From the IMG/VR virus record IMGVR_UViG_3300048597_000056, positions 1 to 54,057 of that record: a stretch of DNA of 54,057 nucleotides. One strand, 5' to 3'. Positions within the stretch are counted from its first letter, which is position 1. Every line of letters starts with the position of its first letter. The stretch comes from a virus. Lineage: Duplodnaviria; Caudoviricetes. Shown here in pieces: positions 1-54,057 of the stretch. The position numbers and the translations under genes were made by a program. The notes under the pieces were generated by a model, which was given only the letters and a program-made list of their open reading frames with translations, had not been told where the DNA came from and did not search any database.

Positions 1-127
1 GCGCATGTTTTCCATGAATTTCGGCGCGCTGGCGCTGGTGTGGCTGGCGCTGCCGGCCGAGGCGCAGAGCACCGTGCTGCGCATGCTGCCGGGCATGACC
101 GAAGAGCGGCTCGCGGGCGGGTTGATC
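1..127 (+). repeat. Terminal direct repeat, copy 1 (assembly circularisation overlap)
   Basis: Identical to 53931-54057; 127 nt is a common assembler k-mer size. Confidence 0.95.
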
Positions 128-178
128 TTGCTGGCGATGATCGGACGGCTGATCGCCCAGCCGCGCGTGAAGGGGTGA
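1..178 (+). CDS. 3' part of holin-like small membrane protein spanning the junction (starts at 53899)
   Basis: Frame continues RMFSMNFGALALVWLALP...LAMIGRLIAQPRVKG to TGA at 176-178. Confidence 0.7.
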   Translation, partial: RMFSMNFGALALVWLALPAEAQSTVLRMLPGMTEERLAGGLILLAMIGRLIAQPRVKG

Positions 179-357
179 AGCTGCTTTGCAGCGACGCCAA
201 CATGCCCCGGCTGGTGACGGCGCTGGCTGATGACGCTATCCCCGCTGTGCTCATGGAGCGCACCGGCACCGGGTGGCGCGTGGAGTTCATGGCGACTGCG
301 CCAACTCCGGCCGTGGATCAAATGCTAAGTATTGGCCTGGTGCAACGCTCATCGTGA
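175..357 (+). CDS. Hypothetical protein (60 aa)
   Basis: GTG start overlaps upstream TGA (GTGA coupling); own stop overlaps next GTG. Confidence 0.55.
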   Translation: MKLLCSDANMPRLVTALADDAIPAVLMERTGTGWRVEFMATAPTPAVDQMLSIGLVQRSS

Positions 358-596
358 GTCTGAACCTGTATAGCACGGCGCTGGTCTGGTATGGATACCA
401 AGGCATCGCCAAGTTACACGGGCGGCAGATCACGCTAGTGACAGCTCCCAGGATCGAAAGCTGGCGCTTGGCGATGATTGACTACCGACCCGAAATCGGC
501 GAGCGCCGCATTCAGATGTTTGACGGCCCGGCGCGCGACATGGAGCCGCGCGAGGTGCTGGCGGCAGATGCTTTTCTCGGTTCGCTGTTCGCCTGA
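354..596 (+). CDS. Hypothetical protein (80 aa), last rightward gene
   Basis: GTGA overlap with previous stop; MSLNLYSTALVWYGYQG... Confidence 0.6.
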   Translation: MSLNLYSTALVWYGYQGIAKLHGRQITLVTAPRIESWRLAMIDYRPEIGERRIQMFDGPARDMEPREVLAADAFLGSLFA

Positions 597-1495
597 GCGA
601 GCGCGTCGCGCACGCGCTGCGCGTCCACCTCCAGCGACTGTTGCAGGGCGGGCCACGGGAATAAGTCCCGCGACTGCTGGATGATGACCTCGATCGCTTG
701 CAGCCGGTGCTTTAGTGCAAGTCGCGTCGGATTTCCAGATAGAAGCCTGGTGACTGCTTCGGTTGAAATCGCGATCTGATGAACGCCGCCGCGTTTCCCA
801 GGCACAAGCGACTCTCTGCCTGCAATGGCTGTGTCAATAGTTTTGATGGCGGCATTGGTGCTGTGGATCGGCCGCGTTTGCTCTTGGTGATAGCGCAGTG
901 CTCCTCCGGCCACCTTCAACGCATTGCGCAGCGCCTCGTTCTCGACTCGCAGCTTCTCGAATGCGCCAGCGGTATATCCGTACTCACTTGCAATTCCTTC
1001 TTCAAGTCGGCGTTGTAGGTTGACGGGGCCATAGCCTTCTGCGTCGCAGTGGGCATCCCAGTGTGCTGCCATTTCCTCTGCCGCTGCAACCATTACAGTC
1101 TTGAGCTTCGCGTTCTCGGCCAGCAGGCGATCAAGCTCAGCCCGCTGGTCTGCTTGCACTGATGCCGTAGAGGCACGCAGCGCGGCGAGTTCCTTGCCCT
1201 TCTCGCGGATGATGTCGCACAGGTTGTCATTGGTGCGGCCTGGGTGCCACCCGGCATCCTTCATCGCGTAGTGAAACTGGTAGACCGTCGCTGTAGCCCG
1301 GTCGGCTTTGTTGCGCTGAAACTCGTAGTTCTCCATATTGATGCGCGCGGCGTCTTGCAGCGCGGCGAGTTCGGCGGCTTGGCGCTCGATCAGGTCGGCG
1401 GCTTTGCGCATGCGCTGCCCAAGCGGGGCGCCTGCCCTGGCATCACAATCAGCAAGCCAGCGCAGCTTGTCGGCCAGTGTCTTTGCGTCAGTCAT
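512..1495 (-). CDS. Ead/Ea22-like modular coiled-coil early protein
   Basis: ATG at 1495 overlaps upstream TGA; KAADLIERQAAELAAL coiled-coil typical of lambdoid accessory proteins; 3' end overlaps the convergent gene by 85 bp. Confidence 0.6.
   Translation of the reverse strand: MTDAKTLADKLRWLADCDARAGAPLGQRMRKAADLIERQAAELAALQDAARINMENYEFQRNKADRATATVYQFHYAMKDAGWHPGRTNDNLCDIIREKGKELAALRASTASVQADQRAELDRLLAENAKLKTVMVAAAEEMAAHWDAHCDAEGYGPVNLQRRLEEGIASEYGYTAGAFEKLRVENEALRNALKVAGGALRYHQEQTRPIHSTNAAIKTIDTAIAGRESLVPGKRGGVHQIAISTEAVTRLLSGNPTRLALKHRLQAIEVIIQQSRDLFPWPALQQSLEVDAQRVRDALAQANSEPRKASAASTSRGSMSRAGPSNI
1470..1495. repeat. Gene-start repeat A (25/26 identical to 5799-5824)
   Basis: tcggccagtgtctttgcgtc(a/g)gtcat, encodes MTDAKTLA on the minus strand. 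Confidence 0.9.
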
Positions 1496-1695
1496 AGATG
1501 CACCTTCGAGTTTTTCCACCCGAGCGCAGGCACATGCAGAGGCTTCCACCGCCCGCCCCACGATATGCGGACGCGTGGTATGTTCAAGCGCCGTCCTGCC
1601 TTGTTTGCTCTGTGGCTGCTAACGCTGCGCGCAAAGTGTTGCGTTGTCCAAGAACTGAGGTTCCAGCCGTACCACGTCTTGCCGTTCGGTCTCAT
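1492..1695 (-). CDS. Hypothetical protein (MRPNGKTWYGWN...)
   Basis: ATGA overlaps at both ends. Confidence 0.6.
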   Translation of the reverse strand: MRPNGKTWYGWNLSSWTTQHFARSVSSHRANKAGRRLNIPRVRISWGGRWKPLHVPALGWKNSKVHL

Positions 1696-2237
1696 CCCTT
1701 CCCCCTCATCCTCTCGATCACGATGCGCTCGATGGCGCGCACAAGGTCCATCAGCACCGGCATCGCAAGTCCTGCTCTTGCGCCGTTGATAGACATGATT
1801 TCCTGACTGTTCCACACATCATCTGCACTCAGCGGCTCGGGCACTGGCTGCGCCTCACTCTGCGCCTCACTCTGCGCCAGTGCTGCGCGGGCAATGTCGC
1901 CGGCTTTCTTCATGCGATCCCATGCGCGCCCAACATCAAGATGGCCGGCAGATGGTGCGATCTGAAACGTGAGTCGGTAATGCGCCTCTGCTTGCTCAAG
2001 CTCGTCCATCGCCGCGCGCAGGGCCGCGCAGATTTCCTCTAGGCCCTTCATCTTGTTTTCAATGTCGGCAATGGCCGTCACGTCGTCGCGGTGCGCCAGC
2101 TTCAGCAGCCGAATGGCATCCAGCGTGCGCTGAGTCGTGTTGCATCCGTCCTGTGGCAAGCCAAGTTCGTCGTCAATCGCCGCAAGCGCGCGGATCATCT
2201 GTGTCCATAGGGCCTGGGTTCCTGTGTTGTCGCTCAT
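1692..2237 (-). CDS. Hypothetical early protein (modular, Eaa/Ea22-like C-terminus)
   Basis: GAGGA SD before ATG; C-terminus RAIERIVIE shared with 4661-5824; short 12-bp tandem (QSEA) near 1848-1878. Confidence 0.7.
   Translation of the reverse strand: MSDNTGTQALWTQMIRALAAIDDELGLPQDGCNTTQRTLDAIRLLKLAHRDDVTAIADIENKMKGLEEICAALRAAMDELEQAEAHYRLTFQIAPSAGHLDVGRAWDRMKKAGDIARAALAQSEAQSEAQPVPEPLSADDVWNSQEIMSINGARAGLAMPVLMDLVRAIERIVIERMRGKG
1713..1739. repeat. Gene-end repeat B (27 bp identical to 4685-4711)
   Basis: ctcgatcacgatgcgctcgatggcgcg, encodes RAIERIVIE on the minus strand. Confidence 0.9.
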
Positions 2238-2262
2238 AGTTCCTCTCGTTTCTCCACCAGCC

Positions 2263-2329
2263 GCCTAACCCCCGGTTCAAGCGGAGTCACCCGGCAGGCC
2301 GGGTGCCCCGCTTAACCGGAACGTTAGAA
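2263..2329 (+). mobile_element. attC site 1 (67 bp)
   Basis: R'' GCCTAAC-ccccg-L'' GTTCAAGC ... L' GCTTAAC-cggaac-R' GTTAGAA; extra C in L''; central inverted repeat cacccggc/gccgggtg. Confidence 0.9.
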
Positions 2330-2815
2330 GGCGTCCGCTTCTCGTTGCACCGTGCGCGCCAGCAGTGCGGCCCACACGGCACCACCGAGCACCTTCGCCA
2401 CGAACTGCAGGGCAACGATGTGCGGCATCAGCACACCAAAGGCAAGCGTCGGGAAAAGCAGCGAGTCCACCGCAGCGCCTGCCACGTTCGAGCCGTTGGC
2501 ACGGTACAGCCAAGACCCGCGCAGCCGCGCGAACGTCGCCCAATCCACCAGGGACGCAGCGGTGAATGCCACGCTCGACGCCACGGCGATCATCCCCGCT
2601 GCCGGGTTCAGTGCGTAGGTCAGAAGCCCCGTGGAGGCGATCAGCGCTCCCATCTGCCAAGCGCGCAGTCGAACGTGCAGCCAGTCGCGCAGCGCCAGGT
2701 CCAACCCGATCAGCACGAAGGCATTGATCGGGCTCACCCACGGCCCGAAGTGGGCGATGGTCAGGTTCGCCACGGTCATCGCGGCGGCATAGATCAGGAT
2801 TGCAATGGTCAGCAT
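2324..2815 (-). CDS. VUT/YhhQ-family queuosine-precursor (preQ0/preQ1) transporter-like membrane protein
   Basis: Multi-TM; motifs ANL, IGLDLALRDWLH, ASLVDW, SNVAGAAVDSLLFPTLAFG, QFVAKVLGG. Confidence 0.8.
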   Translation of the reverse strand: MLTIAILIYAAAMTVANLTIAHFGPWVSPINAFVLIGLDLALRDWLHVRLRAWQMGALIASTGLLTYALNPAAGMIAVASSVAFTAASLVDWATFARLRGSWLYRANGSNVAGAAVDSLLFPTLAFGVLMPHIVALQFVAKVLGGAVWAALLARTVQREADAF

Positions 2816-3492
2816 AGAGCCTCTTGAATTGGCCGCTCAGTCCAAAGAGTCGGCGGGTTGGTGGAGTCGATACGCTGCGCCATGCACTCAGCGCAGGTTG
2901 TGGAACCGCGGTTTTTGAAGTTGCGGCCTACGTTCGTGGAATCCGCGCTCGCCAGCGGCCACGGGCCGGCAGCGTGCCCCAGCATGCGCAGGCCGTGCAG
3001 CCAGGGCACGCGGCCAAACTGCTGCACAAGCGCGTTAAATGTCTCGTCCATGCGCCCAGCCCACGCGGCCGAGCCAACCTGCCAGAACTCGCCGCTACTG
3101 CCGATGCACACGCGGGGCCAGTCGTTGCACAGGTCAAACAGGTATTCCAGCGGCAGGCCCAGGTGCCACACTGGCGCCCCGTACTCCTTGCGGTGCGGCC
3201 AGGTCGCCACCATCGCGCGCTGCTGTTCAACGCCGCCGCCTATCTCGTCTGGCACTACAGCCCAGTGCGGGTGCGCCAGATGCGGCTCGATCCAGCGGTA
3301 AAAGCCAGGCGCATCAAACGCTATGCCGCGCGTCTTCACGCTGAACGCGCCGTTGTCCAGCATCACACTTTGCCCAATTCTCAGGCACGTACTCAAGTCC
3401 TGCGGCGCAGCGTAGCTCACGCAGAACATGCGCCCCGCCATCGCGCTCAAGCTGGCGCGCGGCGTGATTGGGGTTCCGTGGTAGTGCAGCAC
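2809..3492 (-). CDS. TGT-fold (queuine transglycosylase/DpdA-like) protein
   Basis: Motifs LDNGAFS, VVPDEIGG, PVWH, GSSG, HGLRML, SADSTN; overlaps the transporter gene. Confidence 0.65.
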   Translation of the reverse strand: MLHYHGTPITPRASLSAMAGRMFCVSYAAPQDLSTCLRIGQSVMLDNGAFSVKTRGIAFDAPGFYRWIEPHLAHPHWAVVPDEIGGGVEQQRAMVATWPHRKEYGAPVWHLGLPLEYLFDLCNDWPRVCIGSSGEFWQVGSAAWAGRMDETFNALVQQFGRVPWLHGLRMLGHAAGPWPLASADSTNVGRNFKNRGSTTCAECMAQRIDSTNPPTLWTERPIQEALC

Positions 3493-3518
3493 TCAATCCT
3501 TCCGCTTCGGAAACAGCC

Positions 3519-3540
3519 TTCTAACCCCGCATTCGAGCGG
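3519..3540 (+). mobile_element. Partial attC (left arm only)
   Basis: R'' TTCTAAC-cccgc-L'' ATTCGAGC-gg; gccttctaac (3516-3525) is the exact reverse complement of gttagaaggc (2323-2332); no matching L'/R' follows. Confidence 0.75.
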
Positions 3541-3542
3541 CC

Positions 3543-3791
3543 TCACAGCAGCGTGGCGGGCATCCACCCGCCTTCTGTCAGCCATATCGCCAGTTCGCGG
3601 CGCTTCATCGCCGGTTGCGTCATGCCGTCAGAGAGGGACACCATCACGAAGCGCGCATCCCCATGCTCTGCGGCCAGGAAGCCGATCAGCAGCCGCTCTC
3701 TGATCGTCTGCTTGCCGACTTGTCGGCCGGGAATCACGTCGCTCTCTTCCCAAGAGACTCGCATAGTCGTTCCTTTCGTTCCGGCCACCAT
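3543..3791 (-). CDS. Hypothetical cassette protein; frame stays open upstream through attC2
   Basis: ATG at 3791; in-frame upstream TTNDARGLPAGSPLEQLVRP is encoded by the attC. Confidence 0.6.
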   Translation of the reverse strand: MVAGTKGTTMRVSWEESDVIPGRQVGKQTIRERLLIGFLAAEHGDARFVMVSLSDGMTQPAMKRRELAIWLTEGGWMPATLL

Positions 3792-3793
3792 AG

Positions 3794-3889
3794 GCCGAAC
3801 TAGTTGTTCGAGCGGACTGCCTGCCGGCAGTCCTCGTGCATCATTCGTCGTCAGCGCGGGCAGGCATCCGCTCAACGCCGACGTTATGC
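3794..3889 (+). mobile_element. attC site 2 (96 bp)
   Basis: R'' GCCGAAC-tagtt-L'' GTTCGAGC-ggactgcctgcc ... ggcaggcatcc-L' GCTCAAC-gccgac-R' GTTATGC. Confidence 0.88.
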
Positions 3890-3890
3890 G

Positions 3891-4664
3891 TCAGATCAAA
3901 GCGCGGATGGCGGCTCCACGCCCGCATCCTCCACGCTGACTATCGTTGTCAAGACACTCGTGCAGGACATGCGGACGGCCAAGCGAGGCGCGCAGCTCGG
4001 CATTAGCCTTGAATAGCAGCGCGTAGGCTTCCTTTAGCTCAGCGATTTCTTCCTCATCTGCTTTGCTGGCGCGTGGCGTCAACCCCGGCACAAACTGCCC
4101 AGCGTCAAGACGGTGAAGCGCATCCATGACGGTCTCGACGGTCGGCGCATCGGTGCTAATTGAGCCATCGGCGCCTAGCTTTGCCATCATGTGCGACACG
4201 GCAGCGTAGAGGCTCGACCATTCAAAGTTGTCTGCCGCGAGCTTTGCTGGCGCTGCTGGGGCGGCTGTGTAAAGCGGAAAATCAAGAACTGTTTCTGACC
4301 CAGACGGAACACAATGAAATTCACATAGTCCATCGGGCCATTTCCACATCCATGCCACCGGCTCGGCCTGTTCTGTGGGCTGCGACTCTTTGAGCGCGTG
4401 TACGAAAGCAAGGCGCGCTGAATCGGCTAAGTTATCCGGCATGTCGCCGTGGATGCATCGCAGAATCTCCATGAACCTGTCACCCAACTCTAGCGCCACC
4501 GGCTCGGCCTGTTCTGTGGGCTGCGCTAGGGCTGCGCGAAGTTGCTCAATGACTTCGGGGCACCAGACGGTGATTGCCTCGACGGTGCCGTCATCGTGAT
4601 CTGTGCATCCGCCTTGCAGGTTCTCCAGCACTTCCAGCGCAGCGCGCATTGCTTGTTCGCTCAT
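3891..4664 (-). CDS. Ea22/Eaa-like modular protein with repeated QPTEQAEPVA linker
   Basis: ATG at 4664 overlaps upstream TGA; EPVAW and PLYTAAP motifs; stop lies 1 nt from attC2 R'. Confidence 0.7.
   Translation of the reverse strand: MSEQAMRAALEVLENLQGGCTDHDDGTVEAITVWCPEVIEQLRAALAQPTEQAEPVALELGDRFMEILRCIHGDMPDNLADSARLAFVHALKESQPTEQAEPVAWMWKWPDGLCEFHCVPSGSETVLDFPLYTAAPAAPAKLAADNFEWSSLYAAVSHMMAKLGADGSISTDAPTVETVMDALHRLDAGQFVPGLTPRASKADEEEIAELKEAYALLFKANAELRASLGRPHVLHECLDNDSQRGGCGRGAAIRALI
4354..4525. repeat. 31-bp direct repeat (4354-4384 and 4495-4525) encoding QPTEQAEPVA
   Basis: gccaccggctcggcctgttctgtgggctgcg occurs twice. Confidence 0.9.
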
Positions 4665-5824
4665 GGCATTTGCCCTCCCACACACTCGATCACGATGCGC
4701 TCGATGGCGCGGGCAACTCGACGCATGTCGCTCATCGTCTGCCATCCACCAGAACCGTGCGATGTAGAAACGCTGTCGATCTGCTCATCACTCAGCGGCA
4801 CATAGGGTGCGCTTGCTGGTGGCGGGTGGTAGTACACGGGGCGAACAACCCATGTCGCGGCATCTTCAATGTCGTCTTCGTTTATGGCATCGTTGATGTG
4901 CTCGTGGGCGGCTTCTTCCCATGCGGCGGCGTGTTCTAGGCTCAACGATCCGTCGCTGTTGACGCTGCACACATGCCACGCAACCGGCTCTGCGCTCACG
5001 CTGGGCTGCGCCTCCTGCCGGCCGCGATCAATCAGCGCTTGCGCGTCAGACGAGACGCACGGGTCAAGCCAGATGTCGTGATGCCATTGCAGCAACTTGT
5101 TCAAGTCGTCATAGGGCTCCGTCGCTACGCCAAGATGCGCGACAACAAGGGCCTCATCAATCGCCTCTCGCCAAGGGTTGCGCGCCTGCTGCGGTGCTGG
5201 GGGTGCGGCGTAGAGCATGGCGCGGTAGCATTCAACCCATCGGAATTGCGCCGGCAGCGGGTGCGCGGAAGGCCCGACAGCGCGCCAATACTTCTCTGCG
5301 GCCTCGGCCATTGCAGAAGTAAATGGCGCGCGGCAACAGGCGCTATCTGCCGGCTCATTTCCAGCGCAATATGGGTAGGTGCATAGCGCCACCGGCTCAC
5401 CCTGCGCGTGCTGCGTCAATGGCGGCGCCCATTGCTGATTCCCAGCAGTGGTGCCGCTGCTCATTCGGCCCGTCAACATCTGTGTAGAAAGTTGCGCCCG
5501 CATCGCGCAGCCCCGATACCGCTCCGCATCCGCCTTCAGCGCCTCGCGCTCGGCCCGCAGCGCGGCAATCTCTGCGGCCTGCTGCTCGATCTCTCTGCGC
5601 GCCTTCAGCAGCAGTTCTTCGCGCACCCACTGGGCGACGCCATCTGCGCGCCAGCCCATGCAGTTTTCTCGCCCACAGCGCGCCAGCTTTTCCAGTTCCG
5701 ACGCCTGCTGCTCGATCATGTCTGCGGCTTTGGATTCAAGCGCTGCAACATCTCGATAGCCTAGTGATGTCATCCAGCTTTCGTTTTCGCGTAGCCGCTC
5801 GGCCAGTGTCTTTGCGTCGGTCAT
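4661..5824 (-). CDS. Ead/Ea22-like modular protein
   Basis: KAADMIEQQA coiled coil, LKADAERYR, two EPVA linkers, YRAMLYAAP, PLSDEQI modules. Confidence 0.7.
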   Translation of the reverse strand: MTDAKTLAERLRENESWMTSLGYRDVAALESKAADMIEQQASELEKLARCGRENCMGWRADGVAQWVREELLLKARREIEQQAAEIAALRAEREALKADAERYRGCAMRAQLSTQMLTGRMSSGTTAGNQQWAPPLTQHAQGEPVALCTYPYCAGNEPADSACCRAPFTSAMAEAAEKYWRAVGPSAHPLPAQFRWVECYRAMLYAAPPAPQQARNPWREAIDEALVVAHLGVATEPYDDLNKLLQWHHDIWLDPCVSSDAQALIDRGRQEAQPSVSAEPVAWHVCSVNSDGSLSLEHAAAWEEAAHEHINDAINEDDIEDAATWVVRPVYYHPPPASAPYVPLSDEQIDSVSTSHGSGGWQTMSDMRRVARAIERIVIECVGGQMP

Positions 5825-5871
5825 GGCAGGCTCTGTTAGCGGACTAGGGTGTCTGCCAATTCACGTTGGGC
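5824..5871 (+). mobile_element. Partial attC (central stem plus right arm)
   Basis: tggcaggc...gtctgccaat-tcac-R' GTTGGGC; gttgggctgcac (5865-5876) is the exact reverse complement of gtgcagcccaac (6135-6146); R'' position occupied by repeat A. Confidence 0.7.
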
Positions 5872-6212
5872 TGCACATCCAAACCGCCGCACACGTCCAG
5901 CAGCATCATTGCCATGTTGGCAACGTCTGCCGAGTGTTCGCGGATCAGCGCGCCGTCCTTGTTCTTCACGGCCGCCGACAGCTTTGCGGTGTGCCAATAG
6001 ATTTCCAGCAGCCCGACTTCTGGCGTCATCGACAGCCAGCCGGGCCGGTCCCCTTTGCGGGCGTTGGCGTGCAGCTCGGCCTCCATCAGCGTCACAAATG
6101 GCCCCAGCACGTTGCCGTACTTGCCATGTAGCGCGTGCAGCCCAACTGGTCGTTGCACCTGAACCCCTTCGGCGGGCGGCTCAGTGGCGTTCGGGAACTC
6201 GGTGGTGCTCAT
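5844..6212 (-). CDS. MazG-like / dNTP pyrophosphohydrolase-like helical protein (cassette gene)
   Basis: NARKGDRPGW and EHSADVANMAMMLLD motifs; starts inside attC3 and stops inside the partial attC. Confidence 0.55.
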   Translation of the reverse strand: MSTTEFPNATEPPAEGVQVQRPVGLHALHGKYGNVLGPFVTLMEAELHANARKGDRPGWLSMTPEVGLLEIYWHTAKLSAAVKNKDGALIREHSADVANMAMMLLDVCGGLDVQPNVNWQTP

Positions 6213-6255
6213 GCTTGGTCAGCGCCTCAGTGGTCAGGTGAACTTTGCGTTGGGC
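6140..6255 (+). mobile_element. attC site 3 (116 bp)
   Basis: R'' GCCCAAC-tggtc-L'' GTTGCACC-tga ... tca-L' GGTGAAC-tttgc-R' GTTGGGC. Confidence 0.88.
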
Positions 6256-6494
6256 GTCTTCAGGTTCGCCCGCAGTGTGGTCAGCGCGGCCACTATCCCG
6301 GCATCCTGGCCACGCCAGTAACTGCCCGGCTGCCCTGCCGGTTTCATCGGGTCCACCATCTGCCAAGTCAGGCGCAGGGCTTCTTCCCAGCGTGCCGTTT
6401 CGGCGTCAAGCGCAGCCCGCAGCAGTGAGGCTTCGGTTTCGGCCTTCATGGCGCGCTGCAGCAGCGCGAGGTCCATCTGCAGTTCAACGTGCAT
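6234..6494 (-). CDS. Hypothetical cassette protein
   Basis: MHVELQMDLALL...; ends PNAKFT-stop inside attC3. Confidence 0.65.
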   Translation of the reverse strand: MHVELQMDLALLQRAMKAETEASLLRAALDAETARWEEALRLTWQMVDPMKPAGQPGSYWRGQDAGIVAALTTLRANLKTPNAKFT

Positions 6495-6498
6495 GGCG

Positions 6499-6687
6499 TC
6501 AGCCGCGCTTGGTGGCGCGCTCCCAGATGGTGTCCAGCGTTTCGACCTGCTTCGCGCTCGGGCGGCGGCCTTCGGCAAGCTGCCGCTGTAGCGAGTCCAC
6601 AAAGCCGAGCTCCCAATCGCTCAAGCGCTCGCTGCGCTTCTCGCAGTCTTCCAGCAGCGTCAGGTACTCATCAGCCCAGGTAGTCAT
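6499..6687 (-). CDS. Hypothetical cassette protein (LSDWELGFVDSL...KQVETLDTIWE)
   Basis: GGAGGA SD before ATG at 6687; motif familiar from small phage proteins. Confidence 0.7.
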   Translation of the reverse strand: MTTWADEYLTLLEDCEKRSERLSDWELGFVDSLQRQLAEGRRPSAKQVETLDTIWERATKRG

Positions 6688-6907
6688 CTTCGTCCTCCGG
6701 CCATCCGTGGCACAAGCATTCGCAGGGGTCTTCCGGGCCATCGCCGCCGTAGCGAATCCAGGCGCACATGCTGCCGTCGTGGTGCGCGCAGACGCAGCCG
6801 TAAGTGCCACGCGGCCCCTCGGCGTCCGTGCCTTCGTTCACCGGCCGCCCAACTGACGCTTCGAGCCGACCCACAACAGGCCGGCTAGTTTGGTTCGCTT
6901 CGGTCAT
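6671..6907 (-). CDS. Small Cys/His-rich cassette protein (CxC...CECLCH)
   Basis: GAGGA SD and ATG both lie in the loop of attC4. Confidence 0.65.
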   Translation of the reverse strand: MTEANQTSRPVVGRLEASVGRPVNEGTDAEGPRGTYGCVCAHHDGSMCAWIRYGGDGPEDPCECLCHGWPEDEDDYLG

Positions 6908-6949
6908 GTTTCCTCGGCCTGTTGCGGTCGGCTCAAGCTAACGTTAGGC
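6847..6949 (+). mobile_element. attC site 4 (103 bp)
   Basis: R'' GCCCAAC-tgacg-L'' CTTCGAGC-cgacc..caacaggccg ... cggcctgttg..ggtcg-L' GCTCAAG-ctaac-R' GTTAGGC. Confidence 0.9.
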
Positions 6950-6950
6950 C

Positions 6951-7190
6951 CTAGAAGCCGCGCCCCTGAAGATCGGCCGTGTGCCACAGCATCAACTTGC
7001 CTTGCCTTTGGTGCCCGTCGCCACCTTCGCATCGAAGCACGGACAAGCACTCTTGATGTTTGGCGCTCAGGTGCCGGCATGTGCGGCAGTCAAGCGACTC
7101 CAGCTTTGCGGTTGCGTAATCTGCCGCGCTGACTACCTCCATCGTTCCGGCTCGATACGGGTGCTGAATGGTGAAGCTCTCAAACATCAT
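6951..7190 (-). CDS. Small Cys-rich hypothetical protein
   Basis: CRTCRH...C...C; stop lies 1 nt from attC4 R'. Confidence 0.6.
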   Translation of the reverse strand: MMFESFTIQHPYRAGTMEVVSAADYATAKLESLDCRTCRHLSAKHQECLSVLRCEGGDGHQRQGKLMLWHTADLQGRGF

Positions 7191-7251
7191 CTTGTTCCGG
7201 TTACGACTAGGGATAGGGTGGGTCTTGGGGGAAGAGTCGGCAGCTTTGCAC

Positions 7252-7617
7252 TCACAACAACCCAACCTGCACCAGCGCCCACAGCACGACGACGCCAAGA
7301 CTGGCGCCGAGTCCCCACGCGGCGACCGATGCTGCCTGAAACTGCTTCGGTGCCGGCCGGTAGAACAGCGCCTGCTGCAGCCAAAGCGCGTCGTTGCTGT
7401 AGTCGCGCGGGTTGACGCATTCGTAGGTGCCGGCGAGAGTGTCGCGGCGCAGCACTGAGCTGGGCGCCCAGCGGCTGCTGATGGCGGGCAGGCGTGGATC
7501 GAGAAAGACGGACCCGTCTTTGTTTCTGTGCAACATCATCCCCTCCAAGCAAGCAAAACACCGATCGCGGCAAACAGGGCGAATGTAAACAATGATTGGG
7601 CGGCGCACTTCATTCAT
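7252..7617 (-). CDS. Hypothetical protein with C-terminal TM segment
   Basis: GGAGG SD; hydrophobic C-terminus. Confidence 0.55.
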   Translation of the reverse strand: MNEVRRPIIVYIRPVCRDRCFACLEGMMLHRNKDGSVFLDPRLPAISSRWAPSSVLRRDTLAGTYECVNPRDYSNDALWLQQALFYRPAPKQFQAASVAAWGLGASLGVVVLWALVQVGLL

Positions 7618-7825
7618 CTTCCTCCGGCGGAAACATTGCGTCCCAATCCTCGCTTGTGTAGCCGGTCTTGATAAATTCGCGCTCCTCGGCCGACAAGTCG
7701 GGGAATATGTCTTGGATAAGCCGCGCACGGAAGCGCGACGCAAACTCGTCGAGTTGATCCTGCGTCACCGGCAAATCCATTGCCGCGGTGCGACCTGTAA
7801 GGGGGCTAGTGCGGACGATGATCAT
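7610..7825 (-). CDS. Conserved small phage protein (IQDIFPDLSAEEREFIKTG)
   Basis: GGAG SD, ATGA overlap, recognisable motif. Confidence 0.75.
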   Translation of the reverse strand: MIIVRTSPLTGRTAAMDLPVTQDQLDEFASRFRARLIQDIFPDLSAEEREFIKTGYTSEDWDAMFPPEEDE

Positions 7826-8148
7826 GCTGGAATCTCCGGGCAGTGCGGCGAGCCGGCGACATAGGCCACCGCCACGACGTTCAACAGCGACAGGCTTGCG
7901 CGGCACACGAGCACGCCGCGGCGCTCGAAGTAATCCTCGCCAACGGGAATGGTCAGCGTCCGCGCGCCATCTGTCTGTTGCAAATGGCGCCAGTCCATCC
8001 GGCCGTTTCGATCGACGCACCCGTTGAAGACAAAGCGGTCGCCCTGCATGTGCAGATCTCCCCAAGCGATGCCGCGCGATTGCTGCAGGTACAGCGTGCA
8101 GCCGGTGATGAGGCACTGCGTTCGGGTGGTGTTTTCGAGTTGCTTCAT
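7822..8148 (-). CDS. Hypothetical protein
   Basis: ATG at 8148; stop overlaps next start. Confidence 0.6.
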   Translation of the reverse strand: MKQLENTTRTQCLITGCTLYLQQSRGIAWGDLHMQGDRFVFNGCVDRNGRMDWRHLQQTDGARTLTIPVGEDYFERRGVLVCRASLSLLNVVAVAYVAGSPHCPEIPA

Positions 8149-8191
8149 AGGATGAAAGTCTGCCCGCACACCGAGCGCAATAAAACTGGTA

Positions 8192-8437
8192 TTAACCCTG
8201 CCTTTTGAACATCGCGGCATCGGGGCCGCAGAACGCTCCGGGCAGGCGAGCGTCGATGCAGTACAGGAATTCGCGTAGTCCTTGGTCGGCGCGCCGCGCC
8301 GTGCAGCGCTCGCCCGTGTAGCCCTCGTGTCGCTGGTCGGCGTGCGCCTTGTTACGGGTGTAGTGCGCGCAAGCGCGGCACTGCTCGCGCTGTGCCCACC
8401 ACAGCGCCGTCGCTGGATGTAGTTCGAGCAAGTTCAT
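8192..8437 (-). CDS. Small Cys-rich hypothetical protein
   Basis: CRACAH...C...C...CGPDA pattern. Confidence 0.65.
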   Translation of the reverse strand: MNLLELHPATALWWAQREQCRACAHYTRNKAHADQRHEGYTGERCTARRADQGLREFLYCIDARLPGAFCGPDAAMFKRQG

Positions 8438-8486
8438 GTCTTGTCCAGTCGCGCGAGCACTCTAGGTTTGTAGACTCGTTGTGCTC

Positions 8487-8666
8487 TCATTTCATTTCCA
8501 TGATTCGCCGCAGCACCTTGCCGGCTTTGGTCTCCCCGGCGCACAACCTCTGCTTCGTCTCGGGCGCGGGTGGCTGCACGCGGTTCGGGTAGCGCGGGTT
8601 GCAGTATTCGGCGGCAATCTTGCCCCGGTAGTGCGGGCCGAAGGGGTGGTTATTGGGGTAGGTCAC
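8487..8666 (-). CDS. Hypothetical protein
   Basis: GTGA overlap with upstream stop. Confidence 0.5.
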   Translation of the reverse strand: MTYPNNHPFGPHYRGKIAAEYCNPRYPNRVQPPAPETKQRLCAGETKAGKVLRRIMEMK

Positions 8667-9055
8667 ATGTGCCCTTTCCATTGAAAGACGCTCGGCGCGC
8701 GGGCGCGCAGCCGGTACTTGCTGGCGAGGCTGCGGGTGTTGTTGTCGATGGGCGGGAGTGGCGCGTACACCTCGCCGCCCTGAACGTAGTCGGGGTGCGC
8801 GTAGACGACCATCTGGCGAACACCGGGCTCGCGCACCGCAGCGACGCGCACCAGGGCGCCGCGCTGAACAAGGTCGCTGATCGCCCCGCGGACTTTGCGC
8901 GGCGTGATGTCGCGCAGCGCGTCCTGATGGATTTCGCGGCTCGTGGCACGGCCGGCTTCTTTCACATAGGCCATGATTCGGTACGACATGGAACCGGGCA
9001 TGAATGTGCCCTTGGTGCGGTTAGGCACGCTTGGGCTGCGGCGTTTGGGCTTCAT
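8663..9055 (-). CDS. Putative winged-helix DNA-binding protein
   Basis: RIMAYVKEAGRATSREI...VRGAISDLVQRGALVR pattern; ATGA overlap. Confidence 0.55.
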   Translation of the reverse strand: MKPKRRSPSVPNRTKGTFMPGSMSYRIMAYVKEAGRATSREIHQDALRDITPRKVRGAISDLVQRGALVRVAAVREPGVRQMVVYAHPDYVQGGEVYAPLPPIDNNTRSLASKYRLRARAPSVFQWKGHM

Positions 9056-9357
9056 AGCTTGCGCGCCCGCACCTTGTCCACGTACCGGCAGATGTCGGCG
9101 TAGCTCGGCGACCAGTTCGGATGCGTGTCGGGGAGCCGCTCGCCGATCTGCGTCAGCGCCATGCCGCACACCACGACCTTCATGCGTTCCACGGCCAATT
9201 CGTCGCGCAGCATGGCGATGCGCTTCTGGAGCTGCGTGACGACGGTACGAGGTGCTTCATTGTGGCGCCGGGCGCGGCGACCGACCCGGTAGCACGCGAT
9301 GCAAGCGGCCACGACCGACGAGACAAGCACGCCGAGTTCAAACTGGTTGAGGTTCAT
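9052..9357 (-). CDS. Hypothetical protein with N-terminal TM and coiled coil
   Basis: GAGGA SD; ATGA overlap. Confidence 0.65.
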   Translation of the reverse strand: MNLNQFELGVLVSSVVAACIACYRVGRRARRHNEAPRTVVTQLQKRIAMLRDELAVERMKVVVCGMALTQIGERLPDTHPNWSPSYADICRYVDKVRARKL

Positions 9358-9806
9358 AGCCAATCCTCAAATGCTTCATAGACCAGCGCGTTAAATTCAA
9401 CTCTAGCTGCGTCACTCGCTGCGTCCCACGCTGCGGCCCTCGCTGCGTCATCTCCCATCAGAAAATCGAGCACAACCTGCGGTGGTTTCCACAGATGCAC
9501 AACGGACAGCGCCTGCTGCCGTGCAAAGTAACGCAGAAGCAGCGTCGCGTCCATTCGAGTGACGATGGTGCGCTCGCTGCATGCCAGTTTGTCAACTGGA
9601 TTCCCGTGGGGTACAACGACGCCGCCGTATTCCACCAGACACAGATGTGGCCCGGAAGCGTATTGCAGCGCATCGAACGGGTCGGTGCTAACGTGCAGGC
9701 CAGACTTGCACGGGACCACGGGGCCGCTGTGGACCAGCTTGATGCCATCGGCCGGGACGGGCGACCCGTCACGCAGCGTGTCATCTACGAAGTGCCATGC
9801 TTTCAT
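9354..9806 (-). CDS. Conserved phage protein (CKSGLH...PFDALQYA) with Ala-rich 12-bp repeats
   Basis: GAGG SD; AARAAAWDAASDAA repeats near 9406-9451. Confidence 0.7.
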   Translation of the reverse strand: MKAWHFVDDTLRDGSPVPADGIKLVHSGPVVPCKSGLHVSTDPFDALQYASGPHLCLVEYGGVVVPHGNPVDKLACSERTIVTRMDATLLLRYFARQQALSVVHLWKPPQVVLDFLMGDDAARAAAWDAASDAARVEFNALVYEAFEDWL

Positions 9807-10048
9807 GCCGTCACCTCTGCTTGCACGACGCGCGCCTTGTACAACTTGACCGCCAGCGGCATCAGGCTGCGGTGCGCGTAGGTGGCGCGGACGTAGGCCT
9901 GAGCCTCGGACGGGCTCATCGCGCACAGGTCGCGCACGAGCGGTTCGAGGTGCGCTTCGTGGTCGGCTCTGGATGGGCAATAGGGCTGCGCGCGCTGCCA
10001 CGCTTGGAGCTCGGCGCTGGCGCAACGGGTGGCGAATGTGCGGGTCAT
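9803..10048 (-). CDS. Hypothetical protein
   Basis: AAGGA SD; ATGA overlaps. Confidence 0.6.
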   Translation of the reverse strand: MTRTFATRCASAELQAWQRAQPYCPSRADHEAHLEPLVRDLCAMSPSEAQAYVRATYAHRSLMPLAVKLYKARVVQAEVTA

Positions 10049-10269
10049 TCTGGTTCCTTTCTGAATTTCACTAGCTCATCAAAAACCACTGTTGCGTACT
10101 TCTGGTCACGATTTTTGTATTGGGCAGACTCGATGCTAGTCAAGTGGCCCCGCCGCCTGTGAATTTCGATGTGGGTCTGCTTCGCAAACGCGACAGTCTT
10201 GCCGGCTTGCAGCAGCGCTTCAGCCATCGCATTCTGGATCGCGGTCTTGGCGAAGGTGCGGGTGTTCAT
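10045..10269 (-). CDS. Hypothetical protein
   Basis: ATGA overlaps at both ends. Confidence 0.6.
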   Translation of the reverse strand: MNTRTFAKTAIQNAMAEALLQAGKTVAFAKQTHIEIHRRRGHLTSIESAQYKNRDQKYATVVFDELVKFRKEPE

Positions 10270-10577
10270 TGCGTTTGACCTTCTTTCCACATTTCGTATT
10301 CTGCTTCGGCGCGTGCCGCGTGCCAGTCGGATTCGATCGACGTTAGCCGCTCCATCACTTCGCTTTCGCAGCGATCGAGGTCGAGTTGAGGATACGTGTC
10401 AGGTGACTCCCAACCGGCGCCGAAGTTGACCTCGATGATGAACACGCTCGGATCGTATCCCGGCGAGCCGACCCCGGCTCGTGCGTCAAACCATTGATCC
10501 TCGCCGCGGTCGTAGTCGAAGCGCACGCGAAACGCGGTGTCGCCATCGAACATTTCTATTTCTGTTGGCAGCTTCAT
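10266..10577 (-). CDS. Acidic hypothetical protein
   Basis: GGAG SD; ORF packing. Confidence 0.7.
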   Translation of the reverse strand: MKLPTEIEMFDGDTAFRVRFDYDRGEDQWFDARAGVGSPGYDPSVFIIEVNFGAGWESPDTYPQLDLDRCESEVMERLTSIESDWHAARAEAEYEMWKEGQTQ

Positions 10578-10578
10578 T

Positions 10579-10788
10579 TCAGTCTCCCCAGTAGGTGCGG
10601 CCGGAAACGTTCATCCGCGGGTCATAGAAGTCGGCCATCGTGAAGCGGCGCAGCGGGCCGACGAAGGCCGGGTGGCCTGGGCGCGGGACGTTGCGCTCGG
10701 GACGGGCCGCGAATTCGCGTGCGATTTGCCTGCGAATGCTTTCCTCCAGCGAGATCGCCGAGGGCTCGGGGGTGAAGATGCTTTGCAC
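10579..10788 (-). CDS. Hypothetical protein
   Basis: Stop 1 nt before next start; start codon uncertain. Confidence 0.45.
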   Translation of the reverse strand: MQSIFTPEPSAISLEESIRRQIAREFAARPERNVPRPGHPAFVGPLRRFTMADFYDPRMNVSGRTYWGD

Positions 10789-10889
10789 TTTGCTTTCATT
10801 TCTGTTTCAACCGTGAACGGATTCTGCGCCAACTAGTGATTCTTCTATTCAGCTACGATATTTGGAATTGGTACAAACCCTATGCTCTA

Positions 10890-11927
10890 TCACTCAGCTG
10901 GTTGCTGCGAAGCGCTTCCATGCTTTCCGCGCCAGTATTCAGTGAGCACCAAATGCCCTGCTTCGTCTAGCGTGTCTCTGGCCTGATCAAGCACAAGCGC
11001 AGCAGTCTCTGAGTCTGCGGCGGAGTCAATATCGGCCTTGAGTTGTTCGACAGTCTTTATGGGCTGTTCTTTGGTGGCCTTCTTCGCCTTGATTGCCGCT
11101 TTGACTTTCTCTGCAGCTGATGCAGTCGCTGCAGAATCCTCGACGGCCTCGAACCAGTCGGATATGCCGCTCATTCCGTCCCGCAGACTTGCGTAAATCT
11201 TCTTCAGAGCTACTACCTGGGCGGGCTGGATAGCATCTAGCCGGCGCTGGATGCGCTTTTCGATCTGATCCTTAGAGACGTTGAACCCTGCGAATGCAGC
11301 TACCATCTTTTGCGTAGCCTCTGGGCTTGTGTCGGCGCTAGCGTGCATGGTCAGTTCGCACTGATTAACCGCTGCCTCAGTCACGTCACCAGGGATGACC
11401 GCCAGGATGCATGCGCGCAGCCTTCGCGCGCCGCTGTTAGCGACCAGTTCGTAGATGTCCCGCGGGTCTTCAAGCCTAGTGGCTCCGCGCTTCGTGTAGC
11501 GGATATGCGGAACGTGGAACACCTTATCGCACTGATATCCGGTTTCCAAATCCCATGCAATGGTCTGCACTGTCGACGAACCGTTTGACTGGTCAAGCTC
11601 ACGCACCGACGTCTTGATGTTCCCCCACTGCTGTGCGATAGCCTCGGCAAGCCTTATGGATGGACCGCTAATGTCCGTTCCGCCACGGCTGTAGGTATAG
11701 ATAGCCGCATTAGCGAGCGACGGCCGGGTGCATGAATTCAGGATGCGGTCCATCGACTGGATTGGGTCGCGCGGGTTCATCCGCGCAATCATCATCGCGG
11801 CCTGCACTTCAGCTATGGCCCGATGCTGGTCGGTGTTCGCAACCGCAGTCTGCGGCCTAGTGGCTACAGGAGCATTGGCGAACGGGCTCGCTGCTGACTT
11901 CTCGTCTAGATCGGTGTTCATTGTCAT
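10890..11927 (-). CDS. Putative ssDNA-annealing/recombination protein (partner of YqaJ)
   Basis: YSRGGTDISGPSIRLAEAIAQQWGN motif; position next to the exonuclease; function inferred from synteny. Confidence 0.55.
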   Translation of the reverse strand: MTMNTDLDEKSAASPFANAPVATRPQTAVANTDQHRAIAEVQAAMMIARMNPRDPIQSMDRILNSCTRPSLANAAIYTYSRGGTDISGPSIRLAEAIAQQWGNIKTSVRELDQSNGSSTVQTIAWDLETGYQCDKVFHVPHIRYTKRGATRLEDPRDIYELVANSGARRLRACILAVIPGDVTEAAVNQCELTMHASADTSPEATQKMVAAFAGFNVSKDQIEKRIQRRLDAIQPAQVVALKKIYASLRDGMSGISDWFEAVEDSAATASAAEKVKAAIKAKKATKEQPIKTVEQLKADIDSAADSETAALVLDQARDTLDEAGHLVLTEYWRGKHGSASQQPAE

Positions 11928-11950
11928 CCTCTGGTGTTAGGTGAAGCTAA

Positions 11951-11980
11951 AGTATAGCCACGGCTAATGACTGATGTAAA
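11951..11980 (-). promoter_or_regulatory. Leftward sigma70-like promoter with operator TAGCCacGGCTA (11955-11966)
   Basis: Minus strand TTTACA-N18-TATACT; operator has perfect palindromic arms and overlaps the -10. Confidence 0.7.
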
Positions 11981-11983
11981 GCG

Positions 11984-12889
11984 TTATTTCAGGAGAAAGC
12001 GACGAGACACATTGCCGGTGTGCGCGAATTGATAGTAGAGGTCAGGGTGTGCAACCTTGAACTTCGCCGCGTCGAAGCGTTGTGCTGGCTTTGCTGCCTT
12101 CCAAGTGCAAAGAGTCGATCCACGTTCATCGACAAGCGTATCGGCTTCTCCCATTGCCTTCATCACGAAAGCCTTGAGCATTTCCTCCTGCTCGTCGTAC
12201 TGTGCGCGTTGCAGTCGGAGTGCTTGAAGCTGCAATACAGCCTCCTTTACGGGGTCGTCTGCCATCACCAGTGCTGACTTGCTGGCGCGGCCCCACTTGG
12301 CCTGTACGTCTGCAAAGCTAACCGGGTCTGGAGGATTCCCGGCCTGCACTCGCGACCAGAATTCAGCCTCTGCCGCAATGATCATTTCCTGAAGCTCGCG
12401 GTCTGCCTCGACTTCGTAGATACGGAAGTCACTCCCGCCGATCAGCACGGCAATGTCAGCGACTGGAATAGCGGTAACTTCCATGTAGTGCTGCACCTGT
12501 AGGAGGTAGGCTTCCGGTACTTGATCTGTCCCAGGCTCGCCCCATCCCTCGGAGCTTCTAGCTGTCTTTGCCTCGAAGATTCGCCCGGTGCGGTCTGCAA
12601 TGACCCCATCGAGATTGGCGATCATGAAGTCATGCTTCGGGTGCCTGAGCATCGTCTCTGGAATGCGGACTTCGTTCCCTGTGGCATCAGAGTAAGCCTG
12701 CCGGATGACTGGTTCTAGATACCGTCCCCACTGCATCGCTTTGTTGTCCTCGGTAGGCTGAGATTCCCCGCGCTTAGACAGGTAAACCTCCAGCGCTGTA
12801 GACCACTTGCTCAGACCCAGGATCGCCGCTACGTCCGATCCGCCGATCCCTGTCGAGCGGGCCAGATGCCATTCTCTAGACTTTTCCAT
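11984..12889 (-). CDS. YqaJ-family (lambda-exonuclease-like) viral recombinase/nuclease
   Basis: RSTGIGGSDVAAILG, WGRYLEP, ANLDG, EAKT, QVQHYM motifs. Confidence 0.92.
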   Translation of the reverse strand: MEKSREWHLARSTGIGGSDVAAILGLSKWSTALEVYLSKRGESQPTEDNKAMQWGRYLEPVIRQAYSDATGNEVRIPETMLRHPKHDFMIANLDGVIADRTGRIFEAKTARSSEGWGEPGTDQVPEAYLLQVQHYMEVTAIPVADIAVLIGGSDFRIYEVEADRELQEMIIAAEAEFWSRVQAGNPPDPVSFADVQAKWGRASKSALVMADDPVKEAVLQLQALRLQRAQYDEQEEMLKAFVMKAMGEADTLVDERGSTLCTWKAAKPAQRFDAAKFKVAHPDLYYQFAHTGNVSRRFLLK

Positions 12890-13151
12890 GTGTGTCCTTC
12901 AAACTTTGTTCAAGAAACGTGATGTAGCTGCAAAGCGACTTGATTTCGTTGCGCAGCATTCCTATCTCACGCGCCATGCGATACAGCGGTTCGTATATGT
13001 GCTGCACCGCTAACTGCGCCTCGCGGATCAGGTTGTTAGCCTGCTCGGTAGCGGCCACTGCGTTGTCCACGGACGGCCACGTTGCGGTGTCCTCAATGTC
13101 GGGGAGACTTTGCGTAATCGCTGCGCGTTCTTCAACGTATGCGGTGTTCAT
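12876..13151 (-). CDS. Hypothetical coiled-coil protein
   Basis: AAGGAG SD before ATG. Confidence 0.7.
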   Translation of the reverse strand: MNTAYVEERAAITQSLPDIEDTATWPSVDNAVAATEQANNLIREAQLAVQHIYEPLYRMAREIGMLRNEIKSLCSYITFLEQSLKDTHGKV

Positions 13152-13161
13152 GATTCTCCTT

Positions 13162-13413
13162 TCAGTGACCGAAATCCCAAACTTTCGCCCATGACTTCCG
13201 AGTGATCTTGACTAGCCAAAGGTCTCCGTTTGCCCTGTAGGCGAACTGGTGCAGAAACGCAATGTCGTCGTGCCTTGCAAGCCAATTCCTGGCATGGATA
13301 AGCGTGTCGCGGAACGACCCGGCTGTGATCCGCGCGTCCGGACTAGCCCACATGGCAAGGTCGCGCACATCGAACAGATCGCGGATCGGGCTATCAGGCG
13401 ACGGAAGTTTCAT
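13162..13413 (-). CDS. Hypothetical protein
   Basis: ORF fills the gap in the leftward operon. Confidence 0.65.
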   Translation of the reverse strand: MKLPSPDSPIRDLFDVRDLAMWASPDARITAGSFRDTLIHARNWLARHDDIAFLHQFAYRANGDLWLVKITRKSWAKVWDFGH

Positions 13414-13606
13414 CTTTGCTCGCTGCTTCTGCGACTTGGTTTGGAAGCATTTCGATGATCACAGGCTCGGCAGAGAAGCCGCAGACTTCGTGCGTCGAGC
13501 CGTCCTCAAGGTGGAACGTCAGACTGTGCGAAGTGAATGACTCGAAGGTCATCAGTTGGAACGTGATGCGCTTGACGTTGTGGACGCTGGTGGTGGTGAT
13601 GCTTAT
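13394..13606 (-). CDS. Hypothetical 70-aa protein with apparent ATA start (not in ORF track)
   Basis: GGAGG-cgaact-ATA overlapping upstream TAA; open frame SITTSVHNVKRITFQ... to TGA at 13394. Confidence 0.55.
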   Translation of the reverse strand: MSITTTSVHNVKRITFQLMTFESFTSHSLTFHLEDGSTHEVCGFSAEPVIIEMLPNQVAEAASKDETSVA

Positions 13607-13965
13607 AGTTCGCCTCCTGCTGCTTTGATAGCCGCGCGCATCGCGGTGCCGTGCTGGCTCAAGATCATCATGGCGGTGTTAGGCGCCTGCCTGCCGTCCT
13701 CAAGGTCGTAAACGTCCTCCATCTGCTCCAGCGTGTCGAGGACTTGGCTCAGGGCGGCAAGTAAGTCCGGCGCAGCGGATATCAGGCGAGCCACGTCATC
13801 GCACTTGGCAGCCATCACAAATCCCTCGTCAGAGTCGTGTCCGTCCGTGCAATCTGCGATCAAGCCTCCGCAGGCATCAAGTACAACTACCCGCCAATCT
13901 GTCGATTCAACGGACCACGACGATGGCGAGTCACCGTCTACTTCCCATGAGTGCTTGCTCATCAT
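13603..13965 (-). CDS. Conserved phage protein (ARLISAAPDLLAAL)
   Basis: Recognisable motif; ATGA overlap. Confidence 0.8.
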   Translation of the reverse strand: MMSKHSWEVDGDSPSSWSVESTDWRVVVLDACGGLIADCTDGHDSDEGFVMAAKCDDVARLISAAPDLLAALSQVLDTLEQMEDVYDLEDGRQAPNTAMMILSQHGTAMRAAIKAAGGEL

Positions 13966-14168
13966 TCATCCACCAGACAATCAGCGGCAGACTTCATCAG
14001 ATCGCGTGCAGCGGCGGTGTCGCCTGCCAGCAGCGCGCGTTCTGCGCGACCGATGTATTCCTCTGCCATTGCGATGCACTCGCGCAGTTCGTCTGACTCT
14101 GTGCCTTCCGGCTCGGCCATATTGTCGAAGGTGGATTGCGCCTTGGACATTGCGGTTTGCTGGTTCAT
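13962..14168 (-). CDS. Hypothetical protein, first gene after an internal promoter
   Basis: AGGAG SD before ATG at 14168. Confidence 0.7.
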   Translation of the reverse strand: MNQQTAMSKAQSTFDNMAEPEGTESDELRECIAMAEEYIGRAERALLAGDTAAARDLMKSAADCLVDE

Positions 14169-14202
14169 CGTGCTTTCTCCTGGTGTGTGAGTCGATGTGG
14201 AG

Positions 14203-14243
14203 ACTATAGCCAAAGCTAAAGCACAGTGCAATAGCTTTGGCTA
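14203..14243 (-). promoter_or_regulatory. Leftward promoter with two operators (14207-14218, 14232-14243)
   Basis: Minus strand TTGCAC-N17-TATAGT; TAGCCaaAGCTA and TAGCTttGGCTA. Confidence 0.75.
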
Positions 14244-14261
14244 ACTGTTACACCTTTCTTT

Positions 14262-15335
14262 TCACGCCAGTTGCAGCGGCTTAGCGTTTGCGATGGCAGA
14301 CCACTCGCGCTGCGGGAGTTCCATGAGCCTATAGCCCAGGGTTTCCAGTTCCGTTGCGCGGTCGTAGCTAGGAACATCCTCGGCAGTGCGGGTCACTGCG
14401 TTGATGAGTGCGTACCGGCTAAGGTCGCCGCCAGTGATCAGGTGCCGCAGAACCGATTGACGTTCTCCGATCTGGAGTCCGAGAGTCGGGCCGAGAGCTT
14501 CTACGGCGGCATTGACGTCCCCGGTAATCTCCTGCTGGGTAGTCTCGGTCAGGCCATCGATGAACTTGCGGAACGACTGTTCGTTGAATGCGTTGGCAAG
14601 AACGTCCCGGACCTTGCGTAACACCAACTCATCCTCTAGGCGGCGGGTCGAGTCAGACAGGATGCCTTCGATATCCATGTCGATCTTGCGACCGATATGA
14701 GCCTTGCGCATCCCTGACTTGTCCCGCACCATCCCGTTGGTGCAGATCAGGAAATGGGCGAACGGGGTGATCGAGAGCGAACCAGACCCGACTTCGCTGT
14801 TGCGGATCATCACCCCTGCCTCGACCAGATCACCGACCCGGCGAGAGCCAGGAACTGGCATAACGATATCGTTGCTCACCGCCTTGATGTAGAGGCGCGA
14901 TTCGGTGATGGCGCTGGAGACTACCCGCAAGCCGCGCTGGTCGCTCAGGACGTTCAAGGCCACCTCGGCGACCTCCTTGTTGTCGATGCGTTGATAGCGA
15001 TCCGACAGCAGCGCGCGGACGTTTCCGTTCAGCGTGCGGATCATCCTGCGCTCGTTGCCCTTGTCGTCCATCCAGCGATTCACGTTCTTCGCCAGCAGGG
15101 GCTTGTCCTCAGTGCGAAGCCGGTCGTAGTACGCAGCAGGGATGCCGGTGTACTCCGCAATCTGGCGGTGCCCGCCATCAGTGGCAAGGCTCTGGTCCAA
15201 GGCGCCAGGGACGGTTATCGTTGCATCGTCGTTCATGCTGACCGAGTGGCTAGGAACCACGTAGTCAAACATCGCGGCTGCGTTTGCTTCCAGGGTGGCT
15301 GCGAGTTCGGTGAGGGATTTCATCTGTTGCTTCAT
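14262..15335 (-). CDS. DUF932/DUF945-like phage/plasmid protein
   Basis: RALLSDRYQRIDN, NSEVGSGS, ICTNGM, LINAVTRTA motifs; GGAG SD. Confidence 0.8.
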   Translation of the reverse strand: MKQQMKSLTELAATLEANAAAMFDYVVPSHSVSMNDDATITVPGALDQSLATDGGHRQIAEYTGIPAAYYDRLRTEDKPLLAKNVNRWMDDKGNERRMIRTLNGNVRALLSDRYQRIDNKEVAEVALNVLSDQRGLRVVSSAITESRLYIKAVSNDIVMPVPGSRRVGDLVEAGVMIRNSEVGSGSLSITPFAHFLICTNGMVRDKSGMRKAHIGRKIDMDIEGILSDSTRRLEDELVLRKVRDVLANAFNEQSFRKFIDGLTETTQQEITGDVNAAVEALGPTLGLQIGERQSVLRHLITGGDLSRYALINAVTRTAEDVPSYDRATELETLGYRLMELPQREWSAIANAKPLQLA

Positions 15336-15392
15336 GCGGTTCTCCGGTGGGTTGCGTCTGCTCTGGTTCCCTGCAATCTGCAAGGTGCGTGA

Positions 15393-15433
15393 ATATTAGC
15401 CTAGACTAAGCACTATGTCTATAGCCTAGATTA
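15393..15433 (-). promoter_or_regulatory. Main leftward promoter with two operators (15397-15408, 15422-15433)
   Basis: Minus strand TAGACA-N17-TAATAT; TAGCCtaGACTA and TAGCCtaGATTA. Confidence 0.75.
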
Positions 15434-15464
15434 AACTGTTACATCTTTTTTTCGGCCTCTGCTG

Positions 15465-15493
15465 TTGCCAGCATACTTTGCCTAGGCTAAGAT
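15465..15493 (+). promoter_or_regulatory. Rightward promoter with operator (15478-15489), probably giving a leaderless mRNA
   Basis: TTGCCA-N17-TAAGAT, then 6 nt to ATG at 15500; TTGCCtaGGCTA overlaps spacer and -10. Confidence 0.75.
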
Positions 15494-15499
15494 TGCGCC

Positions 15500-15703
15500 A
15501 TGACTAAAGATGACGTAGTTGCCTTCTTCGGCAATCAGGCAGAGGTCGCCAGGGTGCTAGAGATAAGCCAGCCCAGCGTGTGCAACTGGATCGAGGTGCC
15601 ACCCATGCGGCAGCTCGAACTGGAGCGCATCACCGAGGGCAAGCTGCGAGCCGGCCCGGAGTGCGCTCGCTACCGCGTCGGTACTCTAGTTAAGGCTCGC
15701 TGA
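15500..15703 (+). CDS. cro: Cro-like HTH regulator
   Basis: FFGNQAEVARVLEISQPSVCNW...LERITEGKLRA, P22/N15 Cro-type pattern; first gene of the rightward arm. Confidence 0.85.
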   Translation: MTKDDVVAFFGNQAEVARVLEISQPSVCNWIEVPPMRQLELERITEGKLRAGPECARYRVGTLVKAR

Positions 15704-15705
15704 CC

Positions 15706-15957
15706 ATGCGCGCCAGTTATCTAGTGCCCGGTAAGCTCTACTACAGCCCGCTCGGCAAGCTCTGCACGCTTCTGGCCCCGAGCGAAAACCGCAGTGCACA
15801 TCTGTTCGCGTACCTTACGAAAACCGGCAGGCCAAGCGAAGACGGATTCGCTATCAACGCAGACAACATCCGTGCAATCGCCGCGATGTGCGAGGCCGGA
15901 GATCATCCGCCGATGACGATTTCTGCCTACATCAAAGCGCGTGGGATCACAGCATGA
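15706..15957 (+). CDS. Hypothetical protein
   Basis: ORF packing; ATGA overlap with next gene. Confidence 0.65.
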   Translation: MRASYLVPGKLYYSPLGKLCTLLAPSENRSAHLFAYLTKTGRPSEDGFAINADNIRAIAAMCEAGDHPPMTISAYIKARGITA

Positions 15958-16205
15958 GCATCAAGTCCGTGCTCTATGACGTGGCCCGCCTGTGCGAGAA
16001 GTCGCAAGAGCGCTACGGAGACTTCGCCAGCACGCACGAAGCGCTCGGCGTGGCTCTTGAGGAATGGGACGAACTCCGCGCAGCGTTGCAGGCAAACGAT
16101 CTGCCACTAGTCGCATACGAGGCTATCGACTTGGCCGCAGTGCTTGTGCGGCTTGCTGATGCATGTGATAGGTCAATCGCGTTTAAGGAAAGGTCTGTTA
16201 AGTGA
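15954..16205 (+). CDS. MazG-like nucleotide pyrophosphohydrolase
   Basis: STHEALGVALEEWDEL...EAIDLAAV motifs. Confidence 0.65.
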   Translation: MSIKSVLYDVARLCEKSQERYGDFASTHEALGVALEEWDELRAALQANDLPLVAYEAIDLAAVLVRLADACDRSIAFKERSVK

Positions 16206-17566
16206 AGTACGAGGATTTCATCGAATCAAAGACGCAGGCCGGCGCTAACAGCGGGTTTGAACCTGTTTGGATGCCCGATTTCCTGTTCGATTTCCAGCGC
16301 GAGATTGTCGAGTGGGCCGTCCGCAAGGGCCGCGCGGCGGTGTTCGCTGACTGCGGACTCGGTAAGACGCCAATGGGACTGACATGGGCATCCAACGTGG
16401 CCCGCAAGACCGGCAAGCCGGTGCTGTACTTGACCCCGCTGGCGGTCGCATCGCAGACCGTGCGCGAGGCGGCGAAGTTTGGCATCGAGGCGGTGCAATC
16501 GCGCGACGGCGCCAGCAACGGGCACATCATCGTTGCCAATTACGAGCGTCTGCACTATTTCAATCATGCCGACTTCGGTGGCGTGGTGTGCGACGAGTCG
16601 AGCATCCTCAAGAGCTACGCCGGCCAGCGCCGCGGCGAGATCACCACATTCATGCGCAAGGTGCCGTACCGGCTGCTGCAGACCGCGACAGCCGCGCCGA
16701 ATGACTACATCGAGTTAGGCACCAGCTCCGAAGCGCTTGGGTACATGGGCCACATGGACATGCTCAATAGGTTCTTCAAGAATGACCTGAACAACAGCGC
16801 GCAGGGGCGCATTGGTGGCGAGGTCATCAAGTTCCGGCTGAAGGGTCACGCCGAAGGACCGTTCTGGCGCTGGGTGTGCTCATGGGCGCGCGCCATCCGC
16901 CGGCCGTCTGACCTGGGCTTCGATGACAGCAACTTCATCCTTCCGCCGTTAAACGAGGGCGAGCATCTTGTAGATGCGCAATCGCTGGCGGACGGCATGC
17001 TGTTCGCCATGCCTGCCGTTGGCCTGAAGGAACAGCGCGAGGAACGTCGGCGCACGGTAGAGGAACGATGCGAGCGCGTTGCTGAACTGGTCAACCACAC
17101 CGGACAGCCGGCGCTTGTCTGGTGCCACTTGAACGACGAAGGCGATATGCTGGAGCGCATGATTCCAGACGCTGTGCAAGTCAGCGGTGCCGATAGCGAC
17201 GACAAGAAGGAACTGCACCTAGAAGCCTTCGCCGAAGGGCGCGCCCGCGTGCTCATCACGAAGCCGAAGATAGGCGCGTGGGGGTTGAACTTCCAGCACT
17301 GCAACCATGTGACCTTCTTCCCGTCACACAGCTTCGAGCAGTATTACCAGGCGGTGCGACGCTGCTGGCGCTTCGGGCAAACGCGCCCGGTAAAGGTGGA
17401 CATCATCACCACCGAAGGCGAGCGCGGAGTGATGCGCAACTTGCAGCGCAAGTCCGACCAGGCCGACGAAATGTTTTCCCGCCTTGTGGAGGAGATGACC
17501 AACGCGCTGTCAATCGAACGCGCGAACAACATGACCAAGAAACTGGAGATCCCATCATGGCTGTAA
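16202..17566 (+). CDS. SNF2-like superfamily 2 helicase
   Basis: DCGLGKT, DESS, TATAAPND, GLNFQ, QAVRRCWRFGQ motifs. Confidence 0.9.
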   Translation: MKYEDFIESKTQAGANSGFEPVWMPDFLFDFQREIVEWAVRKGRAAVFADCGLGKTPMGLTWASNVARKTGKPVLYLTPLAVASQTVREAAKFGIEAVQSRDGASNGHIIVANYERLHYFNHADFGGVVCDESSILKSYAGQRRGEITTFMRKVPYRLLQTATAAPNDYIELGTSSEALGYMGHMDMLNRFFKNDLNNSAQGRIGGEVIKFRLKGHAEGPFWRWVCSWARAIRRPSDLGFDDSNFILPPLNEGEHLVDAQSLADGMLFAMPAVGLKEQREERRRTVEERCERVAELVNHTGQPALVWCHLNDEGDMLERMIPDAVQVSGADSDDKKELHLEAFAEGRARVLITKPKIGAWGLNFQHCNHVTFFPSHSFEQYYQAVRRCWRFGQTRPVKVDIITTEGERGVMRNLQRKSDQADEMFSRLVEEMTNALSIERANNMTKKLEIPSWL

Positions 17567-18546
17567 TCGATCAATGCGTTACCGAGAAGTTCGCCATCTA
17601 TAACGGCGATTGCGTCGAAGTGATGAAGGGCCTTCCGGCCGGCGTAATTCATCTGTCGATCTACTCCCCGCCGTTCGGTGGGCTGTATCACTACAGCAGC
17701 AATGAGCGTGATCTTTCGAACTGCGACGACTACGACACGTTCTTCGAACACTACGCATTTGTTGTGCGCGAGTTGGCGCGGGTGACGATGCCGGGCCGGG
17801 TGACTGCGGTTCACTGCATGGACGTGCCGCGCAGCAACAGTGGCACCGACAGCTACATCGACTTCCCAGGAGACATCATCCGTCTGCATGAGCGTGAAGG
17901 CTGGCGATTCACAGGCCGGCGCATGATCTGGAAGGAGCCGCTTGCCGTTCGCCTAAGAACGATGCAGAAGAACCTCGCGCATGCCTCGCTGGTGGCCGAC
18001 AGCATCGACTGCGGGGTTGCCGCTGGTGACCAGTTGCTGACCTTTCGCCGCGTCGGCACGAACCCGGTGCCGGTCGAACATCCGCAGGGCATGCTCGACT
18101 ACGCTGGTGAACGTGTCATGCCTGGCGACCTGTTGCCATACCGCGGCTGGACAGGCAAGCAGACGGAAAATCGCTACTCGCATTGGATCTGGCGACAGTA
18201 CGCGGATTGCATGTGGGACGACATTCGCATAGGCCGCGTGTTGCCATACCGTGAAGCTCGCGACAGCGAAGACGAGAAGCACGTCCACCCTCTGCAGCTG
18301 GACGTGATCGACCGCTGCGTCGAACTGTTCAGCAACAAAGGCGAGACGGTCTTTACGCCGTTCATGGGAGTCGGTTCAGAGGTCTACAGCCCTATCATCC
18401 TAGGCCGCCGTGGAATGGGTGCAGAACTCAAGCCGAGCTACTACCGTCAGGCATTGAAGAATGTGCAGATGGCCGCTGCTGGGCGGAAGGACATCGAGAC
18501 GTCAGAGGCGTTTGACTTTTATACTGAAGCAATAGAAACAGAGTAA
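17557..18546 (+). CDS. DNA N4-cytosine/N6-adenine methyltransferase (beta class)
   Basis: SPPF catalytic motif precedes PFMGVGS SAM-binding motif; HVHPLQLD. Confidence 0.9.
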   Translation: MAVIDQCVTEKFAIYNGDCVEVMKGLPAGVIHLSIYSPPFGGLYHYSSNERDLSNCDDYDTFFEHYAFVVRELARVTMPGRVTAVHCMDVPRSNSGTDSYIDFPGDIIRLHEREGWRFTGRRMIWKEPLAVRLRTMQKNLAHASLVADSIDCGVAAGDQLLTFRRVGTNPVPVEHPQGMLDYAGERVMPGDLLPYRGWTGKQTENRYSHWIWRQYADCMWDDIRIGRVLPYREARDSEDEKHVHPLQLDVIDRCVELFSNKGETVFTPFMGVGSEVYSPIILGRRGMGAELKPSYYRQALKNVQMAAAGRKDIETSEAFDFYTEAIETE

Positions 18547-18682
18547 TCAACCGGCGACCCATGCGGGTGAGTACGTAACCTAAATATAGGTCGAAGTGCA
18601 TTGCACTGGTCTGTGGAGATGCGTGCGATAGCCGAATGTTGCGTTTCGGTAGCCGACCCAATAAACAAGGATTGGACAAGGT

Positions 18683-18889
18683 ATGAAATCCACCCAAGGC
18701 CGCCGCCTGATAGCAGCCCTGAAGCGCCGCGCAATGACCTATGGCTAAATGCAGGCACTAGGCATCAGCACCAGTCCTCAAAAGCGCGTGGTCGAATGCC
18801 TGCTCGAGCATGAGCGCATCATCAAGGCGAAGGACTCGCGCGGGCTTGTGAGGTGGCGGGTTATCTCGGCTACTAGGTGGACTGCATGA
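18683..18889 (+). pseudogene. Small HTH-like gene interrupted by in-frame TAA at 18746-18748
   Basis: MKSTQGRRLIAALKRRAMTYG*MQALGISTSPQKRV...WTA*; final TGA overlaps next ATG. Confidence 0.6.
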
Positions 18890-19101
18890 AATCCAGCGAC
18901 ACATTCAGATGGGAGCAGGACGGCTCAGGCGGTGACCACGGCACGGCGCAATACTTCTTTATTGGGGGCAGCGTGAAGTTGCGGGTAGAGTCGTTCGCAA
19001 AGGCTTTCGAGTTGAATCAAGCAATTGCTCTTGAGCGCGAAAACGTAACCTATCAAGCGCGCCGGGAACTGTTGCGCGAGATAGCCAGGATCGAAGCATG
19101 A
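18886..19101 (+). CDS. Hypothetical protein
   Basis: ATGA overlaps at both ends. Confidence 0.65.
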   Translation: MKSSDTFRWEQDGSGGDHGTAQYFFIGGSVKLRVESFAKAFELNQAIALERENVTYQARRELLREIARIEA

Positions 19102-19319
19102 AAGCCAAGAACCTACGCGGCGACCGCAACCAGTGCACGGCATGCGAACGCTTGTTTAACTCCGCCCTGGCCTTCGACAAGCACCGCACAGGAAAGCACG
19201 AAGGCGGAAACCGCCGCTGCCCGACCGTTGCAGAGATGACCGCGAAGGGCATGGTGCTTCGGGATGATGGATTCTGGCGCGGTTCTGAGTTCAAACTGCA
19301 CGCCAAAGGCTTAGAGTAA
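19098..19319 (+). CDS. FDxHR-type zinc-binding phage protein
   Basis: CTAC...AFDKHRTG...RRC motif. Confidence 0.75.
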   Translation: MKAKNLRGDRNQCTACERLFNSALAFDKHRTGKHEGGNRRCPTVAEMTAKGMVLRDDGFWRGSEFKLHAKGLE

Positions 19320-19355
19320 GCATACGCGGCTTACGCGAATTACTGGAGATTAGCC

Positions 19356-20231
19356 ATCTACGCCAAACTGTTTACGAGCATCTATCAAGGCACTTTAAGG
19401 GGCAATTCTCATGGCCTGCTGGTGTTCACCAACCTCATCGCGCACTGCGACAAGTCGGGTTCCGTTGACATGCACCCGAGAGCGATAGCCGAAGAAGTCG
19501 GCCTTTCGGTGGAGCAAGTCAGGGCAGCTTTGGACGAATTGGAGTCTCCAGACCCAGAGTCCAGAAGCCCGGAATGCGACGGAAAACGCATCATTCGCCT
19601 CGATGAACACCGTTCTTGGGGCTGGGTTGTCGTCAATTACACCAAGTACCGAGCTATCAGGGATGAGGACGACAGACGGGAACAGAACCGCCTTGCCCAG
19701 CAGCGTTGGCGTGCTAAATATAAGCTTGAGTCAGGCGCGATAAGCCGCGTAAGCCAGGATAAGCCAGAAAAAGCCCATACAGAGGCAGAGGCAGAAGCAT
19801 TAAATACTAGCTTGCTACCGCAAGCTTGTACTTTTCCTCCAGAAAAGTCCGAACTGGTGCTTGTGGAGTCGAATCCTGACAAGCCAGGACTCCCACACTG
19901 CCCGCACAAGGCTATCCTTTCCCTATGGGCTGAAGTCTTGCCAGCCTTCCCGCAGCACAACGTGGAACTATGGAACGGCACCAGGGCGGCGCACCTTCGC
20001 TCAAGATGGCGAGAAACAGCGGCATTCAAGGGATGGAGGAACGAACCGGACGGGATAGCCTACATGCGCAAGCTATTCGCATACATCGGGCAAAGCCGGT
20101 TCCTCAGCGGGCGGGTTCCTGCAATCAACGGGCGACCGCAGTTCATTGCAGAGCTTGCATGGGTTGTGAACCCGACGAATTGGGCGAAGATTCACGAAGG
20201 CAAATACCACCAAGAGGAGAAGTCGGCATGA
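19356..20231 (+). CDS. Phage replication initiator/replisome organiser (probable ATC start at 19356; first canonical start is GTG at 19422)
   Basis: N-terminal wHTH-like YAKLFTSIYQGTL...PDPESRS...VVNYTKYR; low-complexity linker; C-terminal WVVNPTNWAKIHEGKY. Confidence 0.75.
   Translation: MYAKLFTSIYQGTLRGNSHGLLVFTNLIAHCDKSGSVDMHPRAIAEEVGLSVEQVRAALDELESPDPESRSPECDGKRIIRLDEHRSWGWVVVNYTKYRAIRDEDDRREQNRLAQQRWRAKYKLESGAISRVSQDKPEKAHTEAEAEALNTSLLPQACTFPPEKSELVLVESNPDKPGLPHCPHKAILSLWAEVLPAFPQHNVELWNGTRAAHLRSRWRETAAFKGWRNEPDGIAYMRKLFAYIGQSRFLSGRVPAINGRPQFIAELAWVVNPTNWAKIHEGKYHQEEKSA
19741..19775 (+). repeat. Phased (T/A)AAGCC repeats, candidate origin iterons
   Basis: TAAGCC at 19741, 19750, 19760 and AAAGCC at 19770, inside the initiator linker. 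Confidence 0.45.
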
Positions 20232-20545
20232 GACGCACATTCAACGAAGATGCGGAACCGGTGCAACAGATCGAGCAGGAGCGGTCGTATAAATGCCCGG
20301 CGCACGGTTGCCCTAACGCTGCAAGCACGTCATTCGACGGGTCAAGGTGGGCATGCTCAAGGCACGCAAGCGCATCGGCTGAGAAGTGGCCGCAGGTCAC
20401 GACAGAGATTCGCCAAGGTTGGCCTGCAACGTGCAACTGGAACCACCCTGACAAGGTGCAATATGAAGCCGAGCAGGCAGCTAAACGTCGAGAAAAGCTT
20501 CCGCCAAGGCGCGGTCCTGTGGGAATGGCAGGACTGCCGCAATGA
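20228..20545 (+). CDS. Cys-rich hypothetical protein after the initiator
   Basis: GGAG SD; ATGA overlap; CPAHGCP...WACSRH. Confidence 0.7.
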   Translation: MRRTFNEDAEPVQQIEQERSYKCPAHGCPNAASTSFDGSRWACSRHASASAEKWPQVTTEIRQGWPATCNWNHPDKVQYEAEQAAKRREKLPPRRGPVGMAGLPQ

Positions 20546-20793
20546 TTGCGCAATGCATGGGCGGGATGTGCGGATCGCGAGAGAAGTGCGCGCACTACCA
20601 CGCCGAGCAGAATCCAGGCCGACAACCGATTGAACGGTTGTGCGGTGATAGAGAAGAACCAGAGGTAAACCGTGGCAGCAACGATCAAAGACCTTTACAA
20701 GCGCAGCATCGTGGACAAGTATTCCGGGTGTTGGCACTGGCAGGGAGCGACCAGAAAGGACGGCCTTCCGTCGATCTGGACGCTGGACTATGA
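20542..20793 (+). CDS. Small Cys-rich hypothetical protein
   Basis: ATGA overlap; CMGGMC...CAHY; 3' end overlaps next gene by about 120 bp. Confidence 0.45.
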   Translation: MIAQCMGGMCGSREKCAHYHAEQNPGRQPIERLCGDREEPEVNRGSNDQRPLQAQHRGQVFRVLALAGSDQKGRPSVDLDAGL

Positions 20794-21199
20794 GAAGGTC
20801 AAGAAACGCACGATGGCTGGACCTAGAGCGGTGTGGATGATCGCAAACGGGTCAGCACCGAAGGGGGTTGTGTATCGATGTTGCGCTCGGGACTGCGTGA
20901 ACCCTAAGCACATGCGGGTTGCAAAGGACCGTGAAGCGATGACCGCTGCCGTAGCCAAGGCGGGAAAGTTCAGATCGCCAAAGATGCACGCGGCAAGGCT
21001 TATTAACCTCAGACACGCCAGGAAAGCGCAAGGGATCGTAGACACACCGGACCATCATGTCATGGCAATTCGAGCCTCCAGCGAGCCACTGGCCGTTTTG
21101 GCTGAGCGGTTCGGGATATCTGACCATGCGGTGAGCGAGATTAGGCGAGGAAAGTCTCGCCTAGGGGTGGCGATGAACAGCGAGAGGGATGCAGCGTGA
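20672..21199 (+). CDS. HNH-like (His-Cys box) nuclease domain with C-terminal HTH
   Basis: GCWHWQG...CARDCVNPKH; LAERFGISDHAVSEIRRG; catalytic residues look degenerate. Confidence 0.7.
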   Translation: MAATIKDLYKRSIVDKYSGCWHWQGATRKDGLPSIWTLDYEKVKKRTMAGPRAVWMIANGSAPKGVVYRCCARDCVNPKHMRVAKDREAMTAAVAKAGKFRSPKMHAARLINLRHARKAQGIVDTPDHHVMAIRASSEPLAVLAERFGISDHAVSEIRRGKSRLGVAMNSERDAA

Positions 21200-21795
21200 G
21201 AGTGCTGGTCGCTTGCGAGTATTCAGGCGTGGTGCGTCAGGCTTTCCGTGCGCGCGGGCATGATGCTTGGTCTTGCGACTTGCTGCCCGCAGAAGACGGT
21301 CCCTGCTTGCGCGCCTATCACATGCAAGGGGACGTGCTCGGCATCCTTTGGCAAGGATGGGACATGATGATTTCGCATCCGCCTTGCACACACCTGTCTG
21401 TCAGTGGCGCACGACATTTCGATGAAAAGCGCGCAGATGGGCGGCAGCAGAAGGCAATCGAATTCTTCCTAGAACTTGCGCGAGCACCAATCCCACGCAT
21501 CGCCATCGAGAACCCGGTTTGCATCATGTCCACGGTATGGCGAGAGCCTGACCAGATCATCCAGCCGTGGCAGTTCGGGCATGGTGAGACAAAGGCTACG
21601 TGCCTGTGGCTGAAGGGACTTCCGCCACTGGTGCCGACCAACATCGTGCATGGCAGGGAACCACGCGTCCACCGTATGCCACCAGGTCCCGACAGGTGGA
21701 AAGAGCGTAGCAGAACCTACGCAGGAATCGCCACAGCAATGGCCGACCAATGGGGTGCGTATAGTGATCTGGTCACGCAGATGGAAGTTGCGTAA
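21196..21795 (+). CDS. Short C5-cytosine DNA methyltransferase-like protein
   Basis: VLVACEYSG, HPPCT, ENPV, QPWQFGH, KATCLW, RSRTY motifs. Confidence 0.85.
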   Translation: MRVLVACEYSGVVRQAFRARGHDAWSCDLLPAEDGPCLRAYHMQGDVLGILWQGWDMMISHPPCTHLSVSGARHFDEKRADGRQQKAIEFFLELARAPIPRIAIENPVCIMSTVWREPDQIIQPWQFGHGETKATCLWLKGLPPLVPTNIVHGREPRVHRMPPGPDRWKERSRTYAGIATAMADQWGAYSDLVTQMEVA

Positions 21796-22310
21796 TGGAA
21801 TGCCGTGTCTGCTCAAAGCCATTCGAGCCAGCAAGGCCGCTTCAGTCGGTTTGCTCGCTTCGATGTGCAAAGCAGGTTCCTAAGGCGGCACGCAAGGTAG
21901 AGCGTGAGCGAACAAAGGCACGCAAAGAAGCCGCAAAGCCACGGTCCAAGTGGCTCCAAGAGGCGCAACAAGCGTTCAACGCATGGATAAGGTCAAGGGA
22001 CGCAGGATTGGGCTGCATTAGCTGTGGCACGCATGTAGGCAAGGCCAATGCTGGGCACTATCTCTCGACAGGAGCAAGGCCGGAACTCAGGTTCAATGAA
22101 CGCAACGTTCACCTCCAGTGTGAGCGGTGCAACACTTACCTGCACGGCAATCTGATTGCCTACCGGATCAACCTGATCGACCGGATCGGACTAGCCGCAG
22201 TGGAAATCCTTGAAGGCCCGCACCCTGCGCAGAAGTGGACGGTTGACGAGTTGAAGGATATCAAGGCTATATATCGCGAAAAGCTGAAACCTGTCCATAA
22301 CGATGGTTGA
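21795..22310 (+). CDS. ninG: NinG/Rap recombination endonuclease
   Basis: AFNAWIRSRD, CISCG, AGHYLSTGARPELRF, QCERCN motifs. Confidence 0.92.
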   Translation: MECRVCSKPFEPARPLQSVCSLRCAKQVPKAARKVERERTKARKEAAKPRSKWLQEAQQAFNAWIRSRDAGLGCISCGTHVGKANAGHYLSTGARPELRFNERNVHLQCERCNTYLHGNLIAYRINLIDRIGLAAVEILEGPHPAQKWTVDELKDIKAIYREKLKPVHNDG

Positions 22311-22319
22311 GGTCAACAA

Positions 22320-22562
22320 GTGAGCGATAAGTGTCCAGCCTGCGAGCAATCCAGAGTCAATCGTTGGTGTGGCTACTATCGCGCTGACTGCCTGGAGTGC
22401 AGCGCAAGGGCTCTATCATCTTCGCCGGATTACTTCGAGTCTCGAAAGGTCGGAGCGATGACAGGCGCCTACAGGGCCGCGCTGTTCACCGTCTTCGGCG
22501 AGCAGTGGGAAGCTGGGCATATCAAAGTGAAGGCTTGGGCTGAAACAACACCCATCATATAA
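22320..22562 (+). CDS. Small Cys-rich hypothetical protein
   Basis: GAGG SD; CPAC...CLEC. Confidence 0.65.
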   Translation: MSDKCPACEQSRVNRWCGYYRADCLECSARALSSSPDYFESRKVGAMTGAYRAALFTVFGEQWEAGHIKVKAWAETTPII

Positions 22563-22581
22563 TGTTAGGACGCACTGACCT

Positions 22582-23451
22582 ATGAAACGCGACGCTATCT
22601 CCCCATTAGAAAAGGCTAAGGCGTCCTTTTTGCCCGTCGATAGCCTGATCCCGTATGCCCGCAATGCCCGCACGCACAGCGATGCGCAGATCGCCCAGCT
22701 CGCAGCGAGCATGGTCGAGTTCGGATTCACCAACCCGGTGATCGCTGACGAGCGCAGCATCATCGCCGGGCATGGGCGGGTGCTGGCAGCGCGCAAGCTC
22801 TACGCATCCGGGAAGCGGATCAAGCTCCCTGGGGGCGAGGAACTTCCAGAGGGCACCGTCCCTGTCATCGACTGCACCGGGTGGACAGAGGCGCAGCGGA
22901 AAGCCTACGTCATCGCGGACAACAAGCTCGCGATGAACGCGGATTGGGATTGGGAGATGCTCGCCGTCGAGGTTGACGAACTGCGGGACTTGGACTTCAG
23001 CCTGCCGATTCTCGGCTTTACGTCCGAGGAGTTGAATGAACTGATTGGGACGCCGAATACTGGTCCGGATGGAAGCCTGAGCGAATACAGTTCCAAGATC
23101 GAGGCGCCTACCTACACCCCGAAGGGTGACAGGCCGGAGATTTCCGCGCTATTCAACCGCGAGAAAATGGACTCGCTGCTAAAGAAGATCGATGAATCAG
23201 AAGCGACTTATGCAGAAAAGCAGTTCATGACGATGGCTGCGTGCAGGCACGTCGTATTCGACTACCACCAGATCGCAGAGTTTTACTGCCACGCCTCGCC
23301 AGAAGTGCAGTCGCTCATGGAAGATTCAGCCCTAGTGATAATCGACTTCGACAAGGCGATTGAGCTTGGATATGTCCAACTGTCCAAGAAACTAGCCGAT
23401 ATCTACAGTGAAACCCAGGACGTAGAGGACGAGGAGGACGTAGATGAATGA
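22582..23451 (+). CDS. ParB/Srx N-terminal domain fused to an uncharacterised helical domain
   Basis: PYARNARTH, FGFTNPV, IIAGHGR, IADNKL; C-terminal RHVVFDYHQIAEFYCHA...SALVIIDFDKAI. Confidence 0.85.
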   Translation: MKRDAISPLEKAKASFLPVDSLIPYARNARTHSDAQIAQLAASMVEFGFTNPVIADERSIIAGHGRVLAARKLYASGKRIKLPGGEELPEGTVPVIDCTGWTEAQRKAYVIADNKLAMNADWDWEMLAVEVDELRDLDFSLPILGFTSEELNELIGTPNTGPDGSLSEYSSKIEAPTYTPKGDRPEISALFNREKMDSLLKKIDESEATYAEKQFMTMAACRHVVFDYHQIAEFYCHASPEVQSLMEDSALVIIDFDKAIELGYVQLSKKLADIYSETQDVEDEEDVDE

Positions 23452-24292
23452 TGACTTCTGCGCCTTCATCCTTACGCACGGAAGGCCGGATCGTGTGCAT
23501 ACGATGGACAGTCTGCGCAAGCACGGCTACACCGGGCGGGTCATCATACTGATCGACAATGAGGATAAGACTGCTGACGAGTACCACAAGCGTTTCGGCT
23601 CTATGGTGCATGTCTTTGACAAAGCGGAGATTGCCAGCAGGATCGATGAGGGCGATAACTTCAACGACAGGCGGGCGATTATCTATGCCCGCAACGCTTG
23701 TTTCGAGGTAGCCGAAAAGCTAGGCATTACGTACTTCGTGCAGCTTGATGATGACTACATGGCATTCCGCCACAAGCGTGACGAAAAGCAGGAATACATC
23801 GACGGTCGCGATATCCACGATCTAGACGCAGTATTCAGCGCAATGCTTGAGTATTACAAGCTAATCCCTGCTGCATCGATTGCCATGGCGCAGACTGGAG
23901 ACTTTCCTGGCGGTAAGGAATGCACAAGTCGCAATAAGCACAGCCGCAAAGCCATGAATAGCTTTATATGCTCAACGCTTAGGCCATTCAAGTTTGTAGG
24001 ACGCATCAACGAGGACGTAAACACATACACAAGCGCAGCAACGCGCGGTGCATTCTTCATGACCGTCAACGATATCGTGTTGCAGCAAAAGCAAACGCAA
24101 TCAAATGCCGGTGGAATGACCGAGATGTATATGGACAGCGGTACATACGTCAAATCGTTCTATACGGTTATGTATCACCCCTCTGGTGCGCGCGTGATGT
24201 ATAGTCCAGCCGTCTCGCGGTTGCACCATCAAGTCCGTTGGAGGCACACTGTCCCATGCATCCTGCCTGAGCATTACCGCAAAGCCGCATAA
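23444..24292 (+). CDS. GT-A fold glycosyltransferase, GREB1/TET-associated (TAGT)-like
   Basis: ILTHGRP, ARN, QLDDDY (DxD), RINEDV, TQSNAGGM motifs. Confidence 0.75.
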   Translation: MNDDFCAFILTHGRPDRVHTMDSLRKHGYTGRVIILIDNEDKTADEYHKRFGSMVHVFDKAEIASRIDEGDNFNDRRAIIYARNACFEVAEKLGITYFVQLDDDYMAFRHKRDEKQEYIDGRDIHDLDAVFSAMLEYYKLIPAASIAMAQTGDFPGGKECTSRNKHSRKAMNSFICSTLRPFKFVGRINEDVNTYTSAATRGAFFMTVNDIVLQQKQTQSNAGGMTEMYMDSGTYVKSFYTVMYHPSGARVMYSPAVSRLHHQVRWRHTVPCILPEHYRKAA

Positions 24293-24676
24293 ATGGCCCG
24301 CCCACCGTTTGAACCCACCCGCGAGCAACGCTTGACCGTAAGCGTCATGGCGGCGTGCGGCACTCCGCAGGAAACGATGCGGCAGTCGGTGATCAATGGG
24401 ACGCGCGGGACGCCGATTGACCTGAAGACGCTTCGCAAGGCATTCCGCTACGAGCTAGACCAGGGCATGGAGATTTCCAATGCCATCGTGGCTCAGTCTC
24501 TGTTTAAGAAAGCTACCGGGAGCGGGCCGCAGTCAGTGACTGCAGCGATTTTCTGGCTCAAGACAAGGGCTAGGTGGCGCGAGACTAGCGACGGCGACGC
24601 AATGACTAACGACGAGCTTGCAGCCAACGTTCAGGAAGCCATCCAGCAGGCACTTGCGACGGTCGAAGGTGAATGA
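24293..24676 (+). CDS. terS: Terminase small subunit
   Basis: MARPPFEPT, TLRKAF, AAIFWLKTR motifs; directly upstream of TerL. Confidence 0.8.
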   Translation: MARPPFEPTREQRLTVSVMAACGTPQETMRQSVINGTRGTPIDLKTLRKAFRYELDQGMEISNAIVAQSLFKKATGSGPQSVTAAIFWLKTRARWRETSDGDAMTNDELAANVQEAIQQALATVEGE

Positions 24677-26046
24677 GCGCCCAGGCTCTAACGCCTGACA
24701 GGACAGCGACAAACCGTCTGTACCCGCTTCGCTACCATCCCGAACAGGATAGGCTAAGGAAAAGCTCCGCGCGGTTTGGCGTCGTTCCTTCCGGCCGCCG
24801 TTCCGGTAAGACAGAGCTAGCCAAGCGCAAGGTCGTCATCGAGGCACTTCGGGCTACAGGCTGGGTGGATGCCCGCTATTTCGCAGCCGCCCCGACGCGG
24901 GATCAGGCCAAAGCGATCTATTGGGCCGACCTGAAGGCGATGGTCCCTCGGGTGATGGTGATCAACCGCAGCGAGTCCGAGCTTTCCATGAAGCTTAGGA
25001 ATGGGTCGGAAATCTGCGTAGTCGGAATGGACCGCCCGGAGCGGATCGAGGGAAGACCCTGGAACGGTGGCATTTTGGATGAATATGCCAACATGAAGCC
25101 AGGGGCCTGGGGAGAGAACGTTCGACCTGCCCTGTCGGATAGAAAAGGATGGTGCTGGCTGATCGGCGTGCCAGAGGGACGGAATCATTACTATGATCTG
25201 TGGAAGTACGCCAAGAGCGGTGTAGACGCGGATTGGGATGGATTCCACTGGATAAGTCGAGATATCCTAGACCCAGAAGAGGTTGCCGCGGCAAAACGCC
25301 AACTCGACCCGACTACATTCGAGCAGGAGTACGAGGGTTCGTTTGTCAATTTCACCGGGCGGGCTTACTATCCGTTTGAAGAGCGGTTACATTGCAGGCA
25401 ACTAGCCTACAATCCGGCGGCGCCGTTGAATCTGTGCTTCGACTTCAACGTTGAACCTGGGGTCTGTGCCATCGTGCAAGAGCAGAAAATGCCTGGACAG
25501 TTTGAGCGTGATTCCGGCTTGACGATCAGGCTGGATGCTCCTGTCTTTGGGACCGGTGTGATTGGTGAGGTTCACATCCCGCGAAACTCCAACACACCCG
25601 CTGTCTGCCGCAAGATCATCGCGGATTGGGGCAAGCACACCGGGCCTGTACGTTGTTACGGTGACGCTACGGGCGGGGCTAGGGGCACGGCAAAGGTAGA
25701 CGGTTCGGATTGGGACTTGATTAAGGCCGAGCTCAGGCCGGTTTTCCGTGATCAACTCTCGTTCCGTGTGAAGCGCGCAAATCCTCCAGAACGGGCAAGG
25801 GTCAACGCGATGAACTCTCGCCTCGTCGCAGGGGATGGTGTTATCCGACTGATGGTCGATGGTGCCAAAGCGCCATACGTAGTCAAAGACCTAGAAGGTG
25901 TCAGGCTGCTAGAGGGCGGGTCTGGAGAGATCGACAAAGACGCGACTCCGAGCCTAACCCACATCTCTGATGCATTGGGGTATTACGTCGAGCGCGAATT
26001 CCCGACTACGAAACGCATTGCTACTGTTTCGGACCTGACGATATGA
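24673..26046 (+). CDS. terL: Terminase large subunit
   Basis: GRRSGKT Walker A, ILDE Walker B, QEYEGSF, DFN, HISDALGY. Confidence 0.95.
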   Translation: MSAQALTPDRTATNRLYPLRYHPEQDRLRKSSARFGVVPSGRRSGKTELAKRKVVIEALRATGWVDARYFAAAPTRDQAKAIYWADLKAMVPRVMVINRSESELSMKLRNGSEICVVGMDRPERIEGRPWNGGILDEYANMKPGAWGENVRPALSDRKGWCWLIGVPEGRNHYYDLWKYAKSGVDADWDGFHWISRDILDPEEVAAAKRQLDPTTFEQEYEGSFVNFTGRAYYPFEERLHCRQLAYNPAAPLNLCFDFNVEPGVCAIVQEQKMPGQFERDSGLTIRLDAPVFGTGVIGEVHIPRNSNTPAVCRKIIADWGKHTGPVRCYGDATGGARGTAKVDGSDWDLIKAELRPVFRDQLSFRVKRANPPERARVNAMNSRLVAGDGVIRLMVDGAKAPYVVKDLEGVRLLEGGSGEIDKDATPSLTHISDALGYYVEREFPTTKRIATVSDLTI

Positions 26047-27842
26047 CCAACTCCGTCGCCGATCGCTCGCTGGCCGTCGATGCGATGGTGCCCGATTGGG
26101 CGCTCGCCGCCGCGCTGCTTGGCGGGACGCGCACGATGCGCGCTGCGGGGCAAACCTACCTACCGAAGTGGCCGAAGGAGGACACCGAAGCGTACACGAC
26201 GCGGCTCGGCGTGTCGGTGCTGTTTCCAGCCTACGCACGCACCGTTCAGACGCTCGCGGGCAAGCCGTTCAGCAAGCCGATCACTGTCGGTGAGGACGTG
26301 CCCGCGCGCTTCCTGCCGTGGCTGCAGGACATCGACCTGCAGGGGCGCAATCTCGACACGTTCGCCGCGGACGTGATGAATACGGCGCTCGGCTATGGGC
26401 TGGCCGGCATCCTGATCGACTACCCGCCCGCGATGGGGGTGCGCACGCAGGCCCAGGAACAAGCCGCAGGGCTCCGGCCGTATTGGGTCGAAGTCAAGCC
26501 GCAGCAGATTCTCGGCTGGCGCGCGGCGCGCGTCGATGGCTATTGGAAGTTGCTGCAACTGCGGCTGGCCGAAGTGGTCGAGTTGCCTGATGGTGAATTC
26601 GGCACGGAACTGGTCGAACAAGTGCGAGTGCTGGAGCCTGGCAAGTGGACCACGTACCGCAGCACCGATGCCGGCGCGTGGTCGGTTTTCGAGGAGGGCG
26701 TCACGACGCTCGACATGATCCCGTTCGTTCCGGTCTACGGCGGGCGAACCGGGTTCATGACCGCAACGCCGCCGCTGATTGAAGTGGCGCATCTGAACGT
26801 TGCACATTGGCAATCGGCCAGCGATCAGCAGAACATCCTGCACGTCGCGCGGGTGCCGATCTTGACGGTGACTGGCGTCGATGACCCTGAATGGAAGATG
26901 ACAGTTGGTGCTTCGTCGGCGATCAAGCTGCCGACCGATTCGCAGATGGTTTTCGTTGAGCACTCCGGCGCCGCGATCGGGGCTGGTGCGGATGACCTGA
27001 AGACGCTCGAAGAACGCATGCGGCAAGCTGGTGCCGAACTGCTGGTCATCGCTCCGGGCTACATCACCGCCACGCAGATCAACACCGAGAATGCCGTCGG
27101 CTTGTGCGTCCTGCAGCGCATCACGCAAGGATTCGAGGATGCTCTCGACCAAGCTCTACAGATCACGGCCGATTGGGTGGGCGAACCGACAGGCGGTCAC
27201 GTCACCGTGTTCAACGACTACGGCGCCGCGTCGCTGCAAGAAGCGTCCGCGCAGCTTCTTCTGTCCACGAATCAAGCCGGCAAGCTGAGCGACGAAACGC
27301 TGCACAGCGAGTACCAGCGGCGCGGCATATTGGCCGCTGACCTGTCCTGGGCCGACGAACAGGCGCGCATTGAAGAACAAGGGCCTGCGCTCGGAACAAT
27401 GGGGGCCGCGCCGATGGACGACGCGATTGGAGCGCCGACTGCGCAACCTGTCGCGCCCGCTGCACCGTCTTTTGACATGGACGCGCTTGTGGCCGCTATC
27501 GGTTCGATCACCTTCCCGGCGCCGATCGTGAACATCGAGGCGCAGCCCGCCGCGCTGCCGCCGCAAATCACGGTTGAAGCCCCGACGATCAACGTCACCG
27601 TGCCCGAGCAGCAGCCGCCCGTCGTAAACATCTCACCAGCCGCGATCACAGTCGAGTCGCCGCAGATCACGATGCCGACCATTACGGTCAACGTGCCCGA
27701 ACAAACTGCGCCCGTGGTCAACGTCGAGCCGGCCGCCGTCACTGTGAACGCGCCGCCCGTCAACGTCACGATCGAAAAGGGCGGATCGGTAAAGTTCACC
27801 GAGGACGACGACGGCAACATCACCGGCGCCGTAATGCAATGA
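26043..27842 (+). CDS. Portal protein (DUF4055-type) with long Pro/Val/Thr-rich C-terminal extension
   Basis: Follows TerL; YLPKWPKE, PPLIEVAHLNVAHWQS motifs. Confidence 0.9.
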   Translation: MTNSVADRSLAVDAMVPDWALAAALLGGTRTMRAAGQTYLPKWPKEDTEAYTTRLGVSVLFPAYARTVQTLAGKPFSKPITVGEDVPARFLPWLQDIDLQGRNLDTFAADVMNTALGYGLAGILIDYPPAMGVRTQAQEQAAGLRPYWVEVKPQQILGWRAARVDGYWKLLQLRLAEVVELPDGEFGTELVEQVRVLEPGKWTTYRSTDAGAWSVFEEGVTTLDMIPFVPVYGGRTGFMTATPPLIEVAHLNVAHWQSASDQQNILHVARVPILTVTGVDDPEWKMTVGASSAIKLPTDSQMVFVEHSGAAIGAGADDLKTLEERMRQAGAELLVIAPGYITATQINTENAVGLCVLQRITQGFEDALDQALQITADWVGEPTGGHVTVFNDYGAASLQEASAQLLLSTNQAGKLSDETLHSEYQRRGILAADLSWADEQARIEEQGPALGTMGAAPMDDAIGAPTAQPVAPAAPSFDMDALVAAIGSITFPAPIVNIEAQPAALPPQITVEAPTINVTVPEQQPPVVNISPAAITVESPQITMPTITVNVPEQTAPVVNVEPAAVTVNAPPVNVTIEKGGSVKFTEDDDGNITGAVMQ

Positions 27843-28048
27843 GCGAAATCAAACTCACACCGATGCCTGCCACGCTTTGCGGCGTTGCTGGCCGAATCAG
27901 CGCAGCGGAGAAGGCCGCGCTCGCTGCCAAAGCCACGCCGGCAATCCTGCGCGCCACCATCCAAGTCACTCGCGCCGCGACCGGACAGGTCGAGGAATAC
28001 GAAATCATCGGCACTGCTGCCGAGCTCACTGACACAAAAGGAACCTAG
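27839..28048 (+). CDS. Hypothetical protein
   Basis: ATGA overlap; ATIQVTRAATGQVEEY. Confidence 0.6.
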   Translation: MSEIKLTPMPATLCGVAGRISAAEKAALAAKATPAILRATIQVTRAATGQVEEYEIIGTAAELTDTKGT

Positions 28049-28050
28049 CA

Positions 28051-28437
28051 ATGGCCGTCACTCACCCAGTCGCTTTCCGCAACACCGTCGCTGATCTTGT
28101 TGATTCCACCCTGAGCACCGCCGCGCTGCTCAAGTTCCGACTGACCGGCACCGCCGCGTCGCCTGGCACTGCCGCGGCAACGCTCAGCTTCGGCAACCCG
28201 GCATTCGGCGCCGCGGCCAGCGGCATCATTACCGCGAACGCGATCACCAGCGACACAAACGCCACCGGCAACGCCTCGCCCGTCGCCACGGCAACGCTCG
28301 AAACGGGTGGAGGTACGGTCGTCGTGCACTGCGCCGTGGCTGCGTCGGGTTCGGACATCAACCTGACCGGTGGTTTGACCATCGGCGCAGGCGACACGGT
28401 GTCGTGCTCTTCGCTGACTTACGAAGCGATGCCCTGA
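28051..28437 (+). CDS. Small beta-rich virion protein (resembles 47505-47894)
   Basis: AAGGA SD; Ala/Thr/Gly-rich. Confidence 0.75.
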   Translation: MAVTHPVAFRNTVADLVDSTLSTAALLKFRLTGTAASPGTAAATLSFGNPAFGAAASGIITANAITSDTNATGNASPVATATLETGGGTVVVHCAVAASGSDINLTGGLTIGAGDTVSCSSLTYEAMP

Positions 28438-28438
28438 G

Positions 28439-30415
<1,977 letters not shown>

Positions 30416-30424
30416 AGGCTCATC

Positions 30425-30865
30425 ATGTCCGCCTACACCTTCAACCGCCCGAGCGCAGCCCTGAGCACGTCGAACGATCTGGCGACGTTTATCGCAGCGG
30501 CAGGAAAGCCGGTGTCGTTCATGCACATCAAGCTGAAGGGCGCAGGCACAGCGTCGGCGCAGAATGAGGTGGTCTTGTACCGCTCAAGCGGCGGCACCAC
30601 GCCTGGCGGCGCTATCACTCTGCGCCCGGTCAGCAGCGACGGGGCTGCGGCCGGGTGCCTGATGTACACCACATGGAGCGTGCAGCCGACGCTGGGCGTC
30701 GAGGTGTGGCGCTTCTCGCTCAATGCGTTGGCCGATTGGGACGCCTTCACCGCGCTGCCTGGTCTCGAACTGACGCTGCCGTCCGCCGGGCAGTATTCGC
30801 TGCGCAGCGCATCCGGCACCAGCAATGTCGTGCTGACCGGACAACTCTACGAGCATGTGGGCTGA
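30425..30865 (+). CDS. Hypothetical beta-rich virion protein
   Basis: ORF packing and composition. Confidence 0.7.
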   Translation: MSAYTFNRPSAALSTSNDLATFIAAAGKPVSFMHIKLKGAGTASAQNEVVLYRSSGGTTPGGAITLRPVSSDGAAAGCLMYTTWSVQPTLGVEVWRFSLNALADWDAFTALPGLELTLPSAGQYSLRSASGTSNVVLTGQLYEHVG

Positions 30866-30868
30866 CCC

Positions 30869-33616
30869 ATGATCCTGGGCCGCCCGCTCCGTGCCGCGCC
30901 CCGTATGGGGGTGATGCGGGCGCCTGCGCGCATGTCTATGGGTGGAGTGACTGACTCCGATCTGATCCCGGCCGAGCGGCTTGTGGATTGGCATCTTGCC
31001 GGCGTCGATGGCGGAATCGTGGTGCGAACGGTGCTGGCTGAAACCATCTCGACTGCCGGCGGCAACGACTCCGCCAGCAACACGACGACGATTCAGAATG
31101 CAATCGACGCCGCACCTTCAGGCAGTGTGGTTCTGATCCCGCCAGGAATCTACCGCACATCTGCGCTGAATATGAAGTCGGGCGTCACGCTGCGCGGCGT
31201 AGGAGACTTCTGCAAGAGCACGTCCAGCGTGGCTATCGGCACGGGCACCAAGACGTTTACCGTGCCTGCGGGCCTGGGCTATGTGGCAGGTGTTCAAGTT
31301 CGCGTGTACCGGCCTGGGGATCGCGGCTACTACATGCAGGGGTCGGTGACGACCTACAGCGGAACGACCCTGACGCTGAACATCGCCAGCAGCAACGGCA
31401 GCGGCACTTACGCCGATTGGCGAATTACTCTGACGGTGCTCAAGACAGTATCCGGCGGCGGGTCGAACGGCCTTATCAACTTCGGCACGTCGGGCGTTTC
31501 GTCGCCAACCGTAGGTACAAACAAGGTCATCGACAGCGGCGCCACGGCGGGGTCAACTTCGCTAGTCACCACGTCGGCCGGGCCAACGGTCACGGTGGGC
31601 CAGTTCCTCGTCATCAGCGAAACCAACAACGCCGAGGTGGCGCTGTGGGGGGCGTCCAATTCTTCGCCCGGCGCCACATGGGCGGACGGGTGGAACACCA
31701 GTGGAGGCAGGGCGCGCGGGCAGATCGTGGAGGTGACAGGAGTCACCGGCACCACGACGCAGACGCTGACCATCGAGCCGGCGCTATACACCGACTACCC
31801 GAATACCTGCTGGGCAACACCATTCTCTGCCTCCATGAGCTATGCCGGCCTGGAGCACATGCAGCTGTTCGCGGACTCTGCGGACTCGCATGTAGCCCTG
31901 GTGATGATGCGCAAGGCCGCGAATTGCTGGGTCACGGGGGTAGATTTCGACTTTGCCACCCGTGACCACATCGAGATTGAATGGAGCTACCGCTGCGAGG
32001 TCCGTAACTGCCACTTCTACGACCGATTCGCCACGGACAGCAACTACCCCGGCTTGATCGCTGTTCGGTACAAGTCTTCACTGTGCCGGGTCGAGAACAA
32101 CATCATGGAGCGGCTGCAAAGCTCGATCATGTTGGAGTGGGGCGCGGCTGGCAACGTGGTCGCGTTCAACTATGTTTTCGATGGCTATAACCCATCCGTG
32201 AGGTCGTTCCTCATGCGCGGTGTGGACATGAACCACGGGGCACATCCGCAGTTCAACCTTGCCGAGGGCAACATAGCCAACAAGGTCTGCGCCGATTCCA
32301 CCTGGGGCACATCGAGCGATTCGCTGATCTACCGCAATGCAATCTTCGGCTTTGAGCAAAGTCGCGGCCCGAATAACAGCCGGACGGTAGACGCCACGAC
32401 ATACAACGAAACACAGGTCAATTACGCCATCGACCTTTGGGAAGGGCAGATTCGTTACTCGGCCCTGGGCAACGTCATCGGCAACACTGGCAATTGGGCG
32501 TCAAGGACAAAGGTTCGCAAGCCCACCTACCCGACTGATTTCGACTACGACACTACGGTGCTGTGCATCGCGCTCGGCAAAGACTCGGACGGACTTGCAC
32601 ACACGCCGATCCTGACTAGCCCGCTGGCGACGTTCATCGACCACGGCAACTATGACGTGGTGACGGCAGGGCAATTGTGGGACGGCAGCATATCCAACCA
32701 GACGCTGCCCAACTCCTACGCCTACGCGGCCAAGCCTTCATGGTGGGACGACAACGTGACGTGGCCGCCGATCAACCCGGCGTCGCCTGGCACTCTGGCA
32801 AACGCCACGAATCCAGCTCGCTACAGGTACGACAACGGCATCAGCGCGGCGCCGTCGATCACCTATGCGAACGAAGTTCAGTCCGTTGGCGATTTTGAGG
32901 TGCAAAGCGACGGCACGACCATTTCGCGCGCTATCGCTGAAACGGTCTTCAAGGGCTTGAATGCGGCGACGTGGGACACATCCGCCGGAAACAGCAGTTT
33001 CTCAGGTGTGGAAACGTCAACCCTGTTTATCGAGGCGGACGCAGCCCACGACCCCGATCAAAGCCTAATTGCCGATGGCAGCAGCATCGCGCGACCCGGC
33101 GGGTTTGGTATGCGCGTGGTTCAGTCGGATGATGCAAACCTGATCTTGCCATTTACTCACACGTCGGCCCCGAGCGTGGGGTTCCACTTCCGCTGGAACG
33201 GATCGCAGATAAACAGCAGTCCGCGCGACGTTGCCGGCTGGCATAACGCACAAGGGTTCTATGAATATCTGCAGGTTTACGACGGATCGACACCGTACTT
33301 TCATACGCACTACCAAGGTGTGGGCTACGTTGGCGGCAGCGGATCTAACGTAAATTTTGCCAAAAGCCATTGGTATTGGGTTGAGATGTCTTGGGTTGCT
33401 GGTGGAGCAACGTTTTCTATTAGTTTCTACGATGCTGAATCTGGATATTCATTGGTCGGCACGTCTACGAATACTATGGCATCCGGGTCAATGAGTCTGC
33501 CAACTTACTTTTTGATTGGGTGCATCAAATACAGCAGCGGCGGGTCACAGACATTTGACTTCGACAACATCATCTACAACGCCGATGGCAGTTCACTGCC
33601 AAGGCCAACGGCTTAA
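30869..33616 (+). CDS. Tailspike/depolymerase-like protein (pectin-lyase beta-helix plus C-terminal lectin-like domain)
   Basis: TTTIQNAIDAAPSGSVVLIPPGIY start motif; repeated VENN/GNVVAFNY/AEGN beta-helix rungs. Confidence 0.75.
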   Translation: MILGRPLRAAPRMGVMRAPARMSMGGVTDSDLIPAERLVDWHLAGVDGGIVVRTVLAETISTAGGNDSASNTTTIQNAIDAAPSGSVVLIPPGIYRTSALNMKSGVTLRGVGDFCKSTSSVAIGTGTKTFTVPAGLGYVAGVQVRVYRPGDRGYYMQGSVTTYSGTTLTLNIASSNGSGTYADWRITLTVLKTVSGGGSNGLINFGTSGVSSPTVGTNKVIDSGATAGSTSLVTTSAGPTVTVGQFLVISETNNAEVALWGASNSSPGATWADGWNTSGGRARGQIVEVTGVTGTTTQTLTIEPALYTDYPNTCWATPFSASMSYAGLEHMQLFADSADSHVALVMMRKAANCWVTGVDFDFATRDHIEIEWSYRCEVRNCHFYDRFATDSNYPGLIAVRYKSSLCRVENNIMERLQSSIMLEWGAAGNVVAFNYVFDGYNPSVRSFLMRGVDMNHGAHPQFNLAEGNIANKVCADSTWGTSSDSLIYRNAIFGFEQSRGPNNSRTVDATTYNETQVNYAIDLWEGQIRYSALGNVIGNTGNWASRTKVRKPTYPTDFDYDTTVLCIALGKDSDGLAHTPILTSPLATFIDHGNYDVVTAGQLWDGSISNQTLPNSYAYAAKPSWWDDNVTWPPINPASPGTLANATNPARYRYDNGISAAPSITYANEVQSVGDFEVQSDGTTISRAIAETVFKGLNAATWDTSAGNSSFSGVETSTLFIEADAAHDPDQSLIADGSSIARPGGFGMRVVQSDDANLILPFTHTSAPSVGFHFRWNGSQINSSPRDVAGWHNAQGFYEYLQVYDGSTPYFHTHYQGVGYVGGSGSNVNFAKSHWYWVEMSWVAGGATFSISFYDAESGYSLVGTSTNTMASGSMSLPTYFLIGCIKYSSGGSQTFDFDNIIYNADGSSLPRPTA

Positions 33617-33624
33617 CGCAAAAC

Positions 33625-34335
33625 ATGGCATACGCGTTCGTACAGCAGAAGGCCAACGATGGGGTCGTCGCAACAGGCGTTGGAAGCGTTGCAAGCGGGG
33701 CATTTGGGTCATCGCTGACTGCAGGTAATCTGCTTGTCTGTTTTGTCTGGTTCCAAAGACCCTCAGCGACAACTGTAACTCTGTCAGGGGCGGGTAGCCC
33801 GACGTGGAACGAAGAAACATCCAATGTAGACGGAGTGAATATGTTGCACTCGTTCTACGCGATGAACATTGGCGGCGGAACCACGACGCAACTGACTGCG
33901 ACTTTTGGTGCAAACGTAGACTACCCAAGTATCTATGTCGCAGAGTATTCTGGGTTTAAAACATCGGCAGCAAGACTGGCGTTTGCGTCAAATTATCAAG
34001 CGGCTCCAGGCACATCGACGGATGCGGTGACATCAGGGCTTCTTGGCACTTTGGCTGCGCAGCCAGCAGGAATCGTTGGGTTCACGCTCAACATCAACAA
34101 CGACACTACGCCAAGCGCAGGAACTGGATTCACCGCGCTGACCCCGGTGATTTCGTATGGACTCACGGTTGGTGGCCGCCCGCAACACAAGCGCGTGACG
34201 GCAACTACATCGGTTGCTGCGACGTGGACGGCAGGAAGTAACCAGACCCACCACACGCACGCATGGGCCTTTGAGGAAGCCTCCAGCGGATCATCCATCG
34301 CTCACACCCGACTTTCACTTCTAGGAGTAGGCTAA
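33625..34335 (+). CDS. Hypothetical beta-rich virion/adhesin-like protein
   Basis: TAGNLLV, VAEYSG motifs; C-terminal LSLLGVG anchor-like tail. Confidence 0.7.
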   Translation: MAYAFVQQKANDGVVATGVGSVASGAFGSSLTAGNLLVCFVWFQRPSATTVTLSGAGSPTWNEETSNVDGVNMLHSFYAMNIGGGTTTQLTATFGANVDYPSIYVAEYSGFKTSAARLAFASNYQAAPGTSTDAVTSGLLGTLAAQPAGIVGFTLNINNDTTPSAGTGFTALTPVISYGLTVGGRPQHKRVTATTSVAATWTAGSNQTHHTHAWAFEEASSGSSIAHTRLSLLGVG

Positions 34336-34857
34336 ATGGCTGACAACTTCGTAGCAAATGCCGGCTCCGGCGGCAGCACATTCGCGTCTGATGATATCAG
34401 TTCGGTGCAGTTCCCGCGCCTCAAGCTCACGCTTGGTGCGGATGGCGTCAACGACGGTGACCTATCGCTTACAAATCCGGCGCCGGTGCGCGTGGTGCCG
34501 ATGGCGGCGGATGGCAGCGACATCTTCCGCTCGCTCGATCTCGACGAGTCCGAAGAAGAAGTCAAGTCCAGCGCCGGCTGCGTCTACGGCTTGTGGTTCA
34601 GCAACACGGCCACGGCAACGCGGTTCCTCAAGTTCTACAACGCGACGGCCGCGAGTGTCACGGTGGGCACGACGACACCTGTCCTGACCATCGCCCTTCC
34701 TGGCAACACCAGCGACGACATCAGCGGCGTTTTTAGCATCGCGCAGGGCATCAAGTTTTCTACCGCCATCTGCGTCGCGGCGACGACTGGCGTTGCGGAC
34801 AACGACACGGGCGCACCGGCCGCGAATGACGTGATCGTGAACATCTTCTACAAGTGA
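34336..34857 (+). CDS. Hypothetical virion protein
   Basis: AGGAG SD; RFLKFYNA...VGTTTPV motif. Confidence 0.75.
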   Translation: MADNFVANAGSGGSTFASDDISSVQFPRLKLTLGADGVNDGDLSLTNPAPVRVVPMAADGSDIFRSLDLDESEEEVKSSAGCVYGLWFSNTATATRFLKFYNATAASVTVGTTTPVLTIALPGNTSDDISGVFSIAQGIKFSTAICVAATTGVADNDTGAPAANDVIVNIFYK

Positions 34858-34864
34858 TGCGGCC

Positions 34865-35725
34865 ATGATTCTGCTGACGTCAACGAGCGACCTGCTCAGA
34901 GTGGTCACGTCGAGCACATCTAATTTGGATGTGCAGGTGTCGGCGATGGACATGGAGCCCTCCGGCTCCGGCCGCCCTACGGGCTATCGTCTGAATACGC
35001 AGGTCAGTTCAGCCACCACAACGAACATCTGCGGCAATCCAGCTTCAGGTTTCATACGCACCGTCAAAACCGCATCGCTTCGGAACAAGGGCTCAAGCGC
35101 AAACATCGTGACGGTTGTTCACACAGACGGAACGACAGCGGTGGAAGTCATCGAGGCCACACTAGCCGCCGATTGTTCGCTGCTTTATCACGAGGGGGCT
35201 GGCTGGTGGGTCACGGACAACCAGGGCCGCGCGGTGGTGCAGAACATGCCCAACGCCGGCACGGTAGTTTCCGACGCAGACACGATCACGCGACTTACTG
35301 GTGACGTAACCAACAACAATGCCAGCGCGAACACAATCGCGGATGTAACGGGTCTATCGTTCAGCGTGACCAGCGCCAAGCTGTATTGGTTTCAGTTCAA
35401 CATCGTCTATACGGCAGCCGCCACAACCACTGGCTCTCGCTGGTCAATCAGCGGACCGGCGTCGCCGACTCATCTGGACTACACAAGCGAATACTCGTTG
35501 ACCACCACCACAACGACGCGGAACGCACTGCTGCAGGCGTATGACGTGCCAGCGGGCGCCAACGCCACCAGCGCCGCGACCGGCAACAACTGGGCTCGCA
35601 TTGAAGGCGTGATTCAGCCCAGCGCTGACGGAACGGTGATCGCGCGCTTCGCGTCCGAAGTGAGTAGTTCCGCCGTCGTCGCCAAGGTCAACAGCTTCGT
35701 CCGGTATCGGCAGATCACCCCGTAA
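34865..35725 (+). CDS. Hypothetical virion protein
   Basis: MILLTSTSDLLRVVT; DVTGLSFSV motif. Confidence 0.75.
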   Translation: MILLTSTSDLLRVVTSSTSNLDVQVSAMDMEPSGSGRPTGYRLNTQVSSATTTNICGNPASGFIRTVKTASLRNKGSSANIVTVVHTDGTTAVEVIEATLAADCSLLYHEGAGWWVTDNQGRAVVQNMPNAGTVVSDADTITRLTGDVTNNNASANTIADVTGLSFSVTSAKLYWFQFNIVYTAAATTTGSRWSISGPASPTHLDYTSEYSLTTTTTTRNALLQAYDVPAGANATSAATGNNWARIEGVIQPSADGTVIARFASEVSSSAVVAKVNSFVRYRQITP

Positions 35726-35734
35726 CACCGCATC

Positions 35735-37993
35735 ATGGACCAGTGGTTCGACGAGAACGGCGAACCGCTAGGTTGGTTCGACGAAACCGCTGATCCCGGC
35801 GGGTGGTTCGCGCCCGAAGCGGCCGAGGGCGAAGCCTTCGAAGCCGCCCAAGGCGGTGATCCAGCCCCGCTGCCGCATCTTGGACTGCTACTAGAGCCAG
35901 TAGTAACGCACGCCGCCACAGGTGCGCTAGTTGCACAGTCGGCGGTCGTGGTCGGAGCGGCGCTTAGTCCGCATACATCAGCCGGCACGCTAGTCGCACA
36001 GAGCGCAGCAGTCTCCGGCAACGCTTCGCGCTTGCTGGCGCACGACTCGACGGGTGCGCTGGTCGCGCAAGCAGCAGTTGTCGCGGGTTCATCGGCGCAT
36101 CTTGCGCTGCACGCTTCAACGGGCACGCTGGCTGCGCAATCGGCTGATATCGCCGGCACCGCGCTGCGCCCACACACGTCTACGGGGGTGCTCGCAGCAC
36201 AAAGCGCAGTCAGCGCCGGCACATCGGTGCGTGCTGGCGTTGCGCAGGGCGGCGACCCTGCCCCGCTGCCCCACCTTGGCCTGCTGCTTGCACCGAACAA
36301 CGAGCATGCCGCGACGGGCGTACTTGCTGCGCAACCCGCGACGATAGCCGGCACTGCGGCGCACTACATCCTGCACACCTCGTCCGGTGCGCTTGTCTCG
36401 CAGTCCGCCGCCATCGCGGCCGCGGCACTGCACCCGCACACCGCCATCGCGGTCGCTGCCGCGCAGGCCGCATTGGTTGCAGGTACGGCGGCGCACGCAA
36501 CGCTGCACACCTCGACCGGCGCGCTCGCCGCGCAGCCGGCAACATTGGTCGGTGCTTCGCTTCGTCCTCACGTCGCCACCGGCACGCTTACCGCGCAAGC
36601 AGCAGATGTAGCCGGGGCGTCAGTACATTTAACGCTGCACACCTCGACCGGCACGGTCACCGCGCAAGCCGCGAGCGTCGCGGGCGCGGCGAGCACCGGA
36701 CAGGTCGCCAGCGGCGCACTCGCTGCACAAGCTGCAGTCGTTTCTGGCACCTCGACGCACTACACCCTGCACACCTCAACCGGCGCACTCGCAGCCGGCG
36801 CAGCGGTTGTAGCCGGCAATTCAGTCCGTTACGCGCTGCACACGTCTACGGGCGAGCTCGCAGCGCAGGCTGCGGTGCTCGCCGGCTCGGGCACCGTGTC
36901 TGCGGTGGCGCAAGGCGGCGATCCAGCGCCGCTGCCGCACATCGGGCTGCTGCTCGGTGCGATTCCAGCCGGCACGCACCCATCCAGCGGCACGCTCACC
37001 GCTGGCGCGGCAGTGGTTGCTGGCGAGGCGTTGCTCACGCCGGCTCGGCCGCCGAGAAGCACCGGCCCGGAAATCCCCGCGGCTTGGTATGCGGACCCTG
37101 GCTACGCGGCAATCTTCGGTCAAAAGGCCGCGGGCATCCCGCGCAGCTTGCTCAGCAACACCTTCACCTCGACAGGTGCACTCGCCGCGCAAGCTGCGGC
37201 TGTCGAGGGCGCCGCTGCACGCACGCACATTCACACCGCGACAGGCGCACTCGCCGCCGGTTCGAGCGCGGTTGCTGGCGACGCCAGTGTCGGCTCTGTC
37301 GCAACCGGCACGCTGACCGCGCAGGCCGCGACGGTAGCGGGTGCGGCAGCGCACGCCGTCACGCACGCTTCGAGCGGCGCACTGTCGGCAACGGCCGCCA
37401 CGGTTGCCGGTGCCGCCGCGCACCTGACGCTGCACGCTTCGGCCGGCGCGCTCTCTGCTGGCGCGTCAACAACCGCAGGCTCTGCCACTCGCGCCGCACC
37501 GTCGCACGACGCCACGGGCTCGATGAGCGCGCAGGCGGCTGCGGTTGTCGGTGCGGCGCTGCGGTTCGCGGTTCACACTTCGACTGGCGCGCTCGCCGCG
37601 GGCGCCGCGTCGGTGGCTGGCGCCGGCTCGGCGATCACGATCCACACGTCCGAAGGCGCTCTCGCTGCTGGCCCGGCGTCAATCGCGGGCGCCGCCGCGC
37701 ATAACATCGACCTCGCGGCAACGGGCACTCTCGTGGCAGGCGCGGCGTCAGTGTCTGGCGCAGCCGCAGTTATAAGCCCGCGCGCCTTTGCAGTTTGGGA
37801 CTTGGTGCTGGGAAATGGAATGACATCGGGCCAGACATTGCTGCAAGCGCACGACAAGGCGCTCGAATTCTGGATCGAGCACGGACTGCAATCTGGCACG
37901 CCGCTTGTGGTGACGCCCACTTCGACGACGGCCGGCGCAATCGAGTTGGCACTCGCAAACGACGGGACGCAGACCACTGTGCAGCGCGTATGA
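35735..37993 (+). CDS. Ala-rich repetitive fibre-like protein
   Basis: Many ~22-25 aa HxSTGALAAQAAxVAG repeats; three AQGGDPAPLPHxGLLL motifs. Confidence 0.8.
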   Translation: MDQWFDENGEPLGWFDETADPGGWFAPEAAEGEAFEAAQGGDPAPLPHLGLLLEPVVTHAATGALVAQSAVVVGAALSPHTSAGTLVAQSAAVSGNASRLLAHDSTGALVAQAAVVAGSSAHLALHASTGTLAAQSADIAGTALRPHTSTGVLAAQSAVSAGTSVRAGVAQGGDPAPLPHLGLLLAPNNEHAATGVLAAQPATIAGTAAHYILHTSSGALVSQSAAIAAAALHPHTAIAVAAAQAALVAGTAAHATLHTSTGALAAQPATLVGASLRPHVATGTLTAQAADVAGASVHLTLHTSTGTVTAQAASVAGAASTGQVASGALAAQAAVVSGTSTHYTLHTSTGALAAGAAVVAGNSVRYALHTSTGELAAQAAVLAGSGTVSAVAQGGDPAPLPHIGLLLGAIPAGTHPSSGTLTAGAAVVAGEALLTPARPPRSTGPEIPAAWYADPGYAAIFGQKAAGIPRSLLSNTFTSTGALAAQAAAVEGAAARTHIHTATGALAAGSSAVAGDASVGSVATGTLTAQAATVAGAAAHAVTHASSGALSATAATVAGAAAHLTLHASAGALSAGASTTAGSATRAAPSHDATGSMSAQAAAVVGAALRFAVHTSTGALAAGAASVAGAGSAITIHTSEGALAAGPASIAGAAAHNIDLAATGTLVAGAASVSGAAAVISPRAFAVWDLVLGNGMTSGQTLLQAHDKALEFWIEHGLQSGTPLVVTPTSTTAGAIELALANDGTQTTVQRV

Positions 37994-38214
37994 CGGACGA
38001 AGAATTTGCTCAACAGGTGTTTTCCGTACCGATTGGCGGTGTGCCGGCCGGGACGTTGCTGCAGTCGCTGCTCGTTTACGTCAAGGAGATGCATATCATC
38101 AACGGGTTGGACCCCGCCGCGCCGATGACGTTGACACAGATCTCGCGCGTGGCCGGGCTCATCACGCAGGCCATCTCCGAGTCGGAAAGCACGATCACCT
38201 ATGAGCGCACTTAA
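37990..38214 (+). CDS. Hypothetical protein resembling the C-terminus of the preceding fibre
   Basis: ATGA overlap; GLDPAAPMTLTQISRVAG resembles GLQSGTPLVVTPTSTTAG. Confidence 0.7.
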   Translation: MTDEEFAQQVFSVPIGGVPAGTLLQSLLVYVKEMHIINGLDPAAPMTLTQISRVAGLITQAISESESTITYERT

Positions 38215-38662
38215 TCCGCGCGCCATCGCTGCCCGCGGCGTCGGCTTCGAGCCGCGCGTGCGTGCTGCGTTGGGTTTGTGGCCGCTGGCCGACAGCGGGT
38301 TCAATGGTGGCGGAGCGCGATCGAAACCAAGGCGCACGCGCGAGGCGCGCGACCGGGAGCGGCTGGACGAACTGATGCGCCGGCTCGAACAGGTGCTAGA
38401 TGCAGCACCTTCGGCCGTTGTGCCGGGTGCCACGGCGTCGCCGATCACGTTCAGGACCGACAACGAGGCCGCCGCGCGCGTCGCCGAGGCACTGCGTCGC
38501 ATTGAATCGCCCGCCCCGCTGGCCGACGGCGACGAGGCGGCGATGGGCGCTATCCTGCGCGCCGCGAAAATGCGTGCTGCTGTCGGTGCCGAAACCGATG
38601 TGCGTGTCCGAAACAACCGCTGGCGCGCCATCGTGCTCGTCGCACTGCTGATGCTGTCATGA
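38201..38662 (+). CDS. Hypothetical protein
   Basis: LNPRAIAARGVGF start; hydrophobic end. Confidence 0.65.
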   Translation: MSALNPRAIAARGVGFEPRVRAALGLWPLADSGFNGGGARSKPRRTREARDRERLDELMRRLEQVLDAAPSAVVPGATASPITFRTDNEAAARVAEALRRIESPAPLADGDEAAMGAILRAAKMRAAVGAETDVRVRNNRWRAIVLVALLMLS

Positions 38663-38910
38663 ATAGAACTCAACACCCAACAAATAATGCCGTGCTCGGC
38701 GCACCGCCAGGCACCACCATTGAAGAATGCGGGGCGCTCCCAATAACGCGTCTCCAGTTCGATGATGGCTCGCTCGGAGTCGTGAGTTTCTGGCGGCCAT
38801 CTGCTGACGAGATCGCCAGGATCATTTCCGGACAGTCGATTCGGCTTTGTGTGATCGGCAGCACCCACGCACCCGTGGCGTTGGGCGTTGACGGGGATGG
38901 TTGGATATGA
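38659..38910 (+). CDS. Conserved small phage protein (CGALP...SFWRPSADE...HAPV)
   Basis: ATGA overlaps; recognisable motif. Confidence 0.75.
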   Translation: MNRTQHPTNNAVLGAPPGTTIEECGALPITRLQFDDGSLGVVSFWRPSADEIARIISGQSIRLCVIGSTHAPVALGVDGDGWI

Positions 38911-39926
38911 CCCAAAACGAGTCCCTTGTTGACGCCTCGATCGTGCATCAGATCGACTTGCAGTTCTACGCAAACGGCGTGGTGCGCGAGGAGGTCGGTG
39001 CGCTTAACGAGGATGACGCGGAAATCTTCGCGTTGCTCCTGGCCGCGCTGCTGGCGCTACCGCGCAACGCCACGCCCGCGCAGATAGACACTGCGCTCGG
39101 CCCAGCGCTGATGATGAGCGATCGCTCCTACGCGGACGTGTCGCGCGATCTGGCGGCGAAGATGGAAGATGTGGTCGAGACTGAGGCCGAATATCAGGCG
39201 GCACTGCTCGCCAAGTCGCAGCCGAAGGCACCCGACAAGCTGGACACGGGCGCGACGTTTGGCGAAATGATGGCGGTGCCGATCATCGGCATGACCATCG
39301 CGGAAACCATGCGTAGCCTGGCCGAGTCGCGCAAGGCGACGATTCGCAATACCGTGCAAGCCGGGTTCGTCAACGGCCAGACGGCCGAGGAAATTGTCCG
39401 GTCGCTGCGCGGCACGCGCGCTGCGAACTTCACCGATGGTCTGTTCAACCGTGCACGCATCGCGCTGGAGACCACGGTGCGCACGGCGCTAAGTCACGCG
39501 GCGGAATTCACCAGCGCCGCGTTTCACGCGCTCAATTCCGATATTGTGCGCGCCGTGGTGTGGTTGTCGGTGCTGGACGGGCGAACAAGTTCATGGTGCA
39601 TCGCCCGCTCCGGCAAGCGCTACACCGCCGACGCGGCGCATCGCCCGATCGGCCACAACTACGATTGGGGCGCCGGGCCGGGCAGGTATCACTACAACTG
39701 CCGCTCGACCTTTGCCCCTCTGGTGGCGGGTGAGGTGCCGAACTCGAATCGTTTTGCCGACTGGCTGAAGAAGCAGCCGGCCAAAGTTCAAGATGAAGTA
39801 TTGGGGCCGACGCGCGGCAAGATGTACCGCTCCGGCCAGATCGGCGTCGAGGGGTTTCTGAACAACAAAGGTAAGCTGTTAACCCTCGAACAACTCAAGG
39901 CCAAAAACGCTGGAGCGCCGCAATAA
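38907..39926 (+). CDS. Head morphogenesis protein (SPP1 gp7 / Mu F-like)
   Basis: TVRTA, WLSVLDGRTSSWC, HYNCRST, QDEVLG motifs. Confidence 0.9.
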   Translation: MTQNESLVDASIVHQIDLQFYANGVVREEVGALNEDDAEIFALLLAALLALPRNATPAQIDTALGPALMMSDRSYADVSRDLAAKMEDVVETEAEYQAALLAKSQPKAPDKLDTGATFGEMMAVPIIGMTIAETMRSLAESRKATIRNTVQAGFVNGQTAEEIVRSLRGTRAANFTDGLFNRARIALETTVRTALSHAAEFTSAAFHALNSDIVRAVVWLSVLDGRTSSWCIARSGKRYTADAAHRPIGHNYDWGAGPGRYHYNCRSTFAPLVAGEVPNSNRFADWLKKQPAKVQDEVLGPTRGKMYRSGQIGVEGFLNNKGKLLTLEQLKAKNAGAPQ

Positions 39927-39931
39927 ATTCT

Positions 39932-39961
39932 TTGTCTTTCAAAACCGCTTTGTCGTAGAAT
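39932..39961 (+). promoter_or_regulatory. Possible promoter for the scaffold-capsid genes
   Basis: TTGTCT-N18-TAGAAT in an AT-rich intergenic gap. Confidence 0.35.
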
Positions 39962-40007
39962 CCAACTATTGTGAAAAAGTCAAGCACTTTTGCACGTAAC
40001 TGCCTTC

Positions 40008-40077
40008 AACCCGGATGGGTTGCGGGCGCTTTGGGCCGGATGGCCCTTTCGCACTGTCTGGGTGGATGCCCGCAGGA
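40008..40077 (+). promoter_or_regulatory. Three GGAT-loop hairpins in the scaffold 5' leader
   Basis: aacccGGATgggtt, gggccGGATggccc, gggtGGATgccc, followed by AGGA. Confidence 0.6.
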
Positions 40078-40092
40078 ACCTCAACTCAACCC

Positions 40093-40860
40093 ATGAAGCT
40101 CAAACTCACCGCCGAAGGGCATGCCGTCGTTCAGGATGGCAAGCCGGTCTACGTTCACGACGACGGCAAAGAAGTCGCCTTCGACGCACCCGGTACGGTC
40201 GCCACGATCAGCCGCCTCAACTCCGAGGCCAAAGGTCACCGCGAACGCGCCGAAGCCGCCGAAGCTGCGCTCAAGCCGTTTGCAGGCATCGAGGACGCAG
40301 CCAAGGCCCGCAAGGCGCTGGAACTGGTGGCCAATCTCGATGCGAAGAAGCTGGTGGATGCCGGCGAGCGTGACAAGGCCATCGAACAAGCGATCAAGGC
40401 GGTGGAGGATCGATTCGCACCTATCGTCAAGACCAAAGAGACGTTGGAAGCCCAATTGCACGCCCACATGGTCGGCGGCGCGTTCAGTCGCAGCAAGTAC
40501 ATTGCCGACAAGTTCGCCACCGAAGGCCCTGCGGGCGTGGAAATCGCGCAAGCGCTGTTTGGGAATCGGCTCAAGGTCGAGGATGGTAAGGTGGTCGCAT
40601 ACGACGCCAACGGGGCCAAGATTTACTCGCGGGCGCGGCCCGGCGAACTGGCGGACCCCGATGAAGCGATCGAACAACTGGTCGAGTCGCACCCCTACAA
40701 GGCGCATCTCATCAAGGGTTCGGGCGCGTCGGGCGGCGGCGCTGCGGCTGGTGCAGGTCCGGGCAACAACGGGTTCAGCGGTCAACTCAAAGGCAAGCTC
40801 GACGGCACTCCCGACGAGCGCACGGCGTATTTCAAATCGAAGTACTCCGAACTCAAGTAA
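40093..40860 (+). CDS. Capsid scaffolding protein (DUF6651-like)
   Basis: MKLKL...GKPVYVHDDGKEVAFDA; IYSRARPGELA; directly upstream of the capsid gene. Confidence 0.85.
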   Translation: MKLKLTAEGHAVVQDGKPVYVHDDGKEVAFDAPGTVATISRLNSEAKGHRERAEAAEAALKPFAGIEDAAKARKALELVANLDAKKLVDAGERDKAIEQAIKAVEDRFAPIVKTKETLEAQLHAHMVGGAFSRSKYIADKFATEGPAGVEIAQALFGNRLKVEDGKVVAYDANGAKIYSRARPGELADPDEAIEQLVESHPYKAHLIKGSGASGGGAAAGAGPGNNGFSGQLKGKLDGTPDERTAYFKSKYSELK

Positions 40861-40902
40861 CCAAGCTCGGGCAAGAGTCCTGGGCGCGAAAGGTATTTCA
40901 GC

Positions 40903-41865
40903 ATGGCACTCAGCGACATGAAGGTCTTCAACGAATACGTTCGTGAGGCCACCATCGAAACCGTCGCCCAGATGGTTGATAAGTTCAACGGCGCCAGCGC
41001 CGGAGCGATTCAACTGTCCACCACGGGCTTCGACGGCGACTACATGATGCGGTCGAGCTTCAGCTCGCTGCACGCCGCCCAGCGCCGCGTGGACCGCTAC
41101 GCAACGAACACTTCCGCCTCCTCGACGGCGCTGGCTCAGATGCAGCACAACACCGTCAAGATCGCGGGTGGCTTCGGCCCGATCGCCTGGGAGCCGGCGC
41201 AGCTGCGCTGGGTCGGCGACAACCCGGCCGCAGCCGTCGAGGTCATCTCGCGCAACATGGCCGAGGCGATCATGAAGGATATGCTCAACACCGCGATTGC
41301 CGCGGCTGTGGCGGCCATCGAGAACGTGGGTTCGACTGTCGTCAACGACACCGGCACTGGCCCGATCACCTACACCGACATTAACGGTGCGCACGCCAAG
41401 TTCGGCGACATGAGCCAACTGCTGATCTGCGACGTGATGGACGGCACGACCTACCATGCGCTGATCGCCGCCAACCTGACCAACACCCCGCAACTGTTCC
41501 AGGCCGGCAACGTCACCGTGGTCGAAATTCTGGGCAAGCGCGTGGTCATCACCGACGCCCCGGCGCTGCGCGAAACGGGCTCGGGTGCCGATCAGAAGGT
41601 GCTGTCTCTGGTGTCTGGTGGTGTGATCGTGCATGACGCGGGTGATCTGGTCACCAACATCGAAACCACGAACGGCGCCCAGCGCATCACGACCACGATG
41701 CAGGCGGACTACACCTTTGGGCTGGGCCTGAAGGGCTACGCTTGGGACACGACCAGCGGCGGCAAGTCCCCGACCGACGCCGAACTGGCGACCGGCTCGA
41801 ACTGGGACAAGATCGCCACGAGCGTGAAGCACACCGCAGGCGTCCTGACGCTGGCGAACATCTAA
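40903..41865 (+). CDS. Major capsid protein
   Basis: 320 aa, strong codon bias; FNGASAGAI, LGLKGYAWD, SPTDAELATGSNW motifs. Confidence 0.9.
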   Translation: MALSDMKVFNEYVREATIETVAQMVDKFNGASAGAIQLSTTGFDGDYMMRSSFSSLHAAQRRVDRYATNTSASSTALAQMQHNTVKIAGGFGPIAWEPAQLRWVGDNPAAAVEVISRNMAEAIMKDMLNTAIAAAVAAIENVGSTVVNDTGTGPITYTDINGAHAKFGDMSQLLICDVMDGTTYHALIAANLTNTPQLFQAGNVTVVEILGKRVVITDAPALRETGSGADQKVLSLVSGGVIVHDAGDLVTNIETTNGAQRITTTMQADYTFGLGLKGYAWDTTSGGKSPTDAELATGSNWDKIATSVKHTAGVLTLANI

Positions 41866-41892
41866 ATCGGAGGGCCGGCAACGGCCACCGAC

Positions 41893-42450
41893 ATGGATGC
41901 GCTGTTAGACCGCGAGGCTACCAAGTACCGCGCCACTTGGGCGAACCCGCTTTACCGTGAGGTTTCGCCAGGTGCGCGGCACTTGGCGTTCGCGCTCGAA
42001 TGGATGCAGCCCGACCCATATTCCTCATTCACCGATTGGGGCTGCGGGACGGGCCGCGTCGCGGCGGAACTGTACGGGCGCGAATTCGACGTGCGCCTGG
42101 TGGACATCGCAGCCAACGCCTACACGGGCAAACTGTCGTTCATTGAAGCCTGTCTTTGGGCGTTGCCTGATGATCTCGGGCCGACCGACTACGGGTTCTG
42201 TGCCGATGTGATGGAGCACATCCCAACGGAGCGCGTCGATGATGTCTTTGCGGGCATCGCGGCGCGCACGCGCAAGGCGTGCTTCTTTCAGATTGCGCTG
42301 TTTCACGACAACCACTTTCGGCAAAACGGGCCGCTGCATTTGAGTGTGTTCCCGCCGGAGTGGTGGGCGGACAAAATCGCGCCGCACTTCGGCACGGTTG
42401 AACTCAAGTTGATTAGGCGCAAGCACGTCTTGCTGTTGGCGCGGCCATGA
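41893..42450 (+). CDS. Class I SAM-dependent methyltransferase
   Basis: DWGCGTG motif I; CADVMEHIP. Confidence 0.85.
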   Translation: MDALLDREATKYRATWANPLYREVSPGARHLAFALEWMQPDPYSSFTDWGCGTGRVAAELYGREFDVRLVDIAANAYTGKLSFIEACLWALPDDLGPTDYGFCADVMEHIPTERVDDVFAGIAARTRKACFFQIALFHDNHFRQNGPLHLSVFPPEWWADKIAPHFGTVELKLIRRKHVLLLARP

Positions 42451-43139
42451 TTGCGCTGCGCAGCTTCGGCGAACTGGTGATGCGGCACAAGGGTGCGCGC
42501 ATCTGCGTGATGGGCGGAAGCCATTGCCTAGCTGCTGATCTGGAGAAGGTGGATGCCGACATCTGGGTCAGCGCGAATCAGCACGGCGCAAAGCTGCGCC
42601 CGGTGGACTACGTGGTGGCGATGGACAACCTGCACACGATTCAACGTGTGCTGATGTTGGACATCATCCGCGAACACACCGACGCGCCGATCATTGGGCC
42701 GTGGCACTGGTGCGACTACGGAATCACCAACTACCCGTTGGCTCCGCGCCTGATGTTCACCGGCATCGTCGCGCACTGGCTGGCGGGCATGATGGGCGGG
42801 CATCCGGTCATCCTGGCCGGGTATGACTGCTACGGCGGCAAGCACCGGACGTTCTCCCACCACAAGGAGTACGTGCCGCACATGGCGAACACGCAAGTGC
42901 GCGTTGTGAGCGGGCCGCTGCAAGAAGTCTGGCCGACCTACGATCCGGGCGAGAAGTTCGCGCCCTATGTGGTACCTGACGACTTGGACATCGAACGCGA
43001 ACACGGCGTCGTGGTCAAGGTCATCAAACCCGTGCCAATTCGCGGTATCGAATATCCAGTCGGCACCATGTTGCGCGTCCCGAAGGCCGAAGTCTGGCGC
43101 CAGATCAAACACCGTTCACTGATGGAGGTCGCTGCCTGA
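42447..43139 (+). CDS. Putative glycosyltransferase (Maf/DUF115 or sialyltransferase-like fold)
   Basis: ICVMGGSHCL, SAN, DYVVAMD, TG..A, VILAGYDC motif order. Confidence 0.5.
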   Translation: MIALRSFGELVMRHKGARICVMGGSHCLAADLEKVDADIWVSANQHGAKLRPVDYVVAMDNLHTIQRVLMLDIIREHTDAPIIGPWHWCDYGITNYPLAPRLMFTGIVAHWLAGMMGGHPVILAGYDCYGGKHRTFSHHKEYVPHMANTQVRVVSGPLQEVWPTYDPGEKFAPYVVPDDLDIEREHGVVVKVIKPVPIRGIEYPVGTMLRVPKAEVWRQIKHRSLMEVAA

Positions 43140-43315
43140 TGGGCACACGTCAACGCCCCGTGATTTATGAACCGCACCCGGTTAGCCGCGAGCGCAAGGC
43201 AGAGCTTCGCGCGCAAGGCTACAACATCATCGACGCCAAATTCGCCCCGCCTGCTGCAAGGCAACCGTTGAAGGCGCGCAAGTCTCGCAATCAATCTCCC
43301 GAAGGAGTCCAGTAA
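43139..43315 (+). CDS. Small conserved head-associated protein (YEPHPVSRERKAELRAQGY), not in ORF track
   Basis: GGAGG SD, TGATG overlap; 58 aa. Confidence 0.75.
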   Translation: MGTRQRPVIYEPHPVSRERKAELRAQGYNIIDAKFAPPAARQPLKARKSRNQSPEGVQ

Positions 43316-44332
43316 ATGGCTACCGCTGAACAAGCAAAACTGCAATACGAGGCGGGGCAAAGCTCCACCGCCATGACCCTGCTGACGAACAGCGGGGACG
43401 AAACCACGTTTACCAGTGCCGCGACGCTGTGGTCGGGCCGCTCGGGTTACGCGCCCGTCGTGCGAGTGAACGGTCTGCTCACTGGCGGGCTAGTTACTGT
43501 GGACGATGCCGCCGCAAACAATGCCGTTGACGTGGCCGCGCTGACCTGCAATCTGGCCGGCGTGGTGACTTCGGTCAGCGCCGGTAGCGTGAGCATCACG
43601 CGCCCGGCGACGGCCGTGTCAAAGATCAACTCCGTGACGGTCGATTCGGCCGGCGCGCTGGCAATGGTGGCGGGTACCGATGGAGCGACGACCGCTTTCA
43701 GTGAGACTCGCGCGGCGGCGGGTGGCCCTCCGTTGATCCCTGTGGGTTCGATCGAGATTGCCCAGGTGCGCGTCACCAGCAACACGGCCGGCCCGATCGT
43801 GGCGAGCGAGATTTTCCAGGTGGTCGGCCTGCACCAAGAGCGCGCCGATTTCCCGCTGTACGACATCAACTATGGCCCGACCATCGTGGACGGCGTGCAG
43901 ACGAAGGCGGGCGGCTCCGTGACGTTCATCTCGGCGCTGCCTGAGATCCACACCGGGCCGGTACCGAAGCGTGTCTACGCCTCGTATGCCACACCGATCT
44001 TCGCGGACGTGGCGCTGGCGTCGGACTTCGTGCCGCCGGAAACGTCGAACAGCGTCACCAGCACGCAGGTCTACGGCACGACCATCGGCGCGGCGTCTAG
44101 CACGTTGAACCAGGGTTCGTTCACCGCCTACCTGACAAACGGCATCACCGACGCGCTGGTGCAGTTGAAGAATGCGACGCTGTGGTTCAAGTTCTACGCC
44201 GATCGCTACGCCGCGCCGTACATGCTGACGCAGGGGAAGCTCGGCATCGCGCGCACGTTCCCCGTGGCCGATCAGGTGCAGGCCGCTTGCACCATCTCCG
44301 CGACCGTCGCGGCGGTCGAAATCTCGTCCTAA
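43316..44332 (+). CDS. Probable major tail tube protein
   Basis: AAGGAG SD; position before chaperone and tape measure. Confidence 0.7.
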   Translation: MATAEQAKLQYEAGQSSTAMTLLTNSGDETTFTSAATLWSGRSGYAPVVRVNGLLTGGLVTVDDAAANNAVDVAALTCNLAGVVTSVSAGSVSITRPATAVSKINSVTVDSAGALAMVAGTDGATTAFSETRAAAGGPPLIPVGSIEIAQVRVTSNTAGPIVASEIFQVVGLHQERADFPLYDINYGPTIVDGVQTKAGGSVTFISALPEIHTGPVPKRVYASYATPIFADVALASDFVPPETSNSVTSTQVYGTTIGAASSTLNQGSFTAYLTNGITDALVQLKNATLWFKFYADRYAAPYMLTQGKLGIARTFPVADQVQAACTISATVAAVEISS

Positions 44333-44454
44333 AGGGGCGTTTCACGACGACGCACATAGGGACGCCAGGGATGGACCGGAAAAACCGCCCCTGGCCCCGA
44401 TTTGCTGGGTTCCTTGATGGTTGTCTCTTGTGGCCGTGTCTCGAAGCGGCCTTA

Positions 44455-44497
44455 GCGTCCCCGATCGGTTCCGGCCGGTCGGGGCGCGTTTTGTCTT
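44455..44497 (+). terminator. Intrinsic terminator-like hairpin after the tail tube gene
   Basis: ccccgatcgg-ttccgg-ccggtcgggg stem, then cgc and gttttgtctt. Confidence 0.6.
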
Positions 44498-44508
44498 GAG
44501 GGGCGCCA

Positions 44509-44967
44509 GTGGGATTCAATGCAGACAAGTTCATGCAGGAAAAGCTGGAGGCGCGGCGCAAGCTGGTGCCCGTGCCAGCGCTTGCGTCATGGTTTGACGA
44601 AGGCGAACCGGCGCAGTGGGAAGTGCGCGGGCTGACTTCCAATGAGCTGTACTTGGCGAACGACGCCAAACAGCGCCGCAGCACCACTGACAACATCATC
44701 AAAGCGCTGACCGAATCCGGCGATCAGGCGAAAGCCATTCGCGAGGCGATCGGACTGACAAACAACACGCCCGGCGAGGTGGTCAAGCGGCTGGAGATGC
44801 TCGTCATGGGTTCCGTCACACCGAAGATCGAACTGCCGCTGGCGGTGAAGCTCGCTGAGGCGTTCCCGATCGAGTTCCTTATGCTGACCAACGAGATCAC
44901 CACCCTTACCGGGATGGGCTACGACGTTGTAAAGCCTCCCGCCGCCTCGCAGCCGATCCCGGACTGA
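44509..44967 (+). CDS. Tail assembly chaperone (gpG-like)
   Basis: GAGG SD and GTG start; between tube and tape measure. Confidence 0.75.
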   Translation: MGFNADKFMQEKLEARRKLVPVPALASWFDEGEPAQWEVRGLTSNELYLANDAKQRRSTTDNIIKALTESGDQAKAIREAIGLTNNTPGEVVKRLEMLVMGSVTPKIELPLAVKLAEAFPIEFLMLTNEITTLTGMGYDVVKPPAASQPIPD

Positions 44968-44975
44968 GTGCCACG

Positions 44976-45116
44976 ATGGCCATGATCGACAAGCGCGGCG
45001 GCTTCCTGTACGAGCACCGTCCGGACATCATCCCGCAGGGGTTCGTGACCGAGGAGGAAATCTCGCTGTGGTCGGCGTTCTACGAGCGCCGGGCCGCGGA
45101 GCAAAAGCGTGGCTGA
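44976..45116 (+). CDS. Tail chaperone extension (gpT-like) in the -1 frame
   Basis: -1 frame open from A_AAG at 44931; FLYEHRPD...EISLWSAFY. Confidence 0.65.
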   Translation: MAMIDKRGGFLYEHRPDIIPQGFVTEEEISLWSAFYERRAAEQKRG

Positions 45117-47133
45117 TCTCAATAAGACTGTTGGCATTGTTTTTGAAAGTCAGGACAAAGTAGGTCCTGTAGTAGAAAACATTGCGAATAGTCTCAGCAA
45201 GCTTGAACGACAACAGCAGTTGTCGGCGGCGCAAGCGTTGCAGTCCGCCGCCGCCGAGGAAAAGTGGGCGGCGTCTGCCATCAAGGCGCAATTGGAGGCT
45301 GAGAAGTTAGCCGCCGATCAAGAAAAGCTAGGTATTGAGACCCAGCAAGCCGCCACAAAAGCTGACACTGCGGCAGATGACTTCAATCGTCTGTCATTGG
45401 TCTTCAAAGCAATCGCTGGTTCAATCGTCGTAAAGGAGTTTCTCGATGCTAATGCTGCGATTGAAAAGCTTCGTCTAGGCTTTGAATCCGTCACCGGTAC
45501 AAGCGCCGCCGCCGCCCGAGAACTTGAATTCGTACGTGACGCTGCCGATCGGCTCGGCGTTAAAACTGAAGAGGCCGGTTTTGCCTATCTTCGTTTGGCC
45601 GCCGCGACAAAAGGCTCTACGCTTGAGGGCGAAGGTGCTCGCGCTATCTTTGAGGCAGTCACAAAGCAACTCGTGCTGCTTGGCGGGTCGAGTGCAGACG
45701 TTACCGGTGCGCTGATTCAGGTTGCACAGGGAATCAGCAAGGGGAAATTTGAGCTCGAAGACCTTAAGAGCATTGCCGAGCGCATGCCGGGATTCTTCGA
45801 CAAGTTTGCAGAATCACTTGGCAAGACGACGCCGGAACTGTTCAAACTGATCGAGCAGGGGAAGATCGGCGGTCCGGAGTTTCTGAAGTTTGCAAACACG
45901 GTTAACGCCGCGATCGGATCAATCGACGTTGACACTTACGAAGCGCAGACGGCGCGGCTGTCGAATGCATCGAAGGATTTAGCGGTAGCGCTTGGTGACG
46001 CGGGGCTATTCAACGCCGCCACTAAATCAATCGAGGTTCTCGCTGGAAGCATCAAGGGCATCCCTGGGCTATTTGAGAAGTTCCGCGACGGTGCCAAAGA
46101 AGCTTGGGCTTCACTAAGCGCTGGCGAAGGCACGATAAAGATTATTCGTGAGAGTCTCGCTGAGTCGGAAGTCGGCGCGCAAAAGTTTCTTGGCACGTTT
46201 GAAAACGGCGCTGAAAGTGTTAATCTTTTTGCCGATGAAGCGGCGAAATACATAGAAGAAACCGCCGGAGGCTTTAATCTTTTTGCCGGCGAAGCGGCAA
46301 AGTACATCGCGGCCACAAAGGAGATCGACGCCGCGTACAAACTCCTTGGCATCAACTCCGAAAAAGTCAACGCAGACTTCATCGGGGCATTTGAAAAGAT
46401 TGCTGCGGGGGCGACTGCGACAGGAAAGGTTGTTCTAGAAGCCTTCAGCAAGGCACTTCCAAAACTCGAAGGCGGCGATGACTTTGTGCGCGCTATGGAG
46501 GCGCTTAACAAAGCGTACGAAAACGGAACAATCAACGCCACACAGCACCGAAAGGCTGCGGAGGATTTAGGCAAGGCGCTGGAAAAAACGGTCGGCCCGT
46601 CCGATGATGTCAAAAAGGCTTTTGAGGCCCAGCAAAAGGAAATCACTCGCGCTAAAGAAGCCGCCGAGAAGTACCAGCTAGAACTAGAAAAGCTCGCCGC
46701 GAACGAACGCATCAAGCTGATCGAGGCCCGCGTCCAGTTGAACGTCGCGCAGATCGAGGCGGACACGAAGCGCATTGAAGCGGCGTTCGATAGCATCAAC
46801 TCCGTTGTTGGCGACACGAACGAGCTGATCGGCAACCTGTTCGGCATCCTGGCCGACCCCAATCTGGAGTGGGCGCAGATCAGGGCGATCGAGGATCAGA
46901 TCGCAAAGGAAAACCTGATTAAGCAAGGTCAACTCGAACTGCAGCGCAAGTTGATCGAGGCGCAGATCATGAAGCTCAACGCCGAGACAGCGAACATCAT
47001 CAAGGGCGACGCGCTGATCAAGATAGACGGCGCCGGGCTACAGCCGCACTTGGAGGGGTTCATGTGGGAAATCCTGCGCACGATCCAGATGCGCGCGAAT
47101 CGGGACGGCCGCGCGCTGTTACTGGGACTCTGA
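45109..47133 (+). CDS. Tape measure protein
   Basis: GALIQVAQGISKGKFELEDLKSIAERMPG tape-measure domain; helical; NLFAxEAAKYI repeated 18 aa apart. Confidence 0.9.
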   Translation: MADLNKTVGIVFESQDKVGPVVENIANSLSKLERQQQLSAAQALQSAAAEEKWAASAIKAQLEAEKLAADQEKLGIETQQAATKADTAADDFNRLSLVFKAIAGSIVVKEFLDANAAIEKLRLGFESVTGTSAAAARELEFVRDAADRLGVKTEEAGFAYLRLAAATKGSTLEGEGARAIFEAVTKQLVLLGGSSADVTGALIQVAQGISKGKFELEDLKSIAERMPGFFDKFAESLGKTTPELFKLIEQGKIGGPEFLKFANTVNAAIGSIDVDTYEAQTARLSNASKDLAVALGDAGLFNAATKSIEVLAGSIKGIPGLFEKFRDGAKEAWASLSAGEGTIKIIRESLAESEVGAQKFLGTFENGAESVNLFADEAAKYIEETAGGFNLFAGEAAKYIAATKEIDAAYKLLGINSEKVNADFIGAFEKIAAGATATGKVVLEAFSKALPKLEGGDDFVRAMEALNKAYENGTINATQHRKAAEDLGKALEKTVGPSDDVKKAFEAQQKEITRAKEAAEKYQLELEKLAANERIKLIEARVQLNVAQIEADTKRIEAAFDSINSVVGDTNELIGNLFGILADPNLEWAQIRAIEDQIAKENLIKQGQLELQRKLIEAQIMKLNAETANIIKGDALIKIDGAGLQPHLEGFMWEILRTIQMRANRDGRALLLGL

Positions 47134-47134
47134 C

Positions 47135-47494
47135 ATGCTGAACGTCGTTGCGTCGCACGTGTGGGACCTGGCCGGCTACGTCGAGCTGGAAGTTGACAAC
47201 AGCAACACATCCGGCCCGACGCGCCGCCGCGTCTCGCGCATCGCCACGCTGGACGGTGGCGCGGTGTTCAACGATGCGGGCTACACAGAAGCTGATCGCA
47301 CCATCGAGCTGTCGTGGAATTCCGCGCTGCAATCAGCTACGGCCGATGCGGACATTGATCGTCTTGTGCGCACCTATACCCGCGTCGTCGTCGTCACGCG
47401 CAGCGGCGCCTATCTCGCCTCGCCCGAAGCGTTCACGCCCGGCGCGCCCGACTCGCGGCTGAAGCTTCTCATCGTTTCCAAACTATCCTCGTAG
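47135..47494 (+). CDS. Distal tail protein-like
   Basis: RRVSRIATLDGG motif; follows the tape measure. Confidence 0.65.
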   Translation: MLNVVASHVWDLAGYVELEVDNSNTSGPTRRRVSRIATLDGGAVFNDAGYTEADRTIELSWNSALQSATADADIDRLVRTYTRVVVVTRSGAYLASPEAFTPGAPDSRLKLLIVSKLSS

Positions 47495-47504
47495 GGAGCC
47501 CACT

Positions 47505-47894
47505 ATGCCCGCACCAGCACAAGCCACCTTCAGCGCCGAGTCGCTGATTGCCGCGCACACCGCGCTCCTGAACCTGATCGACACGGGTACGGCCGGCTCG
47601 ATCAAGATTTACGACAACTCCGACGTGCTGCTCGCACAGATCACGCTCGACGACCCGGCCGGCACCGTCAACGGCACGACGGGGCAACTCACGATCACGA
47701 TGGACGGGCGCGACGAGTCGGCCAATTCCTCAGGTACAGCAGCCTACGCAACCATTTGCGAGTCTGACGGCACGGTTCACCTATCCTTGCCTGCGCAGGC
47801 CGGCGCCTCGCCCGTGAGCGGCAAGATCGTGCTCAATACGCTCACCATCGTGTCCGGGTTGCCGGTGGAAATCCTGACTGTGACCATCGGGTGA
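47505..47894 (+). CDS. Small beta-rich virion protein (resembles 28051-28437)
   Basis: GGAG SD; similar length and motif order. Confidence 0.75.
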   Translation: MPAPAQATFSAESLIAAHTALLNLIDTGTAGSIKIYDNSDVLLAQITLDDPAGTVNGTTGQLTITMDGRDESANSSGTAAYATICESDGTVHLSLPAQAGASPVSGKIVLNTLTIVSGLPVEILTVTIG

Positions 47895-47898
47895 TCCG

Positions 47899-50154
47899 TT
47901 GGCTGATCCGAACTATGCAGACGTTTCGCTGCTGTTGCACTGCAACGGCACGGACGCCTCCACGACCTTCACGGACAGCGGCCCGGTCGGCCACACCGTC
48001 ACGGCGAACGGCAATGCGCAGCTAGACACCGCGCAACAGAAGTGGGGCACGGCGGCGGCGCTGTTCGACAGCACGACCGACTACCTCACCGTCCCAAACC
48101 ACACAAGCCTAGAACTCGCAACAGGCGATTTCACGGTTGAGTTTTGGGTTCGACTAGCCGACACAAGCGCCGGCACGCTGATGTCCCGGGGCAGCGTCGG
48201 CGCGCAGTGGTATGTCTACTACGACGGCGATGTCGTCAACTTCCTCTTCAACACCAACGAGGAAGGTCCGCTTGCAATCTCCGGCACGAACTCTTTATCG
48301 AGTGGTGTTTGGTATCACGTTGCCGTGGTTCGCAACGGCGACAACATCACGATCTATGACGATGGAGATGAGGGGCAAACTGCACCGCTGAGCGGCACGG
48401 ACGACATTGTTTCCTCCACCGCCACGCTCGCAATCGGGGCGCACAGCGATGGCAGTGATTCGATCAATGCTTGGCTCGACGACATTCGGATCACCAAGGG
48501 TGTTGCGCGCTACACCGCCGCCTTCACGCCGCCCACGGCGGAGTTTTCCGACAGCGCGAGCGACGACGTTACCGGGTACATTGCTGCGGCCGCCATCCTG
48601 GGCGGCGTCGATGGGGCGAAGCTGTTTGGAGAGGCGACACAGATCGAGGAGCAGTACTTTGCGAACGTCAAGCTGCTGCTGCACTGCGACGGAAGCGACG
48701 CCTCGACGACGTTCACCGATAACAGCTCGCTGGCGCACACCGTCACGGCGAACGGCAACGCGCAGATCGACACGGCGCAAAGCAAGTGGGGCGGCGCGTC
48801 GGGTTTGTTCGATGGCACCGGCGACTACCTGACCGTCCCAGACCACGCAGACCTGATCCTGACGTCGGGCGATTGGACGGTCGAGTGCTGGTTGCGGCTG
48901 AACAGTCTGGCGGCCAACGCGATAATCATGCAGCGTGCCGTGGGCACGGGCATCTACCCGTGGCAGTTTTGGTTCGATTCGTCCACGGCGAAATTCGGAT
49001 TTCGCGGCTTCAACACAAGCGCGAACACCGAATTTGATCTGCTGTCGAGCGTTGTCACGACGGGGGTCTGGTATCACCTTGCCGGTGTGCGTGACGGCAA
49101 CACGATGCGCTTCTTTTTGGACGGCGTGTCGCAGGGCACAGATACCGTTTCGATTGCGCTTGCGACAACTTCATCTACTTCACTGTCCATCGGCGCCGCA
49201 AACACCGGCAGCACATCGTTTAACGGCTGGATAGACGACGTTCGGATCACGAAGGGCACGGCGCGCTACACAGCCAACTTCACGCCGCCCACAGCCGCCT
49301 TCCCGAACGGAAATAACGTCTACGGCTACGTCTCGACGGCGCACATGATGGGTGCGCCGGCTCTGCTTGGCGGCACAGGCGTGGATGGCTCGATCTCTGT
49401 CGGAACGCTTATCGGTTCGCCGAGGTTGTACGGCGGGCTAGCGGTTGGAACAATCTCAACTTCCGCCATCCTTGGCGGCTCTGCAGGCGCAGCGGTATTC
49501 GGGTCGCTGGTGTTCGGCCGCGTAGTGATGCCGACGATCCTCGGTGGGGCGAGTGGCGCATTGCTTCTTGCTACACACGACTTTTCGGCCGCGGTCACTG
49601 ACCGCCCGACGCAGTACGTCATGGACCTGTTGACCGATGAGTCCGCAGACACGCGCGTGCGTGTTCCGATCAGCTCGTGGCAGGGCACGCAGCAGACGGA
49701 CAACGACAGCTACCTGGGGTGCGTTGTGCCGGCGTGTTCGCCGTGGCTCGAAACGCTGGACATCGCCACGCACTTCATCATCAGCCGCCGCGTCACGCTG
49801 GATGACGGATCGGTGCTTGAATCCGAGATGGCGCGCTCGCCGCTGGAGACGCTCCAGACCGACGAAGGCCCGACCAATTACACCGCGTCGCTGTCTGGGT
49901 ACAGTGATCCGTACACATCGGATGCAGACCCGGACGCTGCGCGGGACCGCACGCTGCAAGGCATCCGCTCAATCAGCGTCTACGAGTCAGGGGTGCGCAT
50001 TCGGTGCGCAATCGACTGGTTCTTGCGGCCCGCGCAGCGGGCTTTCTACGGCGATACCTCGTTCATCGTCTCCTATATCAATTACTACGTCACCGCGAAC
50101 ACCGCCAGCGTGGACGAGTACATGGACGTGGGCGAACGGATCGCGGAGGCCTGA
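47899..50154 (+). CDS. Tail protein with two tandem LamG/concanavalin-like domains and a C-terminal hub-like domain
   Basis: Duplicated LLLHC.G.DASTTFTD...GDFTVEFW...WYHVA...DD.RITKG.ARYT. Confidence 0.85.
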   Translation: MADPNYADVSLLLHCNGTDASTTFTDSGPVGHTVTANGNAQLDTAQQKWGTAAALFDSTTDYLTVPNHTSLELATGDFTVEFWVRLADTSAGTLMSRGSVGAQWYVYYDGDVVNFLFNTNEEGPLAISGTNSLSSGVWYHVAVVRNGDNITIYDDGDEGQTAPLSGTDDIVSSTATLAIGAHSDGSDSINAWLDDIRITKGVARYTAAFTPPTAEFSDSASDDVTGYIAAAAILGGVDGAKLFGEATQIEEQYFANVKLLLHCDGSDASTTFTDNSSLAHTVTANGNAQIDTAQSKWGGASGLFDGTGDYLTVPDHADLILTSGDWTVECWLRLNSLAANAIIMQRAVGTGIYPWQFWFDSSTAKFGFRGFNTSANTEFDLLSSVVTTGVWYHLAGVRDGNTMRFFLDGVSQGTDTVSIALATTSSTSLSIGAANTGSTSFNGWIDDVRITKGTARYTANFTPPTAAFPNGNNVYGYVSTAHMMGAPALLGGTGVDGSISVGTLIGSPRLYGGLAVGTISTSAILGGSAGAAVFGSLVFGRVVMPTILGGASGALLLATHDFSAAVTDRPTQYVMDLLTDESADTRVRVPISSWQGTQQTDNDSYLGCVVPACSPWLETLDIATHFIISRRVTLDDGSVLESEMARSPLETLQTDEGPTNYTASLSGYSDPYTSDADPDAARDRTLQGIRSISVYESGVRIRCAIDWFLRPAQRAFYGDTSFIVSYINYYVTANTASVDEYMDVGERIAEA

Positions 50155-50157
50155 GCG

Positions 50158-51585
50158 ATGGGCTACGCCACGATCGTCGGGGAAATTGGTGACGGGCGCT
50201 ACACCGTCGAACTCGACTTCGGCGAGGCGCAGCGTGTGGCGCTTCTTGCCTCTATCGCACAAGCGCTCGTTGTCGTCGGTGAAAAGATCGTGGAAGCGAC
50301 CGCGAAAGTTGCCGTTGCCGATGCAGCAAAGGCCGCGCAACAGGCCATCGTCAATGCGGAGGGCGCGGCTTTGCAGGCGCAGGCGAATGCTCTGCCGCCT
50401 GGCTCACCGGCGCCAGACACTAAAGTCTATGACGCAGAAGTCGCCAAACTGCTGGAGATTGAGTTGGCAGGCGAGCCGCGGCGCATCGCGCTTCGGACGC
50501 TCAAGCAAAGCCAAAAGAACCTGCTCGCCAAACAAACGCAGTACACAAATCTTGTGTGCATTGAGCGCCGAAACGCGTGGTGTTGCGATTTGACAGAGGG
50601 CGGAGAAGGAATTGTCGCCACGGTGGACATCCCGGGCGAGTCTGATTTGATCTTGGTTGCGCCAGGGTGCCGGCCGTGGGACGCGACAGATGGCTATTTT
50701 CGTGAACGCGATTTGATGTCGCCGGAGCAATGCTATTACAACGCCGCCGTCTTACCAACGTGGCAGAAATACATGCCCACGTACCGGTGGGGAACGATCA
50801 CATTCATCAACCATGAACTGAACATCGTCAACCTGAACCTGCACGAGTCCACGTCAAGTGCAAATGCCCCGCTGATCAACGTCAACCAAACACCGCAGTT
50901 GAACGGCGTTACTGTTCAGTATATGTCGTGCAACAGCCGAGCGTTTGATGTAGGAGACGACGTTATTGTGCAATTTATTGGCAAGGATTGGGCGCTTCCA
51001 GTGGTCGTGGGTTTCCTTGACAACCCAAAGCCTTGCGGGTTTACTGCGGTTGGGTTGGCCGGTTATGGGTGGGTGACTTCTCAAGCTGCGTTTATCACCA
51101 AGTCGGTTGAATTTGCGGACGCAGTTTTTGATGCGAACGCAGTCGTTGAAGGAAGACTTAATAGCGGAGCGTGGTTTGCCTTGCCCATAAGCACATTTTG
51201 GACGCAGATCCCAAACTTTCAGCGCATATACGAATACAGAGCAAACTACGGCGCAAACCCAAGCACGCCCGACGACTTCCCTCAGTTGCTTTTGACAGTT
51301 CAGCGGGATGTTCAGAATTTTCCTGGCTACCCTGCTGGGTGGTTTCCCACAGCCCCGCCGTCTGGTACCGTTGGCGTAATAAACATCGGACTAGAAACTT
51401 TCTACGGCAGCACCGGGGAAGTATTCGAGGTTCGCATCATTGTCGACGGAGAACTCAAGTTCAATGCCGCCGCAACTACGCAATTTAGTGACCCGGTATA
51501 CGCTAGAAACCGCGATGGGTTTGTGCAGTCATGGGGATACGTACTTGATGAATTAGAAGGCTATCAACTATTTTCGGACGCTTAG
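50158..51585 (+). CDS. Tail tip / central fibre-like protein
   Basis: N-terminal coiled coil; YMSCNSRAFDVGDDVIVQF...PVVVGF motif; lower-GC C-terminal half. Confidence 0.65.
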   Translation: MGYATIVGEIGDGRYTVELDFGEAQRVALLASIAQALVVVGEKIVEATAKVAVADAAKAAQQAIVNAEGAALQAQANALPPGSPAPDTKVYDAEVAKLLEIELAGEPRRIALRTLKQSQKNLLAKQTQYTNLVCIERRNAWCCDLTEGGEGIVATVDIPGESDLILVAPGCRPWDATDGYFRERDLMSPEQCYYNAAVLPTWQKYMPTYRWGTITFINHELNIVNLNLHESTSSANAPLINVNQTPQLNGVTVQYMSCNSRAFDVGDDVIVQFIGKDWALPVVVGFLDNPKPCGFTAVGLAGYGWVTSQAAFITKSVEFADAVFDANAVVEGRLNSGAWFALPISTFWTQIPNFQRIYEYRANYGANPSTPDDFPQLLLTVQRDVQNFPGYPAGWFPTAPPSGTVGVINIGLETFYGSTGEVFEVRIIVDGELKFNAAATTQFSDPVYARNRDGFVQSWGYVLDELEGYQLFSDA

Positions 51586-51589
51586 TTCT

Positions 51590-52048
51590 ATGCCCATCAC
51601 CATCAAAACCGAAGGCATCCCGCAGGCGCAGGCCGCGCTGCGGGCGCTGACAGACATCCCGCGCGACGTGCTGGAGGAGATGGCTCTTGTGGCATTCGCG
51701 GCGATGAAGGGCGGCGCGCAGCGGCACACGGGCGGCGGCGTGTTCACCACGGGCAAGTTGCTGCAGTCGCTGTTCCACGAGCGCGCGCCGCTCAAGCACA
51801 CCGTCGGCCACGACCTCGACACCGCGCGGCACGCCGAGTGGGTCATCTTCGGCGCACGGCCACACCGCATCGTGCCGAAACGCCCGGGAGGCCTCCTGCG
51901 GTTTCAATTGGTGTTTGGCGGGCCGTTCATATTCGCCAAGGCAGTCAACCATCCCGGCTACGCGGGGGACAATTACCGCGACGCAGCCGCAAATGACGCA
52001 CTGGCGCAGTTCGCGCGCATCGTGGACACCGCATTCAAGGAGAAGTGA
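51590..52048 (+). CDS. Neck/tail-completion protein (HK97 gp10-like)
   Basis: TGKLLQS, AEWVIFGARPHRI, FAKAVNHPG motifs. Confidence 0.7.
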   Translation: MPITIKTEGIPQAQAALRALTDIPRDVLEEMALVAFAAMKGGAQRHTGGGVFTTGKLLQSLFHERAPLKHTVGHDLDTARHAEWVIFGARPHRIVPKRPGGLLRFQLVFGGPFIFAKAVNHPGYAGDNYRDAAANDALAQFARIVDTAFKEK

Positions 52049-52051
52049 ATC

Positions 52052-52375
52052 ATGGCACTGACCTACGCTTACCCGGACGCCTATCTTGACACCTACTGCA
52101 CTGAGGAGGTGGAGGGGCGCGCAATCGAGGAGGTGGCGCTGCTGGCCGGCGATCGCACGCTGTCCGCCGAGTGGGAGGAAAGGCTTGTGATCCTGCAAGC
52201 GTACATCCTCGCGGCGCTGGAGAATCAGGCGAAACCGGATGACTTGTTTGCGGCGAAGTTGAAGAACTACCGCGACGAGATGGCCGTACAGTTGCCGCGC
52301 GCCCTGGCCGCGGCGGATGAAACGGCGGACGCCGATGTGTCGTCGGTGTACTCCATCGCAGTGAGCCGCGCATGA
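52052..52375 (+). CDS. Putative head-tail adaptor
   Basis: AAGGAG SD; small acidic helical protein; context. Confidence 0.5.
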   Translation: MALTYAYPDAYLDTYCTEEVEGRAIEEVALLAGDRTLSAEWEERLVILQAYILAALENQAKPDDLFAAKLKNYRDEMAVQLPRALAAADETADADVSSVYSIAVSRA

Positions 52376-53196
52376 GCGGCGCTGCGGAGCTGATGCCGGC
52401 GCTGGAACAGGCGCGCGACGCGCTGCGCGGCATCGCGGGCGTCACGACATGCAAGGTGGGCCGCGAGGCGAACATCTCGCCGAACAGCTACCCGATCATT
52501 CGCGTCGTGCCGATCCGCGCACTGAGCGGCAAGGGCTACTCCGGGCGAACGGTGGAGTCGTGGGTCTTCTTCGGCGCGGCTTTGACCAATGCGGACGGGC
52601 TAGAGGCCGTCTACACGGCCATGTCGGCGCTGGAGGCGGACATCATCGACGTGCTCAGCACCATTGAAGGTCGGTACATCGAGACGCTGAACGATCAAGA
52701 CCAACTCGACCAGGATCAACTCGAACCGTACAAACTCATGGCGATCCGGTGCGAACTGACCGCGCCGGCAACTCCGCATGTGAAGTGCGCGGTCTATTCA
52801 AGCAGCACTGCCGAGACGCTCGGTGCGTCGCCAACGGTTGTCGCACCGTTCACCACTGCGCTGCACAACAGCAACGCGCTGGACTGGACGCAGACACTGG
52901 CCAGCGGGTCGATCGAGCGGCTGCTGAACGGCGCGGCTTCGACCCGGACGCGCGTCACGGTCGCTGGCTACGTGGCCGGCGCGGCGGCGTCCGAAGTCGC
53001 CATCGGCGTCTACGCTGGCGGCACACTCGTCGGGAACCGCACACTGGTGGCCACAACGGGCGCCGGCACGCCGATCGCCTTCGAGGTGGGGGCTACCCAC
53101 ACGGCTGCGATCGACACGGTCTATGACGTGCGGGCTACGGGGACGGCCGGCCCATACGCTTTCACAAAACTGACGCTCACCGCACAACGGGTGTGA
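52372..53196 (+). CDS. Putative tail terminator with extra C-terminal beta domain
   Basis: ATGA overlap; YPIIRVVP N-terminal domain; context. Confidence 0.5.
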   Translation: MSGAAELMPALEQARDALRGIAGVTTCKVGREANISPNSYPIIRVVPIRALSGKGYSGRTVESWVFFGAALTNADGLEAVYTAMSALEADIIDVLSTIEGRYIETLNDQDQLDQDQLEPYKLMAIRCELTAPATPHVKCAVYSSSTAETLGASPTVVAPFTTALHNSNALDWTQTLASGSIERLLNGAASTRTRVTVAGYVAGAAASEVAIGVYAGGTLVGNRTLVATTGAGTPIAFEVGATHTAAIDTVYDVRATGTAGPYAFTKLTLTAQRV

Positions 53197-53200
53197 CGTC

Positions 53201-53476
53201 TTGGGAACCGTTGTGGGCCAAACCGATGAACAGAAGGAGCGCGAGATCGAGCGCAGGACCCAGGAGCGCGTGGCCCTGCTGCTGGATACCCTGGATGCGC
53301 GGCTGCCCACCGAAGCCGAGATGCTGGCTATACGGCAGATGATTCTGAGCGACGGGCGGGTGCGGTGGCTGTGGGGCGCAGCGCGCACAACTGCGATCTG
53401 GATTGCCGCTGTGGTGGCCGGCGTGACGGTGGGCTTCGATGCACTGCGCGCCGCTGTCAGGAGGCTGGTCGAATGA
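53201..53476 (+). CDS. Small membrane protein (one C-terminal TM), lysis-module-like
   Basis: Charged N-terminus, hydrophobic C-terminus; start uncertain. Confidence 0.6.
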   Translation: MGTVVGQTDEQKEREIERRTQERVALLLDTLDARLPTEAEMLAIRQMILSDGRVRWLWGAARTTAIWIAAVVAGVTVGFDALRAAVRRLVE

Positions 53477-53889
53477 ACAGATCGATCCTGCGCATGGACG
53501 GCTTCCTGCGCCGGCTGGAATGGGTGGCGTGGCTGGTGCTGATCCTGTCGCTGGGCCTGGGGCTGGGGCAGGAGATCGGCAGCGCGCCGGCCGGCACGAA
53601 CGTCGGCTCGGGATATTGGGCCTTGGATGTGGCAATGACCGTGCTGATCTTCGCCGCCGCCGGCGTGCAATGCTGGGTGCAGCTGCGCTACCCGGAACAC
53701 GGCACCCGGCTGCAGCGCGTGGCAAGGTGGCTGATGTTCGGCGTGTCCACCGTGTTCGCGTTCCGCTTCGCGTGGATGCTGCACACGCTGGGCGACATCT
53801 ACGCGCCGCCGATCACCGTAGCGGCATTCTCGGTGTACGCCATTGCACAGATGATGCACGGCATCGCCATCGTCGGGTTGCACAAGTAG
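53473..53889 (+). CDS. Four-TM membrane protein
   Basis: GGAGG SD, ATGA overlap; four hydrophobic segments. Confidence 0.7.
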   Translation: MNRSILRMDGFLRRLEWVAWLVLILSLGLGLGQEIGSAPAGTNVGSGYWALDVAMTVLIFAAAGVQCWVQLRYPEHGTRLQRVARWLMFGVSTVFAFRFAWMLHTLGDIYAPPITVAAFSVYAIAQMMHGIAIVGLHK

Positions 53890-53898
53890 GAGGCACGG

Positions 53899-54057
53899 AT
53901 GAAGCTGATCCCCGAATGGCGCCGCGCGTGGCGCATGTTTTCCATGAATTTCGGCGCGCTGGCGCTGGTGTGGCTGGCGCTGCCGGCCGAGGCGCAGAGC
54001 ACCGTGCTGCGCATGCTGCCGGGCATGACCGAAGAGCGGCTCGCGGGCGGGTTGATC
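53899..54057 (+). CDS. 5' part of holin-like protein (continues to 178 across the junction)
   Basis: AGGAGG SD; MKLIPEWRRAWRMFS start familiar from small phage holin-like proteins; two TM segments. Confidence 0.7.
   Translation, partial: MKLIPEWRRAWRMFSMNFGALALVWLALPAEAQSTVLRMLPGMTEERLAGGLI
53931..54057 (+). repeat. Terminal direct repeat, copy 2
   Basis: Identical to 1-127. Confidence 0.95.

Follow-up and report, generated by a model that had tools for sequence, protein, structure and literature searches.

Probable integron-type gene cassettes in the early operon of a phage genome without a detected integrase

Introduction

Integrons have been regarded as gene-capture devices of bacteria, and the cassettes that they hold often encode anti-phage defence. 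The locus described here raises the question of whether units of phage genes with mutually complementary ends are themselves cassettes of this type. The window (the whole stretch of DNA that was analysed, 54,057 nucleotides in length) is a whole 54-kb virus genome, complete with terminal repeats, in which a first-pass annotation had drawn attention to three inverted matches. In each of them an R' box appeared to pair with the next R'' box across the enclosed genes, and the set was interpreted as the footprint of three circular cassettes that had been opened between G and TT (written G/TT below) and inserted in tandem. All three matches are present:

Pair 1: 2323-2332 (GTTAGAAGGC) and 3516-3525, reverse complements, 10/10
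Pair 2: 5865-5876 (GTTGGGCTGCAC) and 6135-6146, reverse complements, 12/12
Pair 3: 6249-6256 (GTTGGGCG) and 6846-6853, reverse complements, 8/8

attC-like sites and cassettes in the window

The following attC-like elements were identified, together with three cassettes:

Site A: 2263-2329, plus strand, attC (R'' 2263-2269, L'' 2275-2284, L' 2308-2316, R' 2323-2329; crossover between G2323 and T2324)
Truncated attC: 3516-3540, plus strand, R'' 3519-3525 (complementarity extending to 3516) and L'' 3532-3540, with no L' or R'
Site B: 3794-3889, plus strand, attC (R'' GCCGAAC 3794-3800, R' GTTATGC 3883-3889; crossover between G3883 and T3884)
Lone R' box: 5865-5876, plus strand, left end of cassette 2 (crossover between G5865 and T5866)
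Site D: 6140-6255, plus strand, attC (R'' 6140-6146, R' 6249-6255; crossover between G6249 and T6250)
Site C: 6847-6949, plus strand, attC (R'' 6847-6853, R' 6943-6949; crossover between G6943 and T6944)
Cassette 1: 2324-3540, minus strand, transporter ORF 2324-2815 and TGT-like ORF 2809-3492, ending in the truncated attC
Cassette 2: 5866-6249, minus strand, 122-aa ORF (5844-6212) and site D
Cassette 3: 6250-6943, minus strand, ORFs 6234-6494, 6499-6687 and 6671-6907 (78 aa) and site C

All four full sites possess the inner L''/L' and spacer architecture with one extra base in the 5' arm of the plus strand, which becomes a bulged G (A, B and C) or C (D) in the folded minus strand, and their outer boxes follow RYYYAAC/GTTRRRY fully in A, C and D, and with one position off per box in B. 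The imperfect complementarity of R'' and R' within a site that had been described previously is borne out at 2263-2329 (GCCTAAC versus GTTAGAA, 5/7). For site A, the bottom strand forms an attC-like hairpin (-27.4 kcal/mol, one bulged G) with z -5.5, 0 of 200 shuffles being as good, and site C behaves similarly (-29.7 kcal/mol, z -3.9, attC-shaped, one bulged base); the minimum-energy structure of site B (z -2.8) differs from the attC hairpin, and that of site D is attC-shaped, yet no more stable than its shuffles (z +0.4).

A covariance model, R1, was built from 19 phage sites only. Because sites A-D are all in its training set, their scores (46.6 bits on the plus and 12.4 on the minus strand for A, 62.9 for B, 56.0 on the plus and 18.7 on the minus strand for C, and 58.6 for D) are not independent evidence. 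A full-sensitivity search with R1 revealed no further attC site in 1-16000, and scans of the window with Rfam and for tRNAs gave no match. A small hairpin at 13008-13041 scores 8.6 bits under the same model. The truncated site likewise attains only 8.6 bits (3519-3633, E 1.5), and at the lone R' box there is no intact attC, the surrounding 5780-5880 giving neither an attC fold (z +1.2) nor an R1 match.

One alternative, that a GC-rich genome has produced the three inverted matches by chance, was measured against 29,291 GTT..AAC pairs with a spacing of 30-3000 nt drawn from the whole window. Uninterrupted complementarity over at least 8, 10 and 12 bases is found 48, 10 and 3 times, respectively (these window counts include the three pairs themselves), and eight other GTT-anchored runs of at least 10 lie within 3 kb of their partners. 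Equally good matches at other pairings, which the first-pass annotation had named as evidence that would count against it, are nevertheless absent for pairs 1 and 2: each abuts model-defined attC boxes and is the sole best partner for both of its members throughout the window, with a runner-up run of at most 8, and the estimated probability of a chance match, taking a single pre-defined box and some 40 possible partners within 3 kb, is about 0.015 (pair 1) and about 0.004 (pair 2). For pair 3 such matches do exist. Its R' also forms a run of 8 with an AAC at 1934, and of 7 with its own R''; its R'' forms a run of 8 with a GTT at 38880; and the GTTGGGC/GCCCAAC boxes (5865, 6140/6249 and 6847) pair 7/7 in all mutual combinations. 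The complementarity of pair 3 is at chance level, and only comparative junction evidence rescues that pair. Given that these comparative junctions, described below, fall on the predicted crossovers, chance is an exceedingly improbable source of the three matches.

The same units beside different neighbours

The suggestion that the same units might be found elsewhere with different neighbours proved true for all three. In cassette 1, ORF 2324-2815 is a Vut_1/YhhQ-like transporter (Pfam Vut_1, E 5.5e-11), and the TGT-like ORF 2809-3492 matches phrog_887, 'queuine tRNA-ribosyltransferase' (E 3.5e-44), and phrog_4899 (E 9.9e-37); a TGT-like enzyme with a queuosine-precursor-type transporter is what we take to be a candidate anti-restriction system (7-deazaguanine DNA modification). 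This unit has other neighbours in all four viral loci where it was compared, and is bracketed by attC sites in four metagenome contigs (L291, L292, L311 and L308). The boxes at its ends covary among homologues, with runs of 10, 10, 11, 10 and 7 in the window and four contigs, which points to selection for pairing in a folded single strand. A further contig (L299) has an identical cassette 1 start after the G with a different attC alongside, which places the breakpoint at 2323/2324. In three loci (L002, L003 and L004) the TGT-like unit is present without attC sites, indicating that such units also move, or persist, without them.

The three-gene unit of cassette 3 has relatives in 12 viral loci. 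Its blastn breakpoints fall at window positions 6245-6249 in six of the 12, with right-hand ends at 6853 or 6948-6951, and in nine of ten mapped viral loci the cassette starts directly after the G (6249/6250), next to unrelated left contexts. Three loci (L263, L266 and L272) have site C in common with the window and diverge straight after G6943, before TT; in four others (L262, L265, L268 and L269) the body of the unit carries another attC instead, the break falling at R'', a behaviour that is unpredicted by the canonical bottom-strand-only model. In contigs of independent public runs, breaks lie at 6248, 6243 and 6942 (the match beginning at 6248 and 6243). No cassette-skipping joint was seen in those runs, which yielded partial contigs and each contained at most 0.17 of the words sampled from 2200-7000; this is neutral on excision. 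Among GenBank phages, megablast with 1-12000 gave no match, distant blastn with 2200-7000 gave only four short gene-internal matches, and a 56-nt attC query, weakly sensitive at that length, gave none. Taken with the different neighbours, breakpoints placed exactly at G/TT suggest that these phages trade early genes by integron cut-and-paste.

Cassette 2 is documented less evenly. Thirteen of 14 viral loci contain the core of its 122-aa ORF (about 5884-6125) and have no neighbour in common, and in L006 and L007 an attC overlaps the start codon of the homologue. At its left junction, comparison brings no confirmation: DNA similarity to the homologues, whose protein identity is at most 86%, stops some 19 nt within the boundary. 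Circularisation and folding of the cassettes, another check that had been proposed, gave a specific gain here: joined to the tail at 5866, site D folds at -26.2 kcal/mol, compared with -17.9 in the array form, a gain of 8.3 that is specific to that tail, since the tails of sites A, B and C give -13.7 to -16.0 kcal/mol. The label 'MazG-like', which the first-pass annotation gave to the unit of the 122-aa ORF, is unconfirmed: no Pfam match was found at E up to 5, no PHROG match was found, and the best match among PDB sequences was a hypothetical protein at E 0.5.

A segment that departs from the cassette rule

Between the two clusters lies a segment, 3541-5864, comprising site B and the following ORFs:

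73-aa ORF: 3543-3764, minus strand, between the truncated attC and site B
Two ORFs: 3891-4745 (284 aa) and 4661-5824 (387 aa), minus strand, without bounding cassette ends

This segment does not obey the rule that R' of one site pairs with R'' of the next, and is not explained as cassettes. No complementary R'' was found downstream of the R' of site B, the next R'' pairing over only 3 bp; no matching R'/R'' pair was found for 3891-5824; and the 73-aa ORF has no Pfam or PHROG match. Within the window, one of three adjacent full-site pairs obeys the rule (permutation p 0.41). The three cassettes do not form a single continuous tandem array. Part of the array has decayed, as the TGT-like unit's attC breaks off after L''. 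An insertion such as a group II intron inside that truncated attC was considered and dropped, with only 253 nt separating L'' from site B and an empty Rfam result.

The two-ORF stretch 3891-5824 is probably phage backbone between two cassette clusters. The 387-aa ORF has its N-terminus in common with an ORF at 512-1495, outside the array, and one public run contains a contig that agrees with the window over 4977-5824 and differs from it beyond that stretch. No close relatives of ORF 512-1561 were found in viral contigs, and the search for backbone relatives yielded no near-isogenic phage with another cassette set. The phrog_3657 homologue was located in 35 loci, with R1 sites in only five of them within the fetched flanks.

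Relationship to bacterial integrons

Although trained on phage sites, R1 recognises arrays in 12 bacterial loci (76,844 bases), where it places 138 sites, confined to a single strand within each locus; the loci were taken from a pattern scan of genome contigs that produced at least 120 stretches. Among the matches listed, 54 of 80 titles name Lysobacterales/Xanthomonadales genera (by the analyst's assignment). The integron integrase profile TIGR02249 scores above its cut-off in four of five tested genomes that carry these arrays, and intI adjoins the array in canonical divergent order in both loci where it could be placed (L091, above the cut-off, and L058, a partial match).

The rule that R'(n)/R''(n+1) complementarity is a cassette footprint was supported by these bacterial positive controls and by phage arrays. 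In five bacterial arrays of the same attC type, two of which are L091 and L058 with intI alongside, the mean perfect run between adjacent boxes is 10.2, 6.9, 10.1, 9.5 and 10.7 (permutation p at most 0.0004), compared with about 5-6 for a site's own boxes and about 5-6 for non-adjacent pairs; overall, bacterial and phage arrays show adjacent pairing of about 9-12 bp. Two richer phage arrays (L006 and L007) give adjacent means of 8.8 and 9.2 (permutation p at most 0.003), and in eleven further viral loci adjacent means are 6.7-11.2 versus 3.4-7.9 for other pairs; relatives carry up to 13 attC sites on one strand. As judged from sequence, the phage sites belong to the same attC family as the arrays that adjoin intI. 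Their similarity to the sedentary chromosomal integrons of Xanthomonas and its relatives extends to attC architecture and consensus (about 57-60 nt, GCCTAAC ... GTTAGGC) and to R'(n)/R''(n+1) complementarity over 10-12 bp, while the latter differ in having arrays beside intI and ORFs in sense orientation in 60 of 68 cassettes (a crude call).

These observations bear directly upon an alternative in which the hairpins are boundary or terminator elements conserved within a phage lineage, at which modules are swapped by homologous or microhomology recombination, an integron integrase playing no part. That phages form mosaics at short conserved linkers is a familiar idea, and this explanation would accommodate the units that lack attC sites, the body that is joined to different attCs at R'', and the failure to find an integrase in any of five phage records. 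It would not account for breakpoints at a single phosphodiester bond, G/TT, in nine of ten loci rather than scattered along the arms, for end boxes of one cassette that covary over 10-11 bp, or for the recognition by R1 of bacterial arrays adjoining intI with equal strand asymmetry; we regard this explanation as unlikely.

A CALIN (cluster of attC sites lacking an integron integrase) is defined in the IntegronFinder papers as at least two attC sites close together with no integrase. In the window, four full attC sites lie within 4.7 kb, and neither TIGR02249 nor the tyrosine recombinase profile PF00589 has a match in the complete record (PF00589 has none in four related phage records either). 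A complete integron would have intI, with attI and Pc, adjoining the array; by these integrase profiles, the record does not contain one. The region 2263-6949 very likely represents two short clusters of genuine integron-type cassettes in an early minus-strand operon of the phage, with no encoded integrase, and thus a CALIN.

Antisense genes and starts within attC loops

In the window, every cassette ORF occupies the minus strand and every attC has its top strand on the plus strand, unlike the classic co-oriented arrangement, and the cassette ORFs are thereby co-oriented with early transcription of the phage. The loop of site D contains the ATG (6212) of the 122-aa ORF, and that of site C contains both a Shine-Dalgarno-like GAGGAA and the ATG (6907) of the 78-aa ORF; bacterial long attCs instead have palindromic loops without start signals. 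This combination was unexpected, as the classic picture of a cassette does not predict antisense ORFs. When orientation is called from the longest ORF (length x (GC3 minus GC2), a crude measure), ORFs are antisense to attC in 17 of 20 cassettes of phage arrays versus 8 of 68 in bacterial arrays, and in 50 of 68 cassettes in 11 of 39 further viral loci analysed; in metagenome loci, all 25 of 25 R1 matches are opposite to the transporter gene. Inverted cassettes of chromosomal integrons, which are mostly toxin-antitoxin systems with their own promoters, likewise have ORFs antisense to the attC top strand; they are a minority in bacteria, whereas phage arrays follow the antisense layout as a rule and have their translation starts incorporated in the attC loop.

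Orientation also bears on whether this is bacterial integron DNA, acquired en bloc or misassembled onto phage DNA, instead of phage-resident cassettes. The attC type is that of bacterial chromosomal arrays, misclassified contigs are possible in IMG/VR, and one locus (L202) has a bacterial-looking orientation with 8 sense versus 5 antisense ORFs. The record, however, is complete with terminal repeats, its cassette genes are co-oriented with the flanking early genes, the predominance of antisense cassettes separates phage from bacterial arrays, and the three-gene unit, present in 12 viral loci, was not found in 401 genomes of G005's order (two candidates scored per genome). Bacterial origin of this kind is very unlikely.

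Proposed mechanism

Under the preferred reading, that of phage-resident integron-type cassettes, each cassette consists of a gene unit with its attC site. Comparative junctions in other phages and in metagenome contigs show that homologous cassettes abut their neighbours at one exact point, between the G and the TT of R'. Joining at that point causes the first bases of a cassette (TTRRRY and three to five more) to pair with R'' at its far end, which is the complementarity observed. By extension from established integron biology, the strand with the bulged L-box base (here the gene-sense strand) would fold when single-stranded; an integron integrase, presumably supplied by the host, would cut it at AA/C and exchange it with a second attC or a short secondary site of the GWT type; and replication would resolve the product. 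The host is probably a bacterium of the Lysobacterales/Xanthomonadales type, because bacterial arrays of that group carry this attC type.

Cassette insertion at non-att sites (attG) was demonstrated in the Escherichia coli chromosome with IntI1-3, in a study that also describes secondary sites of the GWT type and the loss of attC through replication slippage (bioRxiv 10.1101/2022.09.11.507474). Insertion at an attG, as presented in that study, predicts a lone G/TT on one side and a full attC on the other. This is the arrangement seen at 5865/6140-6255; the non-attC left contexts of L264 and L265 are similar, and insertion of this kind would account for these junctions. The lone left R' of cassette 2 is as would be expected from insertion at a non-attC site or from loss of a neighbouring attC.

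Significance

Qi et al. (2023, PMC9892861) described 17 CALINs in sequenced phages, found that five of six phage attCs were recombined by IntI1, and proposed that phages access cassettes useful against host defences. Like the window, the phages of that report encode no IntI and carry attC sites and cassettes; virulent phages are among those in the report. The cassettes that it reports are typical co-oriented ones, whereas the ORFs of the window are antisense with starts in attC loops; the report names no Xanthomonas, Lysobacter or Stenotrophomonas phage, though its supplementary tables may list more, while the attC type of the window is that of Lysobacterales arrays; and in the present analysis the same cassettes were followed across many viral contigs with exact junctions.

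It is conceivable, at a little under an even chance in our estimation, that phages of Lysobacterales-type hosts keep a pool of antisense cassettes of their own, with a ribosome-binding site and start in the attC loop, which would be moved between phage genomes by the host integrase during infection. In that scheme the recombinogenic strand is the non-template strand of the early operon, and early transcription may itself expose it. That accessory early phage genes are organised by the recombination sites of integrons links the integron and phage fields, and the antisense layout with starts in attC loops would constitute a new cassette design. Exact G/TT junctions across many viral contigs offer a testable, base-precise mechanism for part of phage mosaicism, and the sharing of those junctions suggests that viruses exploit a host recombinase. 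If such a phage cassette pool does exist, integron recombination would be a regular engine of mosaicism in the early genes of these phages, probably those acting against host defence.

Inverted matches and attC-like sites in the phage genome

The window is an entire IMG/VR virus record (54,057 bases) and carries direct terminal repeats at its ends, with minus-strand genes from 1 to approximately 15,335 and plus-strand genes beyond, and encodes a portal-like protein with 48% identity to a protein of Pseudomonas phage PS-1 and approximately 41% identity to Xanthomonas and Stenotrophomonas phage proteins. Model searches returned no match to an integron integrase (TIGR02249) or a general tyrosine recombinase (PF00589) anywhere in the window. 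Sequence reading and two structural scans located four complete attC-like sites, all of the same polarity, and one half site:

2263-2329, plus strand: site A, complete, fold z -5.5
3516-3540: half site, R'' and L'' present, without L' and R'
3794-3889, plus strand: site B, complete; fold marginal, best fold of other shape
6140-6255, plus strand: site D, complete; attC shape, stability no better than shuffles
6847-6949, plus strand: site C, complete, fold z -3.9

Every full site combines the R boxes RYYYAAC and GTTRRRY with inner L boxes and an unpaired spacer, and its plus-strand 5' arm has an additional base that forms a bulge in the folded minus strand; as single-stranded DNA, sites A and C adopt the attC shape far beyond shuffled sequences. 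A full-sensitivity search with R1, a covariance model of phage attC sites, found no further sites in positions 1-16000. A weak R1 match in the late region (52899-52969, plus strand; 22.8 bits, E 0.007) is probably due to chance, and a small hairpin at 13008-13041, with CGCTAAC ... GTTAGCC ends and an R1 score of 8.6 bits (E 1.5) on either strand, may represent a terminator or a minimal pair of R boxes.

The first-pass annotation had described three inverted matches between an R' box and the following R'' box, and these were confirmed by sequence at 2323-2332/3516-3525 (10/10), 5865-5876/6135-6146 (12/12) and 6249-6256/6846-6853 (8/8). The chance baseline consisted of all 29,291 GTT..AAC pairs spaced 30-3000 nt apart in the window, of which 48 had a perfect run of 8 or more, 10 a run of 10 or more and 3 a run of 12 or more, in counts that include the described pairs. 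When set against other R'/R'' pairings, the first two pairs stood out as reciprocal unique best partners window-wide, but the third was not distinctive: an unrelated AAC at 1934 also gives its R' box a run of 8, a GTT at 38880 does the same for its R'' box, and the three GTTGGGC/GCCCAAC boxes pair 7/7 in all combinations. A complementarity scan of the window found no partner box for the R'' of site A or for the R' of sites B and C.

Kinship with bacterial integrons and the R'(n)/R''(n+1) rule

R1 was built from 19 aligned sites, the window's own plus those of three related viral loci, so that the scores of the window's four sites (46.6-62.9 bits) arise partly by construction, and the independent tests come from bacterial genomes. 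A consensus-derived pattern matched at least 120 stretches in a genome collection, frequently as arrays; among the matches listed, 54 of 80 titles were, by our own grouping, those of Lysobacter, Luteimonas, Xanthomonas, Pseudoxanthomonas and related genera. R1 identified 138 sites across 12 bacterial loci found by the pattern, on a single strand within each locus, and an integron integrase model scored above cut-off in four of the five bacterial genomes tested. At both loci where the integrase gene could be placed (L091 and L058) it adjoins the array and is directed away from it, which indicates that the strand referred to here as ‘top’ is the canonical top strand. From these R1 matches and adjoining integrases it follows that the phage sites are members of the same attC family as the sites of these bacterial chromosomal integrons. 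Five bacterial or bacterial-like arrays (L123, L078, L055, L103 and L202) contain long attCs of 108-120 nt with a common palindromic loop (CATGGCAAGCT...TGCCATG type), which in L123 are repeated along with near-identical 231-nt cassettes.

Complementarity between neighboring sites was measured as the perfect run whose first pair is G in R'(n) with C in R''(n+1). In five bacterial arrays the mean adjacent runs were 10.2, 6.9, 10.1, 9.5 and 10.7 (permutation p at most 0.0004), and the controls, consisting of the two boxes of a single site and of non-adjacent pairs, each gave approximately 5-6. Phage arrays reached through the 122-aa ORF of the window gave means of 8.8 (G003, a complete record of 44 kb that has 13 sites within 5.9 kb on a single strand) and 9.2 (L006), and eleven more viral loci, picked from 39 scanned for having at least four sites on one strand, gave 6.7-11.2. 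The bacterial and phage runs together establish the rule as real in this attC family, with a normal run of 10-12, and support the earlier proposal that such matches are the footprint of tandem cassette insertion. In the window the runs are 10 from A to the half site, 12 from 5865 to D, 8 from D to C, and 3 both from A to B and from B to D; the rule does not reach significance when the window's full sites, four in number, are taken by themselves (p 0.41). One viral contig (L189) carries attC clusters of opposite polarity, with 8 plus-strand sites at 9-2948 and 4 minus-strand sites at 10006-11718.

The same cassettes with different neighbors

All three proposed cassettes were encountered elsewhere beside other genes. 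The first comprises a TGT-like ORF (phrog_887, E 3.5e-44) and a Vut_1/YhhQ-like transporter (E 5.5e-11), and in four of four other viral loci DNA similarity is limited to this unit; L005 has a full attC just past the TGT start, and the other three are without one. A metagenome scan kept 80 loci, nine with R1 matches, and all 25 R1 hits lay on the strand opposite to the gene. The two-gene unit stands between attCs in L291, L292, L311 and L308, where the first bases after G| and the far-end R'' vary between contigs and are complementary inside each (runs of 10, 11, 7 and 10; 10 in the window), and L299 joins the window's cassette start, right after G|, to another attC. L002 (5700-7250) carries the TGT-like unit without attCs and a GC-rich motif of approximately 20 nt (GGTGGTGGGCGCCGG-like) at three gene junctions; direct repeats of approximately 40 nt on either side of the unit in L003 (150-250 and 1330-1420) resemble the beginnings of paralogous genes (ATGTCCGACCG...).

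The core of the 122-aa ORF encoded by the second cassette (approximately 5884-6125) was recovered from 13 of 14 viral loci, which have no neighbor in common and whose homologues are too distant to reveal the junction at 5865. The cassette is supported by its unique 12/12 match. Site D joined to the tail at 5866 folds at -26.2 kcal/mol, its array form at -17.9, and its joins to the tails of A, B and C at -13.7 to -16.0; the same test is unspecific for site C (own cassette tail -36.0, others -35.0 and -34.1).

Relatives of the third, three-gene cassette were found in 12 viral loci, and nine of the ten that could be mapped share its start directly after G|, two of them with one substitution each. 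To the left of that start lie five distinct attCs in six loci and non-attC sequence in two, one locus being too short to tell. Similarity to the window by blastn begins at 6245-6249 in six of the 12 loci, and in contigs of unrelated public runs the match begins at 6248 (three contigs of one run), 6243 and 6942. At the right end a homologous attC is common to the window, L263, L266 and L272, whose sequences part immediately past G6943|TT. In L262, L265, L268 and L269 the three-gene body and R'' are joined to a quite different attC, the break lying in R'' at AA|C (window 6852|6853). Such breaks are not expected from canonical bottom-strand recombination at R' and could reflect top-strand events or recombination inside the box. 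Among 401 genomes of the order of G005, scored for two candidates each, the three-gene unit was not found, and the 122-aa ORF core was present in three.

Layout and possible history of the cassette region

The cassette region reads best as two clusters with phage backbone between them:

Left cluster: site A, TGT-like unit with its attC cut after L'', 73-aa ORF, site B
Right cluster: lone R' at 5865, 122-aa-ORF cassette, site D, three-gene cassette, site C

Single-stranded DNA folding gave no attC-like fold left of 5865. The right cluster may have arisen by insertion at a non-attC G|TT site, and its layout is that expected from insertion at an attG, a GWT-type non-attC site that receives cassettes, as described in bioRxiv 10.1101/2022.09.11.507474; alternatively, a neighboring attC may have decayed. 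The truncated attC of the left cluster is consistent with folded attC DNA having been lost through replication slippage, a route mentioned in that preprint.

Between the two clusters, the ORFs of 284 and 387 aa have no cassette ends. The latter (4661-5824, minus strand) and the ORF at 512-1495 (minus strand) resemble each other in an N-terminal region (MTDAKTLA...; 34% identity over 137 aa, E 4e-7) and form a paralogous pair with one member inside and one outside the cassette region. A 29-nt direct repeat in the 284-aa ORF (4356-4384/4497-4525) encodes a repeated ...QPTEQAEPVA... peptide, and the 387-aa ORF encodes one like it.

Gene polarity and translation starts

A crude score of ORF length and GC3 placed the ORF in sense orientation relative to the attC top strand for 60 of 68 bacterial cassettes, and in antisense orientation for 17 of 20 cassettes of phage arrays and for 50 of 68 other viral cassettes. 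For the window, orientation was taken from homology instead: every site is on the plus strand, opposite to the Pfam and PHROG matches on the minus strand. In phages, the loop of the long sites (approximately 100 nt) contains a purine-rich ribosome-binding motif and an ATG, in a frame open into the cassette, as at sites C (ATG 6907) and D (ATG 6212) of the window and at sites of L006, G003 and L194. With the start placed there, cassette proteins take their first 15-25 residues from the attC arm, and several begin MT(E/K). Long bacterial sites, in contrast, have palindromic loops without these ribosome-binding and ATG signals. The antisense layout and loop starts together give each phage cassette the gene-sense order attC, ORF(s), RYYYAA; the transporter's TAA stop lies within the last six bases of its cassette, and two other cassette ORFs reach 4-6 codons into the neighbor.

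Relation to previous work

Qi et al. (2023, PMC9892861) reported 17 CALINs (attC clusters without an integron integrase) in phages, and IntI1 recombined five of six phage attCs; in the portion of that article consulted, no phage of Xanthomonas, Lysobacter or Stenotrophomonas is named and ORF polarity is not discussed. Full-text searches of one literature collection found no paper that describes phage arrays of cassettes with this type of attC, or an attC loop that contains a start codon.

The inverted matches are thus confirmed and their interpretation as cassette footprints is supported: integron-type cassettes with base-precise footprints are real in a phage. Such cassettes were already known from phages; the polarity of the ORFs, the translation starts inside attC loops, and an apparent circulation of cassettes from phage to phage set the present ones apart.

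What the first reader, a model, noticed from the sequence alone, without database searches (positions are those of the whole stretch)
5844..6949. Cassette genes run antisense to attC, and the attC sites encode starts, RBSs and stops
Seen: the extra base in L'' fixes attC polarity on the + strand, but all genes are on the - strand, opposite to typical bacterial cassettes. Genes 5844-6212 and 6671-6907 start inside their own attC (SD GAGGA and ATG in the attC4 loop) and translate its arm (VQVQRPVG, GRLEASVG; SPLEQLVR for attC2). Genes ending at 6234 and 5844 run across the crossover and take their last residues and stop codon from the neighbour's attC (PNAKFT, PNVNWQTP). Inference: the site is dual-coded, so each cassette carries its own translation start, is transcribed from the phage leftward promoter rather than Pc, and could swap C-terminal tails when shuffled.
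Basis: partly seen in the sequence, partly recalled or inferred. Interest (0 to 1): 0.82.

Follow-up and report, generated by a model that had tools for sequence, protein, structure and literature searches.

The report
Phage attC array with reversed genes
A complete phage genome carries four genuine integron recombination sites whose genes sit on the unusual strand, so that the sites also supply ribosome-binding sites, start codons, first residues and sometimes last residues of the phage proteins.

Summary
The core observation is real. The window is a complete 54-kb tailed-phage genome without any recombinase. Its leftward early gene block holds four attC-type hairpins: 2263-2332, 3794-3889, 6140-6255 and 6847-6949.

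A covariance model built from these elements, on the gene-sense strand, finds the textbook attC sites of three class 1 integrons. It finds them only on the strand opposite the resistance genes.

Genes 6671-6907 and 5844-6212 must start inside their attC. Gene 6234-6494 crosses the crossover and ends inside the next attC.

Two details fail. At 5864-5870 there is only a lone R' box that looks like a decayed attI, not an attC. Translation of the arm of 3794-3889 is doubtful.

Related viral contigs carry arrays of up to 13 such sites:
- 41 of 61 long elements enclose the start codon.
- Homologues of one gene are identical up to Pro-Asn (CCC AAC), then carry seven different tails in nine contexts, diverging at the integron crossover.
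- Eight further viral contigs encode integron integrases. In six, the arrays lie upstream of the integrase with canonical site geometry, and at most sites the genes point toward it.

CALINs in phages are published. In the searches and passages I read, this reversed, start-bearing architecture is not.

The parts
6847..6949 (-). attC-type site C, long class, 103 nt. The bottom strand is the - strand. R' GCCTAAC at 6949-6943, R'' GTTGGGC at 6853-6847. The loop holds GAGG and the ATG of gene 6671-6907.
   Evidence: R1 89 bits, E 5.5e-20. Fold z -5.4. A 100/103-identical copy in L031 has unrelated flanks on both sides.
6140..6255 (-). attC-type site B, long class, 116 nt. R' GCCCAAC at 6255-6249. 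It holds the stop of gene 6234-6494 (element positions 20-22) and the start of gene 5844-6212.
   Evidence: R1 70 bits. Structure. Three metagenome contigs break at 6248.
3794..3889 (-). attC-type site A, 96 nt, with a degenerate R' (GCATAAC) and R'' (GTTCGGC).
   Evidence: R1 60 bits. Fold z -4.1 and -3.5.
2263..2332 (-). attC-type site D, short class, 70 nt, intergenic. The TAA stop of gene 2324-2815 lies in its R' box. The next gene starts 26 nt after it.
   Evidence: R1 37.5 bits, E 3.3e-7, not in the training set. Stop position.
6671..6907 (-). X1, a 78-aa Cys-rich protein. Residues 1 to about 20 are encoded by site C.
   Evidence: 17 viral loci with relatives. Invariant Cys/His columns. 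Three homologues have other N-termini and no element.
6499..6687 (-). X2, 62 aa, with its own GGAGGA Shine-Dalgarno sequence. Second gene of the same cassette.
   Evidence: Sequence. 89-97% identical copies next to X1 in at least 10 loci.
6234..6494 (-). X3, 86 aa, third gene of the cassette. Its last residues AKFT and its stop come from site B, beyond the crossover.
5844..6212 (-). X4, up to 122 aa, a widespread phage protein of unknown function. Its start lies inside site B. Its tail VNWQTP follows a lone R' box.
5826..5870 (-). Lone R' box GCCCAAC (5870-5864) followed by an attI-like remnant. This is the end of the sub-array formed by sites C and B.
   Evidence: No R1 hit. 12 of 17 bases after the box (the C of AAC included) match the conserved attI-like junction of the intI-bearing relative L083 (my count on alignment A3).
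6951..7196 (-). Upstream gene whose TAG stop lies 2 nt before site C. It is a separate cassette in L027.
   Evidence: 93% identity to L027 5054-5296, which is flanked there by R1 hits.
2324..3492 (-). Cargo between sites D and A: a queuine tRNA-ribosyltransferase-like protein (phrog_887) and a Vut_1/YhhQ-like transporter.
15393..15421 (-). Promoter-like site just upstream of the first leftward gene, facing a Cro-like gene at 15500-15703. Candidate source of the leftward transcript.
   Evidence: site count not above shuffles; phrog_409.

Best explanation
The four elements are genuine integron attC sites. Together they form an integrase-less cluster (CALIN) in the leftward early operon of a complete tailed phage. 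They belong to a family of phage-borne integrons in which the open reading frames lie on the canonical bottom strand of attC.

Read in the sense of the genes, a cassette is C-spacer-L'-loop-L''-R''-gene(s)-RYYYAA. In the long class of sites, about 85-130 nt, the variable loop carries a Shine-Dalgarno sequence and the start codon. The L'' arm and R'' box are then translated as a leader of about 15-20 residues.

The last gene of a cassette ends in one of two ways. It can end on a TAA that is part of the R' box, or it can run across the AA|C crossover and take a few residues and its stop from whatever lies next.

Shown here:
- the site structure and its covariation
- the polarity
- the coding strand
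- that the starts of X1 and X4 cannot lie outside the sites
- that homologues diverge exactly at the crossover
- that related viral contigs have intI and an attI-like junction in canonical geometry

Inferred:
- that the leaders are actually translated
- that the array is read from the phage's leftward promoter
- that a host-encoded or co-resident IntI moves cassettes in this integrase-less phage
- that 5864-5870 marks a lost attI and intI
For: 1. Structure. In 14 aligned elements, 24 pairs are predicted and 11 of them show compensatory changes. An unpaired G is nearly invariant, three pairs into the L box on the 3' arm.

2. Membership and polarity. R1 finds attC of aadA1 in R100 at 29.4 bits (E 2.6e-6) on the intI1 strand, against 5.6 bits on the gene strand. 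It gives four more hits in two other class 1 integrons, all on the intI1 strand and none on the gene strand. One of these is weak, E 0.086.

3. Arrays. The 31 viral loci give 100 matches at E <= 1e-3. These are 90 distinct elements, all on the gene-sense strand, plus 10 weaker opposite-strand echoes of the same sites. One 12-kb locus holds up to 13 elements.

4. Coding strand. The bottom strand is the coding strand downstream of 85 of 93 elements and upstream of 82 of 93.

5. Starts (the 85 elements whose downstream coding strand is the element's strand):
- Long elements: 41 start inside, 13 downstream, 7 open through.
- Short elements: 1 start inside, 20 downstream, 3 open through.

6. Upstream stops: 26 of 82 use the TAA inside the R' box.

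7. Crossover. X3 homologues are identical up to CCC AAC, then carry seven different tails in nine contexts, the window included. X4 has three different tails after Pro-Asn. Three contigs of run X4 break at 6248.

8. Modular leader. The same leader type precedes four unrelated proteins: the X1 family, and the proteins in L031, L040 and L075.

9. Integrase. Eight viral contigs encode IntI relatives. All five tested score 396-428 bits against a 265-bit cut-off. Their 21 R1 hits are all on the intI strand and all upstream of intI, with coding on that strand at 18 of 21. A conserved attI-like junction follows the last R' box.
Against: - No recombination or translation was measured.
- The window has no IntI, no tyrosine recombinase and no serine recombinase. 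Its sites may be inactive relics unless a host supplies IntI, and the host is unknown.
- R1 was trained on the elements it describes. Its independent support is site D, the five class 1 sites and the arrays in other contigs.
- Only 4 of about 7 cassette attC sites in the two extra class 1 integrons were found, one of them weakly. R1 is therefore a narrow model.
- The frame calls rest on a simple codon log-odds model trained on this phage. It gave 8 of 93 (downstream) and 11 of 93 (upstream) calls on the other strand, and X1 itself scores only 0.08 bits per codon.
- The Shine-Dalgarno match for the ATG of X4 is poorly spaced, 12 nt by my reading.
- The intI-bearing contigs share no proteins with the window at E 1e-8, apart from one weak hit. 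The link to them is through the site type only.
- The attI-remnant reading rests on a short, partial resemblance.
Confidence: 0.85

Rival explanations
1. The sites are fossil attC sites. Cassettes were captured once, from a host or an intI-bearing phage, and the sites now survive only as intercistronic translation signals. Nothing in this phage moves any more.
For: The genome has no IntI or any other recombinase. Site A has degenerate R boxes. The junction at 5864-5870 has lost its partner. The X1-X2-X3 trio is conserved as a block in many loci.
Against: The stems keep pairing through 11 compensated pairs, while the encoded leader peptides vary. The same cassette is joined to at least seven different right-hand partners exactly at the crossover. 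Breaks at the crossover are also seen in another metagenome run. These show recent exchange in the family, although not in this genome.
Confidence: 0.3
2. The hairpins are mainly RNA-level devices that only resemble attC. They would present the Shine-Dalgarno sequence and AUG in a loop, act as processing or stability elements of the polycistronic early mRNA, or couple translation between genes.
For: The start codon lies at a fixed place, element positions 43-51, in most of the long elements that enclose a start, usually with a Shine-Dalgarno-like motif just before it. Several upstream genes stop at positions 41-50, next to that start.
Against: This reading does not explain the RYYYAAC/GTTRRRY ends, the conserved extrahelical G, or the model's hits on true attC sites. 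It also does not explain the divergence of homologues exactly at AA|C, or the arrays abutting bona fide intI with an attI-like junction. An RNA role can coexist with the DNA role.
Confidence: 0.05
3. The polarity is mis-assigned. On this view the gene-sense strand is the ordinary top strand and the arrangement is the usual one.
For: R1 scores the window's sites best on the - strand.
Against: R1 was built from the - strand, so that result is circular. The independent test goes the other way. R1 matches five canonical attC sites only on the strand opposite their genes. In viral integrons it matches on the same strand as intI and upstream of it, exactly as in R100. The extra bases lie opposite the AAC triplet, which defines the bottom strand (PMC5027507).
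Confidence: 0.03

Closest known systems
CALINs and integrons in bacteriophage genomes (Qi et al. 2023, PMC9892861; outline, section 3.4 and term passages read)
   Same: [quoted passage not shown] That paper showed that 5 of 6 phage attC sites tested recombine with IntI1. It also reports a complete integron in a Shewanella prophage.
   Different: That study used isolate phage genomes and found 17 CALINs. In the text I read, cassettes are described as co-oriented in the way typical of bacterial arrays. There is no mention of genes on the bottom strand, of start codons inside attC, or of tails supplied across the crossover. Its supplementary tables could not be opened.
Canonical class 1 integron cassettes (R100/In2 aadA1; aac(6')-Ib-cr, arr-3, dfrA27, aadA16; blaIMP-1, aac(6')-IIc)
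   Same: R, spacer and L box architecture, the extrahelical G, the crossover in R', and the position of the sites relative to intI are all shared. In both, the sites lie on the intI strand and upstream of intI.
   Different: In class 1 integrons the genes lie on the top strand, read away from intI, and are driven by Pc; attC follows the stop codon. Here the genes lie on the bottom strand, read toward attI and intI, and attC precedes and overlaps the start.
attI1 ORF-11/ORF-18 and short ORFs inside attC (review PMC8876359, passages read)
   Same: In these cases a recombination site carries a translation initiation region. An ORF spans the crossover and takes its stop from the neighbouring cassette's core site. 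Translation through the hairpin relieves its block.
   Different: Those are short helper peptides in attI1, or in attC on the top strand, that act by translational coupling. Here the site-encoded start is the start of the cargo protein itself, and the feature recurs at dozens of attC sites.
Synthetic attC sites embedded in coding sequences (Nivina et al. 2020, PMC7439510; abstract and passages read)
   Same: attC function depends on structure, so a site can also encode peptide.
   Different: Those sites are engineered linkers and lacZ segments. The sites here are natural, and they encode N-terminal leaders and C-terminal tails.
Sedentary chromosomal integrons with homogeneous attC sites next to unrelated genes, and their minority of reversed cassettes (recalled, not checked in a paper here)
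   Same: Near-identical sites sit beside unrelated cargo, and some cassettes are reversed.
   Different: Here reversal is the rule: 85 of 93 elements. The reversed genes also lack an upstream region of their own and use the site as their initiation region.

Membership tests
integron attC site | Inverse core sites R'' RYYYAAC and R' GTTRRRY at the ends (top strand) | tested here: met
   Exact matches at sites B and C. Sites A and D have one-base or insertion variants.
integron attC site | Imperfect L''/L' pairing with extrahelical bases on one arm, and an unpaired central spacer | tested here: met
   5-6 nt spacers, an unpaired G after three L-box pairs, and 11 of 24 pairs with compensatory changes.
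integron attC site | Length within the natural range. A range of 57-141 nt is recalled; passages read in PMC5027507 give 57-70 nt for mobile sites and 133 nt for VCR2. | tested here: met
   The four sites are 70, 96, 116 and 103 nt long.
integron attC site | Recognised by a curated attC covariance model (IntegronFinder attc_4) | not testable with these tools
   That model is not available here. The reciprocal test was met: R1 finds 5 canonical class 1 attC sites at the right places.
integron attC site | Recombined by IntI on the bottom strand between A and C of AAC | not testable with these tools
   There is comparative support only. Homologues diverge after CCC AAC, and contigs break at 6248.
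CALIN (cluster of attC sites lacking an integron integrase) | At least two attC sites less than 4 kb apart on one strand, with no integron integrase (PMC4889954, passages read) | tested here: met
   Four sites lie on one strand with gaps of 1.5, 2.3 and 0.6 kb. TIGR02249 and PF00589 have no match in the whole genome.
complete integron | intI with an adjacent attI and cassette array | tested here: not met
   The window has no intI. The feature is met in related viral contigs L081-L086.
canonical cassette organisation | The ORF lies on the attC top strand and is expressed from Pc near intI | tested here: not met
   The coding strand is the bottom strand for all four window genes and for 85 of 93 elements.

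The most novel reading that the evidence does not exclude
This would be a distinct, phage-adapted form of the integron. Cassettes carry their genes on the recombinogenic bottom strand. The attC site doubles as the translation initiation region and as a donor of protein termini. The whole array, and intI where present, is read as the tail of the phage's early leftward operon.

Because the bottom strand is then the non-template strand, transcription itself would expose it as single-stranded DNA. Cassette expression and cassette shuffling would be coupled during phage growth, and a separate pool of phage-type cassettes would circulate that ordinary Pc-driven integrons cannot express.
Probability: 0.35. 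Interest if true: 0.9.

Novelty: new variant of a known kind. Interest (0 to 1): 0.8.

Why it matters
Integron cassettes are taught as promoterless genes followed by their attC and read from Pc. Here a whole family of phage arrays does the opposite. The site precedes the gene and gives it its ribosome-binding site, start codon and leader. The crossover falls inside coding sequence, so each rearrangement can change a protein's C-terminus.

This has three consequences:
- It would be a natural case of the protein-coding attC that had so far only been engineered.
- It shows that temperate phages carry complete integrons at the end of their early operon.
- It makes a long-standing question testable: how attC folding relates to transcription and strand exposure.

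It also matters for annotation. Gene callers and integron finders that expect genes on the top strand will misplace starts and cassette boundaries in such phages.

Tried and rejected
- The motif pair RYYYAAC...GTTRRRY alone gives 3 pairs in the window, about what chance gives. I rejected it as evidence.
- blastn of site C against plasmids found no match.
- Pfam and PHROGs found no family for X1-X4 or their neighbours.
- An attC at 5760-5875 was rejected: no model hit and no stable fold.
- Choosing frames by the longest ORF was misleading in this GC-rich DNA. I replaced it with a codon log-odds model.
- Genome contigs yielded only 5 loci with X1 relatives, all in two metagenome bins. Both bins have IntI above the cut-off, but binning of short contigs cannot tie phage to host.
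- A class-level scan of 151 genomes with R1 gave 6 genomes with hits, one of them the unpublished G148. Only 26 candidates per genome were scored.
- In one bacterial bin contig (L050) the best ORF between two R1 hits lies on the opposite, canonical strand. This is a single case and was not pursued.
- The look-up of sequencing runs listed no RNA holder, and all shares were 0.15 or less. Parts of the stretch without cover are not interpreted.
- The intI-bearing contigs share no proteins with the window apart from one weak hit, so I do not claim they are the same phage type.
- Literature searches for the reversed, start-bearing arrangement found nothing that describes it. These are word searches of open-access text only.
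Supplementary files of PMC9892861 could not be opened; its Table S1 may list similar phages.
- No structure prediction, complex prediction or atlas search was run.
Full report
**What the window is.** The window is a whole virus record of 54,057 bases with direct terminal repeats, rated 100% complete. It encodes the following:
- a Cro-like regulator at 15500-15703 (+)
- a helicase
- a DNA methyltransferase
- the large terminase subunit, a portal protein and a tape-measure protein on the + strand
- a YqaJ/RecE-like exonuclease at 11984-12889 (-)

A one-directional block of genes on the - strand runs from 15383 down to base 1. No integron integrase, tyrosine recombinase or serine recombinase is found in the genome.

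**The elements.** The finding's two hairpins are real. Site C (6847-6949) folds far better than shuffles on both strands (z -4.5 and -5.4). Site B (6140-6255) has a perfect 7-bp R box, a 5x5 unpaired spacer and an L box with one extra base. Its long loop is unstructured, so its overall energy is ordinary (z -0.3).

The motif pair RYYYAAC...GTTRRRY is not significant by itself: 3 pairs in the window, about the number expected by chance. I therefore aligned 14 such elements from the window and from related viral contigs, on the gene-sense strand. RNAalifold predicts 24 pairs, and 11 of them show compensatory double changes.

A covariance model R1 built from that alignment gives the following on the window with filters off:

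| Site | Coordinates | R1 score | Note |
|---|---|---|---|
| C | 6847-6949 | 89 bits | in training set |
| B | 6140-6255 | 70 bits | in training set |
| A | 3794-3889 | 60 bits | in training set |
| D | 2263-2332 | 37.5 bits, E 3e-7 | not in training set |

Every unrelated place in the window scores 12.8 bits or less.

**Are they attC sites, and which strand is which?** R1 describes the strand that carries the phage genes. On plasmid R100 its only significant hit in 4 kb is the attC of the aadA1 cassette. The hit lies on the intI1 strand at 29.4 bits (E 2.6e-6), against 5.6 bits on the aadA1 strand.

In two further class 1 integrons R1 gives four hits. They fall at the attC positions after aac(6')-Ib-cr, aadA16, aac(6')-IIc and blaIMP-1. 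The last is weak (E 0.086). All four are on the intI1 strand and none is on the gene strand.

So the phage elements are recognisably the same kind of site, and the phage genes lie on what is canonically the bottom, recombined strand. This agrees with the published rule that extrahelical bases lie opposite the AAC triplet on the bottom strand (PMC5027507, passages read). In the phage elements the AAC is on the 5' arm of the gene-sense strand and the unpaired G is on its 3' arm. The reciprocal test replaces it.

**The window's genes.** Codon log-odds, trained on ten long structural genes of the window, are positive only in the annotated - strand frame for X1 (6671-6907), X2 (6499-6687), X3 (6234-6494) and X4 (5844-6212).
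- X1: the in-frame stop upstream lies inside site C and the ATG is at element position 43, with GAGG before it. The conserved core (TDAEGPRGTYGC...) begins about six codons after R'', with no other start in between.
- X4: the upstream stop is at element position 37, and the only start candidates are ATG at 44 and GTG at 98, both inside site B. The conserved core (GKYGNVL) follows R'' closely.
- X3 reads CCC AAC across the R' box of site B and stops 15 nt further on.
- Site A: the only start inside the element is a TTG at position 15. An ATG with a better Shine-Dalgarno match lies downstream by my reading, so translation of that arm is doubtful.
- Site D is purely intergenic. The TAA stop of the upstream gene lies in its R' box.

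**The pattern in relatives.** X1 and X4 have relatives in 17 and 14 viral loci respectively. R1 finds 100 matches at E <= 1e-3 in these 31 loci. These are 90 distinct elements in 17 loci, all on the gene-sense strand, plus 10 weaker opposite-strand echoes of the same sites. One locus, L027, holds 13 elements in 12 kb. Five of these records have no IntI.

I analysed 94 elements, the 90 above plus the window's four. One lay too near a contig end to score on each side, which leaves 93. The best coding frame is on the element's strand downstream of 85 of 93 and upstream of 82 of 93.

The elements fall into two length classes:

| Class | Number | Start and preceding stop inside the element | Gene starts downstream | Frame open through |
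|---|---|---|---|---|
| Long (85 nt or more) | 61 | 41 | 13 | 7 |
| Short (under 85 nt) | 24 | 1 | 20 | 3 |

In most of the long elements that enclose a start, the start sits at positions 43-51, and usually a Shine-Dalgarno-like motif precedes it.

Upstream genes end as follows: 26 of 82 end on the TAA inside the R' box, 22 end before the element, and 34 end further inside it or beyond.

**Evidence for exchange at the crossover.**
- X1-X2-X3 is a conserved three-gene cassette.
- Its last gene is identical among homologues up to ...LKTPN (one has KPPN). It then continues with AKFT, AKLT, PQMNGA, S, VELSGRTRSA, VISTNTHRP, VGGNRLAPTQEQR or ARLSGAGTASA. Besides the window's AKFT that makes seven further tails in nine contexts, beginning right after CCC AAC.
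- X4 shows three different tails after Pro-Asn.
- In an independent metagenome run, three contigs match the window from 6248 rightwards and carry unlike DNA before it. That is the G|TT of site B.
- Conversely, one leader type precedes four unrelated proteins: the X1 family, a 97-aa protein in L031, an 87-aa protein in L040 and a 179-aa protein in L075.
- Three X1 homologues have ordinary N-termini and no element.
- Site C and the L031 site are 100/103 identical, while both flanks are unrelated.

**Integrase-bearing relatives.** Contig L040, from a metagenome bin, has this order: element, two genes, a GCCCAAC box inside the last codons (...KTPN|FNSPTS), then the N-terminal half of an integron integrase on the same strand.

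Eight viral contigs encode relatives of that integrase. All five that I tested score 396-428 bits on TIGR02249, against a cut-off of 265. In the six with sequence upstream of intI, all 21 R1 hits lie upstream of intI on the intI strand, and none lies downstream. This is the same geometry as in R100. However, coding is on that same strand at 18 of 21 elements, so the genes read toward intI.

Between the last R' box and the intI start there is a conserved junction of the form RYYTAA|C-NTCAATTCG..., then a conserved stretch ending in TAACAC. This is the expected place of attI.

These contigs look like lambdoid prophages. A phage integrase lies next to intI in the three loci where I tested that neighbour (L083, L084, L085), and tail-fibre genes lie beyond it in L083, L085 and L086. 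They share no proteins with the window apart from one weak hit.

The window's sequence after the lone GCCCAAC at 5870-5864 matches this junction at 12 of 17 positions, counted from the C of AAC against L083, and has a CGCTAACA motif further on. I read it as a decayed attI whose intI has been replaced. This is an inference.

**How it most likely works.** Each cassette, read in the gene sense, begins with its attC and ends with RYYYAA. The long sites supply the initiation region and a variable leader peptide. The stems are conserved by pairing, not by peptide sequence.

The array lies 8-13 kb into a leftward operon. The only promoter-like site on that strand near the head of the operon is at 15421-15393 (the total number of promoter-like sites is not above shuffles). 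Expression from a Pc-type promoter near intI would be antisense to the genes.

Movement needs an IntI, which this phage lacks. A host-encoded or co-resident integron is the obvious source, but the host is unknown. X4 relatives carry names from Rhodoferax, Polaromonas, Burkholderiaceae and others.

One further inference is worth testing. With the genes on the bottom strand, that strand is the non-template strand, so transcription would leave it single-stranded.

**Comparison with what is known.**
- CALINs and a few integrons in phages are published, with recombination shown for phage attC sites (PMC9892861; outline, section 3.4 and term passages read).
- A translation initiation region in attI1 whose ORF spans the crossover, and short ORFs in attC, are known (PMC8876359, passages).
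- Coding attC sites have been engineered (PMC7439510, abstract and passages).
- The CALIN definition is met (PMC4889954, passages).

My searches and the passages I read did not show three things: arrays in which the genes are systematically on the bottom strand, the start of the cargo gene inside attC, or natural tail exchange at the crossover.

**Caveats.**
- No experiment supports translation or recombination.
- R1 is a narrow model.
- The frame calls are statistical.
- Several contigs are fragments.
- The link between this phage and the intI-bearing ones is through the site family only.

Noticed in passing
window 2324-3492 (-): Sites D and A enclose a queuine tRNA-ribosyltransferase-like gene (phrog_887, E 3.5e-44) and a Vut_1/YhhQ-like transporter (PF02592). 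This pair suggests 7-deazaguanine DNA modification carried as cassette cargo. L025 has both genes next to its array.
   Followed up: partly
window 512-1561 (-) and 4661-5824 (-): Two large genes of unknown function are paralogues that share their N- and C-terminal DNA (repeat families D1, D2, D8 and D12, 79-86% identity). Metagenome contigs that match 4661-5824 diverge at 5824 and 5828, right at its start codon.
   Followed up: no
window 4354-4384 and 4495-4525: An exact 31-nt direct repeat lies inside gene 3891-4745 and encodes a repeated PTEQAEPVA segment.
   Followed up: no
whole window: The gene layout is lambdoid, with a Cro-like gene and a divergent promoter region at about 15390-15495. 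No integrase of any kind is present, and no clear repressor was seen in the ORFs I examined. The lifestyle is unclear.
   Followed up: partly
L081-L086 (viral contigs): These are complete integrons in prophage-like contigs. intI lies at the distal end of the cassette operon, directly beside the phage's own integrase in the three loci tested (L083, L084, L085), and a conserved attI-like junction is present.
   Followed up: partly
L077 795-875: An element of the X1 type is followed by an ORF of only 26 codons: the leader plus a few residues. It looks like a cassette whose cargo has been deleted.
   Followed up: no
L050 (bin G007, contig C596): Two 126-129-nt R1 hits lie about 530 nt apart, and the best ORF between them is on the opposite, canonical strand. 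Bacterial arrays with related sites may therefore keep the usual orientation.
   Followed up: no
L084 5170-5273 and 6245-6348, with the genes after them: Two elements of equal length, each followed by a 183-codon ORF, sit 1075 nt apart in one array. This suggests a duplicated cassette.
   Followed up: no
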